Origin: an uncultured bacterium | GTDB taxonomy: Bacteria; Eisenbacteria; RBG-16-71-46; CAIMUX01; WJJG01 | Direction of reading: 5' to 3' | NCBI GenBank assembly: GCA_964417675.1 | Contig: CAYQJL010000282.1 | Location: 68,077 to 132,076, forward strand | DNA length: 64,000 nt | Part shown: one piece after another, positions 1 through 64,000 of the stretch | Layout: each line of letters begins with the position of its first letter | How positions within the stretch are numbered: position 1 is the stretch's first letter | Position numbers and translations under genes: made by a program | Notes under the pieces: generated by a model | Database searches by the model: none | Told to the model about the DNA's origin: nothing | The model's input: the letters and a program-made list of their open reading frames with translations, nothing else

Positions 1-933
1 GAAGCCGCGCCGGCCGGCCGCATCATGGGCTTCGGCCGCGATGCGGCCCGGCATCCGCCGGATGTGCGCCATCCGCGTCGCGAAATAGCCCGCGCTCGGG
101 CCGCCGCACTGCGGCGGCACGCCCAGCGGCTGGATGTCGCCCACGACCGTCTCGGCGCCGAGGTCGCCCGGCGCCTTGAGCACCCCCAACGACAGCGGAT
201 CCGCCGACACCACCAGATGCGGCCGCTTGCCGTCACAGGCCGCAACCGCGGCCCCGATCCGATCGAGCGGTTCGAGCTGTCCGAAGAAGTTCGGCTGCTG
301 GACGAGCACGGCGGCCACCGGCTCCCCGCCCGACAGCGCCTCGACCAGCTCCGCCGGTTCGAGCACTCCCCCGGGGGCGGGCAGGACCTCCATCGCCAGG
401 TCCAGGTTCTCCAGGTAGCTCCGGCAGACGCCCTGAATCCGCGGACTGACCGTCGCCGGCAGCAACACCCGGCGGCCGCGCGTCGCGGCGTGGGCCAGCA
501 GCAAGGCCTCGGCCGCTGCCGAGGCTCCATCGTACATCGAGGCGTTGGCGACCTCGAGACCGCTCAGCGCCGCCATCATCGTCTGAAACTCGAAGATCGC
601 CGCCAGCGTCCCCTGGGCAACCTCCGCCTGGTAGGGCGTGTAGGCCGTGTAGAACTCCGGTCTCAGCACGAGCTGGTCGACGGCCGCCGGGATGGCATGA
701 TCGTACTGGCCGGCGCCCAGGAAGGAGACATACTGCTGGGGATCGTAGTTGCGCTTGGCCAGACGCACGAACTCGCGACGCAACTCCGGCTCGCTCTGGG
801 CCGGGTCGATCGCCAGCAGATCCTTCAGCCTCAGCTCCTCAGGTATCTGCGCGATCAACTCCTCGAACGAGGAGACACCGACGGCTGCGAGCAGCCGCGC
901 TTCTTCCTCGGCCGTGTGACCTATGAAGCTCAC
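1..933 (-). CDS. gcvPA: Glycine dehydrogenase (decarboxylating) subunit 1, GcvPA. N-terminal part only; the gene runs off the window start. GTG start at 933.
   Basis: My own translation of the minus strand from the GTG at 933 gives VSFIGHTAEEEARLLAAVGV...PYQAEVAQGTLAAIFEFQTMMAALSGLEVANASMYDGASAAAEA, the classic GcvPA N-terminus. It lies directly downstream of gcvH. It is not in the ORF track because it is truncated at the edge. Confidence 0.8.
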   Translation of the reverse strand, partial: MSFIGHTAEEEARLLAAVGVSSFEELIAQIPEELRLKDLLAIDPAQSEPELRREFVRLAKRNYDPQQYVSFLGAGQYDHAIPAAVDQLVLRPEFYTAYTPYQAEVAQGTLAAIFEFQTMMAALSGLEVANASMYDGASAAAEALLLAHAATRGRRVLLPATVSPRIQGVCRSYLENLDLAMEVLPAPGGVLEPAELVEALSGGEPVAAVLVQQPNFFGQLEPLDRIGAAVAACDGKRPHLVVSADPLSLGVLKAPGDLGAETVVGDIQPLGVPPQCGGPSAGYFATRMAHIRRMPGRIAAEAHDAAGRRGF

Positions 934-1329
934 TTAGGATTCTCCTCCCAACTCCGCCACCAGCCTGGAATACTCATCCGCTGACATCAGGTCGGTGAGT
1001 TGTCCCGGATCCTTCATCCTGGCCCGCACCATCCAACCCTCCTCGTAGGGGGAGCGGTTGACAACCCCCGGATCGTCGTTGAGGGCATCGTTGGCCGCCA
1101 GGACCTCGCCGCTGACCGGCGAGTACATGTCGGAGACGGCCTTGACGGCTTCGATCGAACCGAAGGCCTCCATGTGGATCAGCTCGGATCCGACCTCGGG
1201 CAGCTCGACGTAGACGATGTCGCCCAGCTGATCCTGGGCATAGTCGGTGATGCCAAAAGTAACCTCGTCACCTTCCACACGTACCCACTCATGCTCCTTG
1301 GTGTACCGCAACTCCTCGGGAAACTCCAT
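934..1329 (-). CDS. gcvH: Glycine cleavage system H protein
   Basis: 131 aa carrying the lipoyl-lysine motif region (EAVKAVSDMYSPVSGEV). It sits between gcvT and gcvPA. Confidence 0.9.
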   Translation of the reverse strand: MEFPEELRYTKEHEWVRVEGDEVTFGITDYAQDQLGDIVYVELPEVGSELIHMEAFGSIEAVKAVSDMYSPVSGEVLAANDALNDDPGVVNRSPYEEGWMVRARMKDPGQLTDLMSADEYSRLVAELGGES

Positions 1330-1387
1330 CGCTCACCCTCCCTGCCACACCCGCGTCCGAGCACGGGCTCACTCGACCACCGTAGGA

Positions 1388-2494
1388 CTACTTCTTGACC
1401 GAACCACTCTTGTAGAAGGGGCGATCGACAATCCGGGCGGCGATCGGCCGGCCCCGGGCATCGATCGTTAGCTCCGTTCCGATCGCGCTCATCTCCGGGG
1501 GTACCAAGCCCATGCCCATCCCCTTCTCCAGGGAGGGACAGAACCCCCCGCTGGTGACGAAGCCCACCTCCCGGCCGCCATCGACAATCGGATACCCGTG
1601 GCGCGGAAGGCGCTTGCCGGCCACCTCGAAACCCACCAAAGTCCGGGTCAGGCCAGCCTCCTTCTGCGCGATCAGCGCATCCCGCCCGACGAAATCCCCC
1701 TTCTTGAGCTTCACGACCCAGCGCAAACCCGCCTCGAGGGGCGTCGTCTCCGTGCTGAGCTCATTGCCGTAGAGCGCGTAGTTGACCTCCATCCGCAGGC
1801 TGTCCCGCGCGCCCAGGCCGATCGGGGCGATTCCCACCCTCTGGCCCCATGCGAAGAGGGTTTCCCACAACGCAATCGCGATCTCGACCGGCGCATAGAT
1901 CTCGAATCCATCTTCGCCGGTGTAGCCGTTGCGGCTCACCAGGATGCGCTGCCCTTTCCAATCCACATAGGTGTATTCGTAATAGCCCACCGCCGCCACC
2001 GCGCCGGCGAATGGATCCTCGAGCAACGCCTCGGCTTGGGGACCCTGCAACGCGATCTGGGCGTAGGCGGCGGTCGCATTCTCGATCTCGATGCCTTGGG
2101 GGGCCTGCTGGCGCATCCAGGCTTCGACCGCGTCCGCGTTGGAGGCATTCGCCACCAGCAACGCCGCATCGCCGAGGTGATAGACGGTCACATCATCGAT
2201 GATTCCGCCGCGCTCGTTGCAGAGCGCGCTGTAGAGCAGCTTGCCTTCCGTCAACTTGGCCAGATTGTTCGTGATCAGGTAGTTGGTGAACTCGATCGCT
2301 TGCGGCCCCCGAAGGAAGAAGCGGCCCATATGCGATACGTCGAACAGGCCGGCCCCCTCGCGGACCGTCTTGTGTTCCTGAAGAATTCCACTGGGGAACT
2401 GCACCGGCATGTCCCAGCCGGCAAACGGAACCATCTTGCCGCCATTGCTGACATGCAGCGCATGGTACGGCGTCCTGCGCAGGATCCTGCTCAT
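1388..2494 (-). CDS. gcvT: Aminomethyltransferase (glycine cleavage T protein)
   Basis: 368 aa. N-terminus RTPYHALHVSNGGKMVPFAGWDMPVQFPSGILQEHKTVREGAGLFDVSHMG is typical of GcvT. Operon order is gcvT-gcvH-gcvP. Confidence 0.9.
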   Translation of the reverse strand: MSRILRRTPYHALHVSNGGKMVPFAGWDMPVQFPSGILQEHKTVREGAGLFDVSHMGRFFLRGPQAIEFTNYLITNNLAKLTEGKLLYSALCNERGGIIDDVTVYHLGDAALLVANASNADAVEAWMRQQAPQGIEIENATAAYAQIALQGPQAEALLEDPFAGAVAAVGYYEYTYVDWKGQRILVSRNGYTGEDGFEIYAPVEIAIALWETLFAWGQRVGIAPIGLGARDSLRMEVNYALYGNELSTETTPLEAGLRWVVKLKKGDFVGRDALIAQKEAGLTRTLVGFEVAGKRLPRHGYPIVDGGREVGFVTSGGFCPSLEKGMGMGLVPPEMSAIGTELTIDARGRPIAARIVDRPFYKSGSVKK

Positions 2495-2666
2495 GCCCCC
2501 TCCTCATGCTTCCCTGGGCCGAATGAAGGACGTTATCATCGCTTCTCCGCGAGGTCAATCCCGGGGCTGTTGGCACCCGCCGCCGGCAGGCCCGGGGGCC
2601 CCCGGCGGATCCACCCCCGACCTTCCGCACCGGGCACTCATTCCTAATCATTTGCACTACGACTAC

Positions 2667-5543
2667 TTATACGACCTGTTCGGCAAGAACGGCGGACAGG
2701 GCACGGCCGGTCCAGGAACTCGGCTGGGCCGCCACCTCTTCCGGTGTGCCGGCGGCCACCACCCTACCGCCCGCGTCCCCTCCCTCGGGACCGAGATCGA
2801 TCAGATAGTCGGCCGATTTGATGACGTCGAGATTGTGCTCGATGATCAGAACTGAATTGCCCGCGTCCACCAACCGCGCCAGCACGCCCAGCAGGACGCG
2901 CACATCCTCGAAATGCAGTCCCGTGGTCGGTTCGTCAAGGATGTAGAGTGTGCGCCCGGTGGCCACCCGGCTCAGCTCGCTGGCCAGTTTGACCCGCTGC
3001 GCCTCCCCGCCGCTCAAGGTCGTGGCCGGTTGGCCGAGATGCAAATACCCGAGCCCCACATCGCGCAGCGTGCCGATTTTGCGCGCCAGGGCCGGGATGG
3101 CCGCGAAGACATCGGCCGCCTCCTCCACGGTCAGGGCCAAGACGTCATGAATGCTCCGTCCCTTGTAGGCAACCTCGAGGGTCTCGCGATTGTAGCGCCG
3201 CCCTGCGCACACTTCGCAGGTGACATAGACATCCGGCAGGAAGTGCATTTCGATCTTGACCTGGCCGTCCCCACGACAGGCCTCGCAACGGCCCCCCTTG
3301 ACATTGAAGCTGAACCGGCCCGGCTTGTAGCCGCGCACGCGCGACTCCGGCAGACGCGCGAAGAGGTCGCGGATGAATGTGAAGGCGCCGGTGTAGGTCG
3401 CCGCGTTCGAGCGCGGCGTCCGGCCGATCGGTGACTGGTCGATGCCGATGACCTTGTCGAGATGCTCCAGACCGACAATGCGGTCATGCTCGCCGGGAAT
3501 CGTGGCCGCCCGGTTGAGCGCCCGCGCCAGGGCCCGGTGCAGGATATCATTGACCAGTGTACTTTTCCCGGACCCGGAGACCCCCGTCACGCACACCAAC
3601 CGCCCGAGGGGGATCGGGACCGCGATGTCCTTCAGATTGTGCTCGCGGGCCCCTCTGACCTCGATCCACTCGCCGCTGCCTTGCCGGCGGCGGCCCGGCC
3701 GGGGAATCGTGCGCTCACCGCGCAGGTAGCTGCCGGTAAGCGAATCGCGCACCCGGGCAACCTCGGCCGGCGTTCCTTGCGCCACCACGCGCCCGCCGAG
3801 CCGGCCGGCGCCGGGACCGAGATCGATCACATGATCGGCCGCCAGCATCGTATCGAGGTCATGCTCGACCACCAGAACGGTGTTGCCCAGGTCACGCAGC
3901 GTGAGCAGGGCATCCAGCAGCCGTTGATTGTCGCGATGGTGCAGCCCGATGCTCGGCTCATCCAGCACGTAGAGCACACCCACCAGTTGCGATCCGATCT
4001 GGGTCGCAAGCCGGATTCTCTGCATTTCCCCGCTCGAGAGGGTGCCGGCTGCACGATCCAGGGTCAGGTACCCCAGTCCGACATTGCGCAGGAAGCCCAG
4101 CCGGTCACGGATCTCCTTGCGGATCTGGCGCGATAGATCGCGCTCGCGGGGCGAGTCGTACAGCGAGTCGACCGCCTCCAGGCTGTCGTTGACGCTCAGC
4201 CGGCTCCACTCATGGATGTTGGAACCACCCGCCCGCACCGCCAGGCTCTCACGGCGCAATCGTGCGCCGCCGCATTCGGAACAGGGACGGGGCGACATCA
4301 GCTTGCCGATCCATTCCCGCATGTCCGCCGACTTGGTCTCGCGGTAGCGGCGCTCGAGATTCGGCACAATCCCCTCGAAGGCGATCTGCCCCTCGTAGCG
4401 TCCCCGGCGGGTCTCGACGGCCACGTCGAAGCGCTGTCCACCGGTCCCTTGGAGGATCAGATTCTGCGCCTGGCGGCCCAGCCGCTTCCACGGCTGGACC
4501 GGATCGAAGCCGTAGCGCCGCCCGAGACCCTTGATCAACTGCCCGGTCCAGCCCGCCATGGCCCCCTGCATGGCCACCAGCGCCCCGCTGAAGACCGACT
4601 TCTCCGGATCCACCACCACCAATCCCGGATCGACCTCCATCAGTGTGCCCAGCCCCTGGCAGCGCGGGCAGGCTCCATGCGGGCTGTTGAAGGAGAAGTT
4701 GCGCGGGTGCAGGTCCGCGAAGCTGCGGCCGCAGCGGACACAGGCCGCGCTTTCGCTGAACAGGCGTTCCTGGCCTTTGGGGCCGACCACCAGCAGGCTG
4801 CCCCCGGCCAGGCGCAGCGCCGTTTCGATCGAGTCGACCCAGCGGCTTCGGCGCCCCGGCTCGATCACCAACCGGTCGATGACGATCTCGATCCGGTGCT
4901 TCTTCTGCCGCGCCAGACGGGGGGGCTCTTCCAGCGAGGCCACTTCGCCGTCGATGCGCACGCGCACGAACCCGCTCTTGTGCCAGGCCGCGAACTCCTT
5001 GCGGTATTCACCCTTGCGATCGCGCACGACCGGGGCCAGGATCATCACCTTCTGGCCGCCGAATTCGGCCTGCACGCCGGCGGCGATTTCATCGATCGTC
5101 TGGGCGCCCACCTGGATTCCGCAGTCGGGACAGAATTGCCGGCCGATCCGGGCAAACAGGACACGCAGGTAATCGTAGATCTCTGTGATGGTGGCCACGG
5201 TGGACCGCGGATTGTGCCCACTGGCCCGCTGATCGATGGCGATGGCCGGTGAGAGACCCTCGATGTGATCCACCTCGGGCTTCTGCATCTGTCCGAGAAA
5301 CTGGCGGGCATACGCCGACAGGCTCTCCACGTAGCGACGCTGCCCCTCCGCGTAGATCGTGTCAAAGGCAAGCGAGCTCTTCCCCGATCCCGACACGCCG
5401 GTGACGACAATCAGCCTGTTGCGCGGCATGACGAGCGAGATGTTCTGCAGATTGTGCTCGCGGGCCCCGCGCACCGTGATCGAGCCGCTTTCCCCTGACC
5501 GTCGGCGGCGCCGGGACGGAGCGGCTGTGTCTTTCTTGCTCAT
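2667..5543 (-). CDS. uvrA: Excinuclease ABC subunit A
   Basis: Two ABC ATPase modules ([10 protein letters not shown] and a second Walker A), zinc-finger cysteines, about 958 aa. The ORF extends to 5633, but the first plausible start is ATG at 5543 (MSKKDT). Confidence 0.9.
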
Positions 5544-5610
5544 CTTCGCCTCATGCCCGCGGCCGTCGCGAGGAACGTCCCCCGATGCCTCGCGCAACGA
5601 ACGCGACAGG

Positions 5611-6921
5611 CTATTCGTAGCGCAGTGCTTCAATCGGATCCTGTTTGGAGGCGTGCCAGGCAGGATAGAGCCCGAAGAATATACCGATCATCGTCGAGAG
5701 AGCCAGAGCAAAAAAGACCACCCCCAGCGGCAAGGCGGCCGGCAGCGGCGACACCCAGGAGACGATCAGGGCCAACCCAGCGCCCCCCAGGATGCCCACC
5801 GCCCCACCAATCAGGGTCAGGGTGACCGCCTCGGCGAGAAACTGCAGCAGCAGATCGCTGCGCCGGGCGCCGACCGCGCGACGCACCCCGATTTCGCGGG
5901 TTCGCTCGCGCACGGAGACCAGCATCATATTCATGATTCCGATGCCGCCGACGGCCAGGGCGATCCCGGAGACCAGGAGCATCACCGCATAGATCGCACG
6001 CGTGAGGTTCGTGTAGAGCGCCATCAGGGTTTCCTGGGTGGTGAGGCCGAAATCGTTGTCTTCCTCGGCCCCCAGCCCGCGGCGGCGGCGCATCAGCGAT
6101 TCGACCTCCTCCCGGGCCATATGCATCTGCGGCTGGGTGTGCGGCTGAATCAGGATGTAGTCCAGGATCTCGCCCCAGCCGCGCTCCTGTTGCAGGGTCG
6201 TGACCGGAACCGCCACGACCTCATCCTGGTTGTTGCCCAGGATCTGCCCCTTGGCGTCGAAGACGCCGATGACCCGGTAGCGATAGGATCCCGCCCTGAC
6301 ATCCTGGCCCAGCGGGTCGATGGCGCCGAAGAGAACATCGGCCACGTCCGCACCGAGGACACAGACCCGTGCCCTCGCGAGCACCTCGCCCCCGGTGAAG
6401 AACCGTCCCCGCGACAGACTCCGATCCTCGACGGCCGGCATGTCGGCGCCGGTGCCCTGGATCGTGATCGGCTTGGTCTCCTCGGCCTGCCAGGCGACCG
6501 TCTGGGTGGTGGCCGCATTCGGACAGACCATCGCCACCGACGCGCACTGCTCGAGGATGGCCTCGGCATCCTGCAGCGTCAAATCCGGGCGCGTCTCACG
6601 CCGCCCGGGTCCCCCGACCTGGATGCTGGCCTCATGCTTGGTCAGGTAGATGCTGCCCGATCCCAGTGACGCCAAGCTCTTCGCCATGCTCCGGTCGAGA
6701 CCGGAGAGAATGGCGGCCATCGCCACGACGGTGCCCACGCCGATGACAATACCCAGCAGGGTCAACGCGCTGCGCAACTTGTTCGCGAGCAACGCGCGCA
6801 GGGCAATCCGAACGCTTTCGGCCAGCAGGCTGGCCGATCCTCGCACGCGCTCGGACCGGGCGAGCCACGGGCGCGGGCCCGCGGTCGGCCTTGGCAGCGC
6901 TGTTGGCGGCAACGACGTCAT
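5611..6921 (-). CDS. ABC transporter permease, MacB/FtsX family (second permease of the efflux operon)
   Basis: Four TM helices, a large periplasmic loop and the FtsX-type C-terminal motif ([24 protein letters not shown]). ORF runs to 7080; I place the start at ATG 6921 (MTSLPP), 7 nt after the stop of the upstream permease. Confidence 0.8.
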
Positions 6922-6928
6922 CGACTCC

Positions 6929-8152
6929 CTACTTCTCGTGGCTGAGGGCCTGGACCGGTGATAGCGCGGCCGCCCGTGACGCGGGATAGAGCCCCGCGCC
7001 CAACCCCACCAGGCCGGCCAGTGCCAGGCTGATGCCCACCGACCAGACCTCCACCCGGGCCGGCAGCGGCGTGAAAGCATTCACGCCCACGGCGATGATC
7101 CCGCCGATCAGAACTCCGATCAGCCCGCCTCCCAGCGCCAGCACCAGCGCCTCGACCAGAAACTGCCCCAGGATATCGCGGCGGCGCGCCCCGACAGCCT
7201 TGCGAATCCCGATCTCGCGTGTACGCTCGGTCACGGCCACCAGCATGATGTTCATCATCACGATCCCGCCGACGACCAAGCTGAGAGCCACGATCGCGAT
7301 CATGGCCAGATAGAAGAGCCCGGTCGTCTGCCGGTAGAACTCATAGTAGGTTTCGGAGGTTTGTATGCCGAAGTCCGGCTCGTCCCACGGTTCGAGACCG
7401 CGGGCGATCTTCATATGAAGCTGCGCCTCCTCCTGCGCCGCCTCAAAGAGCTCGGGGGCCGCCGCCAGCACCGTGATCTCCAGGGAGCCACCGCGGCCGT
7501 AGAGCTGCTGGAAGGTATCGAGCGAGATCAGGGCCACGTTGTCGCGGGATTGCCCCAGGATCTTCCCCTGCGCGGCAAGAACGCCGATCACCCAGAATGT
7601 ATCGCCTGCGATCCGGACCTGCTGGCCGAGCGGCTCGATGGCCCCGAAGAGGGGCTCGGCGATATCAGCGCCGATCACCACCGCCCGGGTCCCCGAGACG
7701 CCCTCCTCCAGCGTGAGATGGCGGCCGGCCGCCAGGCGGTAGGCATCCCCCAGCAAGGGATAGTCGCCACAGATCCCGGTCACCCGCACGTCGCGGGCCT
7801 TCTCCCCCCGCCAATCGAAATCAACCATCCGGCCCACCGAAGGCACGATCGCCGCGGCCGTGGTCATCCGCTCCTCGAGATAGCGGGCCTGCTCCCGGCG
7901 GATATCCTTGCGACGCAGGGCCTGGAACCAGTCCTGCTCGCTCGTGATCATGCCGAACTTCCCGATGCTGAAGGTGTGCGACCCCAGGGAGAGCATCTCC
8001 TGCGCCACATAGCGATTCAGGCCCTGCGTGATCGCAACGACCGAAACCACCGAGACGACGCCGACCACCGTTCCCAGGACGGTCAGGAGAGAGCGCATCC
8101 GGTTGGCCGACAGCGCCACCATGGCGCTCTTGATGGCCTCCCACAACTGCAT
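6929..8152 (-). CDS. ABC transporter permease, MacB/FtsX family (first permease)
   Basis: 407 aa with the FtsX motif (MNIMLVAVTERTREIGIRKAVGARR). It is a paralog of the downstream permease (conserved TREIG motif, only moderate overall similarity), which suggests a heterodimeric LolC/LolE-like pair. Confidence 0.85.
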   Translation of the reverse strand: MQLWEAIKSAMVALSANRMRSLLTVLGTVVGVVSVVSVVAITQGLNRYVAQEMLSLGSHTFSIGKFGMITSEQDWFQALRRKDIRREQARYLEERMTTAAAIVPSVGRMVDFDWRGEKARDVRVTGICGDYPLLGDAYRLAAGRHLTLEEGVSGTRAVVIGADIAEPLFGAIEPLGQQVRIAGDTFWVIGVLAAQGKILGQSRDNVALISLDTFQQLYGRGGSLEITVLAAAPELFEAAQEEAQLHMKIARGLEPWDEPDFGIQTSETYYEFYRQTTGLFYLAMIAIVALSLVVGGIVMMNIMLVAVTERTREIGIRKAVGARRRDILGQFLVEALVLALGGGLIGVLIGGIIAVGVNAFTPLPARVEVWSVGISLALAGLVGLGAGLYPASRAAALSPVQALSHEK

Positions 8153-8170
8153 CCGTGCTGCTCCCGATGC

Positions 8171-8208
8171 TCCTCGGTGGTCCTCGGTGGTCCTCGGTGG
8201 TCCTTGGC
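8171..8208. repeat. 10-bp tandem repeat, 3.8 copies (TCCTCGGTGG)
   Basis: Direct reading. Sits in the 58-nt spacer between the ABC ATPase stop and the permease start. Confidence 0.8.
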
Positions 8209-8210
8209 CG

Positions 8211-9023
<813 letters not shown>

Positions 9024-9080
9024 GCCTGTTCCTCCCTACGCCCCCCGGGCATGAGCGCCTTCCAGCGGAGGCGGGCCGCG

Positions 9081-10373
9081 CTAGCGATCGCTTGATCCGG
9101 CCTGCTCCGGCCGAGGGCGGACTGCTTCCCCCTGACCAAGACGGCGAAGAATGCGGTACGGGCCGGAGATGACCACGTCATCCTCAGAAACTCCGGTCCC
9201 CGCCTCGACATAGGTCTCCCCGCGCACACCGGTCTTGATGCGGCGGAACAGGGCCTTGCCCTCTTCCATCACAAACACCCCCGGCACCAAATCGCTCCGC
9301 CCGGGTCCGGCGGCCGTACGCCCGGGGCGCCCTTCACCGCTGGCCTCAGCGAGTTGATCCTGGGCGTCACCCTCCTCTTCACCGGCTTCCCAGCGCTGCA
9401 CCGTCTCCTGCGCGCGGGCCACCAATGACTGAATCGGAACGCTGAGGACGTCCTCGGCGGTGGCCGTCAGGATCTCCACGTCGGCGCTCATGCCCGGCCG
9501 CAACCAGGCGGGTGGCTCGCTGATCGTGACATGAACCTCGAACTCGGCGCCTTCATCACGGGACGAACGCGTCCCGGACTCTCCGACGGTCGTCACCAGG
9601 CCGTCCAGCGGCTGATCACGCAGGGCATCGACCTCGATCCGGACACGCTGACCGGGTTCCACCAAGACGACATCGCTCTCATTGACGCGCGCCTTGACCT
9701 CCATACGCGCCAGGTCGGCAATGGTGAGAACCACCGTGCCGGGATTGTTCATGGTGCCGATGAGGACATTCTCCCCCTCTTCGATGTTCAAAGCGGTCAC
9801 GACCCCGTTCATGGGCGCCGTGAAGCGGGTCTCCTCGAGATCCCGCCTGGATTCGTCCAGGGCGGCCTGCTGGCGCGCGATCTCATCGCGCCGGCTTGCC
9901 ACCCCGGCGTCATGGACTCGCAGGTCCACACGGGCGGCCTCGAGTTCCTCAATGGAAAGCAAACCCCGGGCGTAGAGATCCTCGCGGCGGGTCAGCACCT
10001 GAGCGGCCAGCTCCTGTTGGGCCTCGGCGAGCAGAAGCTGGGAGCGGGCCGCGCTGAGCAGCGCCTCATACTGGGCCACGGCGGAACGATAGCGCGTATC
10101 GTCGAGCACCAGCAGCGGATCGCCCTTGGCCACGGACTGGCCCTCGCGAACCAGGAGCCGATCCACGCGGCCGCTGACATTGCTGCTGATGTCCACGGAC
10201 AGGATGGGCTGAACCAAGCCGGGCGCACGCACCCAGCGCTCCAGCGACCGGCGTTCGACGCCCTCCACATCGACCTGCGCCGCGTCGCTCCGTTTGCCCA
10301 CCAGATTGGCGAGAATCAGGGCAGCCAGCAGCGCGAGCGCGGCCAGCGGAATCCACACCTGCTTTCGTCGCAT
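9081..10373 (-). CDS. Efflux transporter periplasmic adaptor subunit (HlyD/MacA family)
   Basis: N-terminal TM anchor, coiled-coil, and biotinyl-lipoyl and beta-barrel regions typical of membrane fusion proteins. Start chosen at ATG 10373 (MRRKQVWIPL); the longer ORF to 10526 overlaps the tolC-like gene. Confidence 0.85.
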   Translation of the reverse strand: MRRKQVWIPLAALALLAALILANLVGKRSDAAQVDVEGVERRSLERWVRAPGLVQPILSVDISSNVSGRVDRLLVREGQSVAKGDPLLVLDDTRYRSAVAQYEALLSAARSQLLLAEAQQELAAQVLTRREDLYARGLLSIEELEAARVDLRVHDAGVASRRDEIARQQAALDESRRDLEETRFTAPMNGVVTALNIEEGENVLIGTMNNPGTVVLTIADLARMEVKARVNESDVVLVEPGQRVRIEVDALRDQPLDGLVTTVGESGTRSSRDEGAEFEVHVTISEPPAWLRPGMSADVEILTATAEDVLSVPIQSLVARAQETVQRWEAGEEEGDAQDQLAEASGEGRPGRTAAGPGRSDLVPGVFVMEEGKALFRRIKTGVRGETYVEAGTGVSEDDVVISGPYRILRRLGQGEAVRPRPEQAGSSDR

Positions 10374-10417
10374 CCCCCCCCCTTGGGATGTGCGCCGCGA
10401 CCGGCGCACCGCCAAAC

Positions 10418-11764
10418 CTACTGCCCCACCGCCTTCCAGAAGCGAACGTGAGACAGCCACAGGTTGATCTGAGACTGAATGAGCGACAGCCTGGCGCGCC
10501 GCAGAGCCAGATTGGCATTGTCCCATTCGAGCAGCGTGCCGGCGCCGCTCTCGTACAGGGCCTGCTGCAGGCGCAGATTCTCCTCGGCGAGCCGGACGCT
10601 GCTCTCCGCCGCATGCAGACTCTCACGCTCCTTCCGAATGCTCAGGAAGCTATCCTTGACCTCCAGCGCCACGGACTTCTCCTCGAACTCGAGGATCTCG
10701 CGCTGCGCCCGCCGCTCTCCGACGGCACGCTCGATGCGGCCCTCCCGGCCGAATCCATCGAACAGAGGCAGTGAGGCCGACAACTGCCAGCGCCAGACCG
10801 TCGAAGTCTGATTGTCGCTCTCGAAATCCAGCCACGGATTGTCGGACGAACCGCTGGTGCTCCACTGATACGCGGCCGAGACCGACGGCAACCGCCCCAG
10901 CTTGGCCGACTTCTCCGCCCAGTGGGCCGCCTCGACGCGGCTACGGGCGGCCTGCAGATCCGGGCGTGCGATCAGGGCCCGGGTGATCCAATCGTCGAGA
11001 CTGCCTTCGGGATCGCGGTCGGGCAAGACCAGGGTGGTATCCAGTGAGAGATCCAGGCGCGGGTCGAGGCCCATCTGCATGGCCAGCCGGGACAGCTCGA
11101 CCCGAACCGCGTTGCGGCGCTCGATCAGGATCTGTTCCGCCTGGGCCAGATTCACCTTGGCCTGAAGCACATCGCTGCGGGCGACCGATCCCAGCTGAAA
11201 CAGCGTCTCCGAACGCCGCAGCTGTTCACGACTGACCTGGACCGCCCCGGTTTCCACGTCGGCAACCTTGATGGCCGCCAAGCAGGCATAGAACTGCTGC
11301 TTGGTCGCCGCGATCAGATCCGCCTCCGTATTGATGAACTCATCCGACGAGGCCGCATACTGACGGCGGCTGCTGCGGATATCCGCGTAGGCCGAGAGGT
11401 CCAGGACGGTCTGGCGAAAGGAGAAGCTCAGACTGCCGTCGTACTTGATGATGATGGGGTCGGTCCCATACTCCGAAATGAAGGCCGTTCTTTCCGGCCA
11501 CTGCCGGTTCCAACCCGCCCCGAGACTGAGTGAGGGAAGATAGGCACTGGCCGCCATGCGCGAACTCCCGCGGGCGCTCTGCAGATTGGCCTGGGCGCGT
11601 GCCAGCTGATCGCTCTGCTCCCGCGAAATCTCCACGCACATCTCCAAAGTCAACGGCCTGCCCAGGTCCGGCGCGGCCACCGCACTCCCCTGGCCGGCGC
11701 TCACCATGACTCCCAACAGGAAGGCTCCCACGGCCCTGCGCCGCCCGTCTACCCTACGTTCCAT
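10418..11764 (-). CDS. TolC-family outer membrane efflux protein
   Basis: Signal peptide followed by two repeats of the TolC helix/beta architecture. It is the first gene of the five-gene efflux operon. Start chosen at ATG 11764 (MERRVDGRRRAVGAFLLG). Confidence 0.8.
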   Translation of the reverse strand: MERRVDGRRRAVGAFLLGVMVSAGQGSAVAAPDLGRPLTLEMCVEISREQSDQLARAQANLQSARGSSRMAASAYLPSLSLGAGWNRQWPERTAFISEYGTDPIIIKYDGSLSFSFRQTVLDLSAYADIRSSRRQYAASSDEFINTEADLIAATKQQFYACLAAIKVADVETGAVQVSREQLRRSETLFQLGSVARSDVLQAKVNLAQAEQILIERRNAVRVELSRLAMQMGLDPRLDLSLDTTLVLPDRDPEGSLDDWITRALIARPDLQAARSRVEAAHWAEKSAKLGRLPSVSAAYQWSTSGSSDNPWLDFESDNQTSTVWRWQLSASLPLFDGFGREGRIERAVGERRAQREILEFEEKSVALEVKDSFLSIRKERESLHAAESSVRLAEENLRLQQALYESGAGTLLEWDNANLALRRARLSLIQSQINLWLSHVRFWKAVGQ

Positions 11765-11940
11765 CGGTCTCCTCCCGCTTCCATACATGCGTCCCAAGCC
11801 GGGGCCATTGCGCCCATATATCCAGTACCCCTGCCCAGACTTACGAATCTTGACGCCGTTGGGTTTCCGGTGCAAACGAAAACCGACAGGCCCGTACGGG
11901 ACCTGCCCGTCGTCTTCGGCTCTCTGACGGAAGACCGTTC

Positions 11941-12576
11941 CTAATCCAGCGAGAAGTTAAACGGCACCATGATTTGACACTTCACCGGCACGTCGCGCTG
12001 CCTGGCCGGCTCGAACAGAAACTTCCTGGCGGCCCGCAGGACGGCCTGCTCGAGCATTTCACTGGCCGTGCTCCTGGCGATCCGAGCATGGATCACTTGA
12101 CCGTTTTCGTCGATCGTGATCACGACCTCGATGGTTCCCACGGACTCGGCCTGCTGGGCCATGTCGGGGTACTCGGGGGCCTCGGCATGCACCAGCACCG
12201 GCGGGGAATCGAAGGCCACGAACTCCTCAGGCCCGGAGCCCGAACCCCGCGGAATGGCCGGAGGCTCGAACGGATTGAAGTCGGTGATGGCCATCGTATC
12301 TTCCGCGTCCGCATCGTCGGAGGCCTCAATCTCCTGCACCGGCATTTCCGGCGCGGTCAGCTCCTTCGGTGGCGGGGGAATGTAGATCTCGGTGTTGAAC
12401 TCGACCGCCTGCATCTTGCGTTCACGCAACTCGTACGGACTGGGAACATAGGGCGGAGAGAAGATCGCGCCCAGCCCGGTCAGGGCGACCGCCGCAACGG
12501 TCGCCACGAACATGATCCGCGGGTACATGCGCTTGAAGCGCTGATGCGCAGTTTCATACCACTCAGGTATAAACAT
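11941..12576 (-). CDS. tonB: Energy transducer TonB
   Basis: N-terminal TM anchor, proline-rich spacer (PPPPKELTAPEMPVQE) and C-terminal TonB domain. Last gene of the exbB-exbD-exbD-tonB cluster. Start ATG 12576. Confidence 0.8.
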   Translation of the reverse strand: MFIPEWYETAHQRFKRMYPRIMFVATVAAVALTGLGAIFSPPYVPSPYELRERKMQAVEFNTEIYIPPPPKELTAPEMPVQEIEASDDADAEDTMAITDFNPFEPPAIPRGSGSGPEEFVAFDSPPVLVHAEAPEYPDMAQQAESVGTIEVVITIDENGQVIHARIARSTASEMLEQAVLRAARKFLFEPARQRDVPVKCQIMVPFNFSLD

Positions 12577-12595
12577 CGCACTCACCCCCTTCGGG

Positions 12596-12997
12596 CTATT
12601 CGAGATCGCTCGTAAACGATACGTTGATCGCATTGGCCTTGCGGCACTGCTTCAAGATGTCGTCGACGAACGTGTACGGCACCTGAGAATCAAGATTGAG
12701 CCCCACCAGAAGCTGGGGATTCTCGCGGATCTTCTGCACCATGATCTGCTCGATCTGTCCCATTTGGAGGAACACGTCGTCGATGGTTATGTTTCCATTC
12801 GCATCGGCCCAGATGTGCGAAACCTTCTCACGCGGGACGCGGACGCCGGACTCGGCCCGCGGCAGAGTGACGGTGAGTCCTTCCTCCAGCTTGAAGATGG
12901 TCGTCGCCATGAAGAACACCAAGAGGAGAAACACGATGTCGCCCATCGATCCGGTGGGAACCGTAGCTCCGGTCTTGAGTGTCTTGCTGAACTGCAC
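12596..12997 (-). CDS. exbD: Biopolymer transport protein ExbD/TolR
   Basis: 133 aa with a single N-terminal TM (DIVFLLLVFFMATT) and the ExbD fold. Confidence 0.85.
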   Translation of the reverse strand: MQFSKTLKTGATVPTGSMGDIVFLLLVFFMATTIFKLEEGLTVTLPRAESGVRVPREKVSHIWADANGNITIDDVFLQMGQIEQIMVQKIRENPQLLVGLNLDSQVPYTFVDDILKQCRKANAINVSFTSDLE

Positions 12998-13080
12998 GTC
13001 CTATCTCCTCGTTTCCTGACATCGAACCCTGATGGAAGTGATGTCCGTGGGGACATCGCTGCCCTGCGCCTTCGCGCCTC

Positions 13081-13497
13081 TCACCCGCGACCCTTCTTGA
13101 TCGAAAAACGTTGCGCCTTCGCGGCCTTGACCTCATCGAGCACGTCGATCATCCGCTCATAGGCGGCACTTCCATCGGTCTCGATGGAAATGGTCAGATC
13201 CGGATTCGCATCCAGCTGCTCCTCGATGAGGGTGCGCACGGTGGGCAGCGCCACCGGGGAATCATCCAGAAAGACGCTTCCATCCGCGGCAGCGCGCAAT
13301 GTCAGCACGTTCTCACGCTTGACCTTCATGGGCGTGCCGCCCATTCCAGGCAAGACGACCTGCATGCCGAACTCGGTCTCGAACACGGTCGTCGAGATGA
13401 AGAAGATCAGGAGCAGGAAGGCGATATCAGCCGTTGAGGCCTGACTGATCTCAGGCGGCGTCATATTGGGACGCTTGAGTTTCGCCATGTCTATCAC
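13081..13497 (-). CDS. exbD: Biopolymer transport protein ExbD/TolR (second paralog)
   Basis: 138 aa with TM DIAFLLLIFFISTT. It is clearly a paralog of the downstream exbD. Confidence 0.85.
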   Translation of the reverse strand: MIDMAKLKRPNMTPPEISQASTADIAFLLLIFFISTTVFETEFGMQVVLPGMGGTPMKVKRENVLTLRAAADGSVFLDDSPVALPTVRTLIEEQLDANPDLTISIETDGSAAYERMIDVLDEVKAAKAQRFSIKKGRG

Positions 13498-13536
13498 CTC
13501 GCCTTCGCGTGGGGTCCGAGCCCCTCTATGAGTAGA

Positions 13537-14313
13537 TTAGCCCTGCTCGGTCAAAACGTCGAGCAGCTCGACGGAGGTCTCCTCCATCTCGAGCACGAAG
13601 CGGTCGATCCGGGACATGAAGTAGTTGTACATCGCCTGGGCCGGGATGGCGATGACAAGCCCCGACATGGTCGTGATGAGGGCCTCGGAAATACCGCTGG
13701 CCACCACCTTCGCGCTCACCTGCTCGGCGGCCGCGATGGCCTCGAACGCGTTGATCATACCAGAGACCGTCCCCAAGAAGCCGAGCAGTGGGGCAATGTT
13801 CGCCACCGTGGAGAGCACCGGCAGCCCGCGCTGGAGGAAGGCCATTTCGATGTGGCCGGAATCCTCAATGGCCTTCTCGACCGCGGCCGGGCCCCTGGAC
13901 ACCTTGGAGAGGCCGGCATGCAGAATGGCGGCAATCGGCCCGCGGGTGCGCATGCAGATATTCTTGGCCTTCTCCACGCCGTCGGTCTCCTTAAGGCTCG
14001 CAACGATCGAGGCCATCAGGTTGCGCGTGTTGGTATGGGCCCGCTGCAGAGAGAAGAGGCGCTCGAGGATGACCGCCAACCCGAGCACCGCCAAGAACAG
14101 CAGCGCCCACATGAAATCCCCACCGTTCTGAAAGAGCTCGATGGCCCCGCTCTGCCGCTGACTACGAACGATATCCTCTCCTGCGGCCTCTTCGGTCGTC
14201 GCGGGATCCGCCGTCTCCTGGGCAACGGCCACCGGCTGCAGAACCAGCCCGAATCCCACGAGAAGGATGAGTGCCCCACCCAAACACCAACTGCGGAGTT
14301 TGCCGAGTCTCAT
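13537..14313 (-). CDS. exbB: MotA/TolQ/ExbB proton channel family protein
   Basis: Signal-peptide-like N-terminus, three TM helices and the ExbB/TolQ motif region (GFLGTVSGMINAF...ITTMSGLVIAIPA). Start ATG 14313. Confidence 0.85.
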   Translation of the reverse strand: MRLGKLRSWCLGGALILLVGFGLVLQPVAVAQETADPATTEEAAGEDIVRSQRQSGAIELFQNGGDFMWALLFLAVLGLAVILERLFSLQRAHTNTRNLMASIVASLKETDGVEKAKNICMRTRGPIAAILHAGLSKVSRGPAAVEKAIEDSGHIEMAFLQRGLPVLSTVANIAPLLGFLGTVSGMINAFEAIAAAEQVSAKVVASGISEALITTMSGLVIAIPAQAMYNYFMSRIDRFVLEMEETSVELLDVLTEQG

Positions 14314-14657
14314 GCGTTCCCTTTCTCCCTGCCCCCGGGACCAAAGCCCCGATGCGCTAACGCCGCAACCTGGAATCAGGTAGCGTGCCAATCCTCAACC
14401 GATGGCGCTGCTTGACGCAAGGCCCCTCACGATAAAGTCTTTCCTATGATAGAAATGGAGTCGGGAAACTGTCAAGGTCCAAAGCCTCTGGATCACAGGC
14501 GATTTGCCGGATCCATCCCCGCAACGGCCCTGACCGGGTGACTCCTCCCCAAGCCGGTCGGCTTCAAGGAAACCCTCCCCCCCGCCGATAGAAGAAGAGG
14601 CAGCTGATGTCACAGCATACGCGTACCGCGGATTGACTCTAGGGAGGTCACCCAGGG

Positions 14658-16586
14658 GTGTCAACGGAAAAGGCCCCCCGCTGCCCCCGTGCGGTGGGAT
14701 TCACTCTGATCACGGTTCTCACCGTGCTCATCGGCGGCCCGTCCGGCGCCGGCGCATCATCGCAGACCCCGGTCCCGCTTACCCTGCAGGGAATCGCGCC
14801 CTCGGTCTATCCGGGCAGCACGCATCCGGATTCGGTGGAGGCCTCCCTGGCCGCGGCCGGTTGCATCGGGCACCGGCCCCTGGCGATCGCCAGTGCCATG
14901 CGCGGCCTCAGTTCGAGCCGCGCCGGAGACTACCGGGGGGCCGACGCCTACTGGAACCGTGCCGAACGACTCGATCCGAGTTACTCCACCCCGCTGTTCT
15001 CCTCCGCCCGCTTTCACTTCTGGCACGATCCGCGGGCATCCGCGCAGCAACTCCTGCGATCGACCAACCTGTGGATCGGTGACTTCCTGGGTCAGCAGCT
15101 CGTGGCCAGCAACGTCTTCGTTCTGCTGTTCATTCCGCTGCTGCTGTCGGCCGTGTGCTGCGCGTTGCTGATCTTCCTGCACCGCGCCCGGAGCCTACAC
15201 CACCTCTACTGGGAACATCTCCAGCTGATCATTCCCCGTCAGGCCGCCAAGTGGGCGGTGTGGGGCCTGTTTGCTCTTCCCGCCCTGTGGAACCTTGGCT
15301 GGCTCCTGTGGGCCGCGCTCCTGATGGCGGCCGCCTTCCCCATTCTGGAGCGCAGCCAGAAGCGCTTCGCCTGGGGCCTGTTCGCCTTGCTGCTCGTCAC
15401 CCCCCTGGGCATACACTTGCTCCAGGATCTGATCGCCCCAGCCGACCCGGCCCACCCGGTCGCCAGCCTCTATCGCGCCCAACGCGCCGGGATCAGCCCG
15501 CCAAGCCTCGCGGAGCTGAACCGGCTCGCGCGCCAGTACCCCGAGGAGGGGGCCATCTACTTCACCGAATCGATGGTCCGCCGCCAAGGCGGCGACCTCG
15601 AGGGCGCCCGCCGGGCCCTGGAACAGGCGGAAGCCTTCCGGCCGCTGTCGGCTGACCGCTTCCTCTCCGCCCGCGGTATCCTCTCCTATCGGGAGGGCGA
15701 TATCGAAGAGACGATCCGTCAGTTCGCCCAGGCCGTCGAACGTGAGCCCGATCGATTCGAGCTGCGCTACAACCTGTCGAAAGCCTATGCCCGGGCGTCG
15801 CTGTTCCTCAAGGCCGACCGAGAGATGCGCCAGGCCTTCGCGCTGAATTCGAGCCGGGTGCGCCATGAAGAGCGGCGGCGGCTACTGGATCAGACCGACG
15901 ACCTGATCGAGGAGCGCCTGAACGCCCCCGATCTATGGAAGATGCTGGCGCGCACCCCCCACGGGGCCGGCTTCGCCATGCCGCGGATGCTCACGATTCT
16001 GTTCCCGGGACAGAACCCTCTGCTGCTCTGGCCGGGCGCGCTCTTCGTACCGCTGGTGCTATGGATTTCGATCCGCTGGCACCGCCAGCTGAAGATTCAC
16101 TCCTGTTGTCAGTGCGGACGCATCGTATGCCGCCGCTGCATGAAGCGCCGCGAACAGCGGGTCTTCTGCAGCGAGTGCGCTCTTTCCGCGGGCCGCTGGG
16201 CCAATGCTCAGTACACCCAGCTGTTGCTGGCCAGGTTGCTGGGACGCCATGATCGCTGGCGGGATCGGTTGCTCGACCTGGGTCGCTTCACCATTCCCGG
16301 GCTTGGCGCCGTGCTGCGCCAGCGCACCCAGCGCGCGTTCATCCAGCTCTTCCTGCTGGCGCTGTGCGCCGTCTGGATGGCCAGCGATGGGCTGCCGGTC
16401 AAGCCGCTGCCATGGACGCGACTCGAGGAGCTGGTGTTCCCGACCCTGGCCTTCCCGCTGGCCTGCCTCGCCCTTCTATTCAGCTGGACCGTTGCCAGTG
16501 AGCTTCAGGGCATCCGCAAACGGGCCAACCTGAAACGTTTCCTGGGTGCCGCCCGCTCCCAGGAGCAGCGTGGCGAGGCTGCTTGA
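14658..16586 (+). CDS. Polytopic membrane protein with a central TPR-like domain and a Cys-rich zinc-ribbon motif; function unknown
   Basis: 642 aa with a GTG start. It has several hydrophobic helices on either side of a soluble TPR-like region and a CCQCGRIVCRRCMKRREQRVFCSECALS zinc-ribbon-like motif. Transcribed divergently from exbB. Confidence 0.6.
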   Translation: MSTEKAPRCPRAVGFTLITVLTVLIGGPSGAGASSQTPVPLTLQGIAPSVYPGSTHPDSVEASLAAAGCIGHRPLAIASAMRGLSSSRAGDYRGADAYWNRAERLDPSYSTPLFSSARFHFWHDPRASAQQLLRSTNLWIGDFLGQQLVASNVFVLLFIPLLLSAVCCALLIFLHRARSLHHLYWEHLQLIIPRQAAKWAVWGLFALPALWNLGWLLWAALLMAAAFPILERSQKRFAWGLFALLLVTPLGIHLLQDLIAPADPAHPVASLYRAQRAGISPPSLAELNRLARQYPEEGAIYFTESMVRRQGGDLEGARRALEQAEAFRPLSADRFLSARGILSYREGDIEETIRQFAQAVEREPDRFELRYNLSKAYARASLFLKADREMRQAFALNSSRVRHEERRRLLDQTDDLIEERLNAPDLWKMLARTPHGAGFAMPRMLTILFPGQNPLLLWPGALFVPLVLWISIRWHRQLKIHSCCQCGRIVCRRCMKRREQRVFCSECALSAGRWANAQYTQLLLARLLGRHDRWRDRLLDLGRFTIPGLGAVLRQRTQRAFIQLFLLALCAVWMASDGLPVKPLPWTRLEELVFPTLAFPLACLALLFSWTVASELQGIRKRANLKRFLGAARSQEQRGEAA

Positions 16587-16645
16587 CGAACGGGCCAAGC
16601 CACTGCCACCCGCGCCGTTCGCGGGAAGGGCCGAAGTGAGGTAGC

Positions 16646-17953
16646 ATGCCACTGCAAGGAACCATACAGGAGTTCGGGGCACTGGAGACCTTTCAGCTGA
16701 TCGCTCTCCAGCAGAAGACCGGGACGCTCGAAATCTCTACCCGGAGCAGTACGCACAGCTTCATCTTCGAGGGCGGCTTGCTGCAAGCCGCCCACGTGAG
16801 TCCCTTGCATGCCGAGGATCCGCTGCCGCGCTTGCTGGTCGAGGCCGGCTTCTTGAGCGAGGAGGATCTGCGGGCCTGGCTGAGCTTTCCGGGAAACCAG
16901 CCGGTCAACCCCCTCGACCTGTTGCCCAAGCTCTCCTCCATGGACGAAGAGCAACTGCTGGAAGCCTACGATCTCTATGTTCAGACCGTGATGGATGAGG
17001 TGCTGTCCTGGCGTCACGGCCGTTTCCTGTTTCACTCCGGCCGCATCGAGACACCCAGCAAGGTGATCGGTCCGTGGAAGGTCGAAGGCTTCCTCATGGA
17101 AAGCATGCGACGGATTGATGAGCTGACCGATCTGCAGGCCACCGATCTACCCCCAGGCCTGATCCCGCGCCCGCGCCCCCACGCTGCCAGCAACCGCACA
17201 CAGGACCGTTTCGCGCGGGCCGTCCTGCGCCATATCGATGGACGCCTCAGCCTGCAAGAGATCGTAGCCGCCTCGGCCCTCCCGGCCTACGATCTTCACC
17301 GGGCGATTCGTGAACTGCGGGACTCACAACAGATCGAGTTGACCGAATGGATCCCCTCGGGTCCCTGGATGAATTCGATGTGGCGGCGTGGGGCCCGCTG
17401 GAAGTGGATTCCGCTCTCGATCGGAGGCCTGGCCGTCCTGGCCGCGGTCACCGCAGGAACCCAGATGCTCCTCGAGACATGCGCCCCTTCCTGGCATCAG
17501 AACAGCACGTTTAGCTTCCTGTCACCGGTCGCCCGCGCCGCCCGCTCCGACTACTCGACCGCACAGCTCATGGAGGCTTTCCGTGTTCGCCGCGGTCACT
17601 ATCCGCGCTCCCACGCCGAGCTGGTCGAGGATGGCCTGATCTCTCGGCGGGCGGCCCGGAAACTGGCTCTGGACGGCAGCCGCTGGACCCTGGATGCCGG
17701 GGGCCAGACCTACGCCTGGGGCGTGTCGGCCACGACCCCCGACAGCGAAGCCGGCGGCCTTCCGGATGACAGCCCGCGCAGCCGTCCGGATGACGGCCCG
17801 CGCGGCCTCTCCGGGGGACGGCCTGGGGAGCCTCTCCGGGAGACGGACGGACGCACGGACAGCGGTCCGCTCAGCCAGTCGGGTAGCGTTGCGGATCGAG
17901 TACCACACACCGCGGAGCCGGACGGCGCAGCCGCCGACCCACCCAACGACTAG
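16646..17953 (+). CDS. DUF4388 (PatA-like N-terminal domain) protein with one TM helix; function unknown
   Basis: N-terminus GTIQEFGALETFQLIALQQKTGTLEI matches the DUF4388 signature. Mid-protein TM helix; the C-terminus is low-complexity and contains a 21-bp in-frame duplication (PDDSPRSRPDDGPRG). Confidence 0.6.
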   Translation: MPLQGTIQEFGALETFQLIALQQKTGTLEISTRSSTHSFIFEGGLLQAAHVSPLHAEDPLPRLLVEAGFLSEEDLRAWLSFPGNQPVNPLDLLPKLSSMDEEQLLEAYDLYVQTVMDEVLSWRHGRFLFHSGRIETPSKVIGPWKVEGFLMESMRRIDELTDLQATDLPPGLIPRPRPHAASNRTQDRFARAVLRHIDGRLSLQEIVAASALPAYDLHRAIRELRDSQQIELTEWIPSGPWMNSMWRRGARWKWIPLSIGGLAVLAAVTAGTQMLLETCAPSWHQNSTFSFLSPVARAARSDYSTAQLMEAFRVRRGHYPRSHAELVEDGLISRRAARKLALDGSRWTLDAGGQTYAWGVSATTPDSEAGGLPDDSPRSRPDDGPRGLSGGRPGEPLRETDGRTDSGPLSQSGSVADRVPHTAEPDGAAADPPND

Positions 17954-19545
17954 GACAGGATGCGCTCGATCGCCGCGGGCAAGTCAGCGGCCACCAGCGC
18001 GTCGATCGGGGTCGTGGATTCCCGGACGACCTGCGCTCCGTAGCCGGTGCGCACCAGGGCCACGCGGCAGCCGGCCGCCAGACCCGCTTCAACATCCGCG
18101 CGCGCATCTCCGATCATCCAAGAGCGGCGCAGATCCAGATCGAGGGCGGCCGCCGCCGTGCGCAGCATCCCGGGTCGAGGCTTGCGGCAGAGGCAGGGTC
18201 CGGTGAACTCCGGATGGTGCGGGCAGTACAGGAAGCGATCCACAATGACCCCATCCTGCCGGAGCGCCGACGCGAGCGCGGCATGGACCGCCTCGACCTC
18301 CCGGGTCGTGAACAGGCCGCGAGCCACGCCCGACTGGTTGGTGACCACCACCAGTCGATAGCCCGCCTCCTGTGCCCGGCGCAGCGCCACCCCCGCACCC
18401 GGAACCAAACGCGCTCGACCGGGATCGCCGAGATAAGGAATGAGCTCGCACAGGGTGCCGTCCCGATCCAGAAACAGCGCGGGTCGCGACGCCCGCTGCG
18501 CGGCGATGACAGCCTCCATGGCTTCGCGGACGCGATCGACGGAGATCCCCTGCATGCACGGCGCCGGCGTCCGCACCGGGCATCTGCGGGCATAGCAGGG
18601 CGCGCACTCGCACGCCGCCTGCAGCACCTGATGGTGCCGGCCGCGCGGTCCGGTCCAGCGCGGATGGGTCGGGCCGAAGAGCGCGACCACTGGCGTTCCG
18701 ACCGCCGCGGCCATGTGCATCACGCCGGTGTCGTTGCATACGGCCACATCCACGCTCCGCAAGAGCGCGACGCTGCCCAGCAGGCTGGAGCGTCCGGCGA
18801 GATTGACCCAACCAGGCCCCGCGCCATCGCAGATGAGCCTGCCGAGCGTCTGATCGCTGGAAGCCCCGATCACATACCCCGTGATGCCGCGCATCTCCAG
18901 TGCGATCCGCAAGGCGCGGAAACGTTCCACCGGCCATTGCTTCGCGGCCCCATAGACGACCCCGGGACAGAGCGCCACATGGGCGCTCGCCACATGGGCG
19001 CTCTGGCGCCGCGCCGCCATGTTGGCCTCCGCGGCGCATCCGGCCTCCCGAAGAATCCGCTCGGCCTCCTGATCGGCCGCGGGAATCCGCGGCAGGGCCG
19101 GATCGTCCGGACATGCGCGTACCCCCAGACATGCAGCCAGGGACTTGAACTCCTCCACGATGTGTTGATGACCCCGCGACCCGCGAGCGACACGGGTCGT
19201 GAGCAGGAACCCACGGCCCTGCTCGGCCCATCCCACGCGCACGGGCACCGCCGCCGCCGCGCTCAGGAGCGCGGCGGAGAAGGAGGGCGTCATGAGCAGC
19301 GCGCGCGCCGGCCCCAGCCTCCGAATCGCTTGGATGGCCGCGATCCGGCCCAGTCCGGTTCGATCCGGTCCCCGCAACCAAATGCGCTCAGATTGCGGGA
19401 CCAGATGGGCGGTCAGTTCCAAGGGCAGCCGGCGGCCGGCCAGAACCGGTTCGCCCGGATCCTCGGCCAGCAACCCCTCGAGGGCCGGCACGGCCAGGAT
19501 CGCATCTCCAACCCAGTTCGGAAGCTGGAGCAGCGTGCCCATCAT
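17950..19545 (-). CDS. Bifunctional ADP-heptose--LPS heptosyltransferase (GT9, WaaF-like) / D,D-heptose 1,7-bisphosphate phosphatase (GmhB)
   Basis: The N-terminal half is a GT9 heptosyltransferase (NDTGVMHMAAAVGTPVVALFGPTHP...CPV). The C-terminal half is a HAD phosphatase with DRDGT and CxC motifs (ALFLDRDGTL...YCPHHP...CLCRKPRPGM). Start ATGATG at 19545 overlaps the upstream stop by ATGA. Confidence 0.8.
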   Translation of the reverse strand: MMGTLLQLPNWVGDAILAVPALEGLLAEDPGEPVLAGRRLPLELTAHLVPQSERIWLRGPDRTGLGRIAAIQAIRRLGPARALLMTPSFSAALLSAAAAVPVRVGWAEQGRGFLLTTRVARGSRGHQHIVEEFKSLAACLGVRACPDDPALPRIPAADQEAERILREAGCAAEANMAARRQSAHVASAHVALCPGVVYGAAKQWPVERFRALRIALEMRGITGYVIGASSDQTLGRLICDGAGPGWVNLAGRSSLLGSVALLRSVDVAVCNDTGVMHMAAAVGTPVVALFGPTHPRWTGPRGRHHQVLQAACECAPCYARRCPVRTPAPCMQGISVDRVREAMEAVIAAQRASRPALFLDRDGTLCELIPYLGDPGRARLVPGAGVALRRAQEAGYRLVVVTNQSGVARGLFTTREVEAVHAALASALRQDGVIVDRFLYCPHHPEFTGPCLCRKPRPGMLRTAAAALDLDLRRSWMIGDARADVEAGLAAGCRVALVRTGYGAQVVRESTTPIDALVAADLPAAIERILS

Positions 19546-21512
19546 TCCCCCACGGCTCCACGCAGGGACGCGAGCAGCTCCTCGATCTGCGGGCGCTCCG
19601 GCAGATCCGGGTCCAGCCTCAGGGCCCGTTCCAACTGCTCCGCCGCCGCATCCGGGCGCCCCGTATGGGCCAATGACATGCCCAGCAGATAGCACACCGC
19701 CCCTGATCGCGGCCAGGCGCGCTGCACACGAAGAAGTGTCCGCACAGCCCGGTCCCACAGGCCCGCCCGCGTCAGGACCAGGCCGAGGTTGTACAGCAGT
19801 TCGGGTGAATGGGGATGAAGACCGGCCCCCTCGTCCAGGACACGGCCGGCTTCATGGATCCGGCCCAGAGCCAGCTGCGCGTTGGCAAGATTGAGGTAGA
19901 TCCCCAGGCCCCGGTACCCGGCGGTTTGGGCCTCCTCCAACAGCTCGACCGCTGCCCCGGACATACCGGCCTGCGCCAGGGCGCCACCCAGCGCGGCCAC
20001 GAACTCCTCCGGCAGCGCCCCCTCCACCCCGGCCGCCAGCTTGGTTCGCCATTGCGGCGCCAGAGGTTCCCCGTGGTCAGGAGCGAACTGCATCAGCCGC
20101 AACCGGCGGCCGGCGGCGGCACCGAAGGTACGTTCGGACAGCGCGGCGCCCACCGCGCCGGCATAGAAGCGAATGACCGCCTCGCTCCTGTCGTGATCCT
20201 GCACATAGCGCACCACCAAGCGTTCGCTGGCAACGAAGGCGCTCACCGACTGGAACCATCCCCACCAGTAGGCGCCGCGATACTGATCCGGTAGGGTGGC
20301 ATGAAACGGCAGGGCGCAGTAGACCAGCTCGCTCTTCGGGGGCGGCGGGAAATCGACATCGTGCAGGACCAGGCTGCCCGCGGGCAGGGTCTCTTCCAGG
20401 TAGTCCGCCACCTGGCTGCGAACCTCGCCTGGATGGGCCACCGCCGGCAGGCGGCGCACCCCCTCGAACAGCAGCCCGGCGATCGCCAGGCCAAGCAATC
20501 CCGGCGCCAGGTGACGCCGGAAACCTCGGGCGCCGGCCAGTGACCCCGCCACCGCACCGATCTGACCGCAGGCCCACGGCAGGGCGATCAGCGGCGCGAT
20601 GTCACCGGCGAACCCGCTGCGGCTTCCCAACCACACCATCGCCACAACGGCCAGGGGGCGAAGGTCGCCACCCCGCAGCCGAGCCGGCCACCCGGCGGCC
20701 GACGCCAGAAGCAGGATCAGCCCCGCCCCATGAACAGTGCCCAGCAATGGCCACCAGCCCGAATCCAGTCCCATCGGTGTGCCGGATCCGAGCAACCCGC
20801 TGACCCGCGCCTCGCGCAGGAGCCCCGCGGCCCACGCCGCGGGCTGCATCAGCGCCGCGGGGTTGAGCAACCACATCAGAACGACGCTGACGGCCATCAG
20901 GACCGGCCCGTCCCAGCGGCGATCCGACCGGGGCGACAGCAGGCTGCCCGCCGCGGGCAGCCAAAGGAAGGCCCAGGCCCAGGGGCTCCAGGACAGCCCC
21001 CACGCCAGCAAGACGACCTGCAGGGCCCGTCCCGCGGTCCGCGAGCCAAGCAGCAGGAAGAGCAATCCCAACAGCAGGTGGGGATCCGCCCGGAACACGG
21101 CCAGGATGATCAGCGGCGAGACCGCCATCAGATAGGCGCCCCAGCGCGGATTCCAGCGCCCGGATGCGCGGCTCCCCAGCACCAGCATCGCGGCGGCGGC
21201 GGACAGGCCGGCCAGGAGTTGGAACAGAAGCAGGATGGCCTCCGGCGCCATCCCGATCCAGGACAGCAGCGTGGCCGGACCCAGGCGGGGATCGGCCAGG
21301 GGAGGCAGCGACGTCAGGAACCCGACGCCGGTCTCCTCCATCTGCCCGGCCAACTCGATGGCACGCTCCAGCCACGGCGCGACACCCGAACCGCGGCCCA
21401 TCGCTCGCGCCCCCGCCAGCATGAGCAGCAACAGCCCGACCGGCCACCAGGCACGCCGCGGTATCCGCTTTCTTGCCCACCCACTCGCCATACCCACCGT
21501 ACGCCCCACCAT
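19542..21512 (-). CDS. Polytopic membrane protein with C-terminal TPR repeats; possible O-antigen ligase or ArnT-like glycosyltransferase, function not certain
   Basis: 656 aa with at least 10 predicted TM helices, then a soluble TPR-like C-terminus. Co-directional with, and translationally coupled to, waaF-gmhB. Confidence 0.6.
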   Translation of the reverse strand: MVGRTVGMASGWARKRIPRRAWWPVGLLLLMLAGARAMGRGSGVAPWLERAIELAGQMEETGVGFLTSLPPLADPRLGPATLLSWIGMAPEAILLLFQLLAGLSAAAAMLVLGSRASGRWNPRWGAYLMAVSPLIILAVFRADPHLLLGLLFLLLGSRTAGRALQVVLLAWGLSWSPWAWAFLWLPAAGSLLSPRSDRRWDGPVLMAVSVVLMWLLNPAALMQPAAWAAGLLREARVSGLLGSGTPMGLDSGWWPLLGTVHGAGLILLLASAAGWPARLRGGDLRPLAVVAMVWLGSRSGFAGDIAPLIALPWACGQIGAVAGSLAGARGFRRHLAPGLLGLAIAGLLFEGVRRLPAVAHPGEVRSQVADYLEETLPAGSLVLHDVDFPPPPKSELVYCALPFHATLPDQYRGAYWWGWFQSVSAFVASERLVVRYVQDHDRSEAVIRFYAGAVGAALSERTFGAAAGRRLRLMQFAPDHGEPLAPQWRTKLAAGVEGALPEEFVAALGGALAQAGMSGAAVELLEEAQTAGYRGLGIYLNLANAQLALGRIHEAGRVLDEGAGLHPHSPELLYNLGLVLTRAGLWDRAVRTLLRVQRAWPRSGAVCYLLGMSLAHTGRPDAAAEQLERALRLDPDLPERPQIEELLASLRGAVGE

Positions 21513-24500
21513 CTAGAAGTCGTAGCCGATCGACAGCTCACCCTTGGCCTTGCCCGCCCAGCGCGACAGCTCGCTGCGCCGCACCAGATCCCAACGCAGG
21601 ACGAAGATGCCGAGATTGACGGACGCGCGCAAGCCCACGGAAGCCCTCAGATCCTCGAGCAGTAGATCCCCACTGCCCTCGTCCGTCCGGAATGCGCGGA
21701 ACTGCTCGGGCTCATCCCAGGCCGCTCCCACGTCACAGAAGAGCGCCCCACGCACGCCACCGATCAACAGCGGCAGCGGCCAGGCCATGTAGAATGCTTC
21801 GATGAAGGGGAATCGAAACTCCAGATTCACGAACGCGATCTTGGCCCCGTAGAGCGGATGATCCGCGAATCCCCGCAGCGTGTAGGGCCCTCCGAAGATC
21901 AGCTTGCGATCCTCCTCGCCCCACTCGCCCGCAAACACGCCCCGCAGGGCCAAGGCGTAGTAACGATGAATGTTATGGTAGCGGCGGTAGTCCAGGGAGA
22001 ACCCGTATGAGGCCCGCTGCCCGATGGTCGCGTAGGCCGACGCACGTGAGCGGCGCCCGGCCAGTGGTCCGGTCGGCCCCCAGAGAGCGGAGTCATACAC
22101 CCAGGCCATCTCCGGGCGCAGATACCACGCATCGCTCTTGCGCTCGGTCCACCTGCAGTTCCAGGGATCGTTCGCACCCTCGTCGGCACAGGTGTAGAGG
22201 TAGCGTTTCTCCTGAACGATGTCGAGGCCGGCCTCGAACCGGCGGAACCGCGAGACCGAATGCAACCACACCGCCCGCATGCCCCGCAGAAGGCGCTGCT
22301 CGAAATCCTCCAGATAGCCCGGGACACCGCTGTACCCGTACCCCGTCCAGTACTGGTACAGACCGATGCCGAAGGAGGGCCGCGACCCCAGATCGCTGTA
22401 GGCAAGCAGGTAGTTGCCCTCTTCCAGGGAGCCGGCCACATCGAGGGCCAGCTGGAGGTTCTTCTCGCCCAGGATGTCGGAGAAGACGAGCATAGATTGG
22501 GCCAACACGCCGAAGCCCGACGCGTACAGGCCCCCGGCCTGGGCATAATCAATGGACAGGCGTGGTCTGTATGGCCGGTCTTCCACCTCGAGTGAGTCGG
22601 TCAGCTCGAACGTCTCCTCGTACAACGATCCAAGATCCACGTTCTTCGACGCGGGCGGATCAAACCGAACCGGCCGCGCCGGGGGTTCGGGCGGCACCGC
22701 CAGCGCGGCCGCCTCACCCTCCACCCCGATCTGGCCCGCGGACCCCTCGGCGGGATCCTCGACGGGACCCCGCGCGCAAGCTTCAGCAGAAGCCTCGGCG
22801 GGCCCCTCGGCGAAGGCCTCCCCAGCAGCCTGGTCGTCCCGCGATGCCCAGACCGTGGCCTGATCGAGGGCGCCTAACGGATCCCGCATCGCGTAGAGAT
22901 TCAATCCCCCGTCTTCGTACACGCTGAAGACGACCCGGTGGCCGTTGTCCGACAGGCTGGCCGCGGTGCCGGTCTCCGTGATGCCGGAGACCCCGGTCAT
23001 CAGGTCAGTGAGCTGGTAGTCCTGGTCGGTCTGCAGGTCGCGCACGAAAAGGTTGGCGGTGCCGGTGCGGTCCGAGACGAACAGGAGATGACGCCCGTCG
23101 GGAAACCACTGCGGGCTGACCTGCTTGCCGCTTTGATTCGGCAGCAGGTCCATGCGGCCGCTGCTCACGTCCAGCGTGGCAAGACGCCAGGGCGAGAAGG
23201 ACTCGTCTTCCCGCGCGCTCACGTAGCCCCGGTCGGTGACGAACACCAGGGTCGTGCCGTCCGGCGACCAGGCCGGCTGATCCGCCGACCAGCGGTCCTG
23301 CGTCAGCGCCGACACCCTGCCGCTCAAACGTTCGACCACATAGAGGTTCGAGCGCGCCTCGCGCAGGCCGACGAAGGCGATCCGGCGGCCGTCCGGTGAG
23401 AAACAGGGCGAGACCAACTCATCCACATCCGGCCGGTAACGTTCCACCACCTCCCGGGTGCGGACATTGACAACGATCAAGTGCTCGCGGCCACCGCTGC
23501 GCGTCACGAGAACGATGTGATCGCCGTCCGGCGCCCAATCGATCGCCGAGCGGAAGAAGCGAAAGGTCTCGAACTCCTCCTTCCGTTGGCCGCGCAGCAG
23601 GCGCCGTTCGTGGCTGCCATCCAGGGCCGAGGCCAGGTAGACGTCCGTGTAGAGAGACTCATCCGAGATGTAGACCATCTCGCCGCCACCGGGCGAAACC
23701 GCCGGGCTGATGTAGAAGGCGGCATGGCGTTCGGCGTGATTCGTGAGCCGACGTCCATAGGCGGAGGCCTTCTTGCGCCCCAGCAACTCCGGCAGGTAGC
23801 GATGTCTCAGCGTGTCGGCCCAATCCTCCGATAGCTTCGCAATCGTCAGTCCGATCGACTCCGACGTTCCACGCTCGAGGTTGTTGCGGCGGGCCAGCGA
23901 GCGAAACCACGCACCCAGCATCTCATCCCCGAACTGCTCCCCGATGTGCGCGACCAGCGACTGCCCGAACCGATACACGCGGATGTCGCCAACCCGCGCG
24001 AGCTGCTCCACACTGAGCAGGCCGCCGCTCATCAGCGCATCCCGCATCCACATCCGCGTATGATGGTTCATACCCGGTGTGCTGAGGTACTCGGCCATTC
24101 CCTCCATGACCCACAGCGGGGGCGCCCAGGCAATGGGATCCAACGACCGTCCGAAGCCGGAGGTGCTGAGGATGTCGATCTGAAACGCATGCACCAGCTC
24201 GTGGGTGATGACGTGATCGAGGTCCGCGTGGGATCCGGTGAATGGCACGACCACTCTGCGCTTGAGCAACTCGGTCACTCCGCTGGTGCCTTCACCGATC
24301 AACCCGCGGATGGCCCGGGTCTCACGGAATTCGGTCTGGGAGGCATAGAACAGGAAGGGAATCGGCTCGGCGATCTCGTGATCGAGAATCCGGCTCAGGC
24401 GCTCATAGGCGCGCTCTGCCAAGAATAGTGCTTCGAGGGCGGTCTCGCGCTCTTCCAGATAGTAGTGGAAGTCGAAGTTCGGACTGTGCAGGACGCGCCA

Positions 24501-24650
24501 ATCACGCTGGTGGCGGTCCACCTTGTTCTGACCAAACGCCTGTGCCTCCCCATCGGTCACGTTCATCAGCAGGGTGAGCGCCGCCAGCAGCAGTAGACGC
24601 AGACCATTGGCGCTTCCTGTCCGACCCATTCCCATTGGCCGCCTCCTCAT
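21513..24650 (-). CDS. Large secreted/outer-membrane protein: HExxH metalloprotease-like domain + TolB-like PD40 beta-propeller + C-terminal Omp85/surface-antigen-like beta-barrel
   Basis: Signal peptide from ATG 24650 (MRRRPMGMGRTGSANGLRLLLLAALTLL). HELVH zinc motif, PD40-type repeats (SPDGRRIAFV, SPDGTTLVFVTDR, FPDGRHLLFVSDRTG), and a C-terminus ending ...GELSIGYDF, typical of an OM beta-barrel terminal aromatic. The ORF is also open in-frame upstream through the 12-bp repeats to 25076. Confidence 0.75.
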   Translation of the reverse strand: MRRRPMGMGRTGSANGLRLLLLAALTLLMNVTDGEAQAFGQNKVDRHQRDWRVLHSPNFDFHYYLEERETALEALFLAERAYERLSRILDHEIAEPIPFLFYASQTEFRETRAIRGLIGEGTSGVTELLKRRVVVPFTGSHADLDHVITHELVHAFQIDILSTSGFGRSLDPIAWAPPLWVMEGMAEYLSTPGMNHHTRMWMRDALMSGGLLSVEQLARVGDIRVYRFGQSLVAHIGEQFGDEMLGAWFRSLARRNNLERGTSESIGLTIAKLSEDWADTLRHRYLPELLGRKKASAYGRRLTNHAERHAAFYISPAVSPGGGEMVYISDESLYTDVYLASALDGSHERRLLRGQRKEEFETFRFFRSAIDWAPDGDHIVLVTRSGGREHLIVVNVRTREVVERYRPDVDELVSPCFSPDGRRIAFVGLREARSNLYVVERLSGRVSALTQDRWSADQPAWSPDGTTLVFVTDRGYVSAREDESFSPWRLATLDVSSGRMDLLPNQSGKQVSPQWFPDGRHLLFVSDRTGTANLFVRDLQTDQDYQLTDLMTGVSGITETGTAASLSDNGHRVVFSVYEDGGLNLYAMRDPLGALDQATVWASRDDQAAGEAFAEGPAEASAEACARGPVEDPAEGSAGQIGVEGEAAALAVPPEPPARPVRFDPPASKNVDLGSLYEETFELTDSLEVEDRPYRPRLSIDYAQAGGLYASGFGVLAQSMLVFSDILGEKNLQLALDVAGSLEEGNYLLAYSDLGSRPSFGIGLYQYWTGYGYSGVPGYLEDFEQRLLRGMRAVWLHSVSRFRRFEAGLDIVQEKRYLYTCADEGANDPWNCRWTERKSDAWYLRPEMAWVYDSALWGPTGPLAGRRSRASAYATIGQRASYGFSLDYRRYHNIHRYYALALRGVFAGEWGEEDRKLIFGGPYTLRGFADHPLYGAKIAFVNLEFRFPFIEAFYMAWPLPLLIGGVRGALFCDVGAAWDEPEQFRAFRTDEGSGDLLLEDLRASVGLRASVNLGIFVLRWDLVRRSELSRWAGKAKGELSIGYDF

Positions 24651-24779
24651 GGCCTCATGCTCCAGGGCGCCCACCAGCGTCCCACCCCTGGCTGACGGGG
24701 GGACAATCCTCAGAAACCGCCGGAAAACAAACCAGTTCCGGATTGCACCGTTCCGGCTCAGGAATGAGGTTTCCAACTC

Positions 24780-24960
24780 CAGGCATGTCTTCAGGCACAT
24801 CTCCAGGCACCTGGCTAGGCACGTCTCCAGGCACACGTCTCCAGGCACGCGTCTGGGCACCTCTCCAGGCACGTCTCCAGGCACGTGTCTGGGCACCTCT
24901 CCAGACATGTGTCTAGGTGCGTGTCCAGGCACGTCTCCAGGCACGTGAGGCACGTGTGTG
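24780..24960. repeat. Imperfect 12-bp tandem repeat array (consensus AGGCACGTCTCC, about 14 units)
   Basis: Direct reading of the sequence. Intergenic, between the GGDEF gene stop (25115) and the protease gene start (24650). The array preserves reading frame (VPGD/VPRH tetrapeptide repeats in the six-frame ORF). Confidence 0.85.
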
Positions 24961-25114
24961 CGCATGTGTCTTTGCAGACTCGCAGGGTGACCCGAGGAGG
25001 TCAAGGGCGGGCATCGCCGAGCACAACAAGGCCGAGCAACCCCCCATCCATGCGGGCGGCTGTGACCGGAGCGCAACCGAAGGCCGGTGGGGTATGCACG
25101 GACGGGACGCGGAT

Positions 25115-26281
25115 CTAGGCTGCCCGGCTCTGATCCTCCGGATCCGGGAGATCCGCGGAATGGGGCGGGCGCGGCGGCTCCAGGCGCGCTCTCTCGCCGG
25201 ATCGATCGCGAGAGGGCCCAACATCGGGGGCGGGCGCGACGACCACCGTGTTGCGCCCCTCCGCCTTGGCGGCAAACAGCGCTCGGTCGGCTGAGCCCAG
25301 TAGCGCCTGATAGCTCGTCCCATCCCGCGGAGCGGTCGCCACGCCGATGCTGCAGGTGATGCCGCCAAAGGTCGCATGGCCGACCCGTGCCCGCTCCACC
25401 GAGCCGCGTAGGTGGTGGGCCTGGGCCAGCGCCTCTTCCTTGATCGAACCGGGCAGGACGATCAGGAACTCATCCCCGCCGTACTTGGCGACCCAGCCGT
25501 TGCTATCGAGGCTGTCGCGCAGCACGCGTCCGACGGCCGCGAGCGCGGCCGAAGCTTCCAGGTGCCCGAACTGGCCATTGTAGGCCCGCAGGTTGTCGAC
25601 ATCGAGCATGAGCACGCTGAGGACACCCCCGTGCCGCGGGATGCGCCGCAAGAGCTTGACCAGGGTCCGCTTCAGGTAGCGGTAATTGTAGATGCGGGTC
25701 AGTTCATCGGTCACCGTCTCGCGCCGCAGGCGCTCCAATCGACCCGAGATCCGTCCGTGAATCGCGAGGTGATCGGCCACCCCCGCTAGCACGGCCTCCT
25801 CTTCATGCGTGAACCGCAGGGAACCGGTTGCGCGCAAGAACGCCAGGCGCAACGGCCGCCGGTCGAGGCCCAACCCCAGGGTCATCACCGGCAAGGCGGT
25901 CTGTTCTTCCGGCCTGTCGCCGGCCGCCTGGTTCTCGCCCCATCCACCCGGACTCACCCGGACTCCCCCTCGGCCCGGCAGGACCAGGCCTCTGCGAACC
26001 CGCCCATCCGGGGGCAGCGTCCGCAGGCAGGCCAGCCAGCTATCCCACCACGTCGATATCTTGCAACCCGGACCGCGCAGCGACACCTTGCTTCCCGACC
26101 CCCCGACAAAATGGGGTACGTTCTGGCCGGGCCCGAGGAGGTGCACCTGATTGGCAGCCAGCACGTCCCCGAGGGAAGCGATGAGCCGCTCAAGGGCGGC
26201 CGCCCGCTTCTCATACGGATAGGGCGTGGCCGCATGCAGGTCGGCCAGCAGCCCCATGAGCTCGTGCTGACGATGGTTCAT
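25115..26281 (-). CDS. Diguanylate cyclase with an N-terminal GAF-like sensor domain
   Basis: The C-terminus has the GGDEF signature (RIYNYRYLK...AKYGGDEFLIVLPG). Start chosen at ATG 26281 (MNHRQHELMGLL). Confidence 0.8.
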   Translation of the reverse strand: MNHRQHELMGLLADLHAATPYPYEKRAAALERLIASLGDVLAANQVHLLGPGQNVPHFVGGSGSKVSLRGPGCKISTWWDSWLACLRTLPPDGRVRRGLVLPGRGGVRVSPGGWGENQAAGDRPEEQTALPVMTLGLGLDRRPLRLAFLRATGSLRFTHEEEAVLAGVADHLAIHGRISGRLERLRRETVTDELTRIYNYRYLKRTLVKLLRRIPRHGGVLSVLMLDVDNLRAYNGQFGHLEASAALAAVGRVLRDSLDSNGWVAKYGGDEFLIVLPGSIKEEALAQAHHLRGSVERARVGHATFGGITCSIGVATAPRDGTSYQALLGSADRALFAAKAEGRNTVVVAPAPDVGPSRDRSGERARLEPPRPPHSADLPDPEDQSRAA

Positions 26282-26458
26282 GGCTCCTCCCCCCAGCAAT
26301 GGGCAGGATGCATGCCAGTGGGCAGCAGGACGCCGAACATGCACACTGTCAAGACGTTGAAGCGGTGGTGACGGCCGGAGTGGGACGCTGCCGTGCGGAT
26401 TGCAGCGGCCGATTCGCACAACGCAATCGGGCAGCCCGGGGGGCTGCCCGACGATCTT

Positions 26459-26531
26459 ACGCCCGGCGCGATTCGAACGCGCGACCTTCTGCTCCGGAGG
26501 CAGACGCTCTATCCAGCTGAGCTACGGGCGC
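26459..26531 (-). tRNA. tRNA-Arg (anticodon CCG)
   Basis: Hand-folded cloverleaf: acceptor GCGCCCG/CGGGCGT, D-arm GCTC..GAGC, anticodon stem TCTGC/GCAGA, loop CTCCGGA giving anticodon CCG, T-loop GTTCGAATC. 73 nt; CCA is not encoded. Confidence 0.85.
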
Positions 26532-26638
26532 TCTCGGCACCCCGACCCCCGACCGGCTGTCGGGCGGCTGAGGGCTCACATGATTTGGTACCAGATCCGG
26601 AGGCAATCGGCAAGCAACGAATGCGCAGCTCCCGGCAT

Positions 26639-28336
26639 TCATCGCTCTCGCGCCATCAGCGCGGCGGCATGCTCACGGGCCTGCCGGTCCTGGGCCGAGC
26701 CACCGAGCATGCGCGCAATCTCGCCGATTCGGGCCGTCTCGTCCAATACCCGCAGCCCGCTCCTGGCACGCGTGCGGTCCTGCTCCTTCCATACCTGGAT
26801 GTGATGATCCGCCGCGGCCGCGATCACCGGCAGATGCGTCACCAGCAGCACCTGCCGGTGCCGACTGATCCGTTGGAGCCGGCGAGCCACCGAACGAGCC
26901 GCGGTGGCCCCCAGTCCGGCGTCGATCTCATCGAACACCGTCATGAGCGCCCGGCCCCGCTCCCCCAACACGACCCGCACGGCCAGCGCCACACGGGCCA
27001 TTTCCCCCCCACTGGCGATCTCGCCGAGCGGCCGCAGGCTGGCGCCAGGGTTGGTGCGTGCCTCCAGCACAACCCGCTCGGCACCCAGCGCGCCGATCCA
27101 GCGCCCCGCGATCTGGAGGGCACGGTCATTCGGCCCGGAGGTGATCGCCCCGAATCGAACAGCCAACTCGACGCCCGGCATCCCGAGTTCCCGCAGCTCC
27201 CGATGAACGCGCCCAACAAACTGCGCGGCCGCCTCTTCGCGCGCCCGAGACAGATCCCGCGCAGCCTGCTCCAACGCGGCCTGCGCCTCGGCGAGCTCCG
27301 TGACAAGGGTCGCGCGGGCCGCCTCGCCGGCCGCAAGCGAATCGAGCGCGGCACGCATCTGGGCGGCCGAAGACAGTATCTCATCCAGCGGTTTGCGGTG
27401 CTTGCGCTGCAACTGCTCGAGGTGCGACAGGCGTTCCTGGAGCTGCGGCAGCACGTCCAGATCGCCATCCCGCTCGCGACGGTGCCGCACGATCTGACGG
27501 GACAGGCCGCGCGCCAGGTGAAGCATTTCCTGAAGCTGTGCCCGCGGCCCGGCGAGATCCTCGCCGCCGGCCTCGTCTTGCGGAATCTGAACAGCCAGGG
27601 ATTCGAGCGCCTCGAGGATCCCCCCCTCCGGCCCGTTCAGGGTCCGCTCCGCGCGCCTGATCCACTCTTGGCGCTGCGCAATCGTCTTGAGGCTGAGAAC
27701 CTGCTCCTTGATCTCGCCCAACTCTCCGGCCCGCGGGTGCAGCTGCTCGATCTCCTGCAACTGGAACCGGAGGTACTCCTCGTCACGTGCGATCGACGCG
27801 AGGCGGCCGTCGTGCTCTTCCAGCTGCCGGGCAGCCTCCTGCGCCGCCGCGAAAAGCAACCGCACGCGGCGCCGGCGCTCGCCCGCCTCCCCGAACAGGT
27901 CGAGCAGGTCCCGCTGGACGTCCGGGTGGCGGAAGCGTTCTTCCTGCCGTTGGCCGTGAATCTCGACCAGCTGGGCGCCCAGCCGCTGCAGGCTGCGCTG
28001 GAGCACCTGCTGGCCGTTCACGAAGCAACGGCTGCCGCCCCCGGCCCTCACCTGGCGCGACAGGAGCACCTCGCGGCCCTCGGTCACGATGCCCATCCCC
28101 GACAGCGACCGCAGCAGGGGGCGGTCGGCACGAAAGGCCGCCTCCACCATGACGCGATCTCCCTCTGGACCGATCCAGGAAGAGGCCGCCCGGGAGCCCA
28201 GCGCCAGACCGAGGGCGCCGAGCAAGAGCGACTTCCCGGTACCGGTCTCCCCGGTGAGCACATTCAGGTGCGGGCTGAACTCGAGTTCCGCGTCGGCAAT
28301 CAGAAGGAAATTCTTGACGTGCAACCGAAGCAGCAT
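26639..28336 (-). CDS. recN: DNA repair protein RecN
   Basis: N-terminal Walker A (LTGETGTGKSLL), long coiled-coil, and C-terminal signature/Walker B region. Start ATG 28336 (MLLRLHVKNFLL). Confidence 0.9.
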   Translation of the reverse strand: MLLRLHVKNFLLIADAELEFSPHLNVLTGETGTGKSLLLGALGLALGSRAASSWIGPEGDRVMVEAAFRADRPLLRSLSGMGIVTEGREVLLSRQVRAGGGSRCFVNGQQVLQRSLQRLGAQLVEIHGQRQEERFRHPDVQRDLLDLFGEAGERRRRVRLLFAAAQEAARQLEEHDGRLASIARDEEYLRFQLQEIEQLHPRAGELGEIKEQVLSLKTIAQRQEWIRRAERTLNGPEGGILEALESLAVQIPQDEAGGEDLAGPRAQLQEMLHLARGLSRQIVRHRRERDGDLDVLPQLQERLSHLEQLQRKHRKPLDEILSSAAQMRAALDSLAAGEAARATLVTELAEAQAALEQAARDLSRAREEAAAQFVGRVHRELRELGMPGVELAVRFGAITSGPNDRALQIAGRWIGALGAERVVLEARTNPGASLRPLGEIASGGEMARVALAVRVVLGERGRALMTVFDEIDAGLGATAARSVARRLQRISRHRQVLLVTHLPVIAAAADHHIQVWKEQDRTRARSGLRVLDETARIGEIARMLGGSAQDRQAREHAAALMARER

Positions 28337-28478
28337 CGTTCGATGGTCCTCTCGCAACCGGCCTGGCCCTACCCACGCCCGCGATCCGCCGGGAACCCGG
28401 TGGGAATACCCCGGAGATCCCGCCGCTACCCGGCGGCAGCCGGCCGGGCACGTGTCCGGATCCAACCTGGCTTGGGAA

Positions 28479-29348
28479 TCACCCCCCCCACTTCAGCTTC
28501 TCGCGCAGCACGTCCCAGAAGGCCCGCTGCCGCAGCTGGACGAAACACGAGCTCTTCTCCGCACGGCGCACCTCGATCGATTCACCGGGATGCAGATCCA
28601 GGAAGACCTGTCCGTCCACGGCCAGGTAGACCTCCCCGTCGTCCCGATTCCACTGGATGCGAATGCTCTCGTATGCGGGAAAGATGAACGGCCGGACCGC
28701 GAGGCTGTGCGGGCAGATCGGCGTCGCGATCAGAGCATCGAGCAGCGGCTCGAGGACCGGCCCGCCCGCCGAGAGCGAGTAGGCCGTCGACCCGGTGGGA
28801 GTCGCGACGATCATGCCATCTGCCTTGAAACGGCCCGCCGAGGCCCGCCCGACTCTGATGTCGATGCCCAGGAGTCTCTGCCGGGCCTCATGAATGACGG
28901 CGTCGTTGAGTCCGTGCAGGGTGGCCCGTGGGCGTCCTTTGGGACTCAAGATGGAGATCTTGAGCATCATGCGCCGTTCAATCGTGTAATCGCCCAACAG
29001 CGTCTGCCGCATGGCATCTTCCAGCTGGCGGATCGACACGTCGGTCAGAAATCCCAGGCCGCCGAAGTTCACACCCAGGATCGGCACCTCGTGGGGATAG
29101 AGCGCCCGCGCCGAGGCGAGCAAGGTGCCGTCCCCGCCGAGAACGACCATGAGATCGACCGTGCGAGCCAATTCCTGTTGAGGCAGACGTTCCACACTGC
29201 TCGGCAGCCTGCCGTTCAGGTCCTCGCTGACCCAAACCCGGCAGGCCGCGCCCTCCAACCATTGGACCAGACGGCCGAACACGGCGCGGCAGCGGCGCTT
29301 CTCGAAGTTGGGGTAGATGCCCACATCCCGAATCGTGCGACGGGTCAC
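28479..29348 (-). CDS. nadK: NAD(+) kinase
   Basis: GGDGT motif (VVLGGDGTLLASARAL), NE/D short motif and a TGSTAYS-like region. Probable GTG start at 29348, which overlaps the xseB stop. Confidence 0.8.
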   Translation of the reverse strand: MTRRTIRDVGIYPNFEKRRCRAVFGRLVQWLEGAACRVWVSEDLNGRLPSSVERLPQQELARTVDLMVVLGGDGTLLASARALYPHEVPILGVNFGGLGFLTDVSIRQLEDAMRQTLLGDYTIERRMMLKISILSPKGRPRATLHGLNDAVIHEARQRLLGIDIRVGRASAGRFKADGMIVATPTGSTAYSLSAGGPVLEPLLDALIATPICPHSLAVRPFIFPAYESIRIQWNRDDGEVYLAVDGQVFLDLHPGESIEVRRAEKSSCFVQLRQRAFWDVLREKLKWGG

Positions 29349-29629
29349 TCCGCATCCTCCCCGTCTGGGTCGTCCAGGCCTTCCGGCGAGATCTTCCCGT
29401 CCGCCATGAGCAGACGCACATCCCGCTCCGCTTCGGTCAGTGTGGCCACGCACCGGTCATAGAGCGCCCGCGCCTCCCGATACAACGCGAGGGCCTGTCG
29501 AAGGTCCGCGGCGCCCCCCTCGAGCTGTTCGGCGATCTCCTCCAACCGCGCCATGGCCGGCTCGAGAGCGAACTCCTCAGGGCTCTGCCCGGTTTGCCCC
29601 GGGGCCACCCCCTTCCTTCTCTGCGCCAT
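29345..29629 (-). CDS. xseB: Exodeoxyribonuclease VII small subunit
   Basis: 94-aa helical protein (EEFALEPAMARLEEIAEQLEGGAADLRQALALYREARALYDRC). Start ATG 29629 (MAQRRKG). Confidence 0.8.
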   Translation of the reverse strand: MAQRRKGVAPGQTGQSPEEFALEPAMARLEEIAEQLEGGAADLRQALALYREARALYDRCVATLTEAERDVRLLMADGKISPEGLDDPDGEDAE

Positions 29630-29655
29630 ATTCGTTGGCCTCCCCCGCCGTCTGG

Positions 29656-30873
29656 TCAGGAATCCCCATCGTCGGCCTCGACCCCCCGACGAGACAGCAC
29701 ACGGCATTCCAAAGCCCCGCGCCCGAGTTGAACCCGGATCTGCTCACCGGGCTCCACGTCGCCGGCACTCCCCAGCACCCGGCCCTGCGGACCGTACGCC
29801 ACCGCATAGCCTCGTTGCAGAATCCCCTCCGGATTCAACGCCGACAGCCTACGCTGCACAGCGGCCAGCGCAGCCCGCTCGCGCGCCAGGCGCACATCCA
29901 TCGCCCGCGTGCAGCGCATCCATAGCTCATCGACCCGCTGGGCCTCCTGCTGCAAGCGATCCACAGGAGAGAGCAGCGCCCGGCTTCTGCGGATCGCGGC
30001 AAGTCGCATCACCCGTCGTTCGAGGTGGTGATGGAGTGCCCGCCCGGCACGGCCCAGAACCGATCGCAGTTCGGCCACGGTCTCCCGATAGTCACGCACC
30101 GCCAGTTCCGCCGCCGCGGAGGGGGTCGGCGCGCGCAGATCGGCGGCGAGGTCGGCAAGGGTCATGTCGGTCTCATGACCCACCGCCGAGATGATCGGGA
30201 TGCGACAGCCCGCAATGGCCCGCACCGTGATCTCCTCGTTGAACGCCCACAGATCCTCGGCCGATCCACCCCCGCGTCCCACGATGAGCAGATCCACCTC
30301 ACCATACGCCTCGAGGGCAGCGATCGCTCCGGCAATCTCTCCGGCCGCCCCCTCACCCTGCACCCGAGTGGGGCGCAGCACGATCTGGATCGAGGGCCAG
30401 CGGCGCCGAAGCACGCGAAGGATATCGCGGACCGCCGCACCGGTCGGCGAGGTGACCAGTCCGATCCGGGTGGGATAGCCCGGCAGGCGCTGTTTGCGCT
30501 CCGGAGCAAACAGCCCCTCGGCGTCCAGTTTGGCCTTGAGCGCCTCGAAGGCCAATTGCAGTTCTCCCTCACCCGCCGGGAGCAGGCGCTCGACGATCAG
30601 CTGGTACTGCCCGCTGCGCGCGTACAGGCCGATGCGTCCAAATCCAGCGCAGGTCAGGCCGTTCTCGGGCATGAAGCGCAACCGCCGGTTGGCGCCCCGA
30701 AACATGACACAGCGCAGCTGGGCATCCGCATCCTTGAGTGAGAAGTAGAAGTGCCCGGAGGAATGGGCTATGAAATTGCTCACCTCGCCTTCCACCCAGA
30801 ACGGCGTCAGACCGTCCTCGATACAGGAGCGGATCAGCTCGGTCGCCTCGCTCACCGAAAGTCGTGGCTGCAT
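29656..30873 (-). CDS. xseA: Exodeoxyribonuclease VII large subunit
   Basis: OB-fold N-terminus (FWVEGEVSNF...GHFYFSLKD) and catalytic core (ISAVGHETD). Start ATG 30873. Confidence 0.85.
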   Translation of the reverse strand: MQPRLSVSEATELIRSCIEDGLTPFWVEGEVSNFIAHSSGHFYFSLKDADAQLRCVMFRGANRRLRFMPENGLTCAGFGRIGLYARSGQYQLIVERLLPAGEGELQLAFEALKAKLDAEGLFAPERKQRLPGYPTRIGLVTSPTGAAVRDILRVLRRRWPSIQIVLRPTRVQGEGAAGEIAGAIAALEAYGEVDLLIVGRGGGSAEDLWAFNEEITVRAIAGCRIPIISAVGHETDMTLADLAADLRAPTPSAAAELAVRDYRETVAELRSVLGRAGRALHHHLERRVMRLAAIRRSRALLSPVDRLQQEAQRVDELWMRCTRAMDVRLARERAALAAVQRRLSALNPEGILQRGYAVAYGPQGRVLGSAGDVEPGEQIRVQLGRGALECRVLSRRGVEADDGDS

Positions 30874-30989
30874 GCCATCCTCACATCGATGGTCTCGGGC
30901 TCGGTCACGACAACCCGTCGCCTGGTCCGACGCCGCCACCCATCACCGCGATCGGCCGCGCCGGCCTGCCCCCCGGTCACGGTCCGCCG

Positions 30990-31886
30990 TCATGCCCGGC
31001 GCTCGGCCGCGGCGACGGCGTTGGCCAGGAGGGAGGCCACCGTCATGGGACCCACTCCACCCGGCACCGGCGTGATGGCGGCGACCTTGGCGGCGACCGC
31101 ATCGAAATCCACGTCTCCACACAGGCGGACCTTGTCCGGGATGTCGGGGTGGGGTTCGCGGTGAATGCCGACATCGATGACCGTAGCCCCCGCGGCGACC
31201 CAATCGGCCCTCACCATGCGCTTGACCCCTGCCGCCACGATCAGGATCTGTGCGCGCCGCGTGATCCCGGGCAGATCTCGCGTCCGGGTATGGCAGATCG
31301 TCACGGTGGCATCGCCACCCGGCCTCTTGCTGGAGAGTAGATTGGCCAGCGGTCGGCCCACGATGCGGCTACGCCCGAGGATGACGACCTCCCGACCCTC
31401 GGGCTCGATTCCGTAGAACTCCATGATTTTCAGGATCCCGAGCGGGGTAGCCGGCACGAATCGCGGGGTCCCTAAGGCAAGCAGGCCCACATTGTGGGGA
31501 TGGAAGCCATCCACGTCCTTCTCCGGCGGGATCGCCTCCAAGACGCGGTTCTCATCCAGGTGACCGGGGAGCGGGAGTTGAACCAGCAGCCCGTCGATCT
31601 CGCGGCGACCGGCAGTTTCGCGGATGCGCTCCAGCACATCCGCCTCCGAGGCCGTCTCGGGTAGGTGCAAGACCTCAGAGGCGATCCCGAGCTTGTGGCA
31701 GGCCTTCTGCTTCGCGCCGACATACACCGCCGAAGCAGGGTCCTCCCCGACCCGGATCAGCGCCAACCCGGGAACGACACCACGGCCGGCCAGCAGTTCG
31801 ATCCGTTCGCGCAGTTGTGCCTTGAGGCGATCGGCCACCGGCTTCCCACGCAAGATCTCCGCCACGGCACCTCCTCGGCTTGTCAT
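30990..31886 (-). CDS. folD: Bifunctional methylenetetrahydrofolate dehydrogenase / methenyltetrahydrofolate cyclohydrolase
   Basis: 298 aa with full-length FolD motifs (VGEDPASAVYVGAKQKAC, GRSRIVGRPLANLL, PVPGGVGPMTVASL). ATG at 31886. Confidence 0.9.
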   Translation of the reverse strand: MTSRGGAVAEILRGKPVADRLKAQLRERIELLAGRGVVPGLALIRVGEDPASAVYVGAKQKACHKLGIASEVLHLPETASEADVLERIRETAGRREIDGLLVQLPLPGHLDENRVLEAIPPEKDVDGFHPHNVGLLALGTPRFVPATPLGILKIMEFYGIEPEGREVVILGRSRIVGRPLANLLSSKRPGGDATVTICHTRTRDLPGITRRAQILIVAAGVKRMVRADWVAAGATVIDVGIHREPHPDIPDKVRLCGDVDFDAVAAKVAAITPVPGGVGPMTVASLLANAVAAAERRA

Positions 31887-31986
31887 GGCTCTCTGCGGCC
31901 GGTCATCGTCCGTTGCGGCCGGTCATCGCCCGTTGCGGCCGGTCATCGCCCGTTGCGGCCGGTCATCACCCGCTGCGGGCGGTCAT
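31883..31986 (-). promoter_or_regulatory. Chain of five overlapping 7-codon mini-ORFs generated by a 20-bp tandem repeat, ending in an ATGA overlap with the folD start codon
   Basis: On the minus strand the 20-bp unit GGCCGCAACGGGCGATGACC repeats five times. Every copy carries ATG ACC ... CGA TGA, so each 7-codon ORF (MTGRNGR; variants MTARSG and MTGRREP) stops with a TGA that overlaps the next ATG. The last TGA overlaps the folD ATG (CCATGACA). Confidence 0.7.
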
Positions 31987-32016
31987 CGCCCTTTGCGGCT
32001 CGACGCGGCCAGGCAG

Positions 32017-33588
32017 CTAACGGGCGTAGTCAACGGCCCGCGTCTCGCGGATGACCACAACCTTGATCTGGCCAGGATACTGCAGATCCTTCTCGATCTT
32101 CTTGGCGATATCGGTGGCCAATTGCTCCGCCCCGGCATCATCGACATCCTTGTGCTGAACCGCAATGCGGATCTCACGGCCCGCTTGGATCGCGAAGCAC
32201 TTGTCGACCCCCTTGAAGGACTCGGCCAGAGATTCAAGCGTATGGAGACGTTTGATGTACGACTCCAGCGTCTCACGGCGCGCACCGGGACGGGCCCCGG
32301 AAATCCCGTCGGCGGCCTGCACCAGCACCGCGTAGACGCTGGTCGTCTCGACTTCCCCGTGGTGGGCGCCCACCGATTGGATCACCTCTTCGCGCTCATT
32401 GCACCGGCGGACGAGATCCGCGCCAATCCCGGCGTGCGGTCCTTCCACCTCGTGATCCACGGCCTTGCCAATGTCATGCAGCAAGCCGCAGCGTTTCGCC
32501 AGTGTGATGTCCAGGCCCAATTCCGCCGCCATCATGCCCGCCAGGTGGGCAACCTCGACCGAGTGTTTCAGCACGACTTGGCCGAAACTGGTCCGATACT
32601 GCAGCGCCCCCAAATGCCGGATCAGCTCCGGGTGCAGCCCATGGGCTCCCAGATCCAGCGCAACCCGTTCGCCCGTCTCCCGGATGTTGCGTTCGATGTC
32701 CCGCTTGACCCGCTCGACGACCTCCTCGATGCGCCCCGGATGAATACGCCCGTCGCTGATCAGCTTCTCCAGCGCCTGCCGGGCAATCTCACGCCGCACT
32801 GGATCGTATCCGGATAGCAAGACAGCTTCCGGCGTGTCATCGATCACCACGTCAATGCCGGTGGCCAGTTCGAAGGCCCGGATGTTGCGGCCTTCGCGAC
32901 CGATGATGCGGCCCTTCATCTCCTCGGACGGCAGCGAGACCACCGTCACCGTGTTCTCGGCCGACTGCTCGGACGCCATCCTCTGGATGGCGATGCCGAT
33001 GATCCTCTGAGCCTCCCTTTCAGCGTCCCGCTCGGCCTCTTCACGGATCCGGCGCGCCTTCATGGCCGCCTCCGCCCGCACCTCTTCCTCCAGGTTCTTG
33101 AACAGCTCTTGCCGGGCCGCCTCCGCGGTGAGCCCCGAGATCTGCTCGAGGCGAACATTCTGCTGCTCGATCGAGCGCTCTAGCTCGGCTTGCCGTGCAT
33201 CCGCGCTCTCCCGCTGCTGTTCGAGCCGTTTCGCAAGCGCCTTGAGCTCCTTCTCTTGAACCCGATTCTGCTCCGCCTGGCGGGTGACGACGGTCTCCCG
33301 GTCCAGTAGCGCCTGATCCCGCTTCTCAAGCTCCTGGCGCGCTTTCCACATCTCCTCGTCGAACTTGGCCTTTGCCCGGAACCACTCCTCGCGCGCCTCG
33401 ACCTCCGTGGTCTTCTTCAGGAGCGTGGCTTCCTTCTGTGCCTCTGTCAGGATCTTCTTCGCGCGGCTGTCCGCATCCTCCAGTCTGCTCAGTCCGATGC
33501 GGCGGTGTACCTGAAACCCACCAAAGAAGCCCAGCGCCCCCATGACCAGGGCGATCAGGATTGTCCCCAACTGACCCAACGACCCCAT
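32017..33588 (-). CDS. rny: Ribonuclease Y
   Basis: N-terminal TM helix, long coiled-coil, KH domain ([11 protein letters not shown]) and HD domain (HDIGKA). Confidence 0.9.
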
Positions 33589-33894
33589 GCTGGAATCCTC
33601 CAGCAGCAGACCTCCCCCGCAGAGACCCCGCTGCAGAAAAAAGAAATCCCCACGTCTGCCGTGTGCTGCGGACTCATTGAACCTGGTTCGTCCAGGTGGG
33701 GCCTTTCACCGACCGTATCGAGCGCCCTGAAGACAGGGTTCCTCTACCGGCCGTTCCCGGGCCCCCTTGGGATTGCGTTGGCTCAAATCGTCCCGCTACC
33801 TACACGCGCAGGGCAGGGATTTCGAAACTGAATCGTTCCGCTCGAAACTTGTCACGGAATCGCCCCCCGAAGCGGCGATTCCACGGACTCTGTT

Positions 33895-34212
33895 TCAGTC
33901 AAGCAGGCTGGAGGGAGCCACCTCCTCCCGGACCGATGCATCCAGGGTAGACCCCAACTCCGCCACCCTCTGCTGCAACCATGTAGCCAGGTCGGTGGCA
34001 CGCGCCCGCTCTCGAAGAAGCTCGTCAGCGAGGTTCAGCGCCGTCAGCACGGCGACCCTCTTTCCATCAATTGTAGCACTGCTCTCCCTAACCTCGCTCA
34101 TCTTATCCGCAACATACGACGCCAATTCCGGTATCGAGGCGCCGGTCGGCTCTCCGGCCACCCGGTACTCGTCCCCCAGAATCGTGACCTTTGTGTATGT
34201 GGCGTCGCTCAT
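33895..34212 (-). CDS. zapA: Cell division protein ZapA
   Basis: 105 aa; N-terminal VTILGDEYRV plus a C-terminal coiled-coil is typical of ZapA. Confidence 0.7.
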   Translation of the reverse strand: MSDATYTKVTILGDEYRVAGEPTGASIPELASYVADKMSEVRESSATIDGKRVAVLTALNLADELLRERARATDLATWLQQRVAELGSTLDASVREEVAPSSLLD

Positions 34213-34309
34213 GGCTACCAGAGTCCCGATTCAAGCGGTTTCTGTCGGTGCCCTTTGGCCCCGATGCCCCCCCGCCGCGAACGTGGCACCCCACGCCCAC
34301 ACAAGGAGT

Positions 34310-34717
34310 CTAGAAATCCCGCTCGACCAAGTCAACCTTCTCGAGGATGGCGGCCAAACGATCGGAAACCTCCTCACGCTCAGCCTGCAAAACGGCATTC
34401 TCTTCTCGCAGTCTATCCACCTGTCCAATCGCGGCCAGCAGCTCGCCGAAGGTCTCAACGCCCGCTTCCTGCAAGAGACGATTCTGTTCCCCGCGCAGCC
34501 GCTGAGAGGTCTGGCGAAGCTCTTCGCGCTCCTCCCTCAGCTTGGAAATGTAGCGCACGGCCCCTTCGATCCGCTCAGACAGACGGTCGATCTCGTCTAT
34601 AAGTCCCTGTCCAGCAGTGGGTTCAGAAACTGGCGCCTTCATGGCCCCTCCGTCGTTGCTACCGGTGGTTCCTTGGCCCCTTCCTCCCGCAGCCGGCCGG
34701 ATGATCGCCGCGGCCAC
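34310..34717 (-). CDS. Small coiled-coil protein, ZapB-like (septation ring associated); identity tentative
   Basis: About 110-135 aa, entirely coiled-coil (LREEREELRQTSQRLRGEQNRLLQE). Located immediately upstream of zapA. Confidence 0.5.
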   Translation of the reverse strand: MAAAIIRPAAGGRGQGTTGSNDGGAMKAPVSEPTAGQGLIDEIDRLSERIEGAVRYISKLREEREELRQTSQRLRGEQNRLLQEAGVETFGELLAAIGQVDRLREENAVLQAEREEVSDRLAAILEKVDLVERDF

Positions 34718-34767
34718 AAACGCGCCGCGCGTGCTGGGACAGGCCGGCCCAAAGAGACAGGACTCGT

Positions 34768-35127
34768 CTACTGAGCCTGAACGCCACGGGCCGCTTCGAC
34801 AACCCGGGCGAAGGCCGCCATATCATGGACGGCCAGATCCGCCAGGACCTTGCGATCAAGATCGATCCCGGCCGTCTTCATGCCTGCGATCAGCGCGCTG
34901 TAGCTCATCCCATTCAGACGGGCCGCCGCGTTGATCCGCTGGATCCACAGCCGGCGCATCATGCGCTTACGCACCCGGCGGTCGCGATACGCATATTGCA
35001 ACCCGCGCATGAGATTCTCTTTGGCCACCCGATGCAGCTTCGAACGCCCTCCGAAGCCACCCTTGGCGCGACGCAAGACCTTGTTCCGGCGCGCGCGTCC
35101 TGGCACTACCGTTTTTGCTCTCGGCAT
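34768..35127 (-). CDS. rplT: 50S ribosomal protein L20
   Basis: 119 aa, [37 protein letters not shown]. Confidence 0.95.
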
Positions 35128-35213
35128 GCCCAGCTCCTTTCCAGATTAGCTCGTCAACCTCGTTTCCGTCATGCACATACCAGCCACACCCTGACCGCCC
35201 ACCGTGGTGGCTG

Positions 35214-35411
35214 CTACTGCAACCCGAGCTGACGGCGCACCTTGGTCGCATCCACGGCCGCCACCAGGGCTCCCTGGCGCAGCCGACGCTTGCGCTTACG
35301 GCTCTTGCGGGTCATGAGATGGCCCGCCCCGCTGCGGTGGCGGCGAATGCGCCCCGTCCCGGTCAGCTTGAACCGCTTCGCAGACGCGCGACGCGTCTTC
35401 AGTTTCGGCAT
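35214..35411 (-). CDS. rpmI: 50S ribosomal protein L35
   Basis: [32 protein letters not shown]. Start ATG 35411. Confidence 0.9.
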
Positions 35412-35464
35412 AGTCCTCTCCCCCTCTCTATGCACAGCAAAGATCTCTCTATCGCTGCCCGGAT

Positions 35465-35989
35465 CTAGCTGCTTGGCTTCGGCGCCACCATCATCGAGAG
35501 AAACCGCCCCTCGAGCCGGATGGGAACCTCAACCATCGCCACATCCTCCAGTTCCGCTTGGGCCTTGCGCAGCAAGTCCTCGCCGAGTTCCTTGTGCACG
35601 ATCTCACGACCGCGGAAGCGGACCGTGAATTTCACCTTGTCTCTCTTCTCGAGAAACTCACGGGCCTTGTTCAGCTTGGTCTGTAGGTCGTGGTCGCCGA
35701 TCTTCACACCCATCTTGACTTCTTTCAGATGGGTCTGGTGCGACTTCTGTTTCGCCTTCCGCTGGCGCTTCGAGAACTCGTACTTGTACTTGCCATAGTC
35801 CATGATCCGGCAGACGGGCGGGCGCGCATTGGCAGCCACTTGCACCAGATCGAGATCACGTTCCCGGGCCATCTTGAGGGCATCGGCTACGGTGATGATT
35901 CCAACCTGATTCCCGTCTTCATCCACGACACGGACCATCGGCGCCCGGATTTGCTCGTTCACCCGAGCCTTGGCGTCGTCCTTGCGAAT
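35465..35989 (-). CDS. infC: Translation initiation factor IF-3, probably starting at an ATT (AUU) codon
   Basis: IF-3 domains present ([15 protein letters not shown]). The ORF track starts at GTG 35962. However, the frame stays open upstream to an ATT at 35989 that is 8 nt downstream of a strong AAGGAGGA Shine-Dalgarno. An AUU start for infC is the conserved autoregulatory feature of this gene. Confidence 0.8.
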
Positions 35990-36264
35990 CGCCGGTTCCT
36001 CCTTGGGGCGGCGTACCTAGCCAACAAAAAAAGCGGCCTAGACCGCTTCTCAACGTACAGACACCCCCCGAGAACCGCCCTTGCATCTCGTGAGGCGTCC
36101 GGTGACCACGAAACCTGTCCCCTGTACCGTGGGGCGGTCGCGAGGCGAGAAGCGCATGTGCTTCTGCTTCGACAGGAGCACCTGCTCCCTGCATGTCAAT
36201 GGCAGCCCGCCTTGCGGGCCGCACCCCCCACCCGCGCTATGGATCGGATCCCGTGGGTGTGCCG
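35990..36264 (-). promoter_or_regulatory. Candidate L20-leader-type attenuator region upstream of infC-rpmI-rplT
   Basis: About 270 nt of structured, non-coding GC-rich leader between tRNA-Val and infC. It ends in an intrinsic terminator only about 30 nt before the infC start. This is the geometry of the Firmicutes L20 leader (Rfam RF00558), but the identification rests on position alone and has not been tested against the model. Confidence 0.35.
36021..36049 (-). terminator. Rho-independent terminator/attenuator hairpin followed by a T7 tract
   Basis: On the minus strand: AAGCGG-TCTAGG-CCGCTT followed by TTTTTTTG. Confidence 0.7.
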
Positions 36265-36338
36265 TGGGCGATACTGGAATCGAACCAGTGACCTCTTGCA
36301 TGTCAAGCAAGCACTCTAACCAACTGAGCTAATCGCCC
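36265..36338 (-). tRNA. tRNA-Val (anticodon GAC)
   Basis: Hand-folded: acceptor GGGCGAT/ATCGCCC, anticodon stem CTTGC/GCAAG, loop TTGACAT, T-loop GGTTCGATTCC. 74 nt. Confidence 0.85.
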
Positions 36339-36493
36339 GAACCCTTCCCCCTATGTCGGATGAAGGAACGAGTATCTTAGGGGAACATGCCTGAACCTGT
36401 CAACTACATGCTTTCGAAGCGCCTGCCCGGTCCCGTCCGGCCCGGATCCCGTCGGGCCCGGGATCGAATCCCATCCGCCCGTCGAGCCTGGGA

Positions 36494-37537
36494 TCAGATC
36501 ATGCGCACCGAAGCGGGCCCGGCGTCAGCCGCCTCGATCCGGCCCAGGCGGATCGCCCCCCACCCTTGCTCGGCCAGTCTCTGCTGCCATGGGCTGGCTA
36601 CGCTCGGGTCGACGACCAGGATCCAGCCGATTCCCATGTTGAAGACGTGATACATCTCGTCGGAATCCACCGCACCCAACTGCTGAATTGCCCGGAAGAT
36701 GGGGGGAATCTCCCAACTCGCGAGCTCGACGAGCGCCCTGACACCGTCCGGCAGCACGCGCTTCAGATTCCCCGGAATCCCGCCGCCGGTGATGTGTGCC
36801 ATCGCGTGCAGGCCTGGATCCTGCAAGAACCCCTCAACGGCCGGCCAATACAGGCGGTGCCGTGCAGCCAGAGCCCCGCCCACGGTCTCGTCCGACCCGG
36901 GCAGGAGGGCGTCCGGACCCGGTCCATCCTCGAGCAACACCTTGCGAGCCAGGCTGTAGCCATTGGTGTGCAGGCCCCAGGAGGCAAGCCCGATGAGTTG
37001 ATCACCAACCTTCACCCGCTCGCCCGGAAGGATATGGCGTCGTTGCACCCCACCGATGATGCACCCAACCAGGTCCACCTCTCCGGGCAGGTAGACGCCG
37101 GGCATCTCGGCCGTCTCGCCACCCAGCAGGGCGCACCCCGACTCTCGACAGGCCGCCGCCATACCCCGCCCGAGGGATTCGAGCACGTCGAGCTCCAGAC
37201 GATTGGTCCCGATGTAGTCGAGAAAGAAGAGCGGCCGGGCGCCGTGCACGAGTATGTCATCCACGCAGTGGGCGACAATGTCGTGGCCGGCGTTTTCCCA
37301 CAGCCCGGTCAGTCGGGCTATCTTCATCTTCGTGCCGACCCCGTCGATGCTTGCGATCAGCAGTTGCTCGCCCCCCGGCTGCGGATGGGCGAAGAATCCC
37401 CCGAAGCTGCCCAGGCCGCTCTCGACCCCCGGCGTACGGGTACTGGCGGCAAGCGGCTTCAAACGGTCGACGATCGCGTCGGCCACCTCGAGATCCACGC
37501 CGGCCTTCTTGTAGCTAGCTGCCCTTCCCTGGCTCAT
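36494..37537 (-). CDS. purM: Phosphoribosylformylglycinamidine cyclo-ligase (AIR synthase)
   Basis: Conserved PurM motifs (DGVGTK, GHDIVAHCVDDIL, GLHTNGYSL). Start ATG 37537 (MSQGRAASYKKAGVDL). Confidence 0.9.
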   Translation of the reverse strand: MSQGRAASYKKAGVDLEVADAIVDRLKPLAASTRTPGVESGLGSFGGFFAHPQPGGEQLLIASIDGVGTKMKIARLTGLWENAGHDIVAHCVDDILVHGARPLFFLDYIGTNRLELDVLESLGRGMAAACRESGCALLGGETAEMPGVYLPGEVDLVGCIIGGVQRRHILPGERVKVGDQLIGLASWGLHTNGYSLARKVLLEDGPGPDALLPGSDETVGGALAARHRLYWPAVEGFLQDPGLHAMAHITGGGIPGNLKRVLPDGVRALVELASWEIPPIFRAIQQLGAVDSDEMYHVFNMGIGWILVVDPSVASPWQQRLAEQGWGAIRLGRIEAADAGPASVRMI

Positions 37538-37557
37538 CCGTCCTTCCCCTTCCCCCG

Positions 37558-38271
37558 TCAGGAACTCACATTGAACGCGACCCATGCCTGCGGTACAAGC
37601 GTCTCGAGCACCCGGTTCAGGGCATCGAGCACGGCGAAGACCACGCAACGATGCCGGTCCTGCTGCACGCGGCATGCGCCCACCAGGCGCTGTTCGGCAC
37701 GCGGGTGGACGATGATGATCTCGACCAGCACGGCATCTCCGGGACCACAGCGGGCAATGCTGAGATCCCCTGGAACCAGCCGCACGTCTTCGCGAACGAG
37801 CTTCCCGAGCGCATCGAGCGTCGCTGCGGCAATCAGACGCTCGGTGCCGAGCATGGCGGGAGCCCCCTCGGAAACCCCGATCAGGATCCGCCCGCCGACG
37901 TCCAGGGTCACCTGGGCTTCAGAGCGCACCCCCTCGACCAGCACATTGACGGATCGAAAGCGCACCCGCTGGGCCGCGATCGCCTTCTCTTCTGGCGGCG
38001 CCTGCCCCTGGCCTTGGGCGCCATCGTCCCGTTCCACCTCCGCTTCGGGCCCAGTCACCGCCACGCTGATCTTCTGATGAGGAATGTCGATGCCCAGCGC
38101 GGCCACCATGTAGGAGCGCACGTCGCGGGCGATGTTCTTCGGCCGCATGCCCTGCGAAGCCACGACATGGATCTCGGTGATTTGATCTCCCTCAGCACAG
38201 ACGCGCGCGGCTTCGACTCCCTTGAGTTGCAGGAGCGTGCGCTCGATCTCTTCCAGAGCGGGCAATTCCAT
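37558..38271 (-). CDS. Hypothetical protein with three roughly 70-80-aa internally similar segments
   Basis: No signature I recognise. The start (MELPALEEIERTLLQLKGVEAARV) is chosen after the purM start; the ORF runs to 38295. Placed between purM and a PfkB kinase. Confidence 0.45.
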   Translation of the reverse strand: MELPALEEIERTLLQLKGVEAARVCAEGDQITEIHVVASQGMRPKNIARDVRSYMVAALGIDIPHQKISVAVTGPEAEVERDDGAQGQGQAPPEEKAIAAQRVRFRSVNVLVEGVRSEAQVTLDVGGRILIGVSEGAPAMLGTERLIAAATLDALGKLVREDVRLVPGDLSIARCGPGDAVLVEIIIVHPRAEQRLVGACRVQQDRHRCVVFAVLDALNRVLETLVPQAWVAFNVSS

Positions 38272-38309
38272 GCTGCCTCCCCAAGATGCGAACACCCAAC
38301 TCGTAGCGT

Positions 38310-39227
38310 CTAGAATCCTTGCGGCGGTCCAAAGCGCATCGCTTGCTGCAACAGGTCATAGCGTTCACGCAGATCGCGCGTGCGATCTCGGCTCAGGGCC
38401 GCGACGCCGAACGATTCCACCGTCAAAGATGCAACACAGGTCCCCACCGCGAGCGCCTCGGCGAAGCGATCCCGGTCTCGCCAATTCTTCCCGGCCAGGT
38501 ACCCCATCAGCCCGCCGGCGAAGGAATCGCCCGCCCCGGTGGGATCGACCACATTCGCGACCGGATAGGCGGGAAACAGGATCCAGCCCCATGGCCCCAG
38601 GGCCGCGGCTCCGTGCACTCCCGTCTTGATCACCACGACCTCGGGACCCATCATGCGAATCTCGCCCGCGGCCCTGACCAGATTCGGATGACCGGTCAGC
38701 ATGCGGGCCTCCTCGTCATTGAGGAACAGGATATCCGCCCGGGCAACGACCCGGTGCACCGCCTCCAGGTTGCCCTCGATCCAGAAATTCATCGTATCGA
38801 CAGCCACGACCGGGGCTCGCCGCACGCGGTCGAGCACCTCGAGCTGGAGGATCGGATCGATGTTGGCCAGGAACAACACGTCCGCGTCGGAGTAGGACGG
38901 AGGCAAGGCCGGATGGAAGGCTTCAAAGACCCCGAGTTCGGTTCGCAGAGTGGTGCGAACGTTGGGATCCTCCGCGTAGGCACCTTCCCAATGAAACGTG
39001 GGACCCGCCGCCGTCTCAAGGCCTGCCAGATCCACGCCGCGCAGGCTGAGCAGATCGCGCTGCTCGGTCGTGAAGTCGGCGCCTACGACCGCCACAATGC
39101 CGACCGGTGAGAGGTGAATCGCGGCCAGCGAAAAATAGGAGGCCGAACCTCCCAACAAGCGCTCGTGACTCGTCACCGGCGTGTGGATCGTGTCGAAGGC
39201 CACCGACCCGACCGCCACGATCCTCAT
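38310..39227 (-). CDS. PfkB-family carbohydrate kinase
   Basis: N-terminal GG motif (VGSVAFDTI) and C-terminal anion hole (DPTGAGDSFAGG). Start ATG 39227. Confidence 0.8.
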   Translation of the reverse strand: MRIVAVGSVAFDTIHTPVTSHERLLGGSASYFSLAAIHLSPVGIVAVVGADFTTEQRDLLSLRGVDLAGLETAAGPTFHWEGAYAEDPNVRTTLRTELGVFEAFHPALPPSYSDADVLFLANIDPILQLEVLDRVRRAPVVAVDTMNFWIEGNLEAVHRVVARADILFLNDEEARMLTGHPNLVRAAGEIRMMGPEVVVIKTGVHGAAALGPWGWILFPAYPVANVVDPTGAGDSFAGGLMGYLAGKNWRDRDRFAEALAVGTCVASLTVESFGVAALSRDRTRDLRERYDLLQQAMRFGPPQGF

Positions 39228-39273
39228 CGACGTGCCTCCTCCATTCCCGGCGGGATCGCCCACGGCCTCGTCC

Positions 39274-39768
39274 CTACTCCTCGTCTCCGGTCCCGTCACC
39301 GGCCTCCTCCACTCCGAACCGGGTTCCAAACTCCGCCGGCGGCGCAACAACCTCCCGGGGTGCGTCCCCCCACAGGCGCTCGAGCATGTAGAACTCGCGC
39401 GCCTCACCGTTGAAGATGTGAATGACGCAGTCGACGTAGTCGAGCAGCACCCAGCGCGCTGTCTGGAATCCCTCGCGGTGCCAGGGCTTGGCATGGAGGC
39501 GGCCGGCCAGCTCTTCCTCAATCCACTCGGACAAGGCTCGCACGTGCGGTTCGGACGTGCCGGTCATGATCACGAAGTACTCGCATCCAATGGAGAACTT
39601 CCTCAGATCCAGGATGACGATCTCATCGCCCTTCTTCGCCAGGCCCAGCTCCGCCGCTGTCTGGGCAATCTCACGAGATGTGGGCGGCCTCTTGCGCACC
39701 GATACTCTCTTGGCCAACGTGCCTCCATGATCCTGTCCGGCAAATCGCCGTTGCGAGCAGTGTAGCAT
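39274..39768 (-). CDS. rsfS: Ribosomal silencing factor RsfS (Iojap family)
   Basis: Core GDEIVILDLRKFSIGCEYFVIMTGTSEPHVRALSEWIEEEL. The start is uncertain; the ORF runs to 39843. Confidence 0.75.
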   Translation of the reverse strand: MLHCSQRRFAGQDHGGTLAKRVSVRKRPPTSREIAQTAAELGLAKKGDEIVILDLRKFSIGCEYFVIMTGTSEPHVRALSEWIEEELAGRLHAKPWHREGFQTARWVLLDYVDCVIHIFNGEAREFYMLERLWGDAPREVVAPPAEFGTRFGVEEAGDGTGDEE

Positions 39769-39857
39769 CGACGCACGCCCGAGGCAAGGTGACGCCACTC
39801 GGGCTGCGCCTCCGGAGCGCGGCGCACCGAATGCCGACCGCACAGAAGCTCCGCTGT

Positions 39858-41792
39858 TCAGGAATCACGCTTCCGCCCGCCGGAGCCGATCCCCTGCGCC
39901 GTCGAGGACGCCCCCCCCAGAACCCGCTCCAGGCGCACCGTCCGCTCCGGCGACAGCGTATCGGCCACGGCCTGCATGGCGCCGCAGATCTGGCGGAACC
40001 TGCCACGGGCGTGATCGGGTACCGGTGCCGTGGACGGGTTCTCCATCTTGAGCGGATTGATGTAGGCTCCGTACCGGCGCACGCGGAAGTCCAGATGCGG
40101 GCCGGTGGACAATCCGCTGCTGCCGACATACCCGATCACCTGCCCCTTCCGGACCCGCGCGCCGGAACGGACAGCATCCCCGAAGCGGCTGAGATGACCG
40201 TAGCAGGTCTCATAGATCGATCCGTGCCGGATTCGCACCTGGCGACCGAATCCTCCATTCCAGCCCGCGAAACTGACGACACCGTCCCCCAGGGCCACCA
40301 CGGGCGTACCGGGCGCCGCCGCATAATCCACGCCAAGGTGGGGCCGGTAGACTCGCAGGATCGGATGCAGGCGGTTGTGTGAGAAGGTCGATGAGATGCG
40401 CCGGTAGTTCAGCGGTGATCGCAGGAAGGCCCGTACCAGGGAGTTGCCTTCGGGAGTGAAGTAGCGACTTGATGCCTCGGCCACATCCTCGATCTCAAAG
40501 CGGATGCCGGTCTGCGAGACCCGCTGGCCCTCATAGGAGGCATAGTAGATGTCGCCGGTCGTCACACGTTCGCCCTCGTAGCGCTTCTCTTCCAGGAGCA
40601 CGGTCAGACGGTCACCGACCCGCGGTTCGGTGAGGAAGTCGATATCGGAATCGAAAATGCTTGTGAGTTCGTAGGTTACCTCGGGACCCGCGCCCCCCGC
40701 ACGCAGCAGCTCGTCGACCGTGGTCTCCAGGGTCCCGGAGATCTTGCGCAGGTGGCTCGTGTAAGCCAGTCCTGTGCGGTAGCTGTGCATGGCGTCGGCG
40801 CTGCGCGAAACCACGTACACCTCATCCGGGGACCGTTCGTAGCGCACTTCGCGCAGCCGGCCGTCGAAATCCAGCTCGACCGCGACCACTTCCCCGGGCT
40901 TGAGCCTGCGCAGTGAAAAGAGTTTCTTCGCACGGACCTCTCGCAAGACCGCCTCGATATCGCGCAGGTACAGGCGGCTGCGCAGCAGTAGGCTGCTCAT
41001 GGTATCGCCACGGCGTACCGTATCGACCACGGTCACCGAGAGCGGTACCTGCTCCGGAGGCAGAGACTGCTCCCCGGACGTTACGCTGTCCGCCGGCTCG
41101 CCCCCGCAGCCGCACAGCGCGGCGGCGAGCATGAGGGCCATGCACCGCAAGATTCCCATACGTCCAGACCAGCCGGACCGAGAAGCGCAACGCTGCGGGC
41201 CCCCTCCCCGGCCGGCGCCCCCTGGAGACCTCTTGCCCCCGAATCGGTTCAGGGGAAGCCAGCGGGTGGTGACAAGGAAGACCACGGTGCCCAGGCCGAG
41301 GCCCAGGAGGGCCCCCGCCATAACATCGAGCGGGTAATGCACACCCACATAGACGCGCGAGAGCGACACGAGTAGCGCGACGACGTAGGCCGGAACCCAG
41401 ATCCACCGCGGCCGCTCACTCAGCGCGAATACGACGGCGGCACCGAAGATGTTGGTGGCATGGCTCGACGGAAACGAGGCCGATCGCGCTTGGGGAAAAA
41501 ATGCGTTCACCCCCTCGACTGCGAAACAGGGACGGACTCGCCCCACCCACGGCTTGATGAGATGGCTGGAGATCTGATCCGTGAGCAGCAGTGTGATCGC
41601 GAGCATCAGAGCCAGGATGCGGCCCTGCCGGCCGCCGAAAATCAGCAGCGCGAGCCATACGATACCCAGGGGAATGACGAAGTGATCCGCGTCGGTAATC
41701 CACACGAAGAATCGATCCGCCCAGGGCGTGCTCCAACCCTGGTGGATCCAGAGCAGAATCGCTTCGTCGATTCGTTGCAGACTGTCCAACAT
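39858..41792 (-). CDS. Single open frame encoding a PAP2-family phosphatase domain followed by a lipobox-like hydrophobic segment and an M23 (LytM-type) peptidase domain. Either a genuine fusion or two genes joined in frame.
   Basis: N-terminal about 230 aa carries PAP2 motifs (KPWVGRVRP, PSSHAT, SRVYVGVHYPLDVMAG). Then MALMLAAALCGCGG, then the M23 signature HLGVDYAAAPGTPVVALGDGVV...GHLS...GYVGSSGLSTGPHLDF. There is no in-frame stop between the two. Start placed at MLDSLQ (41792); the ORF is also open through the 18-bp repeats to 41888. Confidence 0.65.
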   Translation of the reverse strand: MLDSLQRIDEAILLWIHQGWSTPWADRFFVWITDADHFVIPLGIVWLALLIFGGRQGRILALMLAITLLLTDQISSHLIKPWVGRVRPCFAVEGVNAFFPQARSASFPSSHATNIFGAAVVFALSERPRWIWVPAYVVALLVSLSRVYVGVHYPLDVMAGALLGLGLGTVVFLVTTRWLPLNRFGGKRSPGGAGRGGGPQRCASRSGWSGRMGILRCMALMLAAALCGCGGEPADSVTSGEQSLPPEQVPLSVTVVDTVRRGDTMSSLLLRSRLYLRDIEAVLREVRAKKLFSLRRLKPGEVVAVELDFDGRLREVRYERSPDEVYVVSRSADAMHSYRTGLAYTSHLRKISGTLETTVDELLRAGGAGPEVTYELTSIFDSDIDFLTEPRVGDRLTVLLEEKRYEGERVTTGDIYYASYEGQRVSQTGIRFEIEDVAEASSRYFTPEGNSLVRAFLRSPLNYRRISSTFSHNRLHPILRVYRPHLGVDYAAAPGTPVVALGDGVVSFAGWNGGFGRQVRIRHGSIYETCYGHLSRFGDAVRSGARVRKGQVIGYVGSSGLSTGPHLDFRVRRYGAYINPLKMENPSTAPVPDHARGRFRQICGAMQAVADTLSPERTVRLERVLGGASSTAQGIGSGGRKRDS

Positions 41793-41828
41793 GGCCTCTG
41801 ACTCCAGACCGGCATCCGAGCGCCGTCC

Positions 41829-41912
41829 CACCCCACAATCCGGTTGCCGCACGCGCTTCGGTTGCCGCGCGCGCTTCGGTTGCCGCACGCGCTTCGGTTG
41901 CCGCGCGGGTTG
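41829..41912. repeat. 18-bp tandem repeat, about 4 copies (CGCTTCGGTTGCCGCRCG)
   Basis: Direct reading. Lies in the divergent region between the PAP2-M23 gene and yfiH. In frame it would encode (RQPKRA)n if the upstream ATG at 41888 is used. Confidence 0.85.
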
Positions 41913-42057
41913 GCAGCTGGTAGCGTGATCGGGCCAGAATACGCCGGAACCGGCCTCAGGTCACCCGGTTCTCGCTGCCAATGGAGCCGAACAGGGGCCC
42001 CGGTAGGAACCGCAACCAAAGCGACCGACCCGGGCCCCTTGATCAGGGAGGGTTCTC

Positions 42058-42873
42058 ATGGAGCAGGCCCGCAACAACCTCCCGGCCGCAGCCCGCATCG
42101 CCGCGCGCTGGATTCCGCCCCCGGCCCCCTGGCCCGTGCTGCTTCCGGCCGGGATCAGCACGCGGGTCGGCGGTGTCAGTAGCGCACCCTTTGCCACCCT
42201 CAATCTTGGCACGCGCACGGGGGACGATATTGATTGCCTGCACACCAATCTTGTGCGCCTCGAACGCGCCACCGGGATTCCGCTCGGGCAGGCGGCACGG
42301 GTGGAATTGGAACATGGCGCGCGGGTGCGGGAGGCCGCCGGCCCCGGGATGCAGGGAAGCGCGGACGCCCTGATCACCCGCCGGGCCGGCCTCCCGCTGG
42401 CGCTGACTGTCGCGGATTGCTTCCCCGTGGCCCTGGGCGTGCCCGGCCGGGCGGCGGCCCTCCTGCACTGCGGCTGGCGCAGTACGGCGCAGGGTCTGGT
42501 CGGCGCCGTCATGGAGAGGTTGGTTGGGACGGGTGTCGTGACCCCGCGGGATCTGTGGGCTTGGGTCGGGCCCGGCATCGGGCCCTGCTGCTTCGCGGTG
42601 GGCTTGGAGGTGGCGGCTCGCTTTCCGGCCCACACCAGGCGATCGGCAACCGGCGAATCGGAAGGGGCATCCGGCACGCGGTATGTGGACCTGCCGGCCT
42701 ATCTACGGGACGAACTGAGACGGGCGGGCCTGTCCGGGGAGAGAATCCTATCCGATGGACGCTGCACGGCTTGCAACCCGGGGCTGTTCTTTTCTCATCG
42801 GGGAGAACGTGGCCGGACGGGCCGCATGCTGGCCTGGGTCATGTTGGCCGACCCCCCCGATCCATCGGCCTAG
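42058..42873 (+). CDS. YfiH/PgeF family protein (polyphenol-oxidase-like purine nucleoside phosphorylase / peptidoglycan editing factor)
   Basis: Conserved ADCFPV and HCGWRST motifs and overall DUF152 layout. Confidence 0.8.
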   Translation: MEQARNNLPAAARIAARWIPPPAPWPVLLPAGISTRVGGVSSAPFATLNLGTRTGDDIDCLHTNLVRLERATGIPLGQAARVELEHGARVREAAGPGMQGSADALITRRAGLPLALTVADCFPVALGVPGRAAALLHCGWRSTAQGLVGAVMERLVGTGVVTPRDLWAWVGPGIGPCCFAVGLEVAARFPAHTRRSATGESEGASGTRYVDLPAYLRDELRRAGLSGERILSDGRCTACNPGLFFSHRGERGRTGRMLAWVMLADPPDPSA

Positions 42874-42933
42874 CCGCGGCGGACCTCGAGTGCAGGTGTC
42901 GCCCCCCGGCGGCTCCGCCGCACCGTGGCGGAT

Positions 42934-43416
42934 CTAGAATGGTGTACGTGGCTTCGTGCCCGTTCCACCGGTGCCGCTTCCGGGCAGTGGATCGAGTTCG
43001 TCGTCACTCTCGAGACCGCCGATGAAGACTGCCATGATGACGGCGCCCGCGCCGACCAGTGCCGTGCCGGCGTAATCGAACTTGGAATACTCCGCATAAC
43101 TGATCTGTTCGAGGGGCAGATGCGTGTAGCGCGGGACATCCACATAGGCAAGATTGCCATTGGCCAGGACGCGCTCCTCCACCACGCGGTAGTTTCCGTG
43201 CAAGGTGTCCCCTGCGACGTAGGCGCGCTCGAAATCGTACTCATGGCCGTCCCGCGTAACGACCGTCGTGCGCTTGGTCCCGGATGCCGGGTACTCGTTC
43301 ATTCCTACTCGAACCGTCTGAGAGCAACCTGCCAACCACATACCCGCGATGGCGAGGCAAACGACTCCCCTCTTCCCGCATCGTTGGAATCGGTCCCTCG
43401 CAGATCCACGTTTCAT
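42934..43416 (-). CDS. Hypothetical lipoprotein
   Basis: Signal peptide with lipobox (LAIAGMWLAGCS). Small, no recognised domain, one C-terminal hydrophobic helix. Confidence 0.55.
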   Translation of the reverse strand: MKRGSARDRFQRCGKRGVVCLAIAGMWLAGCSQTVRVGMNEYPASGTKRTTVVTRDGHEYDFERAYVAGDTLHGNYRVVEERVLANGNLAYVDVPRYTHLPLEQISYAEYSKFDYAGTALVGAGAVIMAVFIGGLESDDELDPLPGSGTGGTGTKPRTPF

Positions 43417-43586
43417 GGTGTCACCTCGATCCCGACCGGCCGACCGCCGCTGCCCGATTCGTCGTCGACCCCGCCGGGCGATACGCTCCCCGAGGAATCA
43501 TCCCGAAACGGGCTGGGCCATGCACGATTCTTCCTGTGCTGAGTATAGACTGCTTCGCGGGGCTGAGCAATGAGACGCTCTTGCCG

Positions 43587-46409
43587 TCATGGCGCCTCGC
43601 CGGTCGCACCCTTCTCAGGGGAACCTCTGGGATCCCCCGGCTCGGGCGCACCTTGGGCGTCCCCTGGCACAGAGGGGGGCTCGGGCGCACCCTTCAGAAG
43701 GGCCTGCCACTCATAGAGCCACTCGATGGCTTGGCGGGGACTGAGGGAGTCGAGCGCCAGCGTCCGCAGGGCTTCGGCCAGCGCCTGCGCTTGCCCTTCC
43801 TCCCCCTCGATCCGGCTGTGTCCGCCGGTGTATCCACGCCTCCCGGCGGCGTCCTCGGCCACGCGCCGCGCGGGCAGCGGCCCGAAGAGCGAGTACTGCA
43901 TGAGGGCCCCGGCCTCAGCATCCAGGAGGTTGCGTGGCCCCTGGGACTCCAGGAGTGCCAGGATCTCCTTCGCCCGGCCGAGCACGATCTCGGGCAGACC
44001 GGCGAGGCGCGCCACCTGGATCCCGTAGGACCGATCCGCTGCTCCGGGCTCCACCCGTCGTACGAAGATGATCGTATCGTTCCACTCCTTGACCACGACG
44101 TTCAGGTTTTGATAGCCGGGGTGCCGGCGCGCCAATTCGGTCAGCTCGTGGAAATGGGTGGCGAAAAGGGTTCGCGGCCGGCAGGCTGGGCGCGCCCGCA
44201 GGTACTCGGCCACCGCCCAGGCGATGGCCAGTCCATCGAAGGTGCTCGTCCCCCGCCCGATCTCGTCAAGCAAGACCAGGCTGCGGCTGGTGGCCTCGTG
44301 GAGAATCCGCGCGGTCTCGATCATCTCGACCAGGAAGGTCGATTGCCCTCTCGCAATGCGGTCGCTGGCGCCTACCCGGGTGAAGAGCCGGTCGGCGAGA
44401 CCGACCGACGCCTCCTCGGCCGGCACGAAGCTCCCGGCCTGCGCCATGAGCACCAGCAGGCCGACCTGGCGCAGGTAGGTGGATTTCCCGGCCATGTTCG
44501 GCCCGGTCACGATCAGGATCTGCTGCCGGCCGGCATCCACCTGCACATCGTTGGGAACGAAGGTCTCTGTTCCCAAGAAGTGCTCGACGACCGGGTGGCG
44601 CCCGCCCCGGATCAGCAGCCGATCGCCCTCGTGCATCGTGGGACATACATAGCGGTTTTCGTGGGCCCGCTGAGCGAACCCGGCGACCAAATCCCATTCT
44701 GCCACCGCCTCGGCCAGGGACAGAATCGCCTGGGTATGCGCCAGAACGAGGGCCTTCAGCTCCTCGACCAACTCCCCTTCCCGCTGCCGTGCCTTCTCCT
44801 GGGCGCCGATGATCTTCTCTTCCCACTCCTTGAGCTCGGGTGTGACATAGCGTTCCCCGCCCACGAGTGTCTGCTTGCGCTCATAGTGCTCGGGTACGCG
44901 GTCCACATTCGGGCGGGTCACTTCCAGGTAGTAGCCGAAGACCTTGTTGCAGCCAACCTTGAGCGTGGAGATGCCGGTGGCCTTGCGTTCGCGGGTCTGC
45001 AGGTGGCTTATCCAGGCCTCCCCCTGATCCGTGAGGGCCCGACACTCGTCCAGCGCCGCATCGTACCCCTTGGCAATCAGATTCGACGGCCCGGCCGCGG
45101 GCCCCTCCGCCACCAGGGCCCGCTCCAGCGTCTGACGCAGCTCCCCGGTGCACGCCAACGGGTCCAGACCCGATAGCAAGCTTCCGCGCTGGGGCGATTC
45201 CTCCAGCCAGTCCCGGATTCCATCCACGCCGGGCAGCGAATCCCGGAGCCGGAACAGGTCACTGGCCTTCGAACGCCCGGCGTGCAGGCGAGCCAGGATT
45301 CGTTCCAGATCCGCGACTCCCCGTAGGTGGCCGCGCAGTTGCTCACGGCCCAGCGAATCCTCTACCAGCAGGCCGGTGGCGGCGTGACGCCGTCGAATCC
45401 TCTCGATATCGACCAGCGGACGCGCCAGCGCTCGCCGCAGCGCCCGGTGCCCCATCGCGGTCAGGGTGGTATCCAACACACCCAGCAGACAGTGCCGCGG
45501 GTCGCCCGAAAGCGCTTCGAGGACCTCGAGATTGGCAAGCGTCGCCTCGTCCATGAGCAGGGCATCATCCTCGCCCCGCACCCGCGGTGGCCGCAGGTGT
45601 CCCAGCGAGGAGCGCCGCTGCTCGGCGGCATAGTGCAGCAGCGCGCTGGCCGCGGCCAGGCCGCGGTCCAGATCCTCGATCCCAAACGGCTCGAGTGTGG
45701 CCACACCATACTGGTTCCTGAGCCGGTCGCGGCCGCGCGATGGTGAATACAGCCAGTCGTCAAGCCGCGCGACGGCCAACTCGGGATGTTCCTGCAGATG
45801 CGTCCCGAGGGCGCTGGGAATCGGCACCTCGCGCGGCAGCAGGATCTCGCGCGGCAGCAATTGCTCGAGCTCGGCGCCCAGCCGCGCCGGGGCCACCTCC
45901 CCGATGCTGAATTCGCCCGTGGATACGTCCGCGACCGCGATTCCCCAGCGGTGACGCCCGGGCGCCAGCGAGACCAGATAGCTGTTGCGCCCCTCTTCGA
46001 GCATGCTGTCGGCGAGTGTGGTGCCGGGTGTCAGGATCTCGACAACCTCACGCTTCATGAGGCCCTTGTTGCCCGGCTCCTGAACCTGTTCGCAGATTGC
46101 CACGCGATGGCCCGCCCGCAGCAGCCGCGCCAGATGGGGTTCCGCGCTGTGCCACGGAACCCCGGCCATGGGGATCGGATCGGGGTCGGACTTGTTGCGC
46201 GAGGTCAAGGTCAGATCACAGAGCTGGGCGGCGGTCACGGCATCGTCGAAGAACATCTCATAGAAGTCGCCCATGCGATAGAACAGGATCGCATCGCCGA
46301 CCTCATCCTTGAGCTGAAGATACTGGGTCATCATGGGCGTCGAATGCGCCGCGTTGACGGCCGCGGAGGAAGCGCCGGCGGCGCGCCCAGAGGCTCGCTT
46401 GCCCATCAC
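43587..46409 (-). CDS. mutS: DNA mismatch repair protein MutS
   Basis: N-terminal mismatch-binding domain (TPMMTQYLQLKDEVGDAILFYRMGDFYEMFFDDA) and ABC ATPase (TGPNMAGKSTYLRQ...). About 940 aa with an acidic/proline-rich C-terminal tail. Confidence 0.9.
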   Translation of the reverse strand: MMGKRASGRAAGASSAAVNAAHSTPMMTQYLQLKDEVGDAILFYRMGDFYEMFFDDAVTAAQLCDLTLTSRNKSDPDPIPMAGVPWHSAEPHLARLLRAGHRVAICEQVQEPGNKGLMKREVVEILTPGTTLADSMLEEGRNSYLVSLAPGRHRWGIAVADVSTGEFSIGEVAPARLGAELEQLLPREILLPREVPIPSALGTHLQEHPELAVARLDDWLYSPSRGRDRLRNQYGVATLEPFGIEDLDRGLAAASALLHYAAEQRRSSLGHLRPPRVRGEDDALLMDEATLANLEVLEALSGDPRHCLLGVLDTTLTAMGHRALRRALARPLVDIERIRRRHAATGLLVEDSLGREQLRGHLRGVADLERILARLHAGRSKASDLFRLRDSLPGVDGIRDWLEESPQRGSLLSGLDPLACTGELRQTLERALVAEGPAAGPSNLIAKGYDAALDECRALTDQGEAWISHLQTRERKATGISTLKVGCNKVFGYYLEVTRPNVDRVPEHYERKQTLVGGERYVTPELKEWEEKIIGAQEKARQREGELVEELKALVLAHTQAILSLAEAVAEWDLVAGFAQRAHENRYVCPTMHEGDRLLIRGGRHPVVEHFLGTETFVPNDVQVDAGRQQILIVTGPNMAGKSTYLRQVGLLVLMAQAGSFVPAEEASVGLADRLFTRVGASDRIARGQSTFLVEMIETARILHEATSRSLVLLDEIGRGTSTFDGLAIAWAVAEYLRARPACRPRTLFATHFHELTELARRHPGYQNLNVVVKEWNDTIIFVRRVEPGAADRSYGIQVARLAGLPEIVLGRAKEILALLESQGPRNLLDAEAGALMQYSLFGPLPARRVAEDAAGRRGYTGGHSRIEGEEGQAQALAEALRTLALDSLSPRQAIEWLYEWQALLKGAPEPPSVPGDAQGAPEPGDPRGSPEKGATGEAP

Positions 46410-47557
46410 CTTGTTCCCCGTTGCTGCGCGCCGGGCTCCCCCTCCCGCGGCCCGGAGCGCTGCCCGAGCTGCTCCTCTCCGTCCACGATCTGGTAGGGCA
46501 GCATGAGCCTGCGCGCCAGGGCCGTCCCCAGGCTCTCGGCCTCGGCCAGCGTCCGGCAGGGTCCCAGGCGGACCCGCTGAAGCGCCGGCCCTTCGGGCGC
46601 GGCCAGGGGGCTCACATACGCCTGAAACCCATGCGTGCCTAGCTCGCGAACAAGACTGCGCGCCGAGGACTCCTGCAGGAATGCGCCCACCTGCACGGCA
46701 AATCGGGGCCTTGCGCCGATACCCGCCTTCCCCGACTCAGCGACCACCGCTTCGGGAGGGCCATCGGCGCGCCCCAGGCTAACGTCCGTGCTTCGGCCGG
46801 CAGCCACCCGTTCGACCAGCAGCGGCAAGTCCGGAGCCGCCTCCAGGGGTTGGTCGGCCGTCTCGAGCATGGCCTGAGCGGCGGACGTCAACCAGGGATG
46901 GCCGGCGTGCAACAGGCGCCACAGATAGGGACCCATCAACCCCGTGCGGCGGGCGGCACCTTCCAGACCAAGCGCGAGGCGCGCTTCTTGGTTGTCACGC
47001 AACGATGCGCCGATGCCCGCCAGATCCGCAAGCACCTCCCAGGGCACCGATGCCGGACCGTTGGACGGTGCCGCAACATCCGCCCCGGAGTCGGCTCCGG
47101 GATCCGCTTGCAGGTCGGCTGCGGGATCTTTCCCGGCCGGATCTTCGAGGAGAACGCGCCAGTAGCGCCACTGGGCAGCCGTCTGCGCACTGGTCTCGGG
47201 ACGGATCTCTGGCGGCAGGGCCGCCCGCGCGGCCGGCAGATCATTGGCCGCTGCGAAGTAGCGGACGATCCACAGGCGCGCCCGTTCGCCCGGCTCTTTC
47301 CCGAATCGATCCGCCACCGCGCGCATCAGCTCGAGCGCCAGCTTGCCGTCACGTTCCGCACGGGCCCGTTCGTAGACCCACCATCCACGTTCCTGGGTGG
47401 TCCCTTTGGGAATCTCGGCCAGGATCCGTACGGCGGCCGCCTGAGGAGACTCTGCCCCCGCCCCCGGCACAGCCAGCCACAGCACCGCCACGAGCACCCC
47501 ATGCAGCAGCCGCCGGCACACCGGCCGTGGACGAAGATTGACGCCTGCAGCGGTCAT
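46406..47557 (-). CDS. SPOR-domain protein (peptidoglycan-binding, septal)
   Basis: C-terminus FAVQVGAFLQESSARSLVRELGTHGFQAYV...RVRLGPCRTLAEAESL is a SPOR fold signature. N-terminal signal/TM. Start approximate; the ORF runs to 47611. Confidence 0.6.
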   Translation of the reverse strand: MTAAGVNLRPRPVCRRLLHGVLVAVLWLAVPGAGAESPQAAAVRILAEIPKGTTQERGWWVYERARAERDGKLALELMRAVADRFGKEPGERARLWIVRYFAAANDLPAARAALPPEIRPETSAQTAAQWRYWRVLLEDPAGKDPAADLQADPGADSGADVAAPSNGPASVPWEVLADLAGIGASLRDNQEARLALGLEGAARRTGLMGPYLWRLLHAGHPWLTSAAQAMLETADQPLEAAPDLPLLVERVAAGRSTDVSLGRADGPPEAVVAESGKAGIGARPRFAVQVGAFLQESSARSLVRELGTHGFQAYVSPLAAPEGPALQRVRLGPCRTLAEAESLGTALARRLMLPYQIVDGEEQLGQRSGPREGEPGAQQRGTR

Positions 47558-47565
47558 GCCCCCAC

Positions 47566-48723
47566 TCATCGGCCGCCATGTCCAAACGGATCGGGCAACC
47601 AGGCGGCGCATCGTTCGCAGCGCACGGTTGCCCAGCTCACCGGCCCGGAACAGGACGGGCAGGCGGTCTCTGCTACGACCGCTACGCGAGCCTCGATACG
47701 CTCCTTGAGATGCTGGCGCGCCTCCTCCTGCCGGCCGGCTTCCAGCAGCAGAAACGTGCGCCAGTCGTGCGCGTCGCTGAGGTCCGGTTCCTGTTCCAGC
47801 AAAGACTCCACCTGCGCGAGGCTCTCAGGGACATCTCCCCGGCGCAACGCCATGCGCGCGCTGGCCAGGCGCACCATGGGGGCGCTGTCGGGAGCCGCCG
47901 CCAACTCCGTATACAGGTGGCCGAGCTCGCCGAACCGGCCCATCTCGAAATAGGCCTTCTCCAACCTGTCGATCACACCCGCGGCCGCGGCGGGATGCTT
48001 TCGCAGCAGCAACGTCCAGGTATCGGCCGCCTTGGTGAACTCGTTCTTCCGGCTGTGAACCTCACCCAGGAGCAGAAGCGCCGGAGCGTATCCGCCATCA
48101 TCCTCCAAAGCTTGCTCCAGAGCTCGGCGCGCCTCCCGAAGCTGCCCCGCGTCGAGCAAGCGGCCCGCCACAAACGTGCGGGCCGCCGCCGGCCGCGGGC
48201 CGCGCCCAGCGGGTACCGACTTCGCCAGACGGTCGCAAGCCTTCAGTGCGCGCTCGAAATCCGGCGCCTGCAATGCCTCCTCAAACTCGACCTGGGCGAT
48301 CAGGGGATGGCGCCGGTCCAGTTGCCGGAGTTCGGCCGCGACCGCACGGGCCTCTTCGTACCGTTGCAGCTCGAAGAGCTCCTCGACCAGGCCGGCGATC
48401 ACATCGAGCCGCTGCTGGCGATCACGAAGCTCACGGGCCCGCAGGTTGCGGTAGAGAGCCGCCGCGCGCTCATGATCACCCTCGCGGCGGAAGATCCTGG
48501 CCAATCGCAAATAGGCGGCGACGTCCTCGGTGTCGCTCCGGACGATCTCCTTGAGTCCTTCGCGGGCACCCGGCAGATCGTTCTCGAGCAACGCCTCAGC
48601 CACCGCTTGATAGCGTGACAGACGGCTGGTCAGATGGCGACGGCGCTGACTGAGCCACCATGGCAGCACAAGCACAAACACCACGATCAGAGCCAGAGCC
48701 AACAGAAGCAGAAACTCGCTCAC
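47566..48723 (-). CDS. lapB: Lipopolysaccharide assembly protein B (LapB/YciM)
   Basis: N-terminal TM helix, TPR repeats, and a C-terminal rubredoxin-like CxxC...CxxC motif (CPSCSGPVSWATVRCERCAAW). Confidence 0.75.
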   Translation of the reverse strand: MSEFLLLLALALIVVFVLVLPWWLSQRRRHLTSRLSRYQAVAEALLENDLPGAREGLKEIVRSDTEDVAAYLRLARIFRREGDHERAAALYRNLRARELRDRQQRLDVIAGLVEELFELQRYEEARAVAAELRQLDRRHPLIAQVEFEEALQAPDFERALKACDRLAKSVPAGRGPRPAAARTFVAGRLLDAGQLREARRALEQALEDDGGYAPALLLLGEVHSRKNEFTKAADTWTLLLRKHPAAAAGVIDRLEKAYFEMGRFGELGHLYTELAAAPDSAPMVRLASARMALRRGDVPESLAQVESLLEQEPDLSDAHDWRTFLLLEAGRQEEARQHLKERIEARVAVVAETACPSCSGPVSWATVRCERCAAWLPDPFGHGGR

Positions 48724-49085
48724 GCCCTATCCCCCTCGTTGCCGGCCGCGTCGGTTGCACGCATCCTGGCCGGCTCGTGATCTGGAATGGGACCCTCGAG
48801 CGGCGCCGTGCGAAGCGCATCGAGTTCGCGCCGAACGCGCGACAGCTCACGACTCAGCTGCGAGCACCGCCTGCGCAGCCGGAGTTCACGAACCAAGGCC
48901 ACCGCCATGAACAGGATCGCGCCCAGTCCAAACGCGATCAGCAGCGCGACCACCGCATCGATCGTGGTGCCGCTCGTCTCAGCGTCCCACCCTTTGAGGA
49001 CGATCTCCTGCCCGCGGTTGATGAGGCCGAAGAAGAGAACGACGAGCACAAAGAGAAACAGGAGGAAAACCCGCAGATACCACAT
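48720..49085 (-). CDS. lapA: Lipopolysaccharide assembly protein A (LapA/YciS, DUF1049)
   Basis: Small two-TM protein immediately upstream of lapB and overlapping it by ATGA. Start ATG 49085 (MWYLRVFLLFLFV). Confidence 0.65.
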   Translation of the reverse strand: MWYLRVFLLFLFVLVVLFFGLINRGQEIVLKGWDAETSGTTIDAVVALLIAFGLGAILFMAVALVRELRLRRRCSQLSRELSRVRRELDALRTAPLEGPIPDHEPARMRATDAAGNEGDRA

Positions 49086-49269
49086 GATCAACTCCCTTTG
49101 CCGCGCCAGGCATCGCTGCCATCGTCCCATCCTGGAAAACCCATACACCCCGCATTCTAGGGGCGGCCCCCAAGGAATGCAATGCGTGCCCCTGCACAGA
49201 AAGCGCGGGCCGGGAAACCCCGGCCCGCGCGCTCTTCGGCCCCTGACGTGCGACTGCCGGATCCGCGAT

Positions 49270-51618
<2,349 letters not shown>

Positions 51619-51725
51619 GACTGGATGTTCCTCCTGTTAGCCTCCTACACAACATCAACCACCTGGTTAGCGCGCCAGGCGATCGCGAACAGAAACACTT
51701 CATTATAGCAATCCGATTCGGAAGT

Positions 51726-53021
51726 TCAACCGGGATCTGAAGGGTTCCTCTCGCCGGAACCCGCCGTCTCCAACGCGAGGATCGCCTTCATCACAGCCTC
51801 GGCGAAGGCGCCGTCGCTCTCCCGCGCGGCCTCCGGCCAGGGCGCAAGCGGCTCTCCAACTCTCACCCTCACAGGACGTTGGCGCAGTAGGCTTGCTTTC
51901 CAGCCACTGCCTGAGACGCATACCGGCACCACCGGTACGCACGCGCGCCGGGCAAGCCACGCCACCCCGGTGTGAATCGCGCCGCGGCCCTGCCGGACAC
52001 GCGTGCCCTGGGGGAAGATGATGAGCGGCTTGGCCTGCCTGAGGGTCTGCAAGCACAACCTGAGGGCGGCCCGGTCGGCGAGCCCGCGCTTGACCGGCAG
52101 CGCTCCCAGCGCGCGGATCAGCATGCCGAACAAGGGCGACCCGAACAGCTCGCGCTTGGCCATGAATGCGGCGGGGGCATCCATCAAGCAGGCCATCAGC
52201 GGTGGATCGTGATAGGAACGGTGATTCGCCGCGATGATGTAGGCTCCCGGCGGCAGGTCGCGCCCTCCTCGCTCGACCTTGACCCCCAGCAGGCCGAAGT
52301 AGAACGTCCGCGCCAAGGCGCGCACCGACCGGTAGAACCATGTGCCCTTGCGGCGTCCCCTACGTTGGTAGAGCTCGGCAACCAGGTCGATCTGCTCGGC
52401 CAGACCCATATCGGTGGTGTCCAGCACAATCGCCCCCGGAGGCACCCTGAGGGGTGAAATCGCGCGGCCCGCATCGCGAGCGTCCCGCGCGGCCATCTCC
52501 TTCAAGATCGTATCCGGATCGGCGGCCAGGCCCTGCTCTTCGAGCTGCACACGGCGGCGCCGGGCCCGCGCGGCCAGCGAAGCGGTCAGGTACACCTTGA
52601 GCCCGGCCTCGGGGAACACCGTGCTGCCCATGTCGCGGCCCTCGGCCACACACGGGTAGGCATCGGCAAGCGCCAGCACCTGTCGCCGAACCCACTCGCG
52701 CACGCCCGCGTGGGTGGCCAGTTCGGAGGCCAGCTTGCCAATCTCCTCACGGCGGATCGGCCCCTCGATCGACTCACCAGCAAGCCACAGGGAAAAGCCC
52801 CGCTTCTCCGGACGCACCGTCACGGCCACATCGGCGAGAAACTCCTTCAGGCGGGGATCGCCCACCCCACCGATCCCACGCCGATCAGCCATCCAGGCAA
52901 CGGCCCGGTAGAAGGCCCCGGAATCGAGATAGTGCAGCCCCAGGCGCTGGGCCAGAGCTCTGGCCGTGACGGACTTCCCTGTGCCGGCCGGACCATCGAT
53001 GGTCAGCATCCACGATTGCAT
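51726..53021 (-). CDS. Fused cytidylate kinase / 1-acyl-sn-glycerol-3-phosphate acyltransferase
   Basis: N-terminal Cmk (IDGPAGTGKSV P-loop, LDSGAFYR). C-terminal PlsC-type acyltransferase with HX4D (ANHRSYHD) and FPQGTR motifs. Single ORF, no internal stop. Confidence 0.8.
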   Translation of the reverse strand: MQSWMLTIDGPAGTGKSVTARALAQRLGLHYLDSGAFYRAVAWMADRRGIGGVGDPRLKEFLADVAVTVRPEKRGFSLWLAGESIEGPIRREEIGKLASELATHAGVREWVRRQVLALADAYPCVAEGRDMGSTVFPEAGLKVYLTASLAARARRRRVQLEEQGLAADPDTILKEMAARDARDAGRAISPLRVPPGAIVLDTTDMGLAEQIDLVAELYQRRGRRKGTWFYRSVRALARTFYFGLLGVKVERGGRDLPPGAYIIAANHRSYHDPPLMACLMDAPAAFMAKRELFGSPLFGMLIRALGALPVKRGLADRAALRLCLQTLRQAKPLIIFPQGTRVRQGRGAIHTGVAWLARRACVPVVPVCVSGSGWKASLLRQRPVRVRVGEPLAPWPEAARESDGAFAEAVMKAILALETAGSGERNPSDPG

Positions 53022-53034
53022 CGTGCGCGGGCCC

Positions 53035-53754
53035 TCACAACTCTGTCAGCGCGCGCAGCGCAGCGATCTCCTCGGAGGTCAGCCGCCGCAGCTTGCCCGC
53101 CGGCAGTTCGCCGAGACCGATCCCGGCGAATTGAATCCGTTTCAGACGATTGACGCGCAGTCCGACCGCACGGCACATACGGCGCACTTCCCGCTTCTTG
53201 CCTTCCTTCAGCGTCATCCGCAGCACGGCGCCCCTGGCCCGTGCGCGCCGGACTCGCACCTGCGCCGGCGCGCTGCTTTCGTTCGGGCCGATCTGCACAC
53301 CCGTGGACAGGAGGCGCACCTGGCCGGGCCGGGGTCGCGGGGAAACCGACACCTGATACACCTTCTCCACACCGTAGCGGGGGTGCAAGAGCCGGTGTCC
53401 GAGCTCACCGTCGTTGGTGAGCAACAGGATGCCCTCCGAGTTCCGATCGAGACGGCCGACGGCAAACAGATGCTCCGGGAGCCGCCGCAGGAACGGTTCC
53501 AGTCCCTCGCGTCCGAGCTCATCCTGCATGGAGACGACCACTCCGCGTGGTTTGTGGAATGCGTAGTAGGCCATGGTCGCAGGAGGAACCACCCGCTCCC
53601 CGTCGAAGTGGATCTGATCGGCACCGGCCCGCACCGGATGGCCCGGCTCACGGGTGATCGCGCCGTTGACCTCCACCCGTCCCTCCTGAATCAGTGTCAT
53701 CGCCGCTCGGCGTGAGGCGACACCACAGAAGGCCAGGTAGCGATTCAAACGCAT
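53035..53754 (-). CDS. rluB: 23S rRNA pseudouridine synthase, RluB/RsuA family
   Basis: S4 domain (MRLNRYLAFCGVASRRAAMTLIQEGRVEVNG) plus catalytic RLDRNSEGILLLTNDG. Confidence 0.85.
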   Translation of the reverse strand: MRLNRYLAFCGVASRRAAMTLIQEGRVEVNGAITREPGHPVRAGADQIHFDGERVVPPATMAYYAFHKPRGVVVSMQDELGREGLEPFLRRLPEHLFAVGRLDRNSEGILLLTNDGELGHRLLHPRYGVEKVYQVSVSPRPRPGQVRLLSTGVQIGPNESSAPAQVRVRRARARGAVLRMTLKEGKKREVRRMCRAVGLRVNRLKRIQFAGIGLGELPAGKLRRLTSEEIAALRALTEL

Positions 53755-53816
53755 GCCGCCCGATTCCGACCGGGAGGACGAACTCGGCCGGCGCGGATTG
53801 CCTCTGCGCGGGGGTA

Positions 53817-54611
53817 TCATTGTGGAACCTCATCGCGCTCGATCGGCGGGAGCTCGGCGGGACGCTCCTGCACCGGATCCACGAGCTCCTGACGGGGCAC
53901 ATCCCGATCCGTGCGCTGGGATTCACCGTCCCACTCGCAGCCTCCCTCCCCGTCGGCGGACGCTGTCTCCTCCGCAGCGCCCTCGGAAGGGTCGGCCTCG
54001 GGATCGGTTTGCGCCGGATCGTCGACCCCGTCGGACCTGGGCGACTGGATCACTCCAGCGCGTGCGAGCTCATCGCGCGCTTCCTCCCGGCTGATCAGAG
54101 CCTCAAACTCTGTGAGCTTGGGCAATTCCGACAGATCCATCAAGCCGAAGTGCTCCAAAAAGCGCTCCGTTGTGACATACAGCAGCGGATGGCCGACCGC
54201 CGGGGAGCGGCCCTTGATCCCGATCAGCTGTCGTTCCAGAAGCGTGCGGAACACGCCCCCGCAATCCACACCGCGGATCGATTCGACCTCGCCCCGGGTC
54301 ACCGGCTGCCGATAGGCCACCACCGCCAGGGCCTCCAGCGCCGCGCGCGAGAGACGCTGCCGCCGCCGGCCCACCAGGAAGCGCTCCACCTCCGGCGCCA
54401 CGTCCGACCGGGTCAGCAGCTGGTAGCCGCCGGCGATCGGAGTCAGGGAGAAGGCGCGTTCGGTTTTGTCGTAGAAGCGCTTCAGCTCCGCGAGGGCATC
54501 CTCGATCGCCTGCTCCTCCAACTCAGGATACAGCTCCTGCACCTGGGCGAGGGTGAGCGGCCCTTCCGAGGCAAACAGCAAGGCCTCCAGTATGCGGACC
54601 AGATCCGTCAC
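53817..54611 (-). CDS. scpB: Segregation and condensation protein B
   Basis: ILEALLFASEGPLTLAQ... tandem winged-helix domains. Acidic C-terminal tail. Start approximate. Confidence 0.8.
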   Translation of the reverse strand: MTDLVRILEALLFASEGPLTLAQVQELYPELEEQAIEDALAELKRFYDKTERAFSLTPIAGGYQLLTRSDVAPEVERFLVGRRRQRLSRAALEALAVVAYRQPVTRGEVESIRGVDCGGVFRTLLERQLIGIKGRSPAVGHPLLYVTTERFLEHFGLMDLSELPKLTEFEALISREEARDELARAGVIQSPRSDGVDDPAQTDPEADPSEGAAEETASADGEGGCEWDGESQRTDRDVPRQELVDPVQERPAELPPIERDEVPQ

Positions 54612-54665
54612 GCCGGTCGTATTCCTCCGATGACAAGGGTTGTCGTCCCGCCGCGGCAAGGGGGG

Positions 54666-55445
54666 TCAAGAAACCACGGCCTCTTCCACCTCGCGGGACA
54701 CGATCCAGATGGCGCCACATACTTGGTCCTGCAAGATGCACACCACCTGTTGTCGGGCTAGCTCCAGCATCGCCAGGAAGGCCACCGCGATCTCCATGCG
54801 GGTCGGCCGCCGTTCGAAGATCTCCCCGAAGGTAATTCGCCCGGCGCGCTTCTCGAGCCGCTCCAGAACCAAGGCCACCTGGTCTTCGAGACGCACATCC
54901 TCGAGCTGCACTTGATGAACCGCCGGCGGCGGCGTTTCGCGCGTCTCGATCGACTGAAACGCCCGCACGAGCGTATAGAGATCGACTTCCTTCAACGGGT
55001 ACATGTAATCGTTCGGCAGCGTCGGCTGGTGGCCGCGCGGGAATCGCGGGCCGGTCTCCTCGTGCCGCCGCCGAAAATCGGCGGCCACCTCCTTGAACAG
55101 CTTGTAGGCAATCAGACGGCCGATGAGATCCTCCTCCGTGAGAATCTCCTCGTCATCCCCGGGCGCCGCCGGGCGCGGGAGCAGCCGTTGGGACTTCAGA
55201 CGCATCAAGGTCGCCGCCATCACGAGGAACTCACTCGCGATCTCGATATTGAGGGCCTCCATCAACTCGAGATACTCGACATACTGCCGCGTGATGCGCG
55301 AGATCGAGATCTCCCAGATCTCGATCTCGTCCTGTTTGATCAGATGCAGCAGCAGGTCCAGGGGACCCTCGAAATTGTCCAGGCGGATCCGGTAGGCCCC
55401 TTCGGGCGTCCCGGCGGCCTGTGGCTGTTCGACGACCTGAATCAT
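54666..55445 (-). CDS. scpA: Segregation and condensation protein A
   Basis: FEGPLDLLLHLIKQDEIEIWEISISRITRQY is the ScpA signature. Start ATG 55445. Confidence 0.85.
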   Translation of the reverse strand: MIQVVEQPQAAGTPEGAYRIRLDNFEGPLDLLLHLIKQDEIEIWEISISRITRQYVEYLELMEALNIEIASEFLVMAATLMRLKSQRLLPRPAAPGDDEEILTEEDLIGRLIAYKLFKEVAADFRRRHEETGPRFPRGHQPTLPNDYMYPLKEVDLYTLVRAFQSIETRETPPPAVHQVQLEDVRLEDQVALVLERLEKRAGRITFGEIFERRPTRMEIAVAFLAMLELARQQVVCILQDQVCGAIWIVSREVEEAVVS

Positions 55446-55615
55446 TGCATCCTCCCCATGGAGTTTGCACACTATGGCAGTCGCTCGATTCTGTCAAGAT
55501 TCGCGAGGTCAGCCCCCCCCTGCGGTCCATGGCCGACAGACGGCCCGTTCGCGGAGCCAACCGCCAGGCACGCGACGATTGGGAACGGCTCGCATACATG
55601 AAAGGAGAGCTGGGA

Positions 55616-56065
55616 ATGCTCGACATCCGCACCCACACCTTGACCTTCCCTTCCCAGGGATATGCCGACATCCTGGATTTGACGCCGGATACCGACTCCC
55701 TCCTCCACCGCGAAGCGCTGCGCGACGGGTCGGTGCTTCTCTTCACGCCCGGAGCTACGGCGGGGCTCTCCACGATCGAGTTCGAACCAGGCGCGGTGGC
55801 TGATCTGAAGGCTGCCATCGAGCGGCTGGCGCCCGAGGGCATCTCCTACGCGCATGATCGGCGCTGGGGCGACGGCAACGGCTTCTCGCACGTGCGGGCC
55901 GCCCTCATCAAGCCCAGTCTGGAGGTGCCGGTCAGCGGCGGAGAACTGATGCTCGGCACATGGCAACAGATCATTCTGCTGGACTTCGACAACCGTCCGC
56001 GGCAGCGAGCGGTGGTCTGTCAGCTGCGGGGAATCTTCGACAGCGGCCGGAACGATGCGACGTAG
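55616..56065 (+). CDS. YjbQ/UPF0047 family protein (secondary thiamine-phosphate synthase-like)
   Basis: MLDIRTHTLTFPSQGYADILDLT...GDGNGFSHVRAALIKPSLEVPVSGGELMLGTWQQIILLDFD. Start at ATG 55616, 7 nt after an AAGGAGAG Shine-Dalgarno. The track ORF begins earlier at GTG 55421. Confidence 0.75.
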   Translation: MLDIRTHTLTFPSQGYADILDLTPDTDSLLHREALRDGSVLLFTPGATAGLSTIEFEPGAVADLKAAIERLAPEGISYAHDRRWGDGNGFSHVRAALIKPSLEVPVSGGELMLGTWQQIILLDFDNRPRQRAVVCQLRGIFDSGRNDAT

Positions 56066-56085
56066 CCCAAGAAGCGGCCCAAGAA

Positions 56086-56120
56086 GCGGCGCCGGATCGT
56101 ACATGCCGATCCGGCGCCGC
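56086..56120. terminator. Perfect 14-bp-stem hairpin between convergent genes (candidate bidirectional terminator)
   Basis: GCGGCGCCGGATCG-tacatgc-CGATCCGGCGCCGC, 20 nt after the yjbQ stop. There is no strong T tract, so confidence is modest. Confidence 0.4.
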
Positions 56121-56346
56121 GAGACAGGCCGGTAGGAGCCCCTTTCGGGTTGTGCAAGTTAGCCTACGTGGATCCCTCCCCCATGAGGCCATGGCGCCGG
56201 GCCGGGTCCAGAAGCCTGGCTGCCATCCAGCCGTGTATGGCCCCCACCGGGGCACATGCTGAGAAAGGGGCTGGGACGCACTGCGATGCTGATGCAAGAT
56301 CCCAGGGGGTCAGCCTGACAAAGGTGCTGCGTCTCAGCCCCCAAGA

Positions 56347-57258
56347 CTACCATCCCGTCTGGCCTTCGCACCCGACGGAAACCGTGTCCCAATTCAAGTA
56401 GATTTCCCCTCCCGCCCGCGGCAACGCGATGATCTCAAAGGCTCCTCCGCGGCCCCCGGGAGTGGAACAGCCTTCCTCGAGAACGTATCGCGACAGCGAG
56501 ATCTGGAGATATCCATTGGCCGAATAGGTGGCGAATCCGTCCACACGAACATCCACATGAGCATGGTCGTGCAGGCCCAGGAAGACAGCCACAACCATGT
56601 GGCTCGAGAAGTCGACAGCTGGCATCACGACCATCGAATGCGACTCGTCGAGTGACTCGCGCAAGAGGTCGATCAACGCATCCTCATCGCGAATCACGAA
56701 TTCCGCCGCGCTCGGCCTCCGGGCATAATGCCCATGGAGCAGGCGCTCAACCGGGATGAACTCCACGCGCTCCTCCGGCTGTGGGCCGAAGCTGTGCAGC
56801 CAGATTCCCTGGAGGATGCCCACCAGGCATTGCTTCGCCGGTGACAACGACGCCGGATCCTCGAACTCGAATTGCGCCGATGACCCGCCACGGGTCACTC
56901 TGACAAAACCCAGCGAAGCACGCCCATTCGAATCCGTCCGAGCCGAGTCTTCGAGATCAGCGGCCCGCAAGGCATTTTCAAGTTCGCGCCAGGTCGCCGG
57001 TCCCAGCCATCCAGGATCGGCCCCCTCATCCACTTCCAGGAGCGTGATACGGCCCCCCGCGTCAATCGAGAGCCGCCCGGACTCGTGCGGGGACGCGAAA
57101 CTGATATTGTCCCAGGAGGCGTCTATCTCGTCGGGAGCCGTGGGGCTCCCCTGGCTACACCCGCCGATGGCCAGCCCAAGCAACAGGATCGAACCCAGCC
57201 ACAGGACGGTTCCCACAGCCCGGCATTGCTCCCCTTGTCTGAACTTCACATCGCGCAC
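56347..57258 (-). CDS. Hypothetical lipoprotein
   Basis: Lipoprotein signal (KFRQGEQCRAVGTVLWLGSILLLGLAIGGCS). Start placed at GTG 57258, 8 nt after a GGAGG Shine-Dalgarno, because the predicted sigma-54 transcription start falls at about 57271. No known domain. Confidence 0.55.
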   Translation of the reverse strand: MRDVKFRQGEQCRAVGTVLWLGSILLLGLAIGGCSQGSPTAPDEIDASWDNISFASPHESGRLSIDAGGRITLLEVDEGADPGWLGPATWRELENALRAADLEDSARTDSNGRASLGFVRVTRGGSSAQFEFEDPASLSPAKQCLVGILQGIWLHSFGPQPEERVEFIPVERLLHGHYARRPSAAEFVIRDEDALIDLLRESLDESHSMVVMPAVDFSSHMVVAVFLGLHDHAHVDVRVDGFATYSANGYLQISLSRYVLEEGCSTPGGRGGAFEIIALPRAGGEIYLNWDTVSVGCEGQTGW

Positions 57259-57280
57259 GGCAAAGACCTCCACTCCCTAC

Positions 57281-57297
57281 ACTGCAAGAGGAATGCC
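57281..57297 (-). promoter_or_regulatory. Candidate sigma-54 (-24/-12) promoter
   Basis: Minus strand reads CTGGCATTCCTCTTGCAG. GG and GC are spaced exactly as in the TGGCAC-N5-TTGCW consensus. The GC lies about 12 nt upstream of the Shine-Dalgarno of the lipoprotein gene. Confidence 0.5.
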
Positions 57298-57476
57298 AGA
57301 ACCCTCTTCCTGGGCATAATGCGTAACTATTCATCCTGAAATAAGTTACAACACCACTTCTTCGGGTGGTCTCGCCGCGCACCGGCCTTCCACCCGGAAA
57401 CCCGAGGTCTCTCTCAGAATCCTGAGACAAATGCACGCCTCGAGGTACCGTACAATCGAGATGCCCTGGCCGCTCG

Positions 57477-57570
57477 AACGGGCAGCCGGCAAGGATGCCT
57501 CGACTCCCGCCCACGGGCAGCCGGCAAGGATGCCTCGACTCCCGCACACGGGCAGCCGGCAAGGATGGCT
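57477..57570. repeat. 36-bp tandem repeat, 2.6 copies (ACGGGCAGCCGGCAAGGATGCCTCGACTCCCGCMC), a candidate enhancer-like array
   Basis: Direct reading. It begins 5 nt after the stop of the upstream gene and lies about 180-280 bp upstream of the sigma-54 -24 element. Each unit contains the GGCA-N4-TGCC and GCCGGC dyads. Confidence 0.8.
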
Positions 57571-57574
57571 GGAT

Positions 57575-58666
57575 CTACCGCGACGTGCTCACCTGCAGGC
57601 GCATGCCGATCGAGAGAGACAGCTTCTCGTAGTAGCGGCCGGAAACACGTGACTCGTTGCGCTCGTAGGCCACCCGCAGCTCCGGGGACCAACCGCCGGC
57701 CACCGGCCGGCTGAGCTGCAGGACGGCCCCCGATCGCGCCCCCAGGTCCGGGTCATCCGAATCCTCCCGAAGTCGGTAGATCCGATATTCGTCCCTGACG
57801 TACATCGGCGCCTCGAACCGGCCGACCAGCACCAGCAGCCAACGTCCCGGCAGCCGACTTCCCCAGTTCAGCTCCACCTCGTGCCGGCGGTGGTCATACC
57901 CGAAGCTGTTGCTGTGCACGCTGCGGAACCGGTAGGCCAGGGTCGCGCGCGGCAAGCCCAGGTGCTCCAACGTCAGCCCGGCCCAGAACTCCGTGCTGCG
58001 GTGCTTCTCCGCAAGCAGGCCGGAGGCGTTCTCTTCCGGCGCTGCCAAGGCATGCTCATCGAAGCTCATCCGGCCGCCCCCCAGTTCCAGGCCCCCTCGC
58101 AGGGCTGGCCCCAGGCTCCCATCCACACCGCTCTGAAGAGTGAACCCCTCCCGGGCGGTCGTTCCTCCGGCGGGCGTCTGCACCATGAACAGGCGGCCTT
58201 CCCAGCTGTAGCGCGTGACGCCCCCCGGGCGCGCTTCCCCGCCCACGGCCGCCTGATGACGCAGGTATCCGCGTGTGTCGTCCTGTCGATGCGTGCGCCA
58301 GGTGGTCTCCCATGCTGACCAGATGGGAATCGCGCGGGAACCTGTGCGCCAGCGCGCGGCTCCGTGAAGAATGTGGCGCGATTCACGGGGCGTTCGCCAG
58401 TAGCGGTCGGTCGAATAGCGCACTCGCCACTGGGCCGGCCAGTAGTCCGCGACGGTGCCCAGGGCAGTGAGCGTGGCGTCGGCCTCCAGGCGCAGGAAGC
58501 TCTCGCCCACATGCCGATCGGAGCGCACCTTCTCGAGGATGTTGTTGTCATAGCCCCAGGCAACGCGGCCCCCGGCCCGCGTCTGATAGGAGGTCGAACC
58601 AGTCGCGGGTGGAGCCACCCCCACCCACAGGCCGAGCACCCACCCGATCAGCAGCGCACATCTCAT
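57575..58666 (-). CDS. Hypothetical secreted protein, probable outer-membrane beta-barrel
   Basis: Signal peptide (MRCALLIGWVLGLWVGVA). Alternating amphipathic beta-strand pattern rich in W/Y/R. No recognised catalytic motif. Confidence 0.5.
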   Translation of the reverse strand: MRCALLIGWVLGLWVGVAPPATGSTSYQTRAGGRVAWGYDNNILEKVRSDRHVGESFLRLEADATLTALGTVADYWPAQWRVRYSTDRYWRTPRESRHILHGAARWRTGSRAIPIWSAWETTWRTHRQDDTRGYLRHQAAVGGEARPGGVTRYSWEGRLFMVQTPAGGTTAREGFTLQSGVDGSLGPALRGGLELGGGRMSFDEHALAAPEENASGLLAEKHRSTEFWAGLTLEHLGLPRATLAYRFRSVHSNSFGYDHRRHEVELNWGSRLPGRWLLVLVGRFEAPMYVRDEYRIYRLREDSDDPDLGARSGAVLQLSRPVAGGWSPELRVAYERNESRVSGRYYEKLSLSIGMRLQVSTSR

Positions 58667-58676
58667 GGCCGACTCC

Positions 58677-59651
58677 CTATCCATCTGCCCCGGCCTGACG
58701 CCGGGCCGCGCGCTCCAACTCCTGCGCCCGCAACAGCAGAGCGGCTCTGCGCAGCTGAAGCCACTCGGCCAACTCGCTCAGAACCGTCAGTGCCGTCCAC
58801 CGCTCCCCGCCCCGCCCATCCGGATCCAGGCCGGCCTGACGTCGCAAGGTCTCGACCTGCGCAATCTCGGTCGGGCTCAGCCCGACGTCGAGCCACAGGT
58901 TCGCTTCCGCGCCGGACAATGCCCCCCGTGCGAGCAGGTCATCTCCAAGCAGGCCTTGATCGCCCAGCAACTCGGCCATCTCACGGTCGACGGCCAGCCG
59001 CTCCGTCACCATCGCGCGCAAGCGATTCACATAGCGGTTCCAGGCCCACAGGCGATCGGCGAGATCACGCGACAGTCCCGCCCGAAACTCCAGGTCCTCG
59101 GGGCCGTCGCCGGGAGCCGCCTCGGGCAGGGCCACATCCACACGCCCGGAGGGCGCGTCGAGGGCCAGCAGCATCCCGCGCAACTCGATCAGGGTATCGC
59201 GCGCCGGCCAGCTCGGCGGGATGTCTTCTGAACGCAGGCTTCGGCGCACCGCCCCCAGAAGCCGCCCGGCCAGCGCCTCGCAATGCAGCTCCTGCCGCCG
59301 GAGATCCCCACTGAGTCGATCGTCCTGCTCGGCGAGGCTTGCCAGGCGGGCCATCGCGGCCCGATCGCGGTCCTGTCCCTGCGTGGATCCAGCCGATACG
59401 GCCGCCAACGAGTCACCGGTTTGCTTCAAGCCCATCCGTTCCCTCAAGAGGGAATCCACGACAGCCTGGCAGTCGAGCCAATCCCGCTTGAGCCGGATGA
59501 CCTCCTCCGGAAGCGTCTGCCCTTGCGCAGCGATCAAGCCGCCGACGGACAGCAAGAACAGGGCACAACTCACGCGTACCCGGCCCGGGCAACCGGCCGG
59601 ACCGCCGCCGGCGGAACGGCCCGGAGAACTCTTTCGGGCAGATGCGCTCAC
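58677..59651 (-). CDS. Hypothetical protein with signal peptide/TM, mainly helical
   Basis: 324 aa. The start overlaps the stop of the upstream response regulator by ATGA, so it is likely co-transcribed with the two-component system. Confidence 0.45.
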   Translation of the reverse strand: MSASARKSSPGRSAGGGPAGCPGRVRVSCALFLLSVGGLIAAQGQTLPEEVIRLKRDWLDCQAVVDSLLRERMGLKQTGDSLAAVSAGSTQGQDRDRAAMARLASLAEQDDRLSGDLRRQELHCEALAGRLLGAVRRSLRSEDIPPSWPARDTLIELRGMLLALDAPSGRVDVALPEAAPGDGPEDLEFRAGLSRDLADRLWAWNRYVNRLRAMVTERLAVDREMAELLGDQGLLGDDLLARGALSGAEANLWLDVGLSPTEIAQVETLRRQAGLDPDGRGGERWTALTVLSELAEWLQLRRAALLLRAQELERAARRQAGADG

Positions 59652-61018
59652 GTCAGGCCGTACTTCTCCAGCTTGTAGTACAGGGCGCTCGGCTTGATCC
59701 GCAGGAGGCGGGCAGCTTCGCTCTTGACCCCGCCCGCCTGCTCCATCGCTCGCTCCACCAGCGCCTGCTCGAGCTCCCCCAGCGCCCTGTTCAGGGGCGG
59801 AATCCCCGCCGGCAGCGGAATGCTGGACGGCCCGGCCGGCTGCAAGAAGGCGAAGTCCGCCTCCGTGATCCGGTTCTGATCACAGAGCACCATCGCCCGC
59901 TCGAGCGCATTTTCCAGCTCACGCACATTCCCGGGCCAGCCATAGTGCGTCAGCAGCTTCAGCGCTGAATCCTCGATGATCACCGGGGCCCGGCCCAGCT
60001 GCTCGGCAATCCTGCGCGCGAAGTGGCGTGCCAGGAGAGGCACGTCTTCCTTGCGCTCCCGCAAGGGCGGGAGGTGGATCGGAATCACGTACAATCGGTA
60101 GAAGAGGTCCTCCCGAAAGGCACCCTCGCCCACCCGGGCCTTCAGATCCCGATGGGTGGCCGCGATCACGCGCGCATTGACCTGCAGGGTATGTTCACCC
60201 CCGACGCGCTCGAACTCGCGCTCCTGCAGAACTCGAAGCAGGCGCACCTGCACGCTGGGCGGGATGTCCGCGATCTCATCAAGGAAAAGCACCCCCCCAT
60301 CAGCCAACTCGAAGCGCCCCAGGCGTTGCCTCACGGCCCCGGTAAACGCTCCCCGTTCATGGCCGAACAGCTCGCTTTCGAGAACACCCTCGGCCAGTGC
60401 GCCGCAATTGACGCGCACAAACGGTCCCTCACGCCGGCCGCTGCGCATGTGGATGGCCCGGGCCACCAGTTCCTTGCCGGTGCCACTCTCGCCGGTAATC
60501 AGCACCGAGCTATCCGAATCGGCCACCTTCTCGATGGTCGCATAGACCGACTGCATCGACGCCGCGCGGCCGATGATCTGCCCATCGTTGAACGCATCCC
60601 GCACTTCTCGTTCGAGGAGCTCGCGCCGGCTACGTTCGACCGACAGCGCGCTGCGGTCACGCCGGACACGCAGCGCCTGACCCAGTTTCGCGGACAGGTG
60701 ATCCATGCGCACCGGCTTCGTGAGAAAGTCGAATGCGCCGGCCTGCATGGCTTCCACCGCTATCTCCACGGTGCCGAACGCCGTGAGCACAATGACCTCG
60801 ACAAATGGGTCGAGTTCCTTCGCCTTGCGTAACACGTCCATGCCGCTGAGACCGGGCAGCTTCAGATCGGTCAGAATGACCTCCGGGACCTCCTGCTCCA
60901 GCGCCTCGCACGCTTCCTCGCCGCTGAGGCACGCCCGCAGGCGATGGCTGTCCTCCAGGAGCTCCACCATGGCCTCCAGCAGCGTCTCGTTGTCTTCCAC
61001 CAGCAGAATGCGCCCCAT
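59648..61018 (-). CDS. Sigma-54-dependent Fis-family response regulator (NtrC-like enhancer-binding protein)
   Basis: Receiver domain (LLVEDNETL...DLKLPGLSG), AAA+ sigma-54 interaction domain (GESGTGKELVARAIH, GAFTGA), C-terminal Fis-type HTH. Confidence 0.9.
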   Translation of the reverse strand: MGRILLVEDNETLLEAMVELLEDSHRLRACLSGEEACEALEQEVPEVILTDLKLPGLSGMDVLRKAKELDPFVEVIVLTAFGTVEIAVEAMQAGAFDFLTKPVRMDHLSAKLGQALRVRRDRSALSVERSRRELLEREVRDAFNDGQIIGRAASMQSVYATIEKVADSDSSVLITGESGTGKELVARAIHMRSGRREGPFVRVNCGALAEGVLESELFGHERGAFTGAVRQRLGRFELADGGVLFLDEIADIPPSVQVRLLRVLQEREFERVGGEHTLQVNARVIAATHRDLKARVGEGAFREDLFYRLYVIPIHLPPLRERKEDVPLLARHFARRIAEQLGRAPVIIEDSALKLLTHYGWPGNVRELENALERAMVLCDQNRITEADFAFLQPAGPSSIPLPAGIPPLNRALGELEQALVERAMEQAGGVKSEAARLLRIKPSALYYKLEKYGLT

Positions 61019-61021
61019 GAT

Positions 61022-62536
61022 TCAGCCCCCCCTCACAGTCGACGGCCGCTCGGCGGGAGGCAGTTCGAGGATCAGGGCCGCCCCACCCCACCGGCTATCC
61101 TCAATCCGGACCGTCACCGCATTGCGCTCAGCCAGTTGTCTGACCAGCGCCAGCCCCAGTCCCGCCCCTTTGGCTCGGCCCGTTTGAAAGGGCTCGAATA
61201 CGATCGCGCGCAGATCCGGGGCGATTCCAGGACCATTGTCGGCAATCTCCAGGCGCACGGCGTGCCCGGCCGGTGTCTCTTTCATGCGCCATGACACCGC
61301 CAGGTGTCCCGAGGGTCCGGCAGCCTGCATGGCATTGCGCACCAGATTCAGAACCATCTGCCGCAGGTGATCCGGATCGCACCAGACGGAGAGCTCCGGG
61401 CCGTCCTGGCCGGTTTGCCCCTCGAACGACAGTCCCAGCGCGGCATTCTCGATGCATTCGCGAACCAAAGGGCCGATCCTCACGATTCCCGGCGATGGCT
61501 CCTTGGGACGGGCAAACTGCAAGAAACTACTGACGACCCGCTCCAGCCGCTCCCCTTCGGCCAGAATCCGCCCGGCCTGGCGGCGCTGCCTCTCTCCCAG
61601 GCTCTGGTCCCGCGACAGCATCTCACTCGAGAGAATCAGCCCCCCCAGCGGATTGCGGATCTCATGGGCCACCCCCCCCAGCATGGCCCTCAATTCCCGC
61701 TCCCGGTCGCGTACCGCCGAGCGCATCTGCTCGAGCGTTCGGGCCAGCACGCCGATCTCGTCGCCGCCCAGGTCGGGCACCGGTCGCTCAAGGCTGCCAC
61801 GGCCAATGTCTCCCGCCGCCGCGGCCAGCAGCCGCAACCGGCGGTTGAGCCGGCGGGCCAGCAGGACCGCGACCGCCATGAGAAGCAGTGTCCCGAGTAG
61901 CGCGATGCCGACCATGGTCCGGCGCATGCCCCCGATCGCCTCGAGCGAACCGGACTCGGCCGACACCAGAATCACGGCTTCCGGGGGGGGGGCAAGACCC
62001 GTACGCTCCGCTGCCGGAGTCAACTCGTCCGGGACCGTCGCGGGGGTGCTGAGCGAGATGCCGGCCAGTCCGATCTTCACGAAACGGCCGGACTCACTGC
62101 GAAGGAGAGGGCTGGAGGCTACCGCCCCGGCGCGAACCTGGCCGAGTTCACGGTCGAGCAGAGCCGCCCGGGCGGGCACATCACCCAGCCGGTACCGACC
62201 GGAAGTCTCGATGAGCACCTGGCCCTCGGGCGACCACACTCCCAGCCAGTCGGCCGCAATCTCACGCCGGATGCCCTCCAACCGCTGACGCAGCGACTGA
62301 GCGGTCCGGCTCTGGTCCTCTCCCGGCTCCAGCCGCATCAGGCCTTCCCAAGCCGCCGGCGAAATCGCCGCCCGCACCGTCGTGGCAAGGGCTTCGACCC
62401 GCAAGGTCATCTCGGCATCCAATGCCCGGCGGGCTTGACGCTCCAGGAGGAAACCGATGGCGAGCAAACAGGGAAGCGCGGCGGCCAAGAAGGCCCAGAA
62501 CAACTGGGCTCCCATTCCGCGTGGCACAGTCCGCAC
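61022..62536 (-). CDS. Sensor histidine kinase
   Basis: TM sensor region, HAMP, HisKA H-box (GGVAHEIRNPLGGL), HATPase (NLVRNAMQA...DNGPGI...GLGLAL). Confidence 0.85.
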   Translation of the reverse strand: MRTVPRGMGAQLFWAFLAAALPCLLAIGFLLERQARRALDAEMTLRVEALATTVRAAISPAAWEGLMRLEPGEDQSRTAQSLRQRLEGIRREIAADWLGVWSPEGQVLIETSGRYRLGDVPARAALLDRELGQVRAGAVASSPLLRSESGRFVKIGLAGISLSTPATVPDELTPAAERTGLAPPPEAVILVSAESGSLEAIGGMRRTMVGIALLGTLLLMAVAVLLARRLNRRLRLLAAAAGDIGRGSLERPVPDLGGDEIGVLARTLEQMRSAVRDRERELRAMLGGVAHEIRNPLGGLILSSEMLSRDQSLGERQRRQAGRILAEGERLERVVSSFLQFARPKEPSPGIVRIGPLVRECIENAALGLSFEGQTGQDGPELSVWCDPDHLRQMVLNLVRNAMQAAGPSGHLAVSWRMKETPAGHAVRLEIADNGPGIAPDLRAIVFEPFQTGRAKGAGLGLALVRQLAERNAVTVRIEDSRWGGAALILELPPAERPSTVRGG

Positions 62537-62584
62537 CTTTCAAGCCCCCTTCGCCATTGCGGCCAGCCTGTGCCAGGCCCCGGC

Positions 62585-63712
62585 CTATAGCCCGTGGCGG
62601 GCGAACAGCTCGCTCTTGATCCCGGCCAGGATCGAATCGATCGCGTCGTCTCCGCCCCCCAGGCCACCCATACCCCCCGGAGAGGACCAGAAATCCCTGG
62701 GCCATGGCATATGGGCAGCGACTCCCGGGAGGATCGCGGGGCGCGCCGGCAGCGGACCGGGCTTGGGCCCCTCGATCATGACCAGCCAGGCCATGGTCCA
62801 GGCTCGCATCGCATTCGCCAGATCATACCCGCCCCCGCCGACGGCCAACCAGGGAAGGTTCCACGAGCGGAATCGCTCCAGGATCGTCCACCAGTCGGCC
62901 AGCGAGACCTCGAGATTGGCCAGCGGATCACCGATCAGCAGATCGGCGCCCAACTCCGTCACCAGAACGTCCGGCCGGAAGGCCCGCAGCAACGGTTCGA
63001 TGACTTCCTCGAAGACGCGCGGGTACACCGACCCGGTCGTATGCGGCAGTAGCCCAACATTGACGGCATAGCCTTCGCCCGCCGCGCGGCCGATATCCCC
63101 TTGAAACCCCGATCCGGGAAACAGCGTTCGTCCATCCTGATGCACCGACACCGTCATGACCTGGTTGGAGGTGATGAACGCCTCCTGAACGCCATCCCCA
63201 TGATGGGCATCGACATCGACGTAGAAAACGCGCAGACCGGCATCCAGGAGGCGGCCGATGGCCAGCACCACATCATTGACATAACAGAAGCCCGACGCCC
63301 TGCCCGGAAGAGCGTGATGCAACCCGCCGCCGGGATGAAACACGCGCTGGGCGGCTTGTTCGGCGATGAGTTGGGCTCCACGCAGAGACCCGCCCCCGGT
63401 AAGGAGCACGTACTCCCAGAGGTTGGGAAAGATCGGGTTATCCCCCGAAGTGAGCCCATACGGCGCAACCCCGGGCGGCATCATCCCGGCGGAAACCTGT
63501 TCGAGGATGTCCAGATAGTCGCTGCGGTGGGCTTTGAGCAAGTCGTCCCGGTCGGCCGGCCCGAACGATTCCTTGCGATTCCCGGCATCATCGAAGAGTC
63601 CGAGCTGCGTGCAAAGATAGTCCGTCAGCCACAGGCGCTCGAGACGAAAGGGATGGGTCATCCCGTAGTTGTACTGGACGACCGCCTCATTGTAGAGAAA
63701 GACCTTCTGCAC
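62585..63712 (-). CDS. Histone deacetylase family protein (AcuC/acetoin-utilisation-like)
   Basis: HDAC motifs (GFCYVNDVVLAI, DVDAHHGDGVQEAF, charge-relay HH). GTG start at 63712. Confidence 0.85.
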   Translation of the reverse strand: MQKVFLYNEAVVQYNYGMTHPFRLERLWLTDYLCTQLGLFDDAGNRKESFGPADRDDLLKAHRSDYLDILEQVSAGMMPPGVAPYGLTSGDNPIFPNLWEYVLLTGGGSLRGAQLIAEQAAQRVFHPGGGLHHALPGRASGFCYVNDVVLAIGRLLDAGLRVFYVDVDAHHGDGVQEAFITSNQVMTVSVHQDGRTLFPGSGFQGDIGRAAGEGYAVNVGLLPHTTGSVYPRVFEEVIEPLLRAFRPDVLVTELGADLLIGDPLANLEVSLADWWTILERFRSWNLPWLAVGGGGYDLANAMRAWTMAWLVMIEGPKPGPLPARPAILPGVAAHMPWPRDFWSSPGGMGGLGGGDDAIDSILAGIKSELFARHGL

Positions 63713-63721
63713 CCTGTACCT

Positions 63722-63840
63722 CTCTCGAACAGACCGCTATACGACAGGCCCGAGGCGCTATACGACAGGCCCGAGGCGCTATGCGACAGGCCCGAGCCGC
63801 TATGCGACAGGCCCGAGCCGCTATACGACAGGCCCGAGGA
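63722..63840. repeat. 21-bp tandem repeat, 5 copies (CTATRCGACAGGCCCGAGSCG)
   Basis: Direct reading. Lies between tRNA-Leu and the HDAC gene start. On the minus strand every unit carries an in-frame TAG. An ATG at 63844 opens an 8-codon uORF (MLLGPVV). Confidence 0.85.
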
Positions 63841-63878
63841 GCATGACCTCTCCCCGGGCCTGTACGAGCGATAACCTG

Positions 63879-63961
63879 TGCCGGGGACGGGACTCGAACC
63901 CGTACGGGTTGCCCCACACGCCCCTCAAACGTGCGTGTCTACCAAATTCCACCACCCCGGC
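63879..63961 (-). tRNA. tRNA-Leu (anticodon GAG), class II with long variable arm
   Basis: Hand-folded: acceptor GCCGGGG/CCCCGGC, 3-bp D-stem, anticodon stem CACGT/GCGTG, loop TTGAGGG, variable arm about 15 nt, T-arm ACGGG-TTCGAGT-CCCGT. 83 nt. Confidence 0.85.
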
Positions 63962-64000
63962 AGTCAATACGCCAGACGTCACCCCTCCGAATCCAGTACC

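Follow-up and report, generated by a model that had tools for sequence, protein, structure and literature searches.

The closest described relatives of the protein studied here form the WD40-like Omp85 subfamily, defined as the WD40-Omp85 cluster by Heinz and Lithgow (2014, Front Microbiol 5:370, PMC4104836). Table S3 of that paper gives structural matches of the members to BamA/TamA, to TolB, and to an aminopeptidase or a collagenase (entries 1z5h, 4kxd, 4fgm, and 4ar1; 2w8b/2ivz for TolB; 4k3b for BamA and 4c00 for TamA; PMC4104836), while the main text treats the propeller alone, as a “BamA-BamB fusion,” with the peptidase and its conserved active site undiscussed. In 2024 the subfamily was still referred to as “not well characterised” (PMC11116518).

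The 1040-aa protein encoded in the window (the whole 64-kb stretch of DNA that was analyzed) almost certainly belongs to this subfamily. It has the same POTRA-less Omp85 barrel, PD40/TolB-like propeller, and N-terminal aminopeptidase- or collagenase-like domain; the subfamily Pfam set comprises PF07676, PF00930, and PF10647 with PF01103, and the phyla overlap (Caldithrix, Rhodothermus, Chloroherpeton, Bacteroidetes). We observe no architectural difference. The protein adds a member to the subfamily, from an Eisenbacteria-like MAG.

Gene, Domains, and Family

The TTG-initiated ORF spans 21513–25076 on the minus strand (1187 open codons). A protein of 1046 aa had been proposed in the preliminary description; the first ATG past the 12-bp repeat, at 24650, is an alternative start yielding 1045 aa, while the ATG at 24635, giving 1040 aa, follows a GAGGAGG Shine-Dalgarno sequence (24642–24648) at a distance of 6 nt and coincides with the start of a 100% identical database protein of 1040 aa (P0001). 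The context of this ATG with its Shine-Dalgarno sequence is retained in relatives L086 and L001.

From the N-terminus onward, a Sec signal peptide is followed by the gluzincin metallopeptidase domain, the TolB-like propeller of six blades, a disordered linker, and a 16-strand Omp85 barrel (Table 1); the AF2 model of the whole protein has pLDDT 85.5 and pTM 0.86. Hence the earlier reading of protease, propeller, and barrel in a single polypeptide, with a signal peptide, HExxH, PD40 repeats, and an aromatic C-terminus, is borne out: PD40 and Omp85 are matched in Pfam, and the structural comparison yields an M9/M1-like peptidase, a TolB propeller, and a BamA-type barrel.

TABLE 1. Coordinates of the gene, its predicted domains and motifs, and adjacent features in the window.
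Feature	Coordinates	Strand	Residues and details	Evidence
Coding sequence	21513..24635	(-)	1040 aa plus stop	
Sec signal peptide	24537..24635	(-)	1-33; AQA-F signal peptidase I site	
Predicted gluzincin (clan MA) zinc-metallopeptidase domain	23766..24536	(-)	~34-290	Family Pfam matches, AF2, Foldseek
HELVH zinc-binding/catalytic motif	24189..24203	(-)	145-149	Conservation, HMM alignment
Probable third zinc ligand	24102-24104	(-)	E178 in WVMEGMAEY	
Six-bladed TolB/PD40-type beta-propeller	22860..23738	(-)	~300-592	Pfam, NCBIfam, Foldseek, AF2
Disordered low-complexity linker	22650..22844	(-)	~598-662; Ala/Glu/Pro/Gly-rich	AF2, alignment
16-strand Omp85-type beta-barrel	21516..22583	(-)	~685-1040; Phe-terminated	Pfam, Foldseek, AF2
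Loop 6 TLRGF, Omp85 motif 3, (V/I)RG(F/Y)	21867..21881	(-)	919-923	Conservation, AF2
FCDVG, Omp85 motif 4, (F/G)xDxG	21726..21740	(-)	966-970; predicted strand 13	
Upstream GGDEF diguanylate cyclase gene	25115..26281	(-)	388 aa (gene callers)	PF00990 E=4.4e-32
Degenerate 12-bp tandem repeat in 5' leader	24777..24946	(-)	~14 units; higher-order 36-bp period	TRF
Putative promoter TTGACC-N17-GAGTCT, preceded by TGC	24976..25004	(-)		Conserved element

Read directly off the sequence, the signal peptide is MGMGRTGSANGLRLLLLAALTLLMNVTDGEAQA, with cleavage before FGQNKV and no lipobox cysteine; AF2 places a low-confidence helix at its residues 10–21. The mature N-terminus FGQNKV is near-invariant among 100 relatives. 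In the following domain, Pfam families were matched in a set of 27 family members as follows: Peptidase_MA_2 in 26 of 27 (best 4.8e-11), Peptidase_M9 in 24, and BSP in all 27. As Peptidase_MA_2 falls below the gathering score in the 1040-aa protein itself, the assignment is based on these family-wide matches, motif invariance, and the fold. The AF2 model of the domain (pLDDT 84.7) has its best Foldseek matches in M9 collagenase peptidase domains (TM ~0.6), M1 aminopeptidases, and M30; as modeled, this is a zinc metallopeptidase domain closest in fold to the M9 collagenases and M1 aminopeptidases. Residues H145, E146, H149, E178, E182, Y221 (in DIRVYRFGQ), and R222 do not vary among 100 sequences of 38–80% identity, and HELVH is present in effectively all 221 near-full-length members. 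When the family is aligned by HMM to the Grimontia collagenase 7wss, HELVH falls opposite HEYVH, EGlAEY opposite EGVAEY, and RVYRFG opposite RIYRWG. The protease active site, with its invariant HExxH and downstream Glu, is thereby conserved.

The propeller is matched by PD40 (E=1.2e-22), DPPIV_N (E=1.9e-12), and the TolB model TIGR02800 (E=3.5e-31); the family profile finds TolB in PDB (E=8e-28), TolB is also the top Foldseek match, and the strand pattern of the AF2 model suggests about six blades. The linker of ~60 residues (pLDDT <50 at residues 601–659) is unconserved in sequence even at 75–78% identity and varies in length among relatives. A disordered segment of this length is also compatible with threading through a pore.

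The C-terminal domain is a genuine Omp85 barrel. It scores 27.2 bits with Pfam Omp85 against the cut-off of 24, weakly matches NCBIfam Omp85_fam and BamA, and is modeled by AF2 with 16 long strands; the family profile matches Fusobacterium nucleatum BamA 9ccg, and Foldseek retrieves barrel-only BamA structures (TMt 0.62–0.67). The protein ends with SIGYDF, and 216 of 221 family members likewise have an aromatic final residue. TLRGF, which from knowledge of BamA and FhaC we take to be the Omp85 L6 motif, is flanked by predicted strands 11 and 12, with R921 and G922 near-invariant; in FCDVG, F966 and D968 are near-invariant, and a simple regular expression finds (F/G)xDxG in 196 of 221 members. 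No POTRA domain is found by Pfam, and no beta-alpha-alpha-beta-beta unit precedes the barrel in the AF2 model. Of the two barrel types suggested earlier, the BamA-like one stands, while the autotransporter-like one does not, as this is not a 12-strand autotransporter barrel.

The word-indexed search yields 6385 matches, and full-length relatives are present in at least 557 species genomes of approximately ten phyla, among them Eisenbacteria, Gemmatimonadota, Latescibacterota, Calditrichota, Zixibacteria, Bacteroidota, Chlorobiota, and Acidobacteriota. The profile of the peptidase domain only retrieves 1093 clusters (50% identity) at E<=1e-30, mostly of 900–1200 aa with the peptidase domain at residues ~25–300. 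Hence the architecture, initially considered uncommon, is that of a large, widespread, and already catalogued family.

As the source is a metagenome-assembled genome, and the low-complexity linker could in principle conceal a join, separate protease, TolB-like, and Omp85 genes might have been fused by bin misassembly. We regard this as extremely improbable: the same full-length gene is found in three independent assemblies, colinear full-length homologs occur unsplit in hundreds of species, some of them on complete chromosomes (CP070777.1, NZ_OZ250143.1) or on contigs of several megabases (4.6 and 6.5 Mb), and the pTM of the model points to a coherent multidomain protein. An assembly artefact is effectively refuted by the three assemblies and the full-length homologs elsewhere. 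The gene is best explained as an unexceptional envelope gene that was inherited vertically in a Candidatus Eisenbacteria-like genome.

Probable Topology and Possible Function

We favor, as somewhat better than an even bet when taken as a whole, the following scheme with periplasmic topology and an active peptidase. The protein would be exported by Sec, and its barrel would insert in the outer membrane, with the flexible linker tethering the peptidase and the propeller on the periplasmic side. The M9/M1-like gluzincin is predicted to be catalytically competent, so that the protein would most likely act as an outer-membrane-anchored periplasmic peptidase, with the propeller possibly binding or filtering extended polypeptides for the active site. 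Its role may be envelope protein processing or quality control beside the Omp85 barrel, the similarity with BepA at BAM being a functional guess by analogy. We infer the substrate class, as well as any role of the barrel besides anchoring.

Omp85 barrels have their N-terminus in the periplasm. The preliminary description, on the contrary, suggested a self-anchoring or self-exporting surface protease. With self-export, in type Vd-like autotransport, the barrel would move its own peptidase and propeller to the surface, where extracellular proteins would be degraded. Consistent with this are the succession of an enzyme, a long disordered linker, and a C-terminal barrel with the final Phe, and the fact that secreted collagenases are structurally closest to the peptidase. 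However, POTRA is lacking according to both Pfam and AF2, unlike in type Vb and Vd systems, and the passenger of ~560 residues comprises a tightly folded propeller and a helical domain. Moreover, the BamA-like pair of L6 RGF and beta13 FxDxG, known from solved Omp85 structures to fill the lumen, is retained. Heinz and Lithgow allowed for surface delivery in other fusions of enzymes to Omp85, but read TolB-type propellers fused to Omp85 as periplasmic (PMC4104836), and PlpD, the proposed cis-export prototype for Omp85 barrels, keeps its N-terminal enzyme domain in the periplasm (PMC11116518). Self-export seems unlikely, and for the N-terminal module we infer a periplasmic location as the most likely one.

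Another, rather doubtful but less remote, alternative assigns the main work to the barrel, as the BamA/TamA-like core of an alternative outer-membrane insertase or translocase that inserts or secretes clients, with the BamB-like propeller and the peptidase as accessory or proofreading modules. Both Omp85 motifs, L6 RGF and beta13 FxDxG, are kept across the family, and in Gemmatimonadota the gene is located among the housekeeping genes RsfS, S6, L9, and YchF, as expected of a core gene. Still, no POTRA was found by Pfam, while all insertases and translocases of the Omp85 type characterized to our knowledge receive clients through POTRA domains, and there is no linked client or TamB-like partner gene. 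The comparison with a BamA-BamB fusion (Heinz and Lithgow, PMC4104836) argues for an insertase, as does the docking of the zinc protease BepA on BAM for quality control (PMC13478230). This possibility overlaps with the tethered periplasmic peptidase and differs only in the workload given to the barrel.

The GGDEF cyclase gene noted upstream is indeed present (PF00990), being a separate neighbor on the same strand that ends at 25115 and is bounded at its 5' end by tRNA-Arg at 26458–26531; it is conserved only within Eisenbacteria. The Eisenbacteria neighborhood also includes an LPS-core heptosyltransferase/GmhB fusion and a TPR membrane protein, which we count as suggestive of the periplasmic topology. 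No gene neighbor conserved across phyla was found, so the genomic context gives no pointer to a substrate or partner.

The 12-bp Repeat in the 5' Leader

The repeat is located 142–311 nt upstream of the start codon, downstream of a promoter-like element and upstream of the conserved Shine-Dalgarno sequence and ATG. The element is found with equal spacing upstream of the orthologs in L086 (~66–95) and L001 (~5847–5875), in otherwise diverged intergenic DNA; as it was not picked up by a generic scan for sigma-70 promoters, we consider the promoter putative.

TRF describes the repeat with period 12, 14 copies, 71% matches, and 2% indels, and only six units are within one mismatch of the consensus. 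As reported in the preliminary description, no stop interrupts the frame across the repeat; this is owed to a lucky composition, though, as the units are not all in frame: one is of 14 bp, and hence the translated repeat shifts register (from VPGD... to CLET...).

A varying unit count had been suggested to add or remove an N-terminal extension or to shift the promoter, thus switching expression. The open frame, the position between the putative promoter and the start codon, and unrelated tandem duplications in the 5' or signal-peptide region of relatives are compatible with such phase variation, which nevertheless appears very unlikely. Known slipped-strand switches have near-perfect short units, whereas these are ~71% alike. 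The copy number is the same in three assemblies (the window, L005, and L087), which differ here by a single SNP (24905); no equivalent repeat is found in L086 or L002, and L001 carries different repeats. The extension lacks a coding signature (GC3 0.67 and GC2 0.59, vs. 0.82 and 0.47 in the gene), and its ~140 aa would bury the signal peptide, while the conserved start lies downstream of the repeat. Neither excess RNA structure (z=-0.97) nor an Rfam family was detected at the repeat. The window has 11 tandem arrays, including this one, so that such repeats are a habit of this genome. Phase-variable expression or a variable extension is thus weakly refuted by the degenerate units, constant copy number, and downstream conserved start, and the repeat looks like an ordinary minisatellite, non-coding and part of the 5' leader, rather than a genetic switch.

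Comparison With Known Systems

With BamA and TamA the protein shares the 16-strand barrel, L6 (V/I)RG(F/Y), beta13 (F/G)xDxG, and the aromatic C-terminus (Foldseek TMt ~0.65 to BamA barrels), but the peptidase, propeller, and disordered tether take the place of the POTRA-containing periplasmic part, and the score with BamA TIGR03303 is 19.6 vs. the cut-off of 297. The NCBI label “BamA/TamA family” is generic. PlpD and other patatin-like Omp85 proteins (formerly “type Vd secretion”) likewise carry an N-terminal enzyme domain on an Omp85 barrel, and by analogy PlpD seems the best precedent for a periplasmic location of this domain (PMC11116518); however, PlpD has a patatin lipase, one POTRA, and a short linker, whereas here a metallopeptidase and a propeller are combined with a long disordered linker and no POTRA. 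In BAM-BepA a periplasmic HExxH zinc protease also acts beside an Omp85 barrel (PMC13478230), and our protein might by analogy be a covalent version; yet BepA is a separate polypeptide of an unrelated family, an M48 protease with TPR repeats, and OMPs are not implied as substrates here.

The M9 collagenases and M1 aminopeptidases have the same thermolysin-like fold, HExxH followed ~29 residues later by a Glu, and a Tyr motif that is likewise conserved (RVYRFG vs. RIYRWG), but sequence identity to the peptidase domain is 11–15%, and the Pfam scores for M9 and M1 do not reach the cut-offs. Collagen-binding and activator domains and the GxMEN exopeptidase motif are missing, the latter position being occupied by the family-specific GEGTxGxTE. 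TolB, the best sequence and fold match, shares the six-bladed PD40 propeller but not its N-terminal domain (TIGR02800 108 bits vs. cut-off 343). Finally, tricorn, DPP-IV, and acylaminoacyl peptidase are propeller-gated, and Tricorn_N and Tricorn_2nd are present in precomputed Pfam lists, as is DPPIV_N in our local scan; while these enzymes use a serine peptidase, the 1040-aa protein pairs its propeller with a metallopeptidase, which the propeller may, by analogy, gate.

Domain architecture of the encoded protein

The gene at 21513-24635 (minus strand) encodes a 1040-aa protein, for which AlphaFold2 with a 100-sequence alignment yields a whole-protein model of mean pLDDT 85.5 and pTM 0.86 (segments are listed in the table). 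Domain searches and structure prediction, proposed as checks in the preliminary description, recovered the protease fold, the propeller and the barrel alike.

The propeller is matched by PD40 (E = 1.2e-22) and DPPIV_N (E = 1.9e-12) in a Pfam scan. The TolB equivalog TIGR02800 is aligned over the propeller only (profile positions 192-345; E = 3.5e-31, 108.6 bits vs. a cut-off of 343), and in a Foldseek search of the whole model against PDB, TolB structures ranked first and BamA after them, with TM-scores of 0.62-0.67 when normalised to barrel-only crystal structures of BamA. The C-terminal region scores 27.2 bits with Omp85/Bac_surface_Ag (PF01103; gathering score 24, E = 3.6e-6), and the profile matches BamA of F. 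nucleatum (9ccg, E = 1.5e-5). These matches and the modeled blades and strands uphold the earlier description of a TolB/PD40 propeller followed by a C-terminal barrel.

In the model, TLRGF (919-923) falls in the loop that connects strands 11 and 12, and FCDVG (966-970) is on strand 13; we take them to be the Omp85 loop-6 (V/I)RG(F/Y) and beta13 (F/G)xDxG signatures, known from BamA and FhaC. Residues R921, G922, F966 and D968 are conserved in at least 90% of the 100 sequences, and 216 of 221 family members end in an aromatic residue (F, Y or W). By its PF01103 score, 16-strand fold resembling BamA, TamA and FhaC, and loop-6 and beta13 motifs, the protein belongs to the Omp85 superfamily. POTRA profiles PF07244 and PF08479 give no match even at E ≤ 1, and no POTRA-like beta-alpha-alpha-beta-beta unit is present between propeller and barrel in the model.

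In the alignment of the protein with 99 full-length relatives (38-80% identity; 100 sequences), H145, E146 and H149 (HELVH), E178 and E182 (WVMEGMAEY), and Y221 and R222 (DIRVYRFGQ) are invariant. The HExxH motif and a family-conserved downstream Glu, a predicted zinc ligand on the following helix, characterize the domain as a gluzincin of clan MA. Of the 221 family members that reach 880 aa or more, 216 carry the strict pattern HExxH...E[GA]x[AS]E; among the five exceptions, four deviate solely in the [AS] residue and the fifth is truncated at its N-terminus. The Peptidase_MA_2 score of the protein itself is sub-threshold (21.7 bits vs. a cut-off of 32.4); among 27 N-terminal domains of the family, Pfam identifies Peptidase_MA_2 in 26 (best E = 4.8e-11), Peptidase_M9 in 24 (best 7.6e-8), and BSP in all 27. 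Profile-to-PDB alignment with Grimontia collagenase pairs HELVH with HEYVH, EGlAEY with EGVAEY, and RVYRFG with RIYRWG.

A separate model of residues 34-300 (pLDDT 84.7) has its best Foldseek matches in the peptidase domains of clostridial collagenases G, T and H (M9, TM about 0.6), followed by M1 aminopeptidases and the M30 enzyme lugdulysin. The matched entries include 4ar1, 4ar9 and 7zbv (M9) and, among M1 aminopeptidases, 1z1w, a further entry of the tricorn-interacting factor F3, given as 1z5h in Table S3 of Heinz and Lithgow. The metalloprotease-like assignment made from HExxH thus holds, given the invariant HELVH and Glu, the family-wide Pfam matches and the M9/M1 fold matches. A pseudo-enzyme reading was rejected in view of the invariance of the catalytic residues (100 sequences; 221 members).

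Features of the protein, its locus and the related loci L086 and L001 (window coordinates unless stated otherwise)
Feature	Position	Strand	Remark
Mixed alpha/beta, then helical domain	residues 45-285		AlphaFold2 model
About six four-stranded blades	residues 300-590		AlphaFold2 model
Segment of pLDDT <50	residues 601-659		AlphaFold2 model
16 long strands	residues 694-1037		AlphaFold2 model, mostly pLDDT >85
FGQNKV	residues 34-39; 24519-24536	-	follows predicted cleavage site
TTGACC-N17-GAGTCT	24976-25004; L086 ~66-95; L001 ~5847-5875	-	preceded by TGC; conserved in three genomes; candidate promoter
GC(G/A)TG(G/A)GGCC..GAGGAG.CGGCC.ATG			Shine-Dalgarno and start codon; conserved with L086, L001
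12-bp array	24777-24946		TRF
In-frame 36-bp repeat, x2.2	L001 6039-6117		
In-frame 24-bp duplication	L086 ~280-327		
Ten further arrays	8171-8204, 8987-9023, 17757-17846, 18973-19003, 31894-31999, 36425-36461, 41841-41904, 49346-49410, 57478-57567, 63735-63839		TRF
Two genes directly downstream	17950-19758 and 19542-21512	-	TPR protein and heptosyltransferase fusion
tRNA-Arg(CCG) gene	26458-26531	-	between recN and GGDEF gene

Translation start, 5' leader and tandem repeats

The open reading frame (21513-25076, minus strand) comprises 1187 open codons counted from a TTG. It contains ATG 24650, which yields 1045 aa instead of the 1046 aa initially reported, and ATG 24635, which yields 1040 aa, lies six bases downstream of the Shine-Dalgarno sequence GAGGAGG (24642-24648), and is also the start of a 100%-identical database protein. 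As read from the sequence, the N-terminus of the product is MGMGRTGSANGLRLLLLAALTLLMNVTDGEAQA followed by FGQNKV, a Sec signal peptide of the classical type, ending in an AxA cleavage site and lacking a lipobox. FGQNKV, the first residues after the predicted cleavage site, is nearly invariant across 100 relatives, with AlphaFold2 confidence of only about 65; such conservation of the mature N-terminus suggests a specific contact or a processing role.

The preliminary description proposed that the upstream 12-bp repeat may add an N-terminal extension or cause phase variation. The array has 14 copies and a 36-bp higher-order period, and is degenerate: its units are 71% matching, with indels, only six have at most one mismatch to the consensus, and one is 14 bp long, so that the translated repeat shifts register (from VPGD... 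to CLET...). Between ATG 24635 and TTG 25076, GC3 is 0.67 and GC2 is 0.59, vs. 0.82 and 0.47 in the gene; hence, this stretch does not look coding. An extension of about 140 residues would bury the signal peptide inside the protein. Translation from TTG 25076 was rejected on the grounds of codon-position GC, the position of the signal peptide and the conserved Shine-Dalgarno/ATG.

In the orthologous loci L086 and L001 (78 and 75% protein identity, respectively) two elements are conserved, the intergenic DNA being otherwise diverged: the candidate promoter, proposed from this conservation, and the Shine-Dalgarno/ATG block. As the array sits between them, it is part of the 5' leader; this leader measures about 330 nt in the window vs. 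about 120-125 nt in the relatives. A generic sigma-70 and terminator scan of 24500-25250 called no promoter, TTGACC-N17-GAGTCT included, and a single terminator-like match, inside the coding region and on the wrong strand; we know of no described promoters from the host phylum. Folding of the 341-nt leader revealed no excess RNA structure (z = -0.97), and the only Rfam match in 21300-25300, sub-threshold, to a Drosophila lncRNA family over a CACACA stretch, was taken as chance.

An equivalent array is absent from L086 and from a further related locus, L002, and the repeats of L001 are unrelated, being a 10-bp array past the GGDEF stop and a 36-bp duplication past the conserved ATG. In L001 the in-frame repeat lies between the Shine-Dalgarno/ATG and the signal-peptide core (RERNLVRRLSLA/RERNLGRGLSLA), indicating either an unusually long signal-peptide n-region or a start at an internal GTG/ATG near 6139. 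The L086 duplication is found within the signal peptide (LPGLAGLSGLPGLAGL).

Across 550 bp of intergenic DNA, we compared the window with a further two assemblies from this population. Copy number is equal in all three, and the sole difference of the window from the other two is a T/C SNP at 24905, inside a repeat unit. Exact matches to the repeat flanks were absent from metagenome contigs, the JGI copy being reached via a protein cluster instead. Units far from near-perfect and a constant copy number distinguish the array from a contingency locus; repeat-driven extension and phase variation are unsupported, given also the non-coding GC pattern and the Shine-Dalgarno/ATG downstream of the repeat, and comparison of repeat length, as proposed, revealed no variation among these three assemblies of one population.

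Ten further arrays of unrelated 9-35 bp units (TRF score at least 60) bring the total to 11 per 64 kb, several of them at gene boundaries; five are non-coding, as their periods are not divisible by three. The genome seems unusually rich in short minisatellites, and, with 11 arrays in 64 kb, their presence in unconstrained DNA is a habit of this genome.

Phyletic distribution and gene neighborhood

A word-indexed protein search yielded 6385 matches, the best 120 being nearly all of 900-1200 aa and covering 92-100% of the query. Counting one genome per species, at least 557 species have a relative, from Candidatus Eisenbacteria (closest among the matches listed), Latescibacterota, Gemmatimonadota, Calditrichota, Zixibacteria, Marinimicrobia, Bacteroidota, Chlorobiota, Glassbacteria and Acidobacteriota (Aminicenantes, Vicinamibacterales); complete chromosomes CP070777.1 and NZ_OZ250143.1 are among these genomes. 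When 1.84 billion cluster representatives were searched with a profile built from the peptidase domain only, 1093 proteins passed E ≤ 1e-30, and the number rose to 3287 at E ≤ 1e-10. Among the best 150, the majority are 900-1200 aa long with the domain at residues about 25-300, and the shorter matches resemble contig-end fragments. Three assemblies (the window, Logan SRR2989655 and JGI 3300001533) carry the gene with 100% identity. Given this and the full-length relatives in at least 557 species, complete chromosomes included, the fusion is neither rare nor an assembly artefact, and the architecture, catalogued as a subfamily in 2014, is not uncommon as had been supposed.

The GGDEF cyclase gene noted immediately upstream is confirmed (PF00990, E = 4e-32; same strand, end at 25115). 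Its 434-aa ORF from GTG 26419 is probably over-extended, given the position of the tRNA-Arg(CCG) gene; gene callers report 388 aa. The gene order conserved in Eisenbacteria relatives is GGDEF, the gene under study, a multi-TM TPR protein, and a heptosyltransferase-GmhB fusion. The downstream 656-aa protein is hydrophobic in its N-terminal half and bears TPR repeats towards the C-terminus, and the fusion joins a family-9 heptosyltransferase to a HAD (GmhB-like) phosphatase. Both downstream genes are probably co-transcribed with the gene under study, and this order suggests an LPS-core or envelope biogenesis operon, the context being weakly informative. Tblastn of four window neighbors and all-against-all ORF clustering of 80 loci found no neighbors conserved across phyla beyond the clade level; in Gemmatimonadota loci the gene is adjoined by ribosomal and housekeeping genes (RsfS, S6, L9, YchF).

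Predicted function and relation to known Omp85 proteins

The gene product is an exported protein in which an intact gluzincin active site, a propeller of the TolB type and a flexible tether are combined with a genuine, POTRA-less Omp85 barrel. We infer that the N-terminal module stays in the periplasm, since, to our knowledge, all solved structures of Omp85 barrels have a first strand that begins at the periplasm. Conservation of the L6 and beta13 pair also argues for a BamA-like filled lumen and not an open conduit, the module comprises about 560 residues of stably folded protein, and the sole proposed precedent of cis-export, PlpD, has been refuted (PMC11116518). For these reasons, and as the barrel is not of the 12-strand autotransporter type, the self-export suggested earlier is not supported.

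The protein is predicted to be an outer-membrane-tethered periplasmic metallopeptidase. Its propeller would bind extended polypeptides, or filter them, as do those of tricorn, DPP-IV and acylaminoacyl peptidases. The barrel would anchor the protein and might add an Omp85-type activity. A likeness to BepA, which docks on BAM (PMC13478230), is attractive as a tentative analogy. It is conceivable, if rather unlikely, that the family constitutes a one-polypeptide station of outer-membrane biogenesis and quality control, with a POTRA-less barrel, a propeller capturing unfolded or stalled envelope proteins, and a gluzincin site cutting them. If so, the roles of BamA, BamB and BepA, separate in Proteobacteria, would be fused in a single protein, and the station might be important in the FCB-group, Gemmatimonadota and Acidobacteriota lineages, where BAM accessory sets differ.

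The anatomy in the preliminary description was right; we find no support for rarity, self-export or repeat-driven variation. For the window itself the finding is mostly of no importance: the gene is an ordinary representative of a big family that was already catalogued, and the repeat does not act as a switch. As a conserved Omp85 subfamily, very widespread in environmentally dominant phyla, the family is noteworthy. What our analysis adds, at the sequence level, is conservation of the predicted zinc-peptidase site and of the Omp85 motifs across this very large family. This sharpens a testable hypothesis of an outer-membrane-tethered periplasmic peptidase, possibly involved in quality control, which would correct the database labels "Tol biopolymer transport system component" and "BamA/TamA family."

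BamA and TamA proper have at least one N-terminal POTRA, whereas the protein described here has none and scores 19.6 with the BamA profile TIGR03303 (cut-off 297). Unlike TolB of Tol-Pal, it does not match the full equivalog with the N-terminal alpha/beta domain, aligning over the propeller alone. Type V autotransporters (Va, Vc, Ve) carry, at either the C- or the N-terminus, a 12-strand translocator barrel whose pore holds a linker helix, in contrast to the 16-strand Omp85-type barrel here, and the Pfam scan of the protein gave no match to autotransporter families. Type Vd, or PlpD-like, proteins combine a patatin passenger, one POTRA and an Omp85 barrel, whereas neither patatin nor POTRA is matched here; moreover, the N-terminal enzyme domain of PlpD is periplasmic, and its classification as a secreted type Vd passenger has been overturned (Hanson et al., 2024, PMC11116518).

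The same study terms the metalloprotease, WD40-like and patatin-like Omp85 subfamilies "not well characterized" (Hanson et al., 2024, PMC11116518), and our search of the literature on Omp85 with PD40 and peptidase, and of later WD40-Omp85 work, found no functional study of WD40-like Omp85. Heinz and Lithgow (2014, PMC4104836) split the Omp85/TpsB superfamily into ten subfamilies, "WD40-Omp85" among them, and list architectures of PF07676, PF00930 and PF10647 with PF01103 (Table S2). For members such as H1XQ58, D0MEQ5 and B3QRX6, their Table S3 gives three Phyre2 matches: a barrel (4k3b or 4c00), TolB (2w8b or 2ivz), and, at 98.7-99.4% confidence, a "best aminopeptidase hit" (1z5h, 4kxd, 4fgm or collagenase 4ar1). 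The main text leaves the peptidase undiscussed. The protein studied here shares with this subfamily the PD40/WD40-like propeller N-terminal to a POTRA-less Omp85 barrel, TolB as the best structural match, and the aminopeptidase- or collagenase-like domain at the extreme N-terminus, with matches to the same families as in Table S3. The gene is a further member, from an Eisenbacteria-like genome, of the known WD40-like Omp85 subfamily, whose three-domain architecture has been on record since 2014.

Follow-up and report, generated by a model that had tools for sequence, protein, structure and literature searches.

In the phase-variable contingency loci of pathogens, expression is switched by a shift of the reading frame or by a change in promoter spacing. 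Tandem repeats that lie in operon spacers and carry coupled small ORFs are known from mycobacteria as MIRUs (Supply et al. 1997, Mol Microbiol 26:991, as cited in PMC3635867 and PMC2734929). Their units measure 40-100 bp (PMC2734929), occupy about 41 loci in Mycobacterium tuberculosis and are apparently mobile. It has been reported that the ORF of these intercistronic repeats is coupled to the downstream gene with a spacing of -4 nt (ATGA), which is thought to permit insertion with minimal effect on expression (PMC12548453). An earlier note on the DNA analysed here had stated that no leader of this kind was described, and the MIRUs contradict that statement. Another related element is VNTR3239 (ETR-F) in the rnc-fpg spacer of M. 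tuberculosis, whose length was correlated experimentally with the level of fpg mRNA; it is absent from other mycobacteria, in which the rnc-fpg spacers measure 6-54 bp (PMC2734929).

The locus compared with these systems lies in a window of 64 kb, by which we mean the whole stretch of DNA that was analysed (64,000 nucleotides). On the - strand, the genes for RNase Y, FolD, XseA, XseB, NAD kinase and a RecN-like protein follow each other in this order, with an intercistronic spacer of 151 nt (31866-32016) between the rny stop and the folD GTG. The earlier note had named the flanking genes as rny and folD, and Pfam matches to both supported this. The rny gene (32017-33588, - strand) encodes an RNase Y of 523 aa with RNase_Y_N, KH and HD domains and ends in a TAG stop at 32019-32017. 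The folD gene (30990-31865, - strand; 291 aa from the GTG at 31865) matches PF00763 and PF02882 (THF_DHG_CYH and THF_DHG_CYH_C). The order L20-zapB-zapA-rny-folD-xseA-xseB-nadK-recN is kept in relatives outside the species. A 6S RNA gene (Rfam RF00013; 33643-33822, - strand) was also found between zapA (33895-34212) and rny, with 50.3 bits against a gathering score of 46.4. In E. coli, too, zapA and ssrS are linked, and a folate-related gene comes after them; here rny-folD comes next.

Within the spacer, TRF detected a tandem repeat at 31894-31999 with a period of 20, 5.3 copies, 90% matches and a score of 177, and a degenerate sixth unit (14/20 matches) stretches the array to 31880. Read in steps of 20 nt, the array (31880-31999, - strand) consists of six units with the consensus GCCGCAACGGGCGATGACCG, which appear in - strand order as GCCGCAAAGGGCGATGACCG, CCCGCAGCGGGTGATGACCG, two copies of GCCGCAACGGGCGATGACCG, GCCGCAACGGACGATGACCG and the degenerate GCCGCAGAGAGCCATGACAA. 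The units in the middle of the array do not differ from one another, and degeneracy is confined to its edges, a pattern that fits expansion by slippage. The head-to-tail arrangement of units of at least 10 bp, repeated beyond chance, is that of a VNTR or minisatellite. The repeat reported in the earlier note, five copies of a 20-bp unit between rny and folD, is therefore real, but its count is refined to 5.3 copies plus the degenerate sixth unit. Neither the 20-mer nor its 14-nt core matched elsewhere in the 64-kb window, where shuffles gave 0 to 0.16 matches, and the core GATGACCGGCCGCA was found at the rny-folD locus only when the window and the same-species loci were searched. A dispersed repeat family was rejected, since the unit occurs at this one locus in the window and the fetched loci.

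Although the closest RNase Y among 185,579 species representatives shares only 55% identity and there is no close reference genome, the same species was recovered in public assemblies by exact-protein look-ups. The JGI contig MLSed_10000029 (L001) carries 5 units in a spacer of 131 nt and is otherwise identical to the window over 11.5 kb save one SNP. A Logan contig from another run (L003) differs from the window within the array, with G instead of A at 31909. A sister strain, assembled in ENA (L094) and in Logan (L095), has 2 units, GCCGCAACGGGTGATGACCG and GCCGCAAAGAGCCATGACAA, in a spacer of 71 nt; it shares 98.2-98.6% nucleotide identity with the window, and its FolD is 99% identical. The alleles within the species thus form a series of 2, 5 and 6 units between conserved flanks (98.2-100% identical), as in a VNTR. 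Since short-read assemblies can miscount units, the difference between 5 and 6 rests on assemblies; the difference between 2 and 5/6 and the G/A at 31909 are more robust. Two scans of a metagenome-contig collection, one with the repeat pattern and one with the flank pattern, gave no match, and the collection apparently does not hold this species, because the pattern-bearing JGI contig was not returned either.

The earlier note had proposed to look for the same array upstream of folD in related genomes. No relative outside the species carries it, with the gene order unchanged: the spacers of 119 nt in L084 (FolD identity 76%), 74 nt in L096 (74%) and 43 nt in L085 and L088 (71%) contain no repeat and no chained ATG/TGA units, and the spacer of L096 contains no ATG at all. 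Such lack of conservation in more distant relatives is again a property of a VNTR. Within the species, on the other hand, the ATG/TGA phasing about which the earlier note had asked is kept in all alleles (2, 5 and 6 units), and the in-frame ATG before folD is retained in each of them.

Sequence comparison places the start of folD at GTG 31865, not at ATG 31886. The GTG is preceded by the Shine-Dalgarno (SD) sequence GAGGAGG (31868-31874, - strand), with a predicted anti-SD pairing of -12.9 kcal/mol, the strongest among the 29 called gene starts of this organism (median -9.1). These energies were calculated for pairing to the canonical anti-SD, and all 1644 ATG trinucleotides of the window served as background (median -3.1). 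The gene call for folD on the public contig is 291 aa long, which means that it starts at the GTG; this protein, recorded on an NCBI/Logan contig, is the window's own FolD and is also member P0121 of the FolD cluster. The start context GGAGGTGCCGTG is conserved in L084 and L096. The relatives with 76% and 74% FolD identity have the context AGGAGGTGCCGTGGCC, those with 71% have AAGGAGGGAGCCTACGGTG, and in all of them FolD begins with MA(D/E)LLRG at a GTG. Of 60 homologues, 37 have a conserved FolD motif at residue 39 and 55 have it at residues 39-41; in the protein studied here it falls at residue 39 with the GTG start and at residue 46 with ATG 31886. The ATG that the earlier note had taken as the real folD start, overlapped by the last TGA of the array, is that of the degenerate last repeat unit (31884-31886, - strand). 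It lies in frame with folD 21 nt upstream of the GTG, has an SD energy of only -2.9 kcal/mol and would add MTSRGGA to the protein.

Five chained mini-ORFs can be read through the array (31883-31986, - strand), with ATGs at 31986, 31966, 31946, 31926 and 31906. Their peptides are MTARSG (6 codons), MTGRNGR three times and MTGRREP, so that the ORFs have 6-7 codons. The earlier note had given every ATG a 7-codon MTGRNGR, which is correct for three of the five but not for MTARSG and MTGRREP. The stop/start phasing that it described also exists, with an overlap of 4 nt (ATGA) at four junctions; the first junction, however, overlaps by 1 nt only (TGATG). The TGA of the last mini-ORF (31885-31883) overlaps ATG 31886 and ends the chain 18 nt before GTG 31865. 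The ATGs of the mini-ORFs have no SD, their energies of -2.2 to -4.4 kcal/mol being close to the background median of ATGs rather than to the gene median, and the first of them (-4.4 kcal/mol) stands 30 nt past the rny stop. The predicted chain is thus without a plausible loading point, and it has neither the SD nor the tight junction through which an upstream leader ORF is translated. The claim of five consecutive couplings ending on folD is not supported, because the chain misses the conserved GTG with its own strong SD and runs through ATGs that have none.

How far the phasing itself is informative was considered from the structure of the unit. With ATGA in the unit and a unit length of 2 mod 3, every ATG meets the following unit's TGA in its own frame, whatever the copy number. 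The phasing is therefore kept automatically and is not evidence of selection. When 200,000 random 20-mers were drawn from the window and each was repeated in tandem, a stop/start relay resulted in 5.8% with ATG only and in 14% with any start codon. Given this chance and several arrays per 64 kb, one ATGA relay is unremarkable. The six units have 11 substitutions among them, none of which falls in the ATGA or in the C that follows it; uniform mutation gives a chance of about 0.8^11 = 0.09 for this. Since the block CCGCA is equally conserved, this is weak evidence. Other intergenic arrays of the window whose period is not divisible by 3 (10 bp at 8171 and 35 bp at 57478) contain no ATG on the gene strand, so there is no general pattern of ATGA-phased arrays.

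Compared with the MIRUs, the folD array is alike in being made of tandem direct repeats in an operon spacer, oriented with the genes and polymorphic in copy number among strains: rny and folD lie on one strand, their order is conserved and a spacer of 43 nt separates them in relatives. It is also alike in that the stop of a small ORF overlaps the next start by -4 nt (ATGA), and such overlaps suggest translational coupling and a tolerated insertion. In other respects the two differ. The unit is 20 bp long instead of about 40-100 bp, it occurs at one locus in 64 kb (and in the same-species loci) instead of being dispersed at many, it has no sequence similarity to MIRUs, it belongs to a different lineage, and it was apparently generated locally from a 2-copy proto-repeat. 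In addition, the overlaps exist between units and not with the neighbour genes, since the in-frame ATG on which the chain ends precedes the GTG by 21 nt, and the chain does not begin at the rny stop. The folD array is therefore not a MIRU; as a family member it is an ordinary VNTR, which, like MIRUs, may be tolerated in an operon spacer.

VNTR3239 is similar in another respect: each of the two is a variable array that follows a ribonuclease gene and precedes a co-oriented housekeeping gene, and each is missing from related species. The organisation of VNTR3239 is complex and its units are longer, and the correlation of its length with mRNA was measured. Ordinary coupled gene junctions show the same stop/start overlaps of -4 and -1 nt (PMC12548453), but they connect one real gene with another, or a leader ORF with its gene, while the folD array joins SD-less units and its final junction lies off the conserved start. 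As regards slippage that alters the number of units near the 5' end of a gene, the array is comparable to contingency loci. Unlike these, it lies outside the coding sequence, every one of its frames ends in a TGA, and the SD keeps a constant distance from the start codon.

The spacer was also inspected for known RNA elements and for structure. An Rfam scan of 31500-32400, with E values up to 10 accepted, returned only noise matches, so that no THF or ZTP riboswitch is indicated; a known RNA element upstream of folD (THF/ZTP riboswitch or sRNA) was set aside, nothing relevant being found in this permissive scan. A stable RNA structure was likewise rejected, as the spacer folds no better than shuffles (z = -1.07). 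Neither a sigma-70-like promoter nor an intrinsic terminator was predicted by a consensus scan, which covered promoters of the sigma-70 type. A masking of the SD that depends on copy number was tested and discarded as well, because the predicted unpaired probability of GGAGG was 0.60 throughout 1-9 units, while the predicted pairing of the start codon fluctuated over the same range with no trend. The suggestion of the earlier note that copy number could tune folD by slippage is thus borne out as far as the variation of the unit number (6, 5, 2) is concerned, but the predicted accessibility of the SD does not change with it.

In our judgement the array is probably a slippage-driven intercistronic VNTR, in which the mini-ORFs are a by-product and folD would be translated from its own SD and GTG. 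According to this explanation, a minisatellite in the transcribed spacer of the conserved rny-folD-xseA-xseB operon would have arisen when an imperfect two-copy direct repeat, which the sister strain still has, grew to 5-6 units, the likely mechanism being replication slippage or unequal recombination, and whole 20-bp units would still be gained and lost. Translation of folD would begin at the conserved GTG behind GAGGAGG, downstream of the array, as the comparison among relatives indicates. The chain of mini-ORFs with ATGA overlaps would exist because the unit happens to hold ATGA and to be 2 mod 3 in length. Each ATG is closed by the TGA of the next unit, TGA occurring in all three frames, and at most the mini-ORFs may make the insertion harmless by releasing stray ribosomes just before the folD SD. 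A translational relay resembling that of MIRUs would instead hand ribosomes, coming from rny or from the first ATG, along the mini-ORFs by termination and reinitiation at ATGA and deliver them to the folD SD and GTG 18 nt past the last stop, so that the coupling of rny and folD would be kept or tuned and copy number would set its efficiency. The exact phasing in all alleles, the ATGA that is unmutated in every unit, the position of the last stop beside a strong SD, the MIRU precedent with its -4 coupling and the report that a gene can receive its ribosome from a short ORF upstream of it (PMC12548453) are all consistent with such a relay. We nevertheless regard it as unlikely, for ribosomes would have to reach a first ATG that lies 30 nt past the rny stop without an SD, when added spacing of less than 20 nt can already reduce coupling substantially (PMC12548453), the other ATGs lack an SD too, and losses would multiply over five successive reinitiations. 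Furthermore, folD has a very strong SD of its own, three repeat-free relatives use the same SD and GTG, and about 6% of 20-mers would show the phasing by chance. The bolder version, in which a locally born MIRU-like ribosome relay driven by slippage from 2 to 6 units would set the FolD output across the population, appears slightly more doubtful still.

A role of the array at the level of DNA or mRNA, as binding sites of a regulator, an internal promoter, or a spacer for mRNA processing or stability, would link the repeat number to the level of folD transcript. It draws on the correlation of VNTR3239 length with fpg mRNA (PMC2734929), on the promoter activity reported for the MIRU spacer of senX3-regX3 (PMC4213456), and on features of the unit itself, namely a 20-bp period close to two helical turns and a palindrome CGGCCG in each unit. 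Considering the negative predictions for promoter, terminator, RNA structure and Rfam families given above, the restriction of the unit to one place in the window and the fetched loci, the relatives that have the same operon without the array, and the viability of the 2-unit allele, we hold such a role to be improbable, about as much as a relay that sets FolD output. Finally, the array or its copy-number variation might be an assembly artefact, since repeats of this kind are broken or collapsed in de Bruijn assemblies of short reads and three Logan short-read contigs do end inside arrays. This is very hard to reconcile with the presence of the array in independent assemblies of different samples (the window, L001, L002, L003, L094 and L095), with the recovery of the 2-unit allele in two assemblies whose flanks have diverged from the window by about 1.5%, and with the base difference at 31909 that goes together with an extra unit, and we give it hardly any weight.

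As it stands, the finding matters little, as it adds one more strain-variable tandem repeat in an operon spacer. In practice, the array can serve to tell strains of this uncultured lineage apart, it is a caution that breaks and miscounts occur at such arrays when this genome is assembled, and the start of folD has been corrected from ATG to GTG. If the mini-ORFs were translated and affected the output of FolD, the locus would be a second, independent case of the principle known from MIRUs, namely that repeats are tolerated or put to use by virtue of the stop/start coupling that they keep. Tandem repeats with coupled ORFs would then have originated independently outside mycobacteria with a much shorter unit, and the locus would offer a simple natural system for measuring serial termination and reinitiation.

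The folD array is one of many hypervariable arrays, which are a genome-wide habit of this organism. TRF found 13 arrays with scores of at least 50 and 5 with scores of at least 100 in the window. In 80 other bacteria, from which 672 kb were analysed, the corresponding numbers per 64 kb are 4.2 and 0.19; high-scoring arrays are roughly 25 times as dense here as in those loci. Several arrays sit in short spacers of co-directional genes or adjoin tRNAs. In a comparison of about 30 kb with the JGI assembly, four SNPs were found besides the differences that belong to tandem arrays. The latter are in the majority and consist of the 20-bp folD unit, a 9-bp unit (8987-8995) and 12 differences between 17707 and 17795.

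Among the arrays in coding regions, a 9-bp repeat of 4.1 copies (8987-9023, - strand) codes for an N-terminal (VTD)4 in an ABC-transporter ATPase, and is a coding VNTR, since the JGI assembly L093 is shorter by exactly one unit. A 25-bp repeat of 3.7 copies (17707-17846, + strand) lies in the C-terminal part of the gene for a PatA_N-domain protein (16649-17953), and the 12 differences from the JGI contig that cluster there include indels summing to 3 nt. The pattern GGATGAC..GCCCGC is common to the first units of this array (17757, in the coding region) and the folD unit, probably by chance. A 12-bp repeat of 14 copies (24777-24946, - strand; 36-bp super-unit, score 184) is situated close to the 5' end of an ORF of 1187 aa (21513-25076) and presumably encodes a repetitive N-terminal peptide region.

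Of the intergenic arrays, a 10-bp repeat of 3.4 copies (AGGACCACCG; 8171-8204, - strand) occupies a 58-nt spacer just upstream of the start of a MacB-like permease gene (ATG 8152); an SD-like GAGGA is made at each unit junction, and the array is identical in the JGI contig. The others are a 16-bp repeat of 2.4 copies just upstream of tRNA-Val (36425-36461), an 18-bp repeat of 3.6 copies in a divergent intergenic region (41841-41904), a 35-bp repeat of 2.6 copies between two co-directional genes (57478-57567) and a 21-bp repeat of five copies (63735-63839) just downstream of tRNA-Leu (63878-63961). The window joins, from about 18165 onward, two contigs that are separate in the JGI metagenome 3300001533 (MLSed_10000066 and MLSed_10000029), and therefore represents a different and more contiguous assembly of the same population. 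Three SNPs against the JGI contig lie within 13 nt (7376-7388) inside the MacB-like permease gene, in surroundings that are almost identical over 18 kb; this patch could have resulted from local recombination or mis-assembly.

Follow-up and report, generated by a model that had tools for sequence, protein, structure and literature searches.

A locus on the minus strand of the window (the whole 64-kb stretch of DNA analyzed here) raises two questions, namely, at which codon infC (IF-3) begins and what is encoded in the long unannotated stretch that separates it from an upstream tRNA-Val gene. The initial annotation proposed an AUU initiation codon preceded by an attenuator similar to the L20-binding leader of Firmicutes. 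Comparison with related loci and with known leaders makes it quite probable that the region separating tRNA-Val from infC is homologous to the L20 leader of the Bacillus type (RF00558) and acts as a transcription attenuator of infC-rpmI-rplT.

Locus organization and host affiliation

The minus strand carries, in order, purM (37675-36494), a sigma-70-like promoter predicted from its match to the consensus only (TTGACA, 18 nt, TAAGAT; 36403-36374), tRNA-Val(GAC) (36338-36264; 72.8 bits), infC (35465-35989; 174 codons when read from an ATT at 35989-35987), rpmI (L35; 35411-35214; PF01632), and rplT (L20; 35127-34768; PF00453), the product of which is the presumed effector that binds the operator described below. 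The zapB-like and zapA genes, 6S RNA, and rny lie further downstream of rplT on the same strand. The window belongs to the JGI metagenome contig MLSed_10000029. The leader between tRNA-Val and the ATT measured 274 nt, in agreement with the approximately 270 nt given initially. Gene order was conserved in the lineage (purM, tRNA-Val, leader, infC, rpmI, rplT, zapB, zapA), and tRNA-Val(GAC) was found 75 to 100 nt 5' of the operator in the relative L001 (IF-3 67% identical) as well as in all eight lineage loci with enough upstream DNA. The 10 relatives closer to the window than L001 (IF-3 70 to 92% identical) all showed this gene order, with operator scores of 26 to 38 bits.

The TTGACA/TAAGAT site 5' of tRNA-Val was the sole promoter-like site between purM and infC, and an equivalent promoter (TTGACA-17-TAACAT) is kept in L001. 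No promoter belonging to the leader itself was detected between tRNA-Val and infC in the window or in L001. Another candidate, TTGACA at 36197-36192, was rejected, as it is followed by no -10 element and is absent from L001. The tRNA-Val gene, the leader, and the infC operon probably form one transcription unit, read from the tRNA-Val promoter.

The description of the host as a high-GC diderm was borne out, with a GC content of 66.2% across the 64-kb window and genes encoding an outer-membrane efflux protein (OEP/TolC, 195 bits), TonB_C, ExbD, and an Omp85-domain protein. The nearest named homologues of UvrA (63 to 73% identity) and IF-3 (65 to 72%) were all labeled "Candidatus Eisenbacteria bacterium," and the host is probably a member of "Candidatus Eisenbacteria." A diderm Firmicute host (Limnochordia-like) was judged unlikely given these nearest UvrA and IF-3 homologues, the UvrA proteins of Bacillota reaching approximately 63% identity.

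Initiation codon of infC

The IF-3 reading frame is open from a TAG at 36019-36017 to the GTG at 35962-35960 chosen by the ORF finder (codons GTA CGC CGC CCC AAG GAG GAA CCG GCG ATT CGC AAG GAC GAC GCC AAG GCT CGG). No ATG, GTG, or TTG occurs between that TAG and the GTG, and there is no other near-cognate codon in this interval, so that ATT 35989-35987 is its only start-like codon. It is preceded by the Shine-Dalgarno (SD) sequence AAGGAGGA (36004-35997, minus strand) with a spacer of 7 nt, rather than the 8 nt reported in the initial annotation. Predicted pairing with the anti-SD was -11.2 kcal/mol for the ATT and -3.5 kcal/mol for the GTG. An Ile codon occupied the start site in all 12 lineage members (11 ATT and 1 ATC), in every case 8 to 9 nt past the SD core and 8 to 9 codons ahead of the conserved motif R-V/I-N-E-x-I-R.

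The alternative, that IF-3 begins at GTG 35962 and that the upstream frame with its ATT is untranslated, is very unlikely. The GTG is a canonical start codon with a weak AAGG 7 nt 5' of it, and gene callers adopted it, giving the 165-amino-acid (aa) product of the JGI and NCBI records. Its anti-SD pairing is, however, far weaker than that of the ATT, and the starts selected by gene callers are inconsistent among relatives, with IF-3 products of 157, 165, and 176 aa determined by whichever canonical codon is nearby, which argues that no good canonical start exists. In addition, the GTG is codon 10 of the ATT-started gene and encodes the V of the R-V/I-N-E-x-I-R motif, and the Arg codon preceding it is conserved within the lineage together with the Ile codon 9 codons upstream. 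It aligns with residue 6 of the 171-aa IF-3 chains 5me0_Y and 5lmn_X and with residue 15 of the 180-aa chain 8jsg_A; thus, all of the solved IF-3 chains compared have residues before the GTG position.

Initiation at AUU (ATT, ATC, and ATA being referred to collectively as AUH) was placed in a wider context by a survey of infC loci. AUH was the best-SD in-frame candidate at 137 of 156 loci from many phyla, and at 110 of the 114 loci that have a strong SD. With any codon allowed, ATH stood at the best-SD site 48 times in frame versus 6 times and once in the two wrong frames. On the basis of SD strength, the conserved Ile codon, and the near-universal AUH start of infC, initiation at AUU 35989 is well supported, and infC very probably starts there. 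A start of this kind is usual for infC and not in itself notable; it is missed by gene callers, and all records of this lineage give IF-3 a wrong start, with products of 157, 165, or 176 aa in place of the 174 aa read from the ATT. Butler, Springer, and Grunberg-Manago reportedly described, in 1987, an AUU-dependent autoregulation of Escherichia coli infC by IF-3. The locus analyzed here shares with E. coli infC the AUU initiation codon after a good SD; by analogy, IF-3 may regulate itself through the AUU here as well.

Putative L20 operator upstream of infC

A cmsearch with RF00558 (L20_leader), as suggested initially and run here over 1.2 kb, returned a match on the expected strand and at the expected place (36175-36019, minus strand) that covered the model over its full length (positions 1 to 127). 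The score was 27.9 bits (E = 0.0045), under half of the gathering score of 58.7 bits; at the gathering threshold, RF00558 had no match in a scan of the whole 64-kb window, and the leader is unannotated because it lies below that threshold. Clostridial loci with obvious L20 leaders scored 38.6 to 52.9 bits, also below 58.7, so that the RF00558 threshold is uninformative outside Bacilli and mainly separates Bacilli from everything else. L001 scored 31 bits at the same place. The other L20 families in Rfam had no match in 35300-36500.

A covariance model with P1, P2, and the inner hairpin annotated (R1) was built from 16 operator domains of other loci, leaving out the window and L001. Searched against both strands of the window (128 kb), R1 gave a single match, at 36177-36101 on the minus strand, with 25.1 bits and an E value of ~7e-7 (E values of R1 are rough, as its calibration was shortened). 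This match and the full-length RF00558 match uphold the proposal of an L20-leader-like element 5' of infC. Among 160 infC loci from genomes and metagenomes, 43 R1 matches with E < 1e-3 were obtained; all 43 lie 70 to 330 nt 5' of infC on the coding strand, and none was found elsewhere in those loci. The operator was present in 11 of 11 fetched lineage relatives (IF-3 67 to 92% identical; 26 to 39 bits), and the leader as a whole is kept in all of them, so that the outcome named initially as refuting the proposal (neither a covariance-model match nor a conserved leader) was not obtained.

Within the putative operator domain (36177-36101, minus strand), the recognizable elements are an AA dimer (36169-36168), stem P1 (36165-36160 with 36153-36148; AGAAGC/GCUUCU), stem P2 (36146-36141 with 36110-36105; GCCUCG/CGUGGU), and an inner hairpin, P2a (36139-36112). 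The window forms six of six P1 pairs and five of seven P2 pairs, the CC/GG pairs included; P2 has a G.U at pair 1 and a U.U mismatch at pair 4, the latter being common to the locus L167. Variants of P2 in the lineage include GCCUCG/CGGGGC, GCCUCA/UGGGGC, GCCUCU/AGAGGC, and GCCUCG/CGAGGC. In alignment A4, composed of R1 matches and fitted to the model, which favors the structure, 94.5% of cells were paired, compared to 78% in shuffles and 37 to 52% in slid controls, and changes to both partners were seen for 13 of the 17 pairs. Invariant in A4 were the AA dimer, one G-C pair of P1, and two consecutive C-G pairs at the base of P2; AAG was also invariant in alignment A1 (23 operators). The published L20 determinants are an AA dimer and two consecutive G-C pairs (PMC7247131). 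The register imposed by the Rfam model, with a 60-nt insertion within P2 and UCGCCU paired with GGGCGG, was rejected, as L001 and the lineage show a local P2 and a separate P3.

The folding energy of the whole leader was not unusual (z = -1.45; equaled or surpassed by 20 of 200 shuffles), so that the evidence for structure consists of homology and covariation rather than folding energy.

Terminator and predicted antiterminator

An intrinsic terminator is predicted between the operator and infC (stem 36051-36042 with 36037-36028, T7 at 36032-36026, minus strand; -11.9 kcal/mol). The hairpin consists of GAGAAGCGGU-CUAG-GCCGCUUUUU followed by seven T (36051-36026). The stem and the T7 are as described initially; in place of the stated distance of about 30 nt, 21 nt separate the end of the T run from the SD and 36 nt separate it from the ATT. 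The hairpin in the window was established by folding, as the terminator scan overlooked it, apparently because greedy stem extension takes up part of the T run; the same scan finds the equivalent hairpin in L001. A hairpin and T run between the operator and infC were found at 34 of the 43 operator-positive loci checked, the window included. At L081, which is among the nearest nonlineage relatives by IF-3, the operator is present with no convincing T run, and at L083 the terminator call is dubious; thus, the output of the operator may differ between lineages.

The 5' strand of the terminator, GAGAAGCG (36051-36044), is complementary to the 3' strand of P1, CGCUUCUC (36154-36147), and this predicted antiterminator has an energy of -14.6 kcal/mol. 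The minimum free energy (MFE) structure of a transcript truncated before the 3' strand of the terminator contains the antiterminator, and that of the complete leader contains the terminator, with the conformation P1 plus P2 plus P3 plus terminator within 0.2 kcal/mol. In Bacillus subtilis the same relation holds (-16.9 versus -15 kcal/mol), and read-through is the default (PMC1865079). Taken for the window only, the antiterminator complementarity was not significant (8% of shuffles were equal, and its rank among cross-pairs was mid-range); it uses the conserved CUUCUC, which can pair with many terminators. Across the 34 loci, pairing of each operator with the 5' half of its own terminator averaged -17.65 kcal/mol versus -14.2 kcal/mol for cross-pairs (permutation test, P < 1e-4). 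Covariation of the two strands was seen as CCAUCCGC with GCGGGUGG in Clostridia, as GCUGCUGC with GCAGCA in Actinomycetota-labeled loci, and as CGCCUC with GAGGCG in L167 and L171.

It is scarcely credible that the hairpin and T7 are merely the terminator of tRNA-Val and that the resemblance to an L20 leader arose by chance. The hairpin is indeed the first terminator 3' of tRNA-Val, and a separate infC promoter was not found in the region; however, it lies 212 nt past the tRNA gene, the intervening sequence holds the only R1 match of the window, and the stretch from the tRNA to the terminator is conserved, with compensatory changes, in the 11 relatives. Constitutive termination at this point would, moreover, leave infC-rpmI-rplT without a promoter.

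Lineage-specific elements and a possible link to translation

Two features not included in the operator model were examined in the lineage. The first is a lineage-specific hairpin, P0 (CAGGGAGC-AGGU-GCUCCUG; 36191-36173, minus strand), directly 5' of the AA dimer. Its stem shows compensatory changes among relatives (GGAGC/GCUCC, GAAGC/GCUUC, GGGAC/GUCCC, GGGGC/GCCCC, and GGGGA/UCCCC), the pairs having been read by eye from the sequences because MAFFT aligns the 4-nt-loop hairpins out of register with the 5-nt-loop ones.

The second is a hairpin between the operator and the terminator, P3 (36100-36059, minus strand), which folds with an apical GGGCGG at 36080-36075 and corresponds to the "fourth stem" that over 75% of L20 leaders are reported to possess (PMC3849166). 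All 12 lineage members keep the motif RGGCGG in the loop, and all 12 keep a CCGCCY box on the far side of the terminator. In the window this box is CCGCCC (36011-36006, minus strand); it is complementary to the P3-loop GGGCGG and lies 1 nt 5' of the SD and 4 nt 5' of the GGAGG core of the SD. The R of the loop matched the Y of the box in all 12 members (7 G:C and 5 A:U), with the A:U state in three separate places on a rough neighbor-joining tree; as the loop and box segments were picked by motif, only this terminal R:Y pair constitutes independent evidence. Pairing of the P3 loop with the CCGCCY box across the terminator may connect the state of the operator with the initiation of infC translation at the AUU, comparable to the role of the long-range pseudoknot in E. 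coli. If this pairing is real, one leader would act on both transcription and translation, and the locus would provide a testable case.

The complementarity of loop and box is specific to the lineage, with a possible analogue in L052; across 26 nonlineage loci, complementarity between P3 and the sequence past the terminator was not general (permutation test, P = 0.21). A local hairpin enclosing the SD (CGCCG/CGGCG), which appears in the MFE structure of the full leader, was not conserved in L001 or L165 and so leaves the conserved box unexplained. Nor was there support for the loop-box helix as a second L20 site, as the AA dimer beside the loop motif is not conserved.

Proposed mechanism and comparison with known L20 regulation

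Transcription would probably start at the promoter 5' of tRNA-Val. In the nascent leader, P0 would fold first, followed by the L20 operator with its AA dimer, P1, and P2 with the two invariant C-G pairs, in mimicry of the L20 site of 23S rRNA. When free L20 is scarce, the P1 3' strand would pair with the terminator 5' strand, blocking the terminator and allowing read-through into infC. When L20 is present in excess of its rRNA sites, it would bind and lock P1 and P2, whereupon the terminator would form and transcription would stop at the T7. The read-through mRNA would be translated from AUU 35989, 7 nt past a strong SD, and the noncanonical start might allow IF-3, which would discriminate against it, to limit its own production, by analogy with E. 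coli. Binding of L20, termination in vivo, autoregulation by IF-3, and cotranscription with the tRNA are all predictions from sequence.

[quoted passage not shown] 2007, PMC1865079). Both leaders lie 5' of infC-rpmI-rplT and contain the AA dimer, a P1 that is nearly identical in sequence, a P2 with two invariant C-G pairs and an inner hairpin, and an extra stem ahead of an intrinsic terminator; in both organisms, infC has a non-AUG start. In contrast to the B. subtilis leader, the leader described here occurs in a 66% GC diderm, probably "Candidatus Eisenbacteria," rather than in a Firmicute, and its score against RF00558 (27.9 bits) is under the gathering score of the family. It also follows tRNA-Val with no promoter of its own detected, adds the covarying hairpin P0 5' of the operator, and has a P3-loop RGGCGG that covaries with the CCGCCY box beside the SD. 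Its predicted antiterminator is the P1 3' strand itself, whereas in B. subtilis it is mainly the P1 loop.

Fewer features are shared with the E. coli rpmI-rplT translational operator, which consists of a long-range pseudoknot and an irregular stem (PMC3616713). The effector is L20 in both cases (presumed for the window), rRNA is mimicked with an AA dimer, and the long-range pairing beside the ribosome-binding site in E. coli is reminiscent of the pairing between the P3 loop and the box beside the SD. In E. coli, the operator is situated in the infC-rpmI interval and controls the translation of rpmI, whereas the leader in the window is predicted to act on the transcription of infC.

It is also conceivable, though unlikely, that the element is a convergent rRNA mimic, one that binds L20 and attenuates transcription as proposed but arose as an independent copy of the 23S site and is thus an analogue of RF00558 and not a member. 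L20 leaders are known to have arisen more than once, in Gammaproteobacteria, Firmicutes, and a Deltaproteobacteria candidate (PMC7247131, PMC3616713), the invariant nucleotides (AA dimer and CC/GG) are those dictated by the protein, and the host is phylogenetically remote from Firmicutes. The likeness nevertheless exceeds the nucleotides contacted by protein and extends to the order of elements, the P1 sequence (AAGCAGAAGC...GCUUCUC), and the topology of P2 and P2a, together with the optional stem ahead of the terminator and with the antiterminator logic. Against E. coli 23S rRNA, the best score of R1 was 3.2 bits, on the wrong strand, so that what the operators share is not simply rRNA sequence in the same linear arrangement. 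Versions with intermediate scores also occur in several other lineages. Homology with the Bacillus-type leader remains the preferred reading.

Distribution of the leader outside Firmicutes

Published accounts give the L20 leader RNA a narrow distribution, in Firmicutes (PMC6097659), and add a few homologues from Thermotogae and Actinobacteria (PMC3849166). The leader described here extends this described range; its mechanism is unchanged, it is not a new kind of system, and the understanding of how L20 attenuation works is not altered by these findings. The combination of an L20-type leader and an AUU start in a high-GC diderm had been presented as notable, and this is moderately the case for a leader outside Firmicutes and not for the AUU. 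The same L20-leader design is found in a high-GC diderm candidate phylum and, in this small survey, apparently in several other phyla, a distribution that bears on whether ribosomal-protein leaders were repeatedly invented or are old and divergent.

A more tentative reading joins two claims, namely, that the Bacillus-type L20 leader is widespread and not an invention of Firmicutes and that the Eisenbacteria-like leader has a second output on translation; taken together, these are possible and well short of probable. Under the first claim, L20 leaders outside Firmicutes would have been overlooked as a result of an Rfam threshold adjusted to Bacilli. Operator-positive loci outside the lineage were labeled Bacillota, Acidimicrobiia, Gaiellales, Krumholzibacteriia, Hydrogenedentales, and Abyssobacteria, the non-Firmicute assignments being MAG labels only. 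Loci of the Gemmatimonadota type gave weak R1 matches that were consistent in position.

Probable transcription of tRNA-Val with infC, and the leader hairpin P0

The tRNA-Val(GAC) gene lay directly 5′ of the infC leader across the whole lineage (the window and 11 Eisenbacteria-like relatives), and its TTGACA/TAAGAT-type promoter was conserved. Gene and promoter together occupied positions 36403 to 36264 on the minus strand of the window and positions 2603 to 2739 in the relative L001. No promoter-like site was found between tRNA-Val and infC, which implies, from sequence, that tRNA-Val-infC-rpmI-rplT would be a single transcription unit. Directly 5′ of the L20 operator was an additional hairpin, P0 (36191 to 36173, minus strand), with a conserved ACAU on its own 5′ side; the Rfam model of the L20 leader lacks this hairpin. 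P0 showed compensatory changes among relatives, and this covariation at the RNA level means that transcription must start upstream of the hairpin.

Candidate pairing between P3 and the infC Shine-Dalgarno region

Two short motifs were kept in all 12 lineage members, including L001 and L164 to L173: RGGCGG at the apex of P3, the hairpin between operator and terminator (36080 to 36075, minus strand), and a CCGCCY box immediately 5′ of the infC Shine-Dalgarno sequence (36011 to 36006, minus strand). The variable positions of the two motifs covaried, with G:C in seven members and A:U in five, and a neighbor-joining tree placed at least two independent switches between these states. This pattern suggests a candidate long-range pairing that would span the terminator.

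Possible operator variants outside the lineage

With filters off, R1 (our covariance model of the L20 operator domain, built from 16 other sequences) produced weak matches of 5.6 to 11.6 bits in all six Gemmatimonadota-type infC loci (L003, L006, L007, L050, L056, and L079). These matches were at the same relative position and strand, about 130 to 230 nt 5′ of infC, and shared the core AAGC-GGAG...CUCC-CACCU...GGGUU; the element may be a divergent L20 operator variant. No convincing T run was found 3′ of the operator in the operator-positive relatives L081 (2265 to 2501) and L083 (259 to 500). Because L081 has a long GC-rich hairpin just 5′ of the Shine-Dalgarno sequence, its operator output may be translational or Rho dependent.

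Other features of the window

A 6S RNA (RF00013) was located between zapA and rny (33822 to 33643, minus strand; 50.3 bits, exceeding the gathering score of 46.4) and at the equivalent place in L001 (5073 to 5257; 58.7 bits). A long homologue of ribosomal protein S1 (49270 to 51618, minus strand), counted as an ORF of 782 residues with five S1 domains scored, was adjoined by a cytidylate-kinase-like ORF. The 1,187-residue ORF at 21513 to 25076 (minus strand) had an unusual architecture, with an Omp85-type domain at its C terminus in addition to PD40/WD40-like beta-propeller repeats.

Follow-up and report, generated by a model that had tools for sequence, protein, structure and literature searches.

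A conserved, predicted sigma-54 switch ahead of a lipoprotein gene in a five-gene envelope module of an uncultured bacterium

The locus described here lies within a 64-kb stretch of DNA, which we analysed as a whole (hereafter the window), from an uncultured, Eisenbacteria-like host. It comprises, in order, a sensor histidine kinase, an NtrC-type response regulator, two hypothetical genes (hyp1 and hyp2, the second a predicted barrel), and a gene for a PrcB-like lipoprotein; the neighbors of the lipoprotein gene are the two-component system, hyp1, hyp2, YjbQ, and ScpAB. The genes and the element at the far end of the unit are as follows.

61022..62536, minus strand: sensor histidine kinase, 504 aa (Pfam HAMP 2.7e-13, HisKA 1.7e-15, HATPase_c 4.8e-21)
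59648..61018, minus strand: NtrC-type response regulator (bacterial enhancer-binding protein), 456 aa, with the Pfam domains given below
58677..59651, minus strand: hyp1, open reading frame of 324 aa
57575..58666, minus strand: hyp2, 363 aa, signal peptide and a 16-strand outer-membrane beta-barrel predicted from an AlphaFold model
56347..57258, minus strand: target lipoprotein, 303 aa, signal peptide and lipobox (…LAIGG-C34)
56086..56120, no strand: inverted repeat with 14-bp perfect arms (56086-56099 and 56107-56120, 100% complementary) and a 7-nt loop

The five-gene module was present in all 11 related lineages whose contigs extend far enough upstream, and in L022 the five genes stay together although the flanking genes differ. 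The kinase, regulator, hyp1, and hyp2 genes are tightly packed, with a 3-nt gap between the kinase stop and the regulator start, a 4-nt overlap of hyp1 with the regulator stop that suggests translational coupling of these two genes, and then a gap of at most 10 nt; the first four genes probably form one transcript. The inverted repeat sits between the convergent lipoprotein and YjbQ genes, where it is likely a bidirectional terminator and probably marks the end of the unit.

A preliminary description of this DNA had placed an NtrC-type activator and its kinase, oriented like the lipoprotein gene, three genes upstream of it, and Pfam confirmed both, the regulator being the third gene upstream. 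As read from its translation, the kinase has two hydrophobic segments with about 175 periplasmic aa between them; HAMP, HisKA, and HATPase_c domains come next. It reached the cutoff of no NCBIfam equivalog. The regulator contains all three defining domains of its class, namely, a receiver (Response_reg, 8.5e-25), an AAA+ sigma-54 interaction domain covering the full 168-position profile (Sigma54_activat, 2.8e-71), and a C-terminal Fis-type HTH (HTH_8, 2.5e-12), and it matches solved NtrC1/NtrC4-type chains over its full length. Its orthologs are 70 to 84% identical and conserve the phospho-acceptor Asp51 within ...VILTDLKLPG...; the intact GAFTGA loop of the AAA+ domain, ESELFGHERGAFTGA (motif at 60352, the sole GAFTGA in the window), is invariant across six orthologs, and the HTH is nearly invariant in its final 13 residues (...SALYYKLEKYGL). 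Orthology to AtoC, NtrC, ZraR, or GlrR was rejected, as every NCBIfam equivalog score fell under its cutoff: AtoC 432.8 bits against 714, NtrC 422.4 against 558.6 (hence the regulator is not an NtrC ortholog), ZraR 400.7 against 760, and GlrR 337.2 against 763.

Between the two-component system and the target lie two proteins without a Pfam family. Hyp1 has an N-terminal hydrophobic segment followed by a probably helical body with abundant Arg, Glu, Leu, and Ala; searches against Pfam, NCBIfam, and PDB sequences gave no match, and all related loci covering that region keep the gene in this position. Hyp2 is predicted to be a 16-strand outer-membrane barrel: its AlphaFold model (pLDDT 75.7, pTM 0.72, 16 strands) retrieved many outer-membrane barrels in Foldseek at E values of about 1e-10 to 1e-8, with the best superpositions on PgaA (4y25) and PelB (9h80_M).

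The N terminus of the target protein reads MRDVKFRQ...LWLGSILLLGLAIGG-C34-S, and alignment bore out its earlier designation as a lipoprotein with a lipobox: a signal peptide precedes the motif [ILF]-[AG]-G-C, whose Cys, like the Gly before it, is invariant in six members (LAGC, FAGC, and IAGC in relatives, compared by eye). A further N-terminal domain is followed by a PrcB-like C-terminal domain (about residues 170 to 298) with two invariant Cys. A profile search yielded 27 clusters at E ≤1e-10, mostly full-length relatives, and then many proteins matching only residues ~170 to 298, of which all seven tested scored above the cutoff for Pfam PrcB_C. The window protein itself had no match to PrcB_C (PF14343) even at E values up to 5, and its NCBIfam PrcB score (NF033596, 16.8 bits) stayed below the cutoff of 125; the latter model matched weakly in four of six members, and one relative carries a precomputed weak PrcB_C match. 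The C-terminal ~130 residues thus appear to be remotely related to PrcB_C proteins. The structure model of the lipoprotein was poor (pLDDT 62) and had no significant match among PDB folds.

The DNA between hyp2 and the lipoprotein gene contains the following features, listed from upstream to downstream.

57478..57582, no strand: 35-bp tandem array of two near-identical copies and a degenerate third lying over the hyp2 stop
57413..57426, minus strand: candidate upstream activating sequence (UAS) site 1, CTCAGGATTCTGAG, 14 bp, a near-palindrome with arms CTCAG/CTGAG
57393..57406, minus strand: candidate UAS site 2, CTCGGGTTTCCGGG, 14 bp, dyad-like
57315..57352, minus strand: A+T-rich stretch between dyads and promoter, a possible bend or IHF/HU-type site
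57298-57283, minus strand: putative sigma-54 -24/-12 promoter TGGCATTCCTCTTGCA, GG at 57297-57296 and GC at 57285-57284
57256..57273, minus strand: predicted start at about 57272, GGAGG at 57271-57267, and GTG at 57258-57256, read from the sequence

The promoter element lies in a non-coding gap and is oriented toward the lipoprotein gene. Its wider sequence, CTGGCATTCCTCTTGCAG at 57299-57282 on the minus strand, separates GG from GC by exactly 10 nt, the spacing of TGGCAC-N5-TTGCW, so that the earlier minus-strand match held in its GG and GC elements, with its coordinates (57281-57297) 1 to 2 nt off. It is the only exact TGGCA-N6-TTGCW match in 64 kb (0.14 expected; at least one in 13 of 100 shuffles). 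From this single sequence the promoter is only suggestive, because a crude 14-position consensus score gives it 11, a value shared by 12 other places and matched or exceeded (11 to 14) in shuffled windows. Its significance comes instead from related loci: a -24/-12 element precedes the lipoprotein gene in 12 of 12 lineages (the window's included), even where the lipoprotein is detected only by profile search (E values of 6e-16 and 1e-10). Nine lineages have the form TGGCAY-N5-TTGCW, and the others have TGGCAC-N5-TCGCT (L022), TGGCAC-N5-TGGCG (L023), and TGGCAC-N5-TTGAT (L025, with GA at the near-invariant GC). Column conservation is 0.88 in the promoter compared to 0.53 to 0.60 in the flanks and spacer. 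The distance from the promoter to GGAGG and the start codon is fixed in 10 of the 12 lineages, whereas the two distant ones keep the promoter and not that spacing. This conservation bears out the earlier proposal of a sigma-54 promoter ahead of the lipoprotein gene and beside an NtrC-type two-component system, and supports the element as a real sigma-54 promoter for that gene. The L022 promoter, TTGGCACAGCGATCGCT, is close to the Escherichia coli glnAp2 promoter, TTGGCACAGATTTCGCT. Searches of the window and of 263 kb of related loci found neither rpoN nor an RpoN box; as no searched locus comprises a whole genome, this says little, and we infer the presence of rpoN in the host solely from the intact GAFTGA activator.

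The -12 GC lies 12 nt upstream of GGAGG, the place at which transcription had initially been proposed to start; by the usual sigma-54 geometry, the start is instead predicted near 57272, at the Shine-Dalgarno sequence itself, and would give a very short leader of about 14 nt ahead of the GTG at 57258. In the eight fully tabulated lineages, the promoter core is followed after 11 to 12 nt by GGAGG and after a further 8 to 9 nt by GTG or ATG, and by eye the spacing of GGAGG and start codon appears the same in L025 and L019. No terminator was detected between hyp2 and the promoter, and therefore read-through from hyp2 may also express the lipoprotein.

Upstream of the promoter, two dyad-like sites recur across the lineages. 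A position weight matrix (PWM) of the dyad, trained solely on the other loci and scored over both strands of the whole window, ranked site 1 first (21.2 bits) and site 2 second (16.4 bits). In the window, site 1 starts 128 bp and site 2 starts 108 bp before the T of TGGCA, which puts their centers at about -147 and -127 from the predicted start, and the 20 bp from start to start correspond to about two helical turns. The half-sites are short, with arms of 4 to 5 bp whose centers are about 9 bp apart. In nine lineages, site 1 lies at -126 to -128 and site 2 at -106 to -108. In the two most distant lineages, site 1 is shifted 14 to 15 bp further out, to -141/-142; site 2 stays at -110 in L022, whose site spacing is consequently 32 bp rather than 20 (about one extra helical turn), and it is not recognizable in L023. 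Conservation is 0.88 for site 1 and 0.83 for site 2, against 0.53 to 0.60 in the flanks. The spacer from the dyads to the promoter keeps its length within 2 bp while its sequence drifts (conservation 0.55). Its minimum GC content per 30-nt window is 27% here and 23 to 53% in relatives (23 to 40% in 7 of 10), compared to 61 to 70% for the loci as a whole; the A+T-rich stretch might possibly serve as a bend or an IHF/HU-type site, although matches to the IHF consensus, judged by eye, were good only in L014 and L007.

We asked what else the dyads might be if the promoter is real. They could be sites of another regulator, or an RNA or DNA element that ends hyp2, in which case the adjacent regulator would have its targets elsewhere or a different enhancer-binding protein would activate the promoter. 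Enhancer-binding proteins are often encoded far from their targets, the dyads are candidate sites from sequence, and site 1 could form a 5-bp RNA hairpin. Moreover, the dyads lie at the 3' end of hyp2, abutting its stop codon in some loci and overlapping it in L007 and L022, so their conservation may partly have another cause. However, the hyp2 stop varies in position, overlapping site 1 in some loci and lying as much as about 150 bp further upstream in others, whereas the distance from the dyads to the promoter is held within 2 bp in nine lineages across drifting sequence, which couples the dyads to the promoter rather than to hyp2. Changes in site 1 break the hairpin pairing (L014, CTCGATTTTCTGAT), the window encodes no enhancer-binding protein besides the regulator, which accompanies the promoter in every case, the different neighborhood of L022 included, and the near-invariant C-terminal part of the regulator's HTH fits the invariant site core. 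We therefore consider it unlikely that the dyads belong to anything other than this promoter and its neighboring regulator.

The tandem array had been the first candidate for the enhancer. The repeat is real and has the 2.6 copies first described, with a period of 35 bp rather than 36; the copies (98% matches) span 57478-57567, with the degenerate third extending to 57582, and the measured distance of 181 to 270 bp upstream of the -24 element agrees with the original estimate of about 180 to 280 bp. An independent assembly of the same organism (L016) also shows the array and breaks inside it. Tandem arrays occur elsewhere in these loci as well: L002 has an unrelated one of five 12-bp units at the same spot, missing from its close relative L011, and the window holds at least four further unrelated intergenic arrays, so that the base rate of such arrays is high. 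The array lies within enhancer-capable range, its repeated units could in principle recruit several regulator dimers, and the L002 array occupies the same position; nevertheless, binding of the regulator to the 35-bp repeats as enhancer sites is highly improbable and the original assignment does not hold, as none of the 11 related lineages, which keep promoter, regulator, and module, has the array, the base rate is high, and the L002 unit is unrelated and not shared by its close relative. Scored with the PWM of the conserved upstream motif, the array gave no match (≤0.5 bits); it lacks internal inverted repeats of at least 14 nt and any terminator-like site, its dyad symmetry is limited to a 4-bp CCCG/CGGG, and its RNA fold z-score is -0.15. 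The array is specific to this lineage and probably lies outside the regulatory mechanism, and on sequence grounds the dyad pair is the much better candidate for an enhancer.

That the -24/-12 match is due to chance or to a non-promoter element, with the lipoprotein gene merely the last of a five-gene operon, would accommodate the tied crude scores in a GC-rich window, the lack of a detected terminator, and the failure to find rpoN in partial genomes, but is hardly credible given that conservation in 12 lineages picks out TGGCA and the -12 block as islands amid drifting non-coding DNA, that they keep a constant distance to the ribosome-binding site in the ten closer lineages, and that an intact GAFTGA activator accompanies them throughout.

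The sigma-54 circuit at this locus thus reads as a genuine, well-conserved switch of a conventional bacterial kind. What is established here, namely, the domain content of the proteins and the conservation of the module, the promoter, and the dyad pair, distances included, is in our judgment probably best explained by a sigma-54 switch under two-component control within a five-gene envelope module, with the dyad pair as candidate enhancer. We propose that the membrane kinase would sense a signal, presumably periplasmic or from the envelope, and phosphorylate Asp51 of the regulator, dimers of which would bind CTCAGGATTCTGAG and CTCGGGTTTCCGGG (at about -147 and -127) and form the active AAA+ ring there. 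The DNA between dyads and promoter, of conserved length and with the A+T-rich stretch inside, would then loop so that the GAFTGA loops touch the sigma-54 holoenzyme in the closed complex at TGGCAT-N5-TTGCA. ATP hydrolysis would open the promoter, and transcription from about 57272, sigma-54 dependent in vivo, would yield a short-leader mRNA for the lipoprotein. The 35-bp array would be an expansion particular to this lineage, within a hypervariable spacer, and would not be required for the switch.

Several known systems offer points of comparison. PrcB is a lipoprotein subunit of the dentilisin protease complex of Treponema denticola (PMC8167434). Both it and the target are lipoproteins, and the likeness lies in the C-terminal ~130 residues; the window protein differs in scoring under the family thresholds, in its extra N-terminal domain, and in that no prcA or prtP protease genes adjoin it. 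AtoS-AtoC supplied the top-scoring NCBIfam models for both kinase and regulator, yet both fall far under the cutoffs (131.5 against 646 for the kinase, with the regulator as given above), and no ato genes lie near the module. QseE(GlrK)-QseG-QseF(GlrR) is likewise a two-component system of the sigma-54 type, and its locus includes a lipoprotein gene. There, the lipoprotein gene is cotranscribed as part of the two-component operon, its product acts on the kinase, and it is the small RNA glmY that serves as sigma-54 target, whereas here the lipoprotein gene itself bears the predicted sigma-54 promoter. ZraS-ZraR-ZraP, a sigma-54 envelope stress system, resembles the module in that the genes for a membrane kinase and an activator adjoin a target encoding an exported envelope protein, and both NCBIfam and PDB rank ZraR among the best matches of the regulator. 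The target here, however, is codirectional and downstream rather than divergent, encodes a PrcB-like lipoprotein rather than a periplasmic protein of the ZraP/CpxP type, and is separated from the regulator by hyp1 and the 16-strand barrel gene. The textbook sigma-54 enhancer system is NtrB-NtrC acting on E. coli glnAp2, where two adjacent dyads on one helical face lie about 110 to 150 bp upstream of a GG-N10-GC promoter. With it the module shares a two-component kinase, a regulator of receiver, AAA+, and Fis-type HTH domains, and paired dyads on one helical face at a similar distance from a GG-N10-GC promoter; in contrast, its candidate site is CTCRGRWWTCYGRK rather than the NtrC site TGCACC-N5-GGTGCA, its kinase is membrane bound with a periplasmic domain, and its target is an envelope lipoprotein instead of a nitrogen assimilation gene.

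The candidate sigma-54 circuit is a module of five genes on the minus strand of the window, closed by the lipoprotein gene, with a promoter-like sequence and a pair of conserved dyad-like sites in the gap that precedes it:

61022-62536, minus strand: histidine kinase
59648-61018, minus strand: NtrC-type response regulator, beginning 3 nt past the kinase stop
58677-59651, minus strand: hypothetical gene hyp1, with a 4-nt overlap with the regulator stop
57575-58666, minus strand: hypothetical gene hyp2
316 nt: non-coding gap from hyp2 to the lipoprotein gene
57426-57413, minus strand: site 1, CTCAGGATTCTGAG, 12 of 14 positions palindromic
57406-57393, minus strand: site 2, CTCGGGTTTCCGGG, beginning 20 bp after site 1
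57299-57282: promoter-like sequence, CTGGCATTCCTCTTGCAG, with 10 nt from GG to GC
56347-57258, minus strand: lipoprotein gene
56086-56120: likely bidirectional terminator where the lipoprotein and YjbQ genes converge, formed by perfectly paired 14-bp inverted arms around a loop of 7 nt

A 12-bp repeat of 2.2 copies (56065-56090) adjoins the inverted repeat. We compared the genomic context in twelve lineages, namely the window and the related loci L002, L011, L017, L003, L007, L014, L019, L020, L022, L023, and L025. The order kinase, regulator, hyp1, hyp2, lipoprotein is the same wherever the contig extends far enough upstream, usually flanked by PGK-TIM-SecG-HDAC on one side and YjbQ-ScpA-ScpB on the other. 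As the module in L022 has different flanking genes, the five genes move as one block, of which the first four are probably cotranscribed. The module appears restricted to Eisenbacteria-like lineages, and one related genome bears the label Candidatus Eisenbacteria. Metagenome-assembled genomes with the module include GCA_964654025.1, GCA_964585945.1, DAOVQB01, and CAZNJE01, and a 213-kb NCBI contig has an identical hyp2. A few genes upstream of the window's module, a locus from the same organism (L001, 1772-2722) encodes a homolog of PorV of type IX secretion, which is consistent with a diderm organism of the FCB group or of Eisenbacteria-like type.

The preliminary description had assigned an NtrC-type activator and its kinase to this locus, and domain content bears this out: the kinase carries HAMP, HisKA, and HATPase_c domains, and the regulator carries Response_reg, a full-length Sigma54_activat (2.8e-71), and HTH_8. 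With an intact GAFTGA loop, the regulator shows each of the three hallmarks that define NtrC-type enhancer-binding proteins and is the sole activator of this type within 64 kb. The last 13 residues of its helix-turn-helix are nearly invariant among orthologs. It scores under the curated cutoffs for AtoC, NtrC, ZraR, and GlrR and therefore counts as an unnamed family member. Searching the window and related loci for the RpoN box by regular expression gave no match; none of these sequences is a whole genome.

The strongest candidates for the binding sites of this regulator are the two dyads; in the window, site 1 begins 128 bp and site 2 begins 108 bp upstream of the first base of TGGCA. In nine lineages site 1 lies at -126 to -128 and site 2 at -106 to -108. 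Site 1 lies farther out in L022 and L023 (-141/-142); L022 has a site-2-like TTCGAAAATCGGAG at -110, so that site 2 keeps its position while site 1 lies farther from it, at a site-to-site distance of 32 bp versus 20, approximately one helical turn more. Site 2 was not recognizable in L023. A position weight matrix (PWM) built only from loci other than the window ranked site 1 first (21.2 bits) and site 2 second (16.4 bits) of all positions on the two strands of the window. Column conservation reaches 0.88 in site 1 and 0.83 in site 2, compared with 0.53 to 0.60 in flank, linker, and 80-bp spacer; the length of the spacer is nevertheless constant within 2 bp. The spacer includes an A+T-rich dip (lowest 30-nt G+C content 27% in the window and 23 to 53% in relatives, in loci of 61 to 70% G+C). 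IHF matches judged by eye were good in L014 and L007 but poor in the window, and we therefore call this stretch only A+T-rich. In enhancers of the NtrC/glnAp2 type, two dimer sites lie on one face of the helix and DNA looping connects them to a closed sigma-54 complex. Dyad pair, spacer, and promoter here show this classic NtrC-type geometry, and we infer that the regulator binds the candidate sites. We regard it as unlikely that the dyads serve something else, and the candidate binding motif of the preferred reading, CTCRGRWWTCYGRK, could serve for regulon mapping in complete genomes.

It was instead a tandem repeat between hyp2 and the promoter that the preliminary description had taken for the enhancer. 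The array is real and has the 2.6 copies described, though its unit is 35 bp rather than 36, and a degenerate copy extends over the hyp2 stop. A second, independent assembly from this organism terminates within it, so the array is no assembly artifact. A role as enhancer is nonetheless highly improbable: the array occurs in 0 of 11 related lineages, the best score of the dyad PWM within it is 0.5 bits, and such arrays are common in the window, with at least four further unrelated ones between genes:

31894-31999: tandem array, 20 bp x 5.3
36425-36461: tandem array, 16 bp x 2.4
41841-41904: tandem array, 18 bp x 3.6
57478-57567: tandem array, 35 bp x 2.6, between hyp2 and the promoter
63735-63839: tandem array, 21 bp x 5.0

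Short arrays between genes are unusually frequent in the window, and several of them directly follow one stop and precede the next codirectional gene. A long 12/36-bp array (24777-24946, approximately 14 copies of CTCCAGGCACGT) lies within the large open reading frame 21513-25076, implying a repetitive protein segment. At the orthologous position, L002 has an unrelated 12-bp array of five copies (GTCCGCTGACAG-like, 4130-4200) beginning in the last hyp2 codons, and L011, closely related to L002, carries the 12-bp unit once (6720-6760). The position just after hyp2 seems prone to independent expansions, and the distance from the hyp2 stop to the conserved elements ranges from overlap (L007, L022) to approximately 150 bp (the window, L025). 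A role as RNA element or terminator was rejected for the 35-bp array, which folds no better than shuffles (z -0.15) and contains nothing resembling a terminator on the gene strand. Where a genome abounds in intergenic arrays, a striking tandem repeat next to a promoter can mislead.

The promoter itself, placed 1 to 2 nt off in the preliminary description, has the GG/GC spacing described there, and no other sequence in the window matches TGGCA-N6-TTGCW exactly (0.14 expected; at least one in 13 of 100 shuffles). Judged from the window sequence alone it is only suggestive, and on a looser 14-position consensus it scores 11/14 in a 13-way tie. Because this crude score could not discriminate in a GC-rich window, we relied on conservation. 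A -24/-12 element lies immediately upstream of the lipoprotein gene in 12/12 lineages, in these forms:

Nine lineages: TGGCAY-N5-TTGCW
L022: TTGGCACAGCGATCGCT
L023: TGGCACGCCAATGGCG
L025: TGGCACTGTTCTTGAT, with GA in place of GC at -12

Within the 16-nt core, column conservation reaches 0.88, versus 0.57 to 0.66 directly outside. A chance match therefore has next to no credibility, and by its conservation we take the promoter to be real. Eight fully tabulated lineages share a layout of promoter core, 11 to 12 nt, GGAGG, 8 to 9 nt, and start codon, as do L025 and L019 by eye. In the distant lineage L025 (6960-6975) the -12 element reads TTGAT, with every spacing, the two dyads, and the -24 element retained. 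Weakening of the promoter, a tolerated variant, or an error in sequencing could account for this. With GC at 57285-57284, GGAGG at 57271-57267, and GTG at 57258, transcription is predicted to start near 57272, right at the GGAGG and not approximately 12 nt upstream of it as had been described, leaving a leader of approximately 14 nt before the GTG. The gene strand of the gap yielded no sigma-70-like promoter. Another sequence resembling a sigma-54 promoter fairly well, CTGGCTACATGGTTGCAGCA (11/14; 33971-33990, minus strand), is apparently inside or antisense to the open reading frame 33767-34774 and not upstream of any gene.

We consider it likely that the kinase, on sensing a signal in the envelope, phosphorylates the regulator, which would then assemble at the dyad pair and activate transcription of the lipoprotein gene from its sigma-54 promoter. 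The only terminator-like site on the gene strand is weak and overlaps the promoter itself; as the search revealed no terminator ahead of the promoter, basal lipoprotein mRNA may come from read-through.

The products point to the envelope. For hyp2, a confident model (pLDDT 75.7, pTM 0.72) shows a signal peptide and a beta-barrel of 16 strands that resembles outer-membrane barrels in the PDB, and hyp1 has an N-terminal hydrophobic segment. Neither matched a Pfam or NCBIfam family, with distant orthologs included as queries, and a PDB sequence search returned only noise for hyp1, as it did for the lipoprotein profile. The lipobox described for the lipoprotein holds among relatives, its Cys being conserved alongside two more invariant Cys. 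Among 5.8 billion proteins, close homologs form only three clusters; a profile search against 1.84 billion representatives found 27 clusters at E <=1e-10, mostly full-length relatives, and a metagenome scan with the lipoprotein alignment gave zero matches, missing even the source contig, which is the environmental sequence JGI 3300001533 MLSed_10000029. Profile comparisons suggest a remote relationship between the C-terminal approximately 130 residues and PrcB_C-domain proteins: 4 of 6 family members have weak NCBIfam PrcB matches, all seven distant profile matches tested in Pfam have PrcB_C above threshold, and one relative has a weak precomputed PrcB_C match. The structure model is weak (pLDDT 62), and Foldseek found no match to it in the PDB at E <=0.001. 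Tentatively, the barrel, a periplasmic helical protein, and the two-domain PrcB-like lipoprotein might form one surface complex, an undescribed envelope module in which the dedicated sigma-54 two-component system sets the amount of lipoprotein.

From an uncultured lineage, the locus offers a clean, comparatively validated case of how a sigma-54 enhancer is laid out, with promoter, constant-length spacer, and phased dyad pair, and ties three uncharacterized envelope proteins to one signaling system, leaving the general understanding of sigma-54 regulation unchanged. A literature search for sigma-54 together with Eisenbacteria found no paper. In Treponema denticola, PrcB is a lipoprotein that anchors and stabilizes an outer-membrane protease complex (PMC8167434). 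In contrast, no protease genes lie near the lipoprotein here, and the likeness is therefore at fold level only. Closest in function is ZraSR-ZraP, where an envelope target likewise adjoins its sigma-54 two-component system, and closest in enhancer geometry is NtrC/glnAp2.
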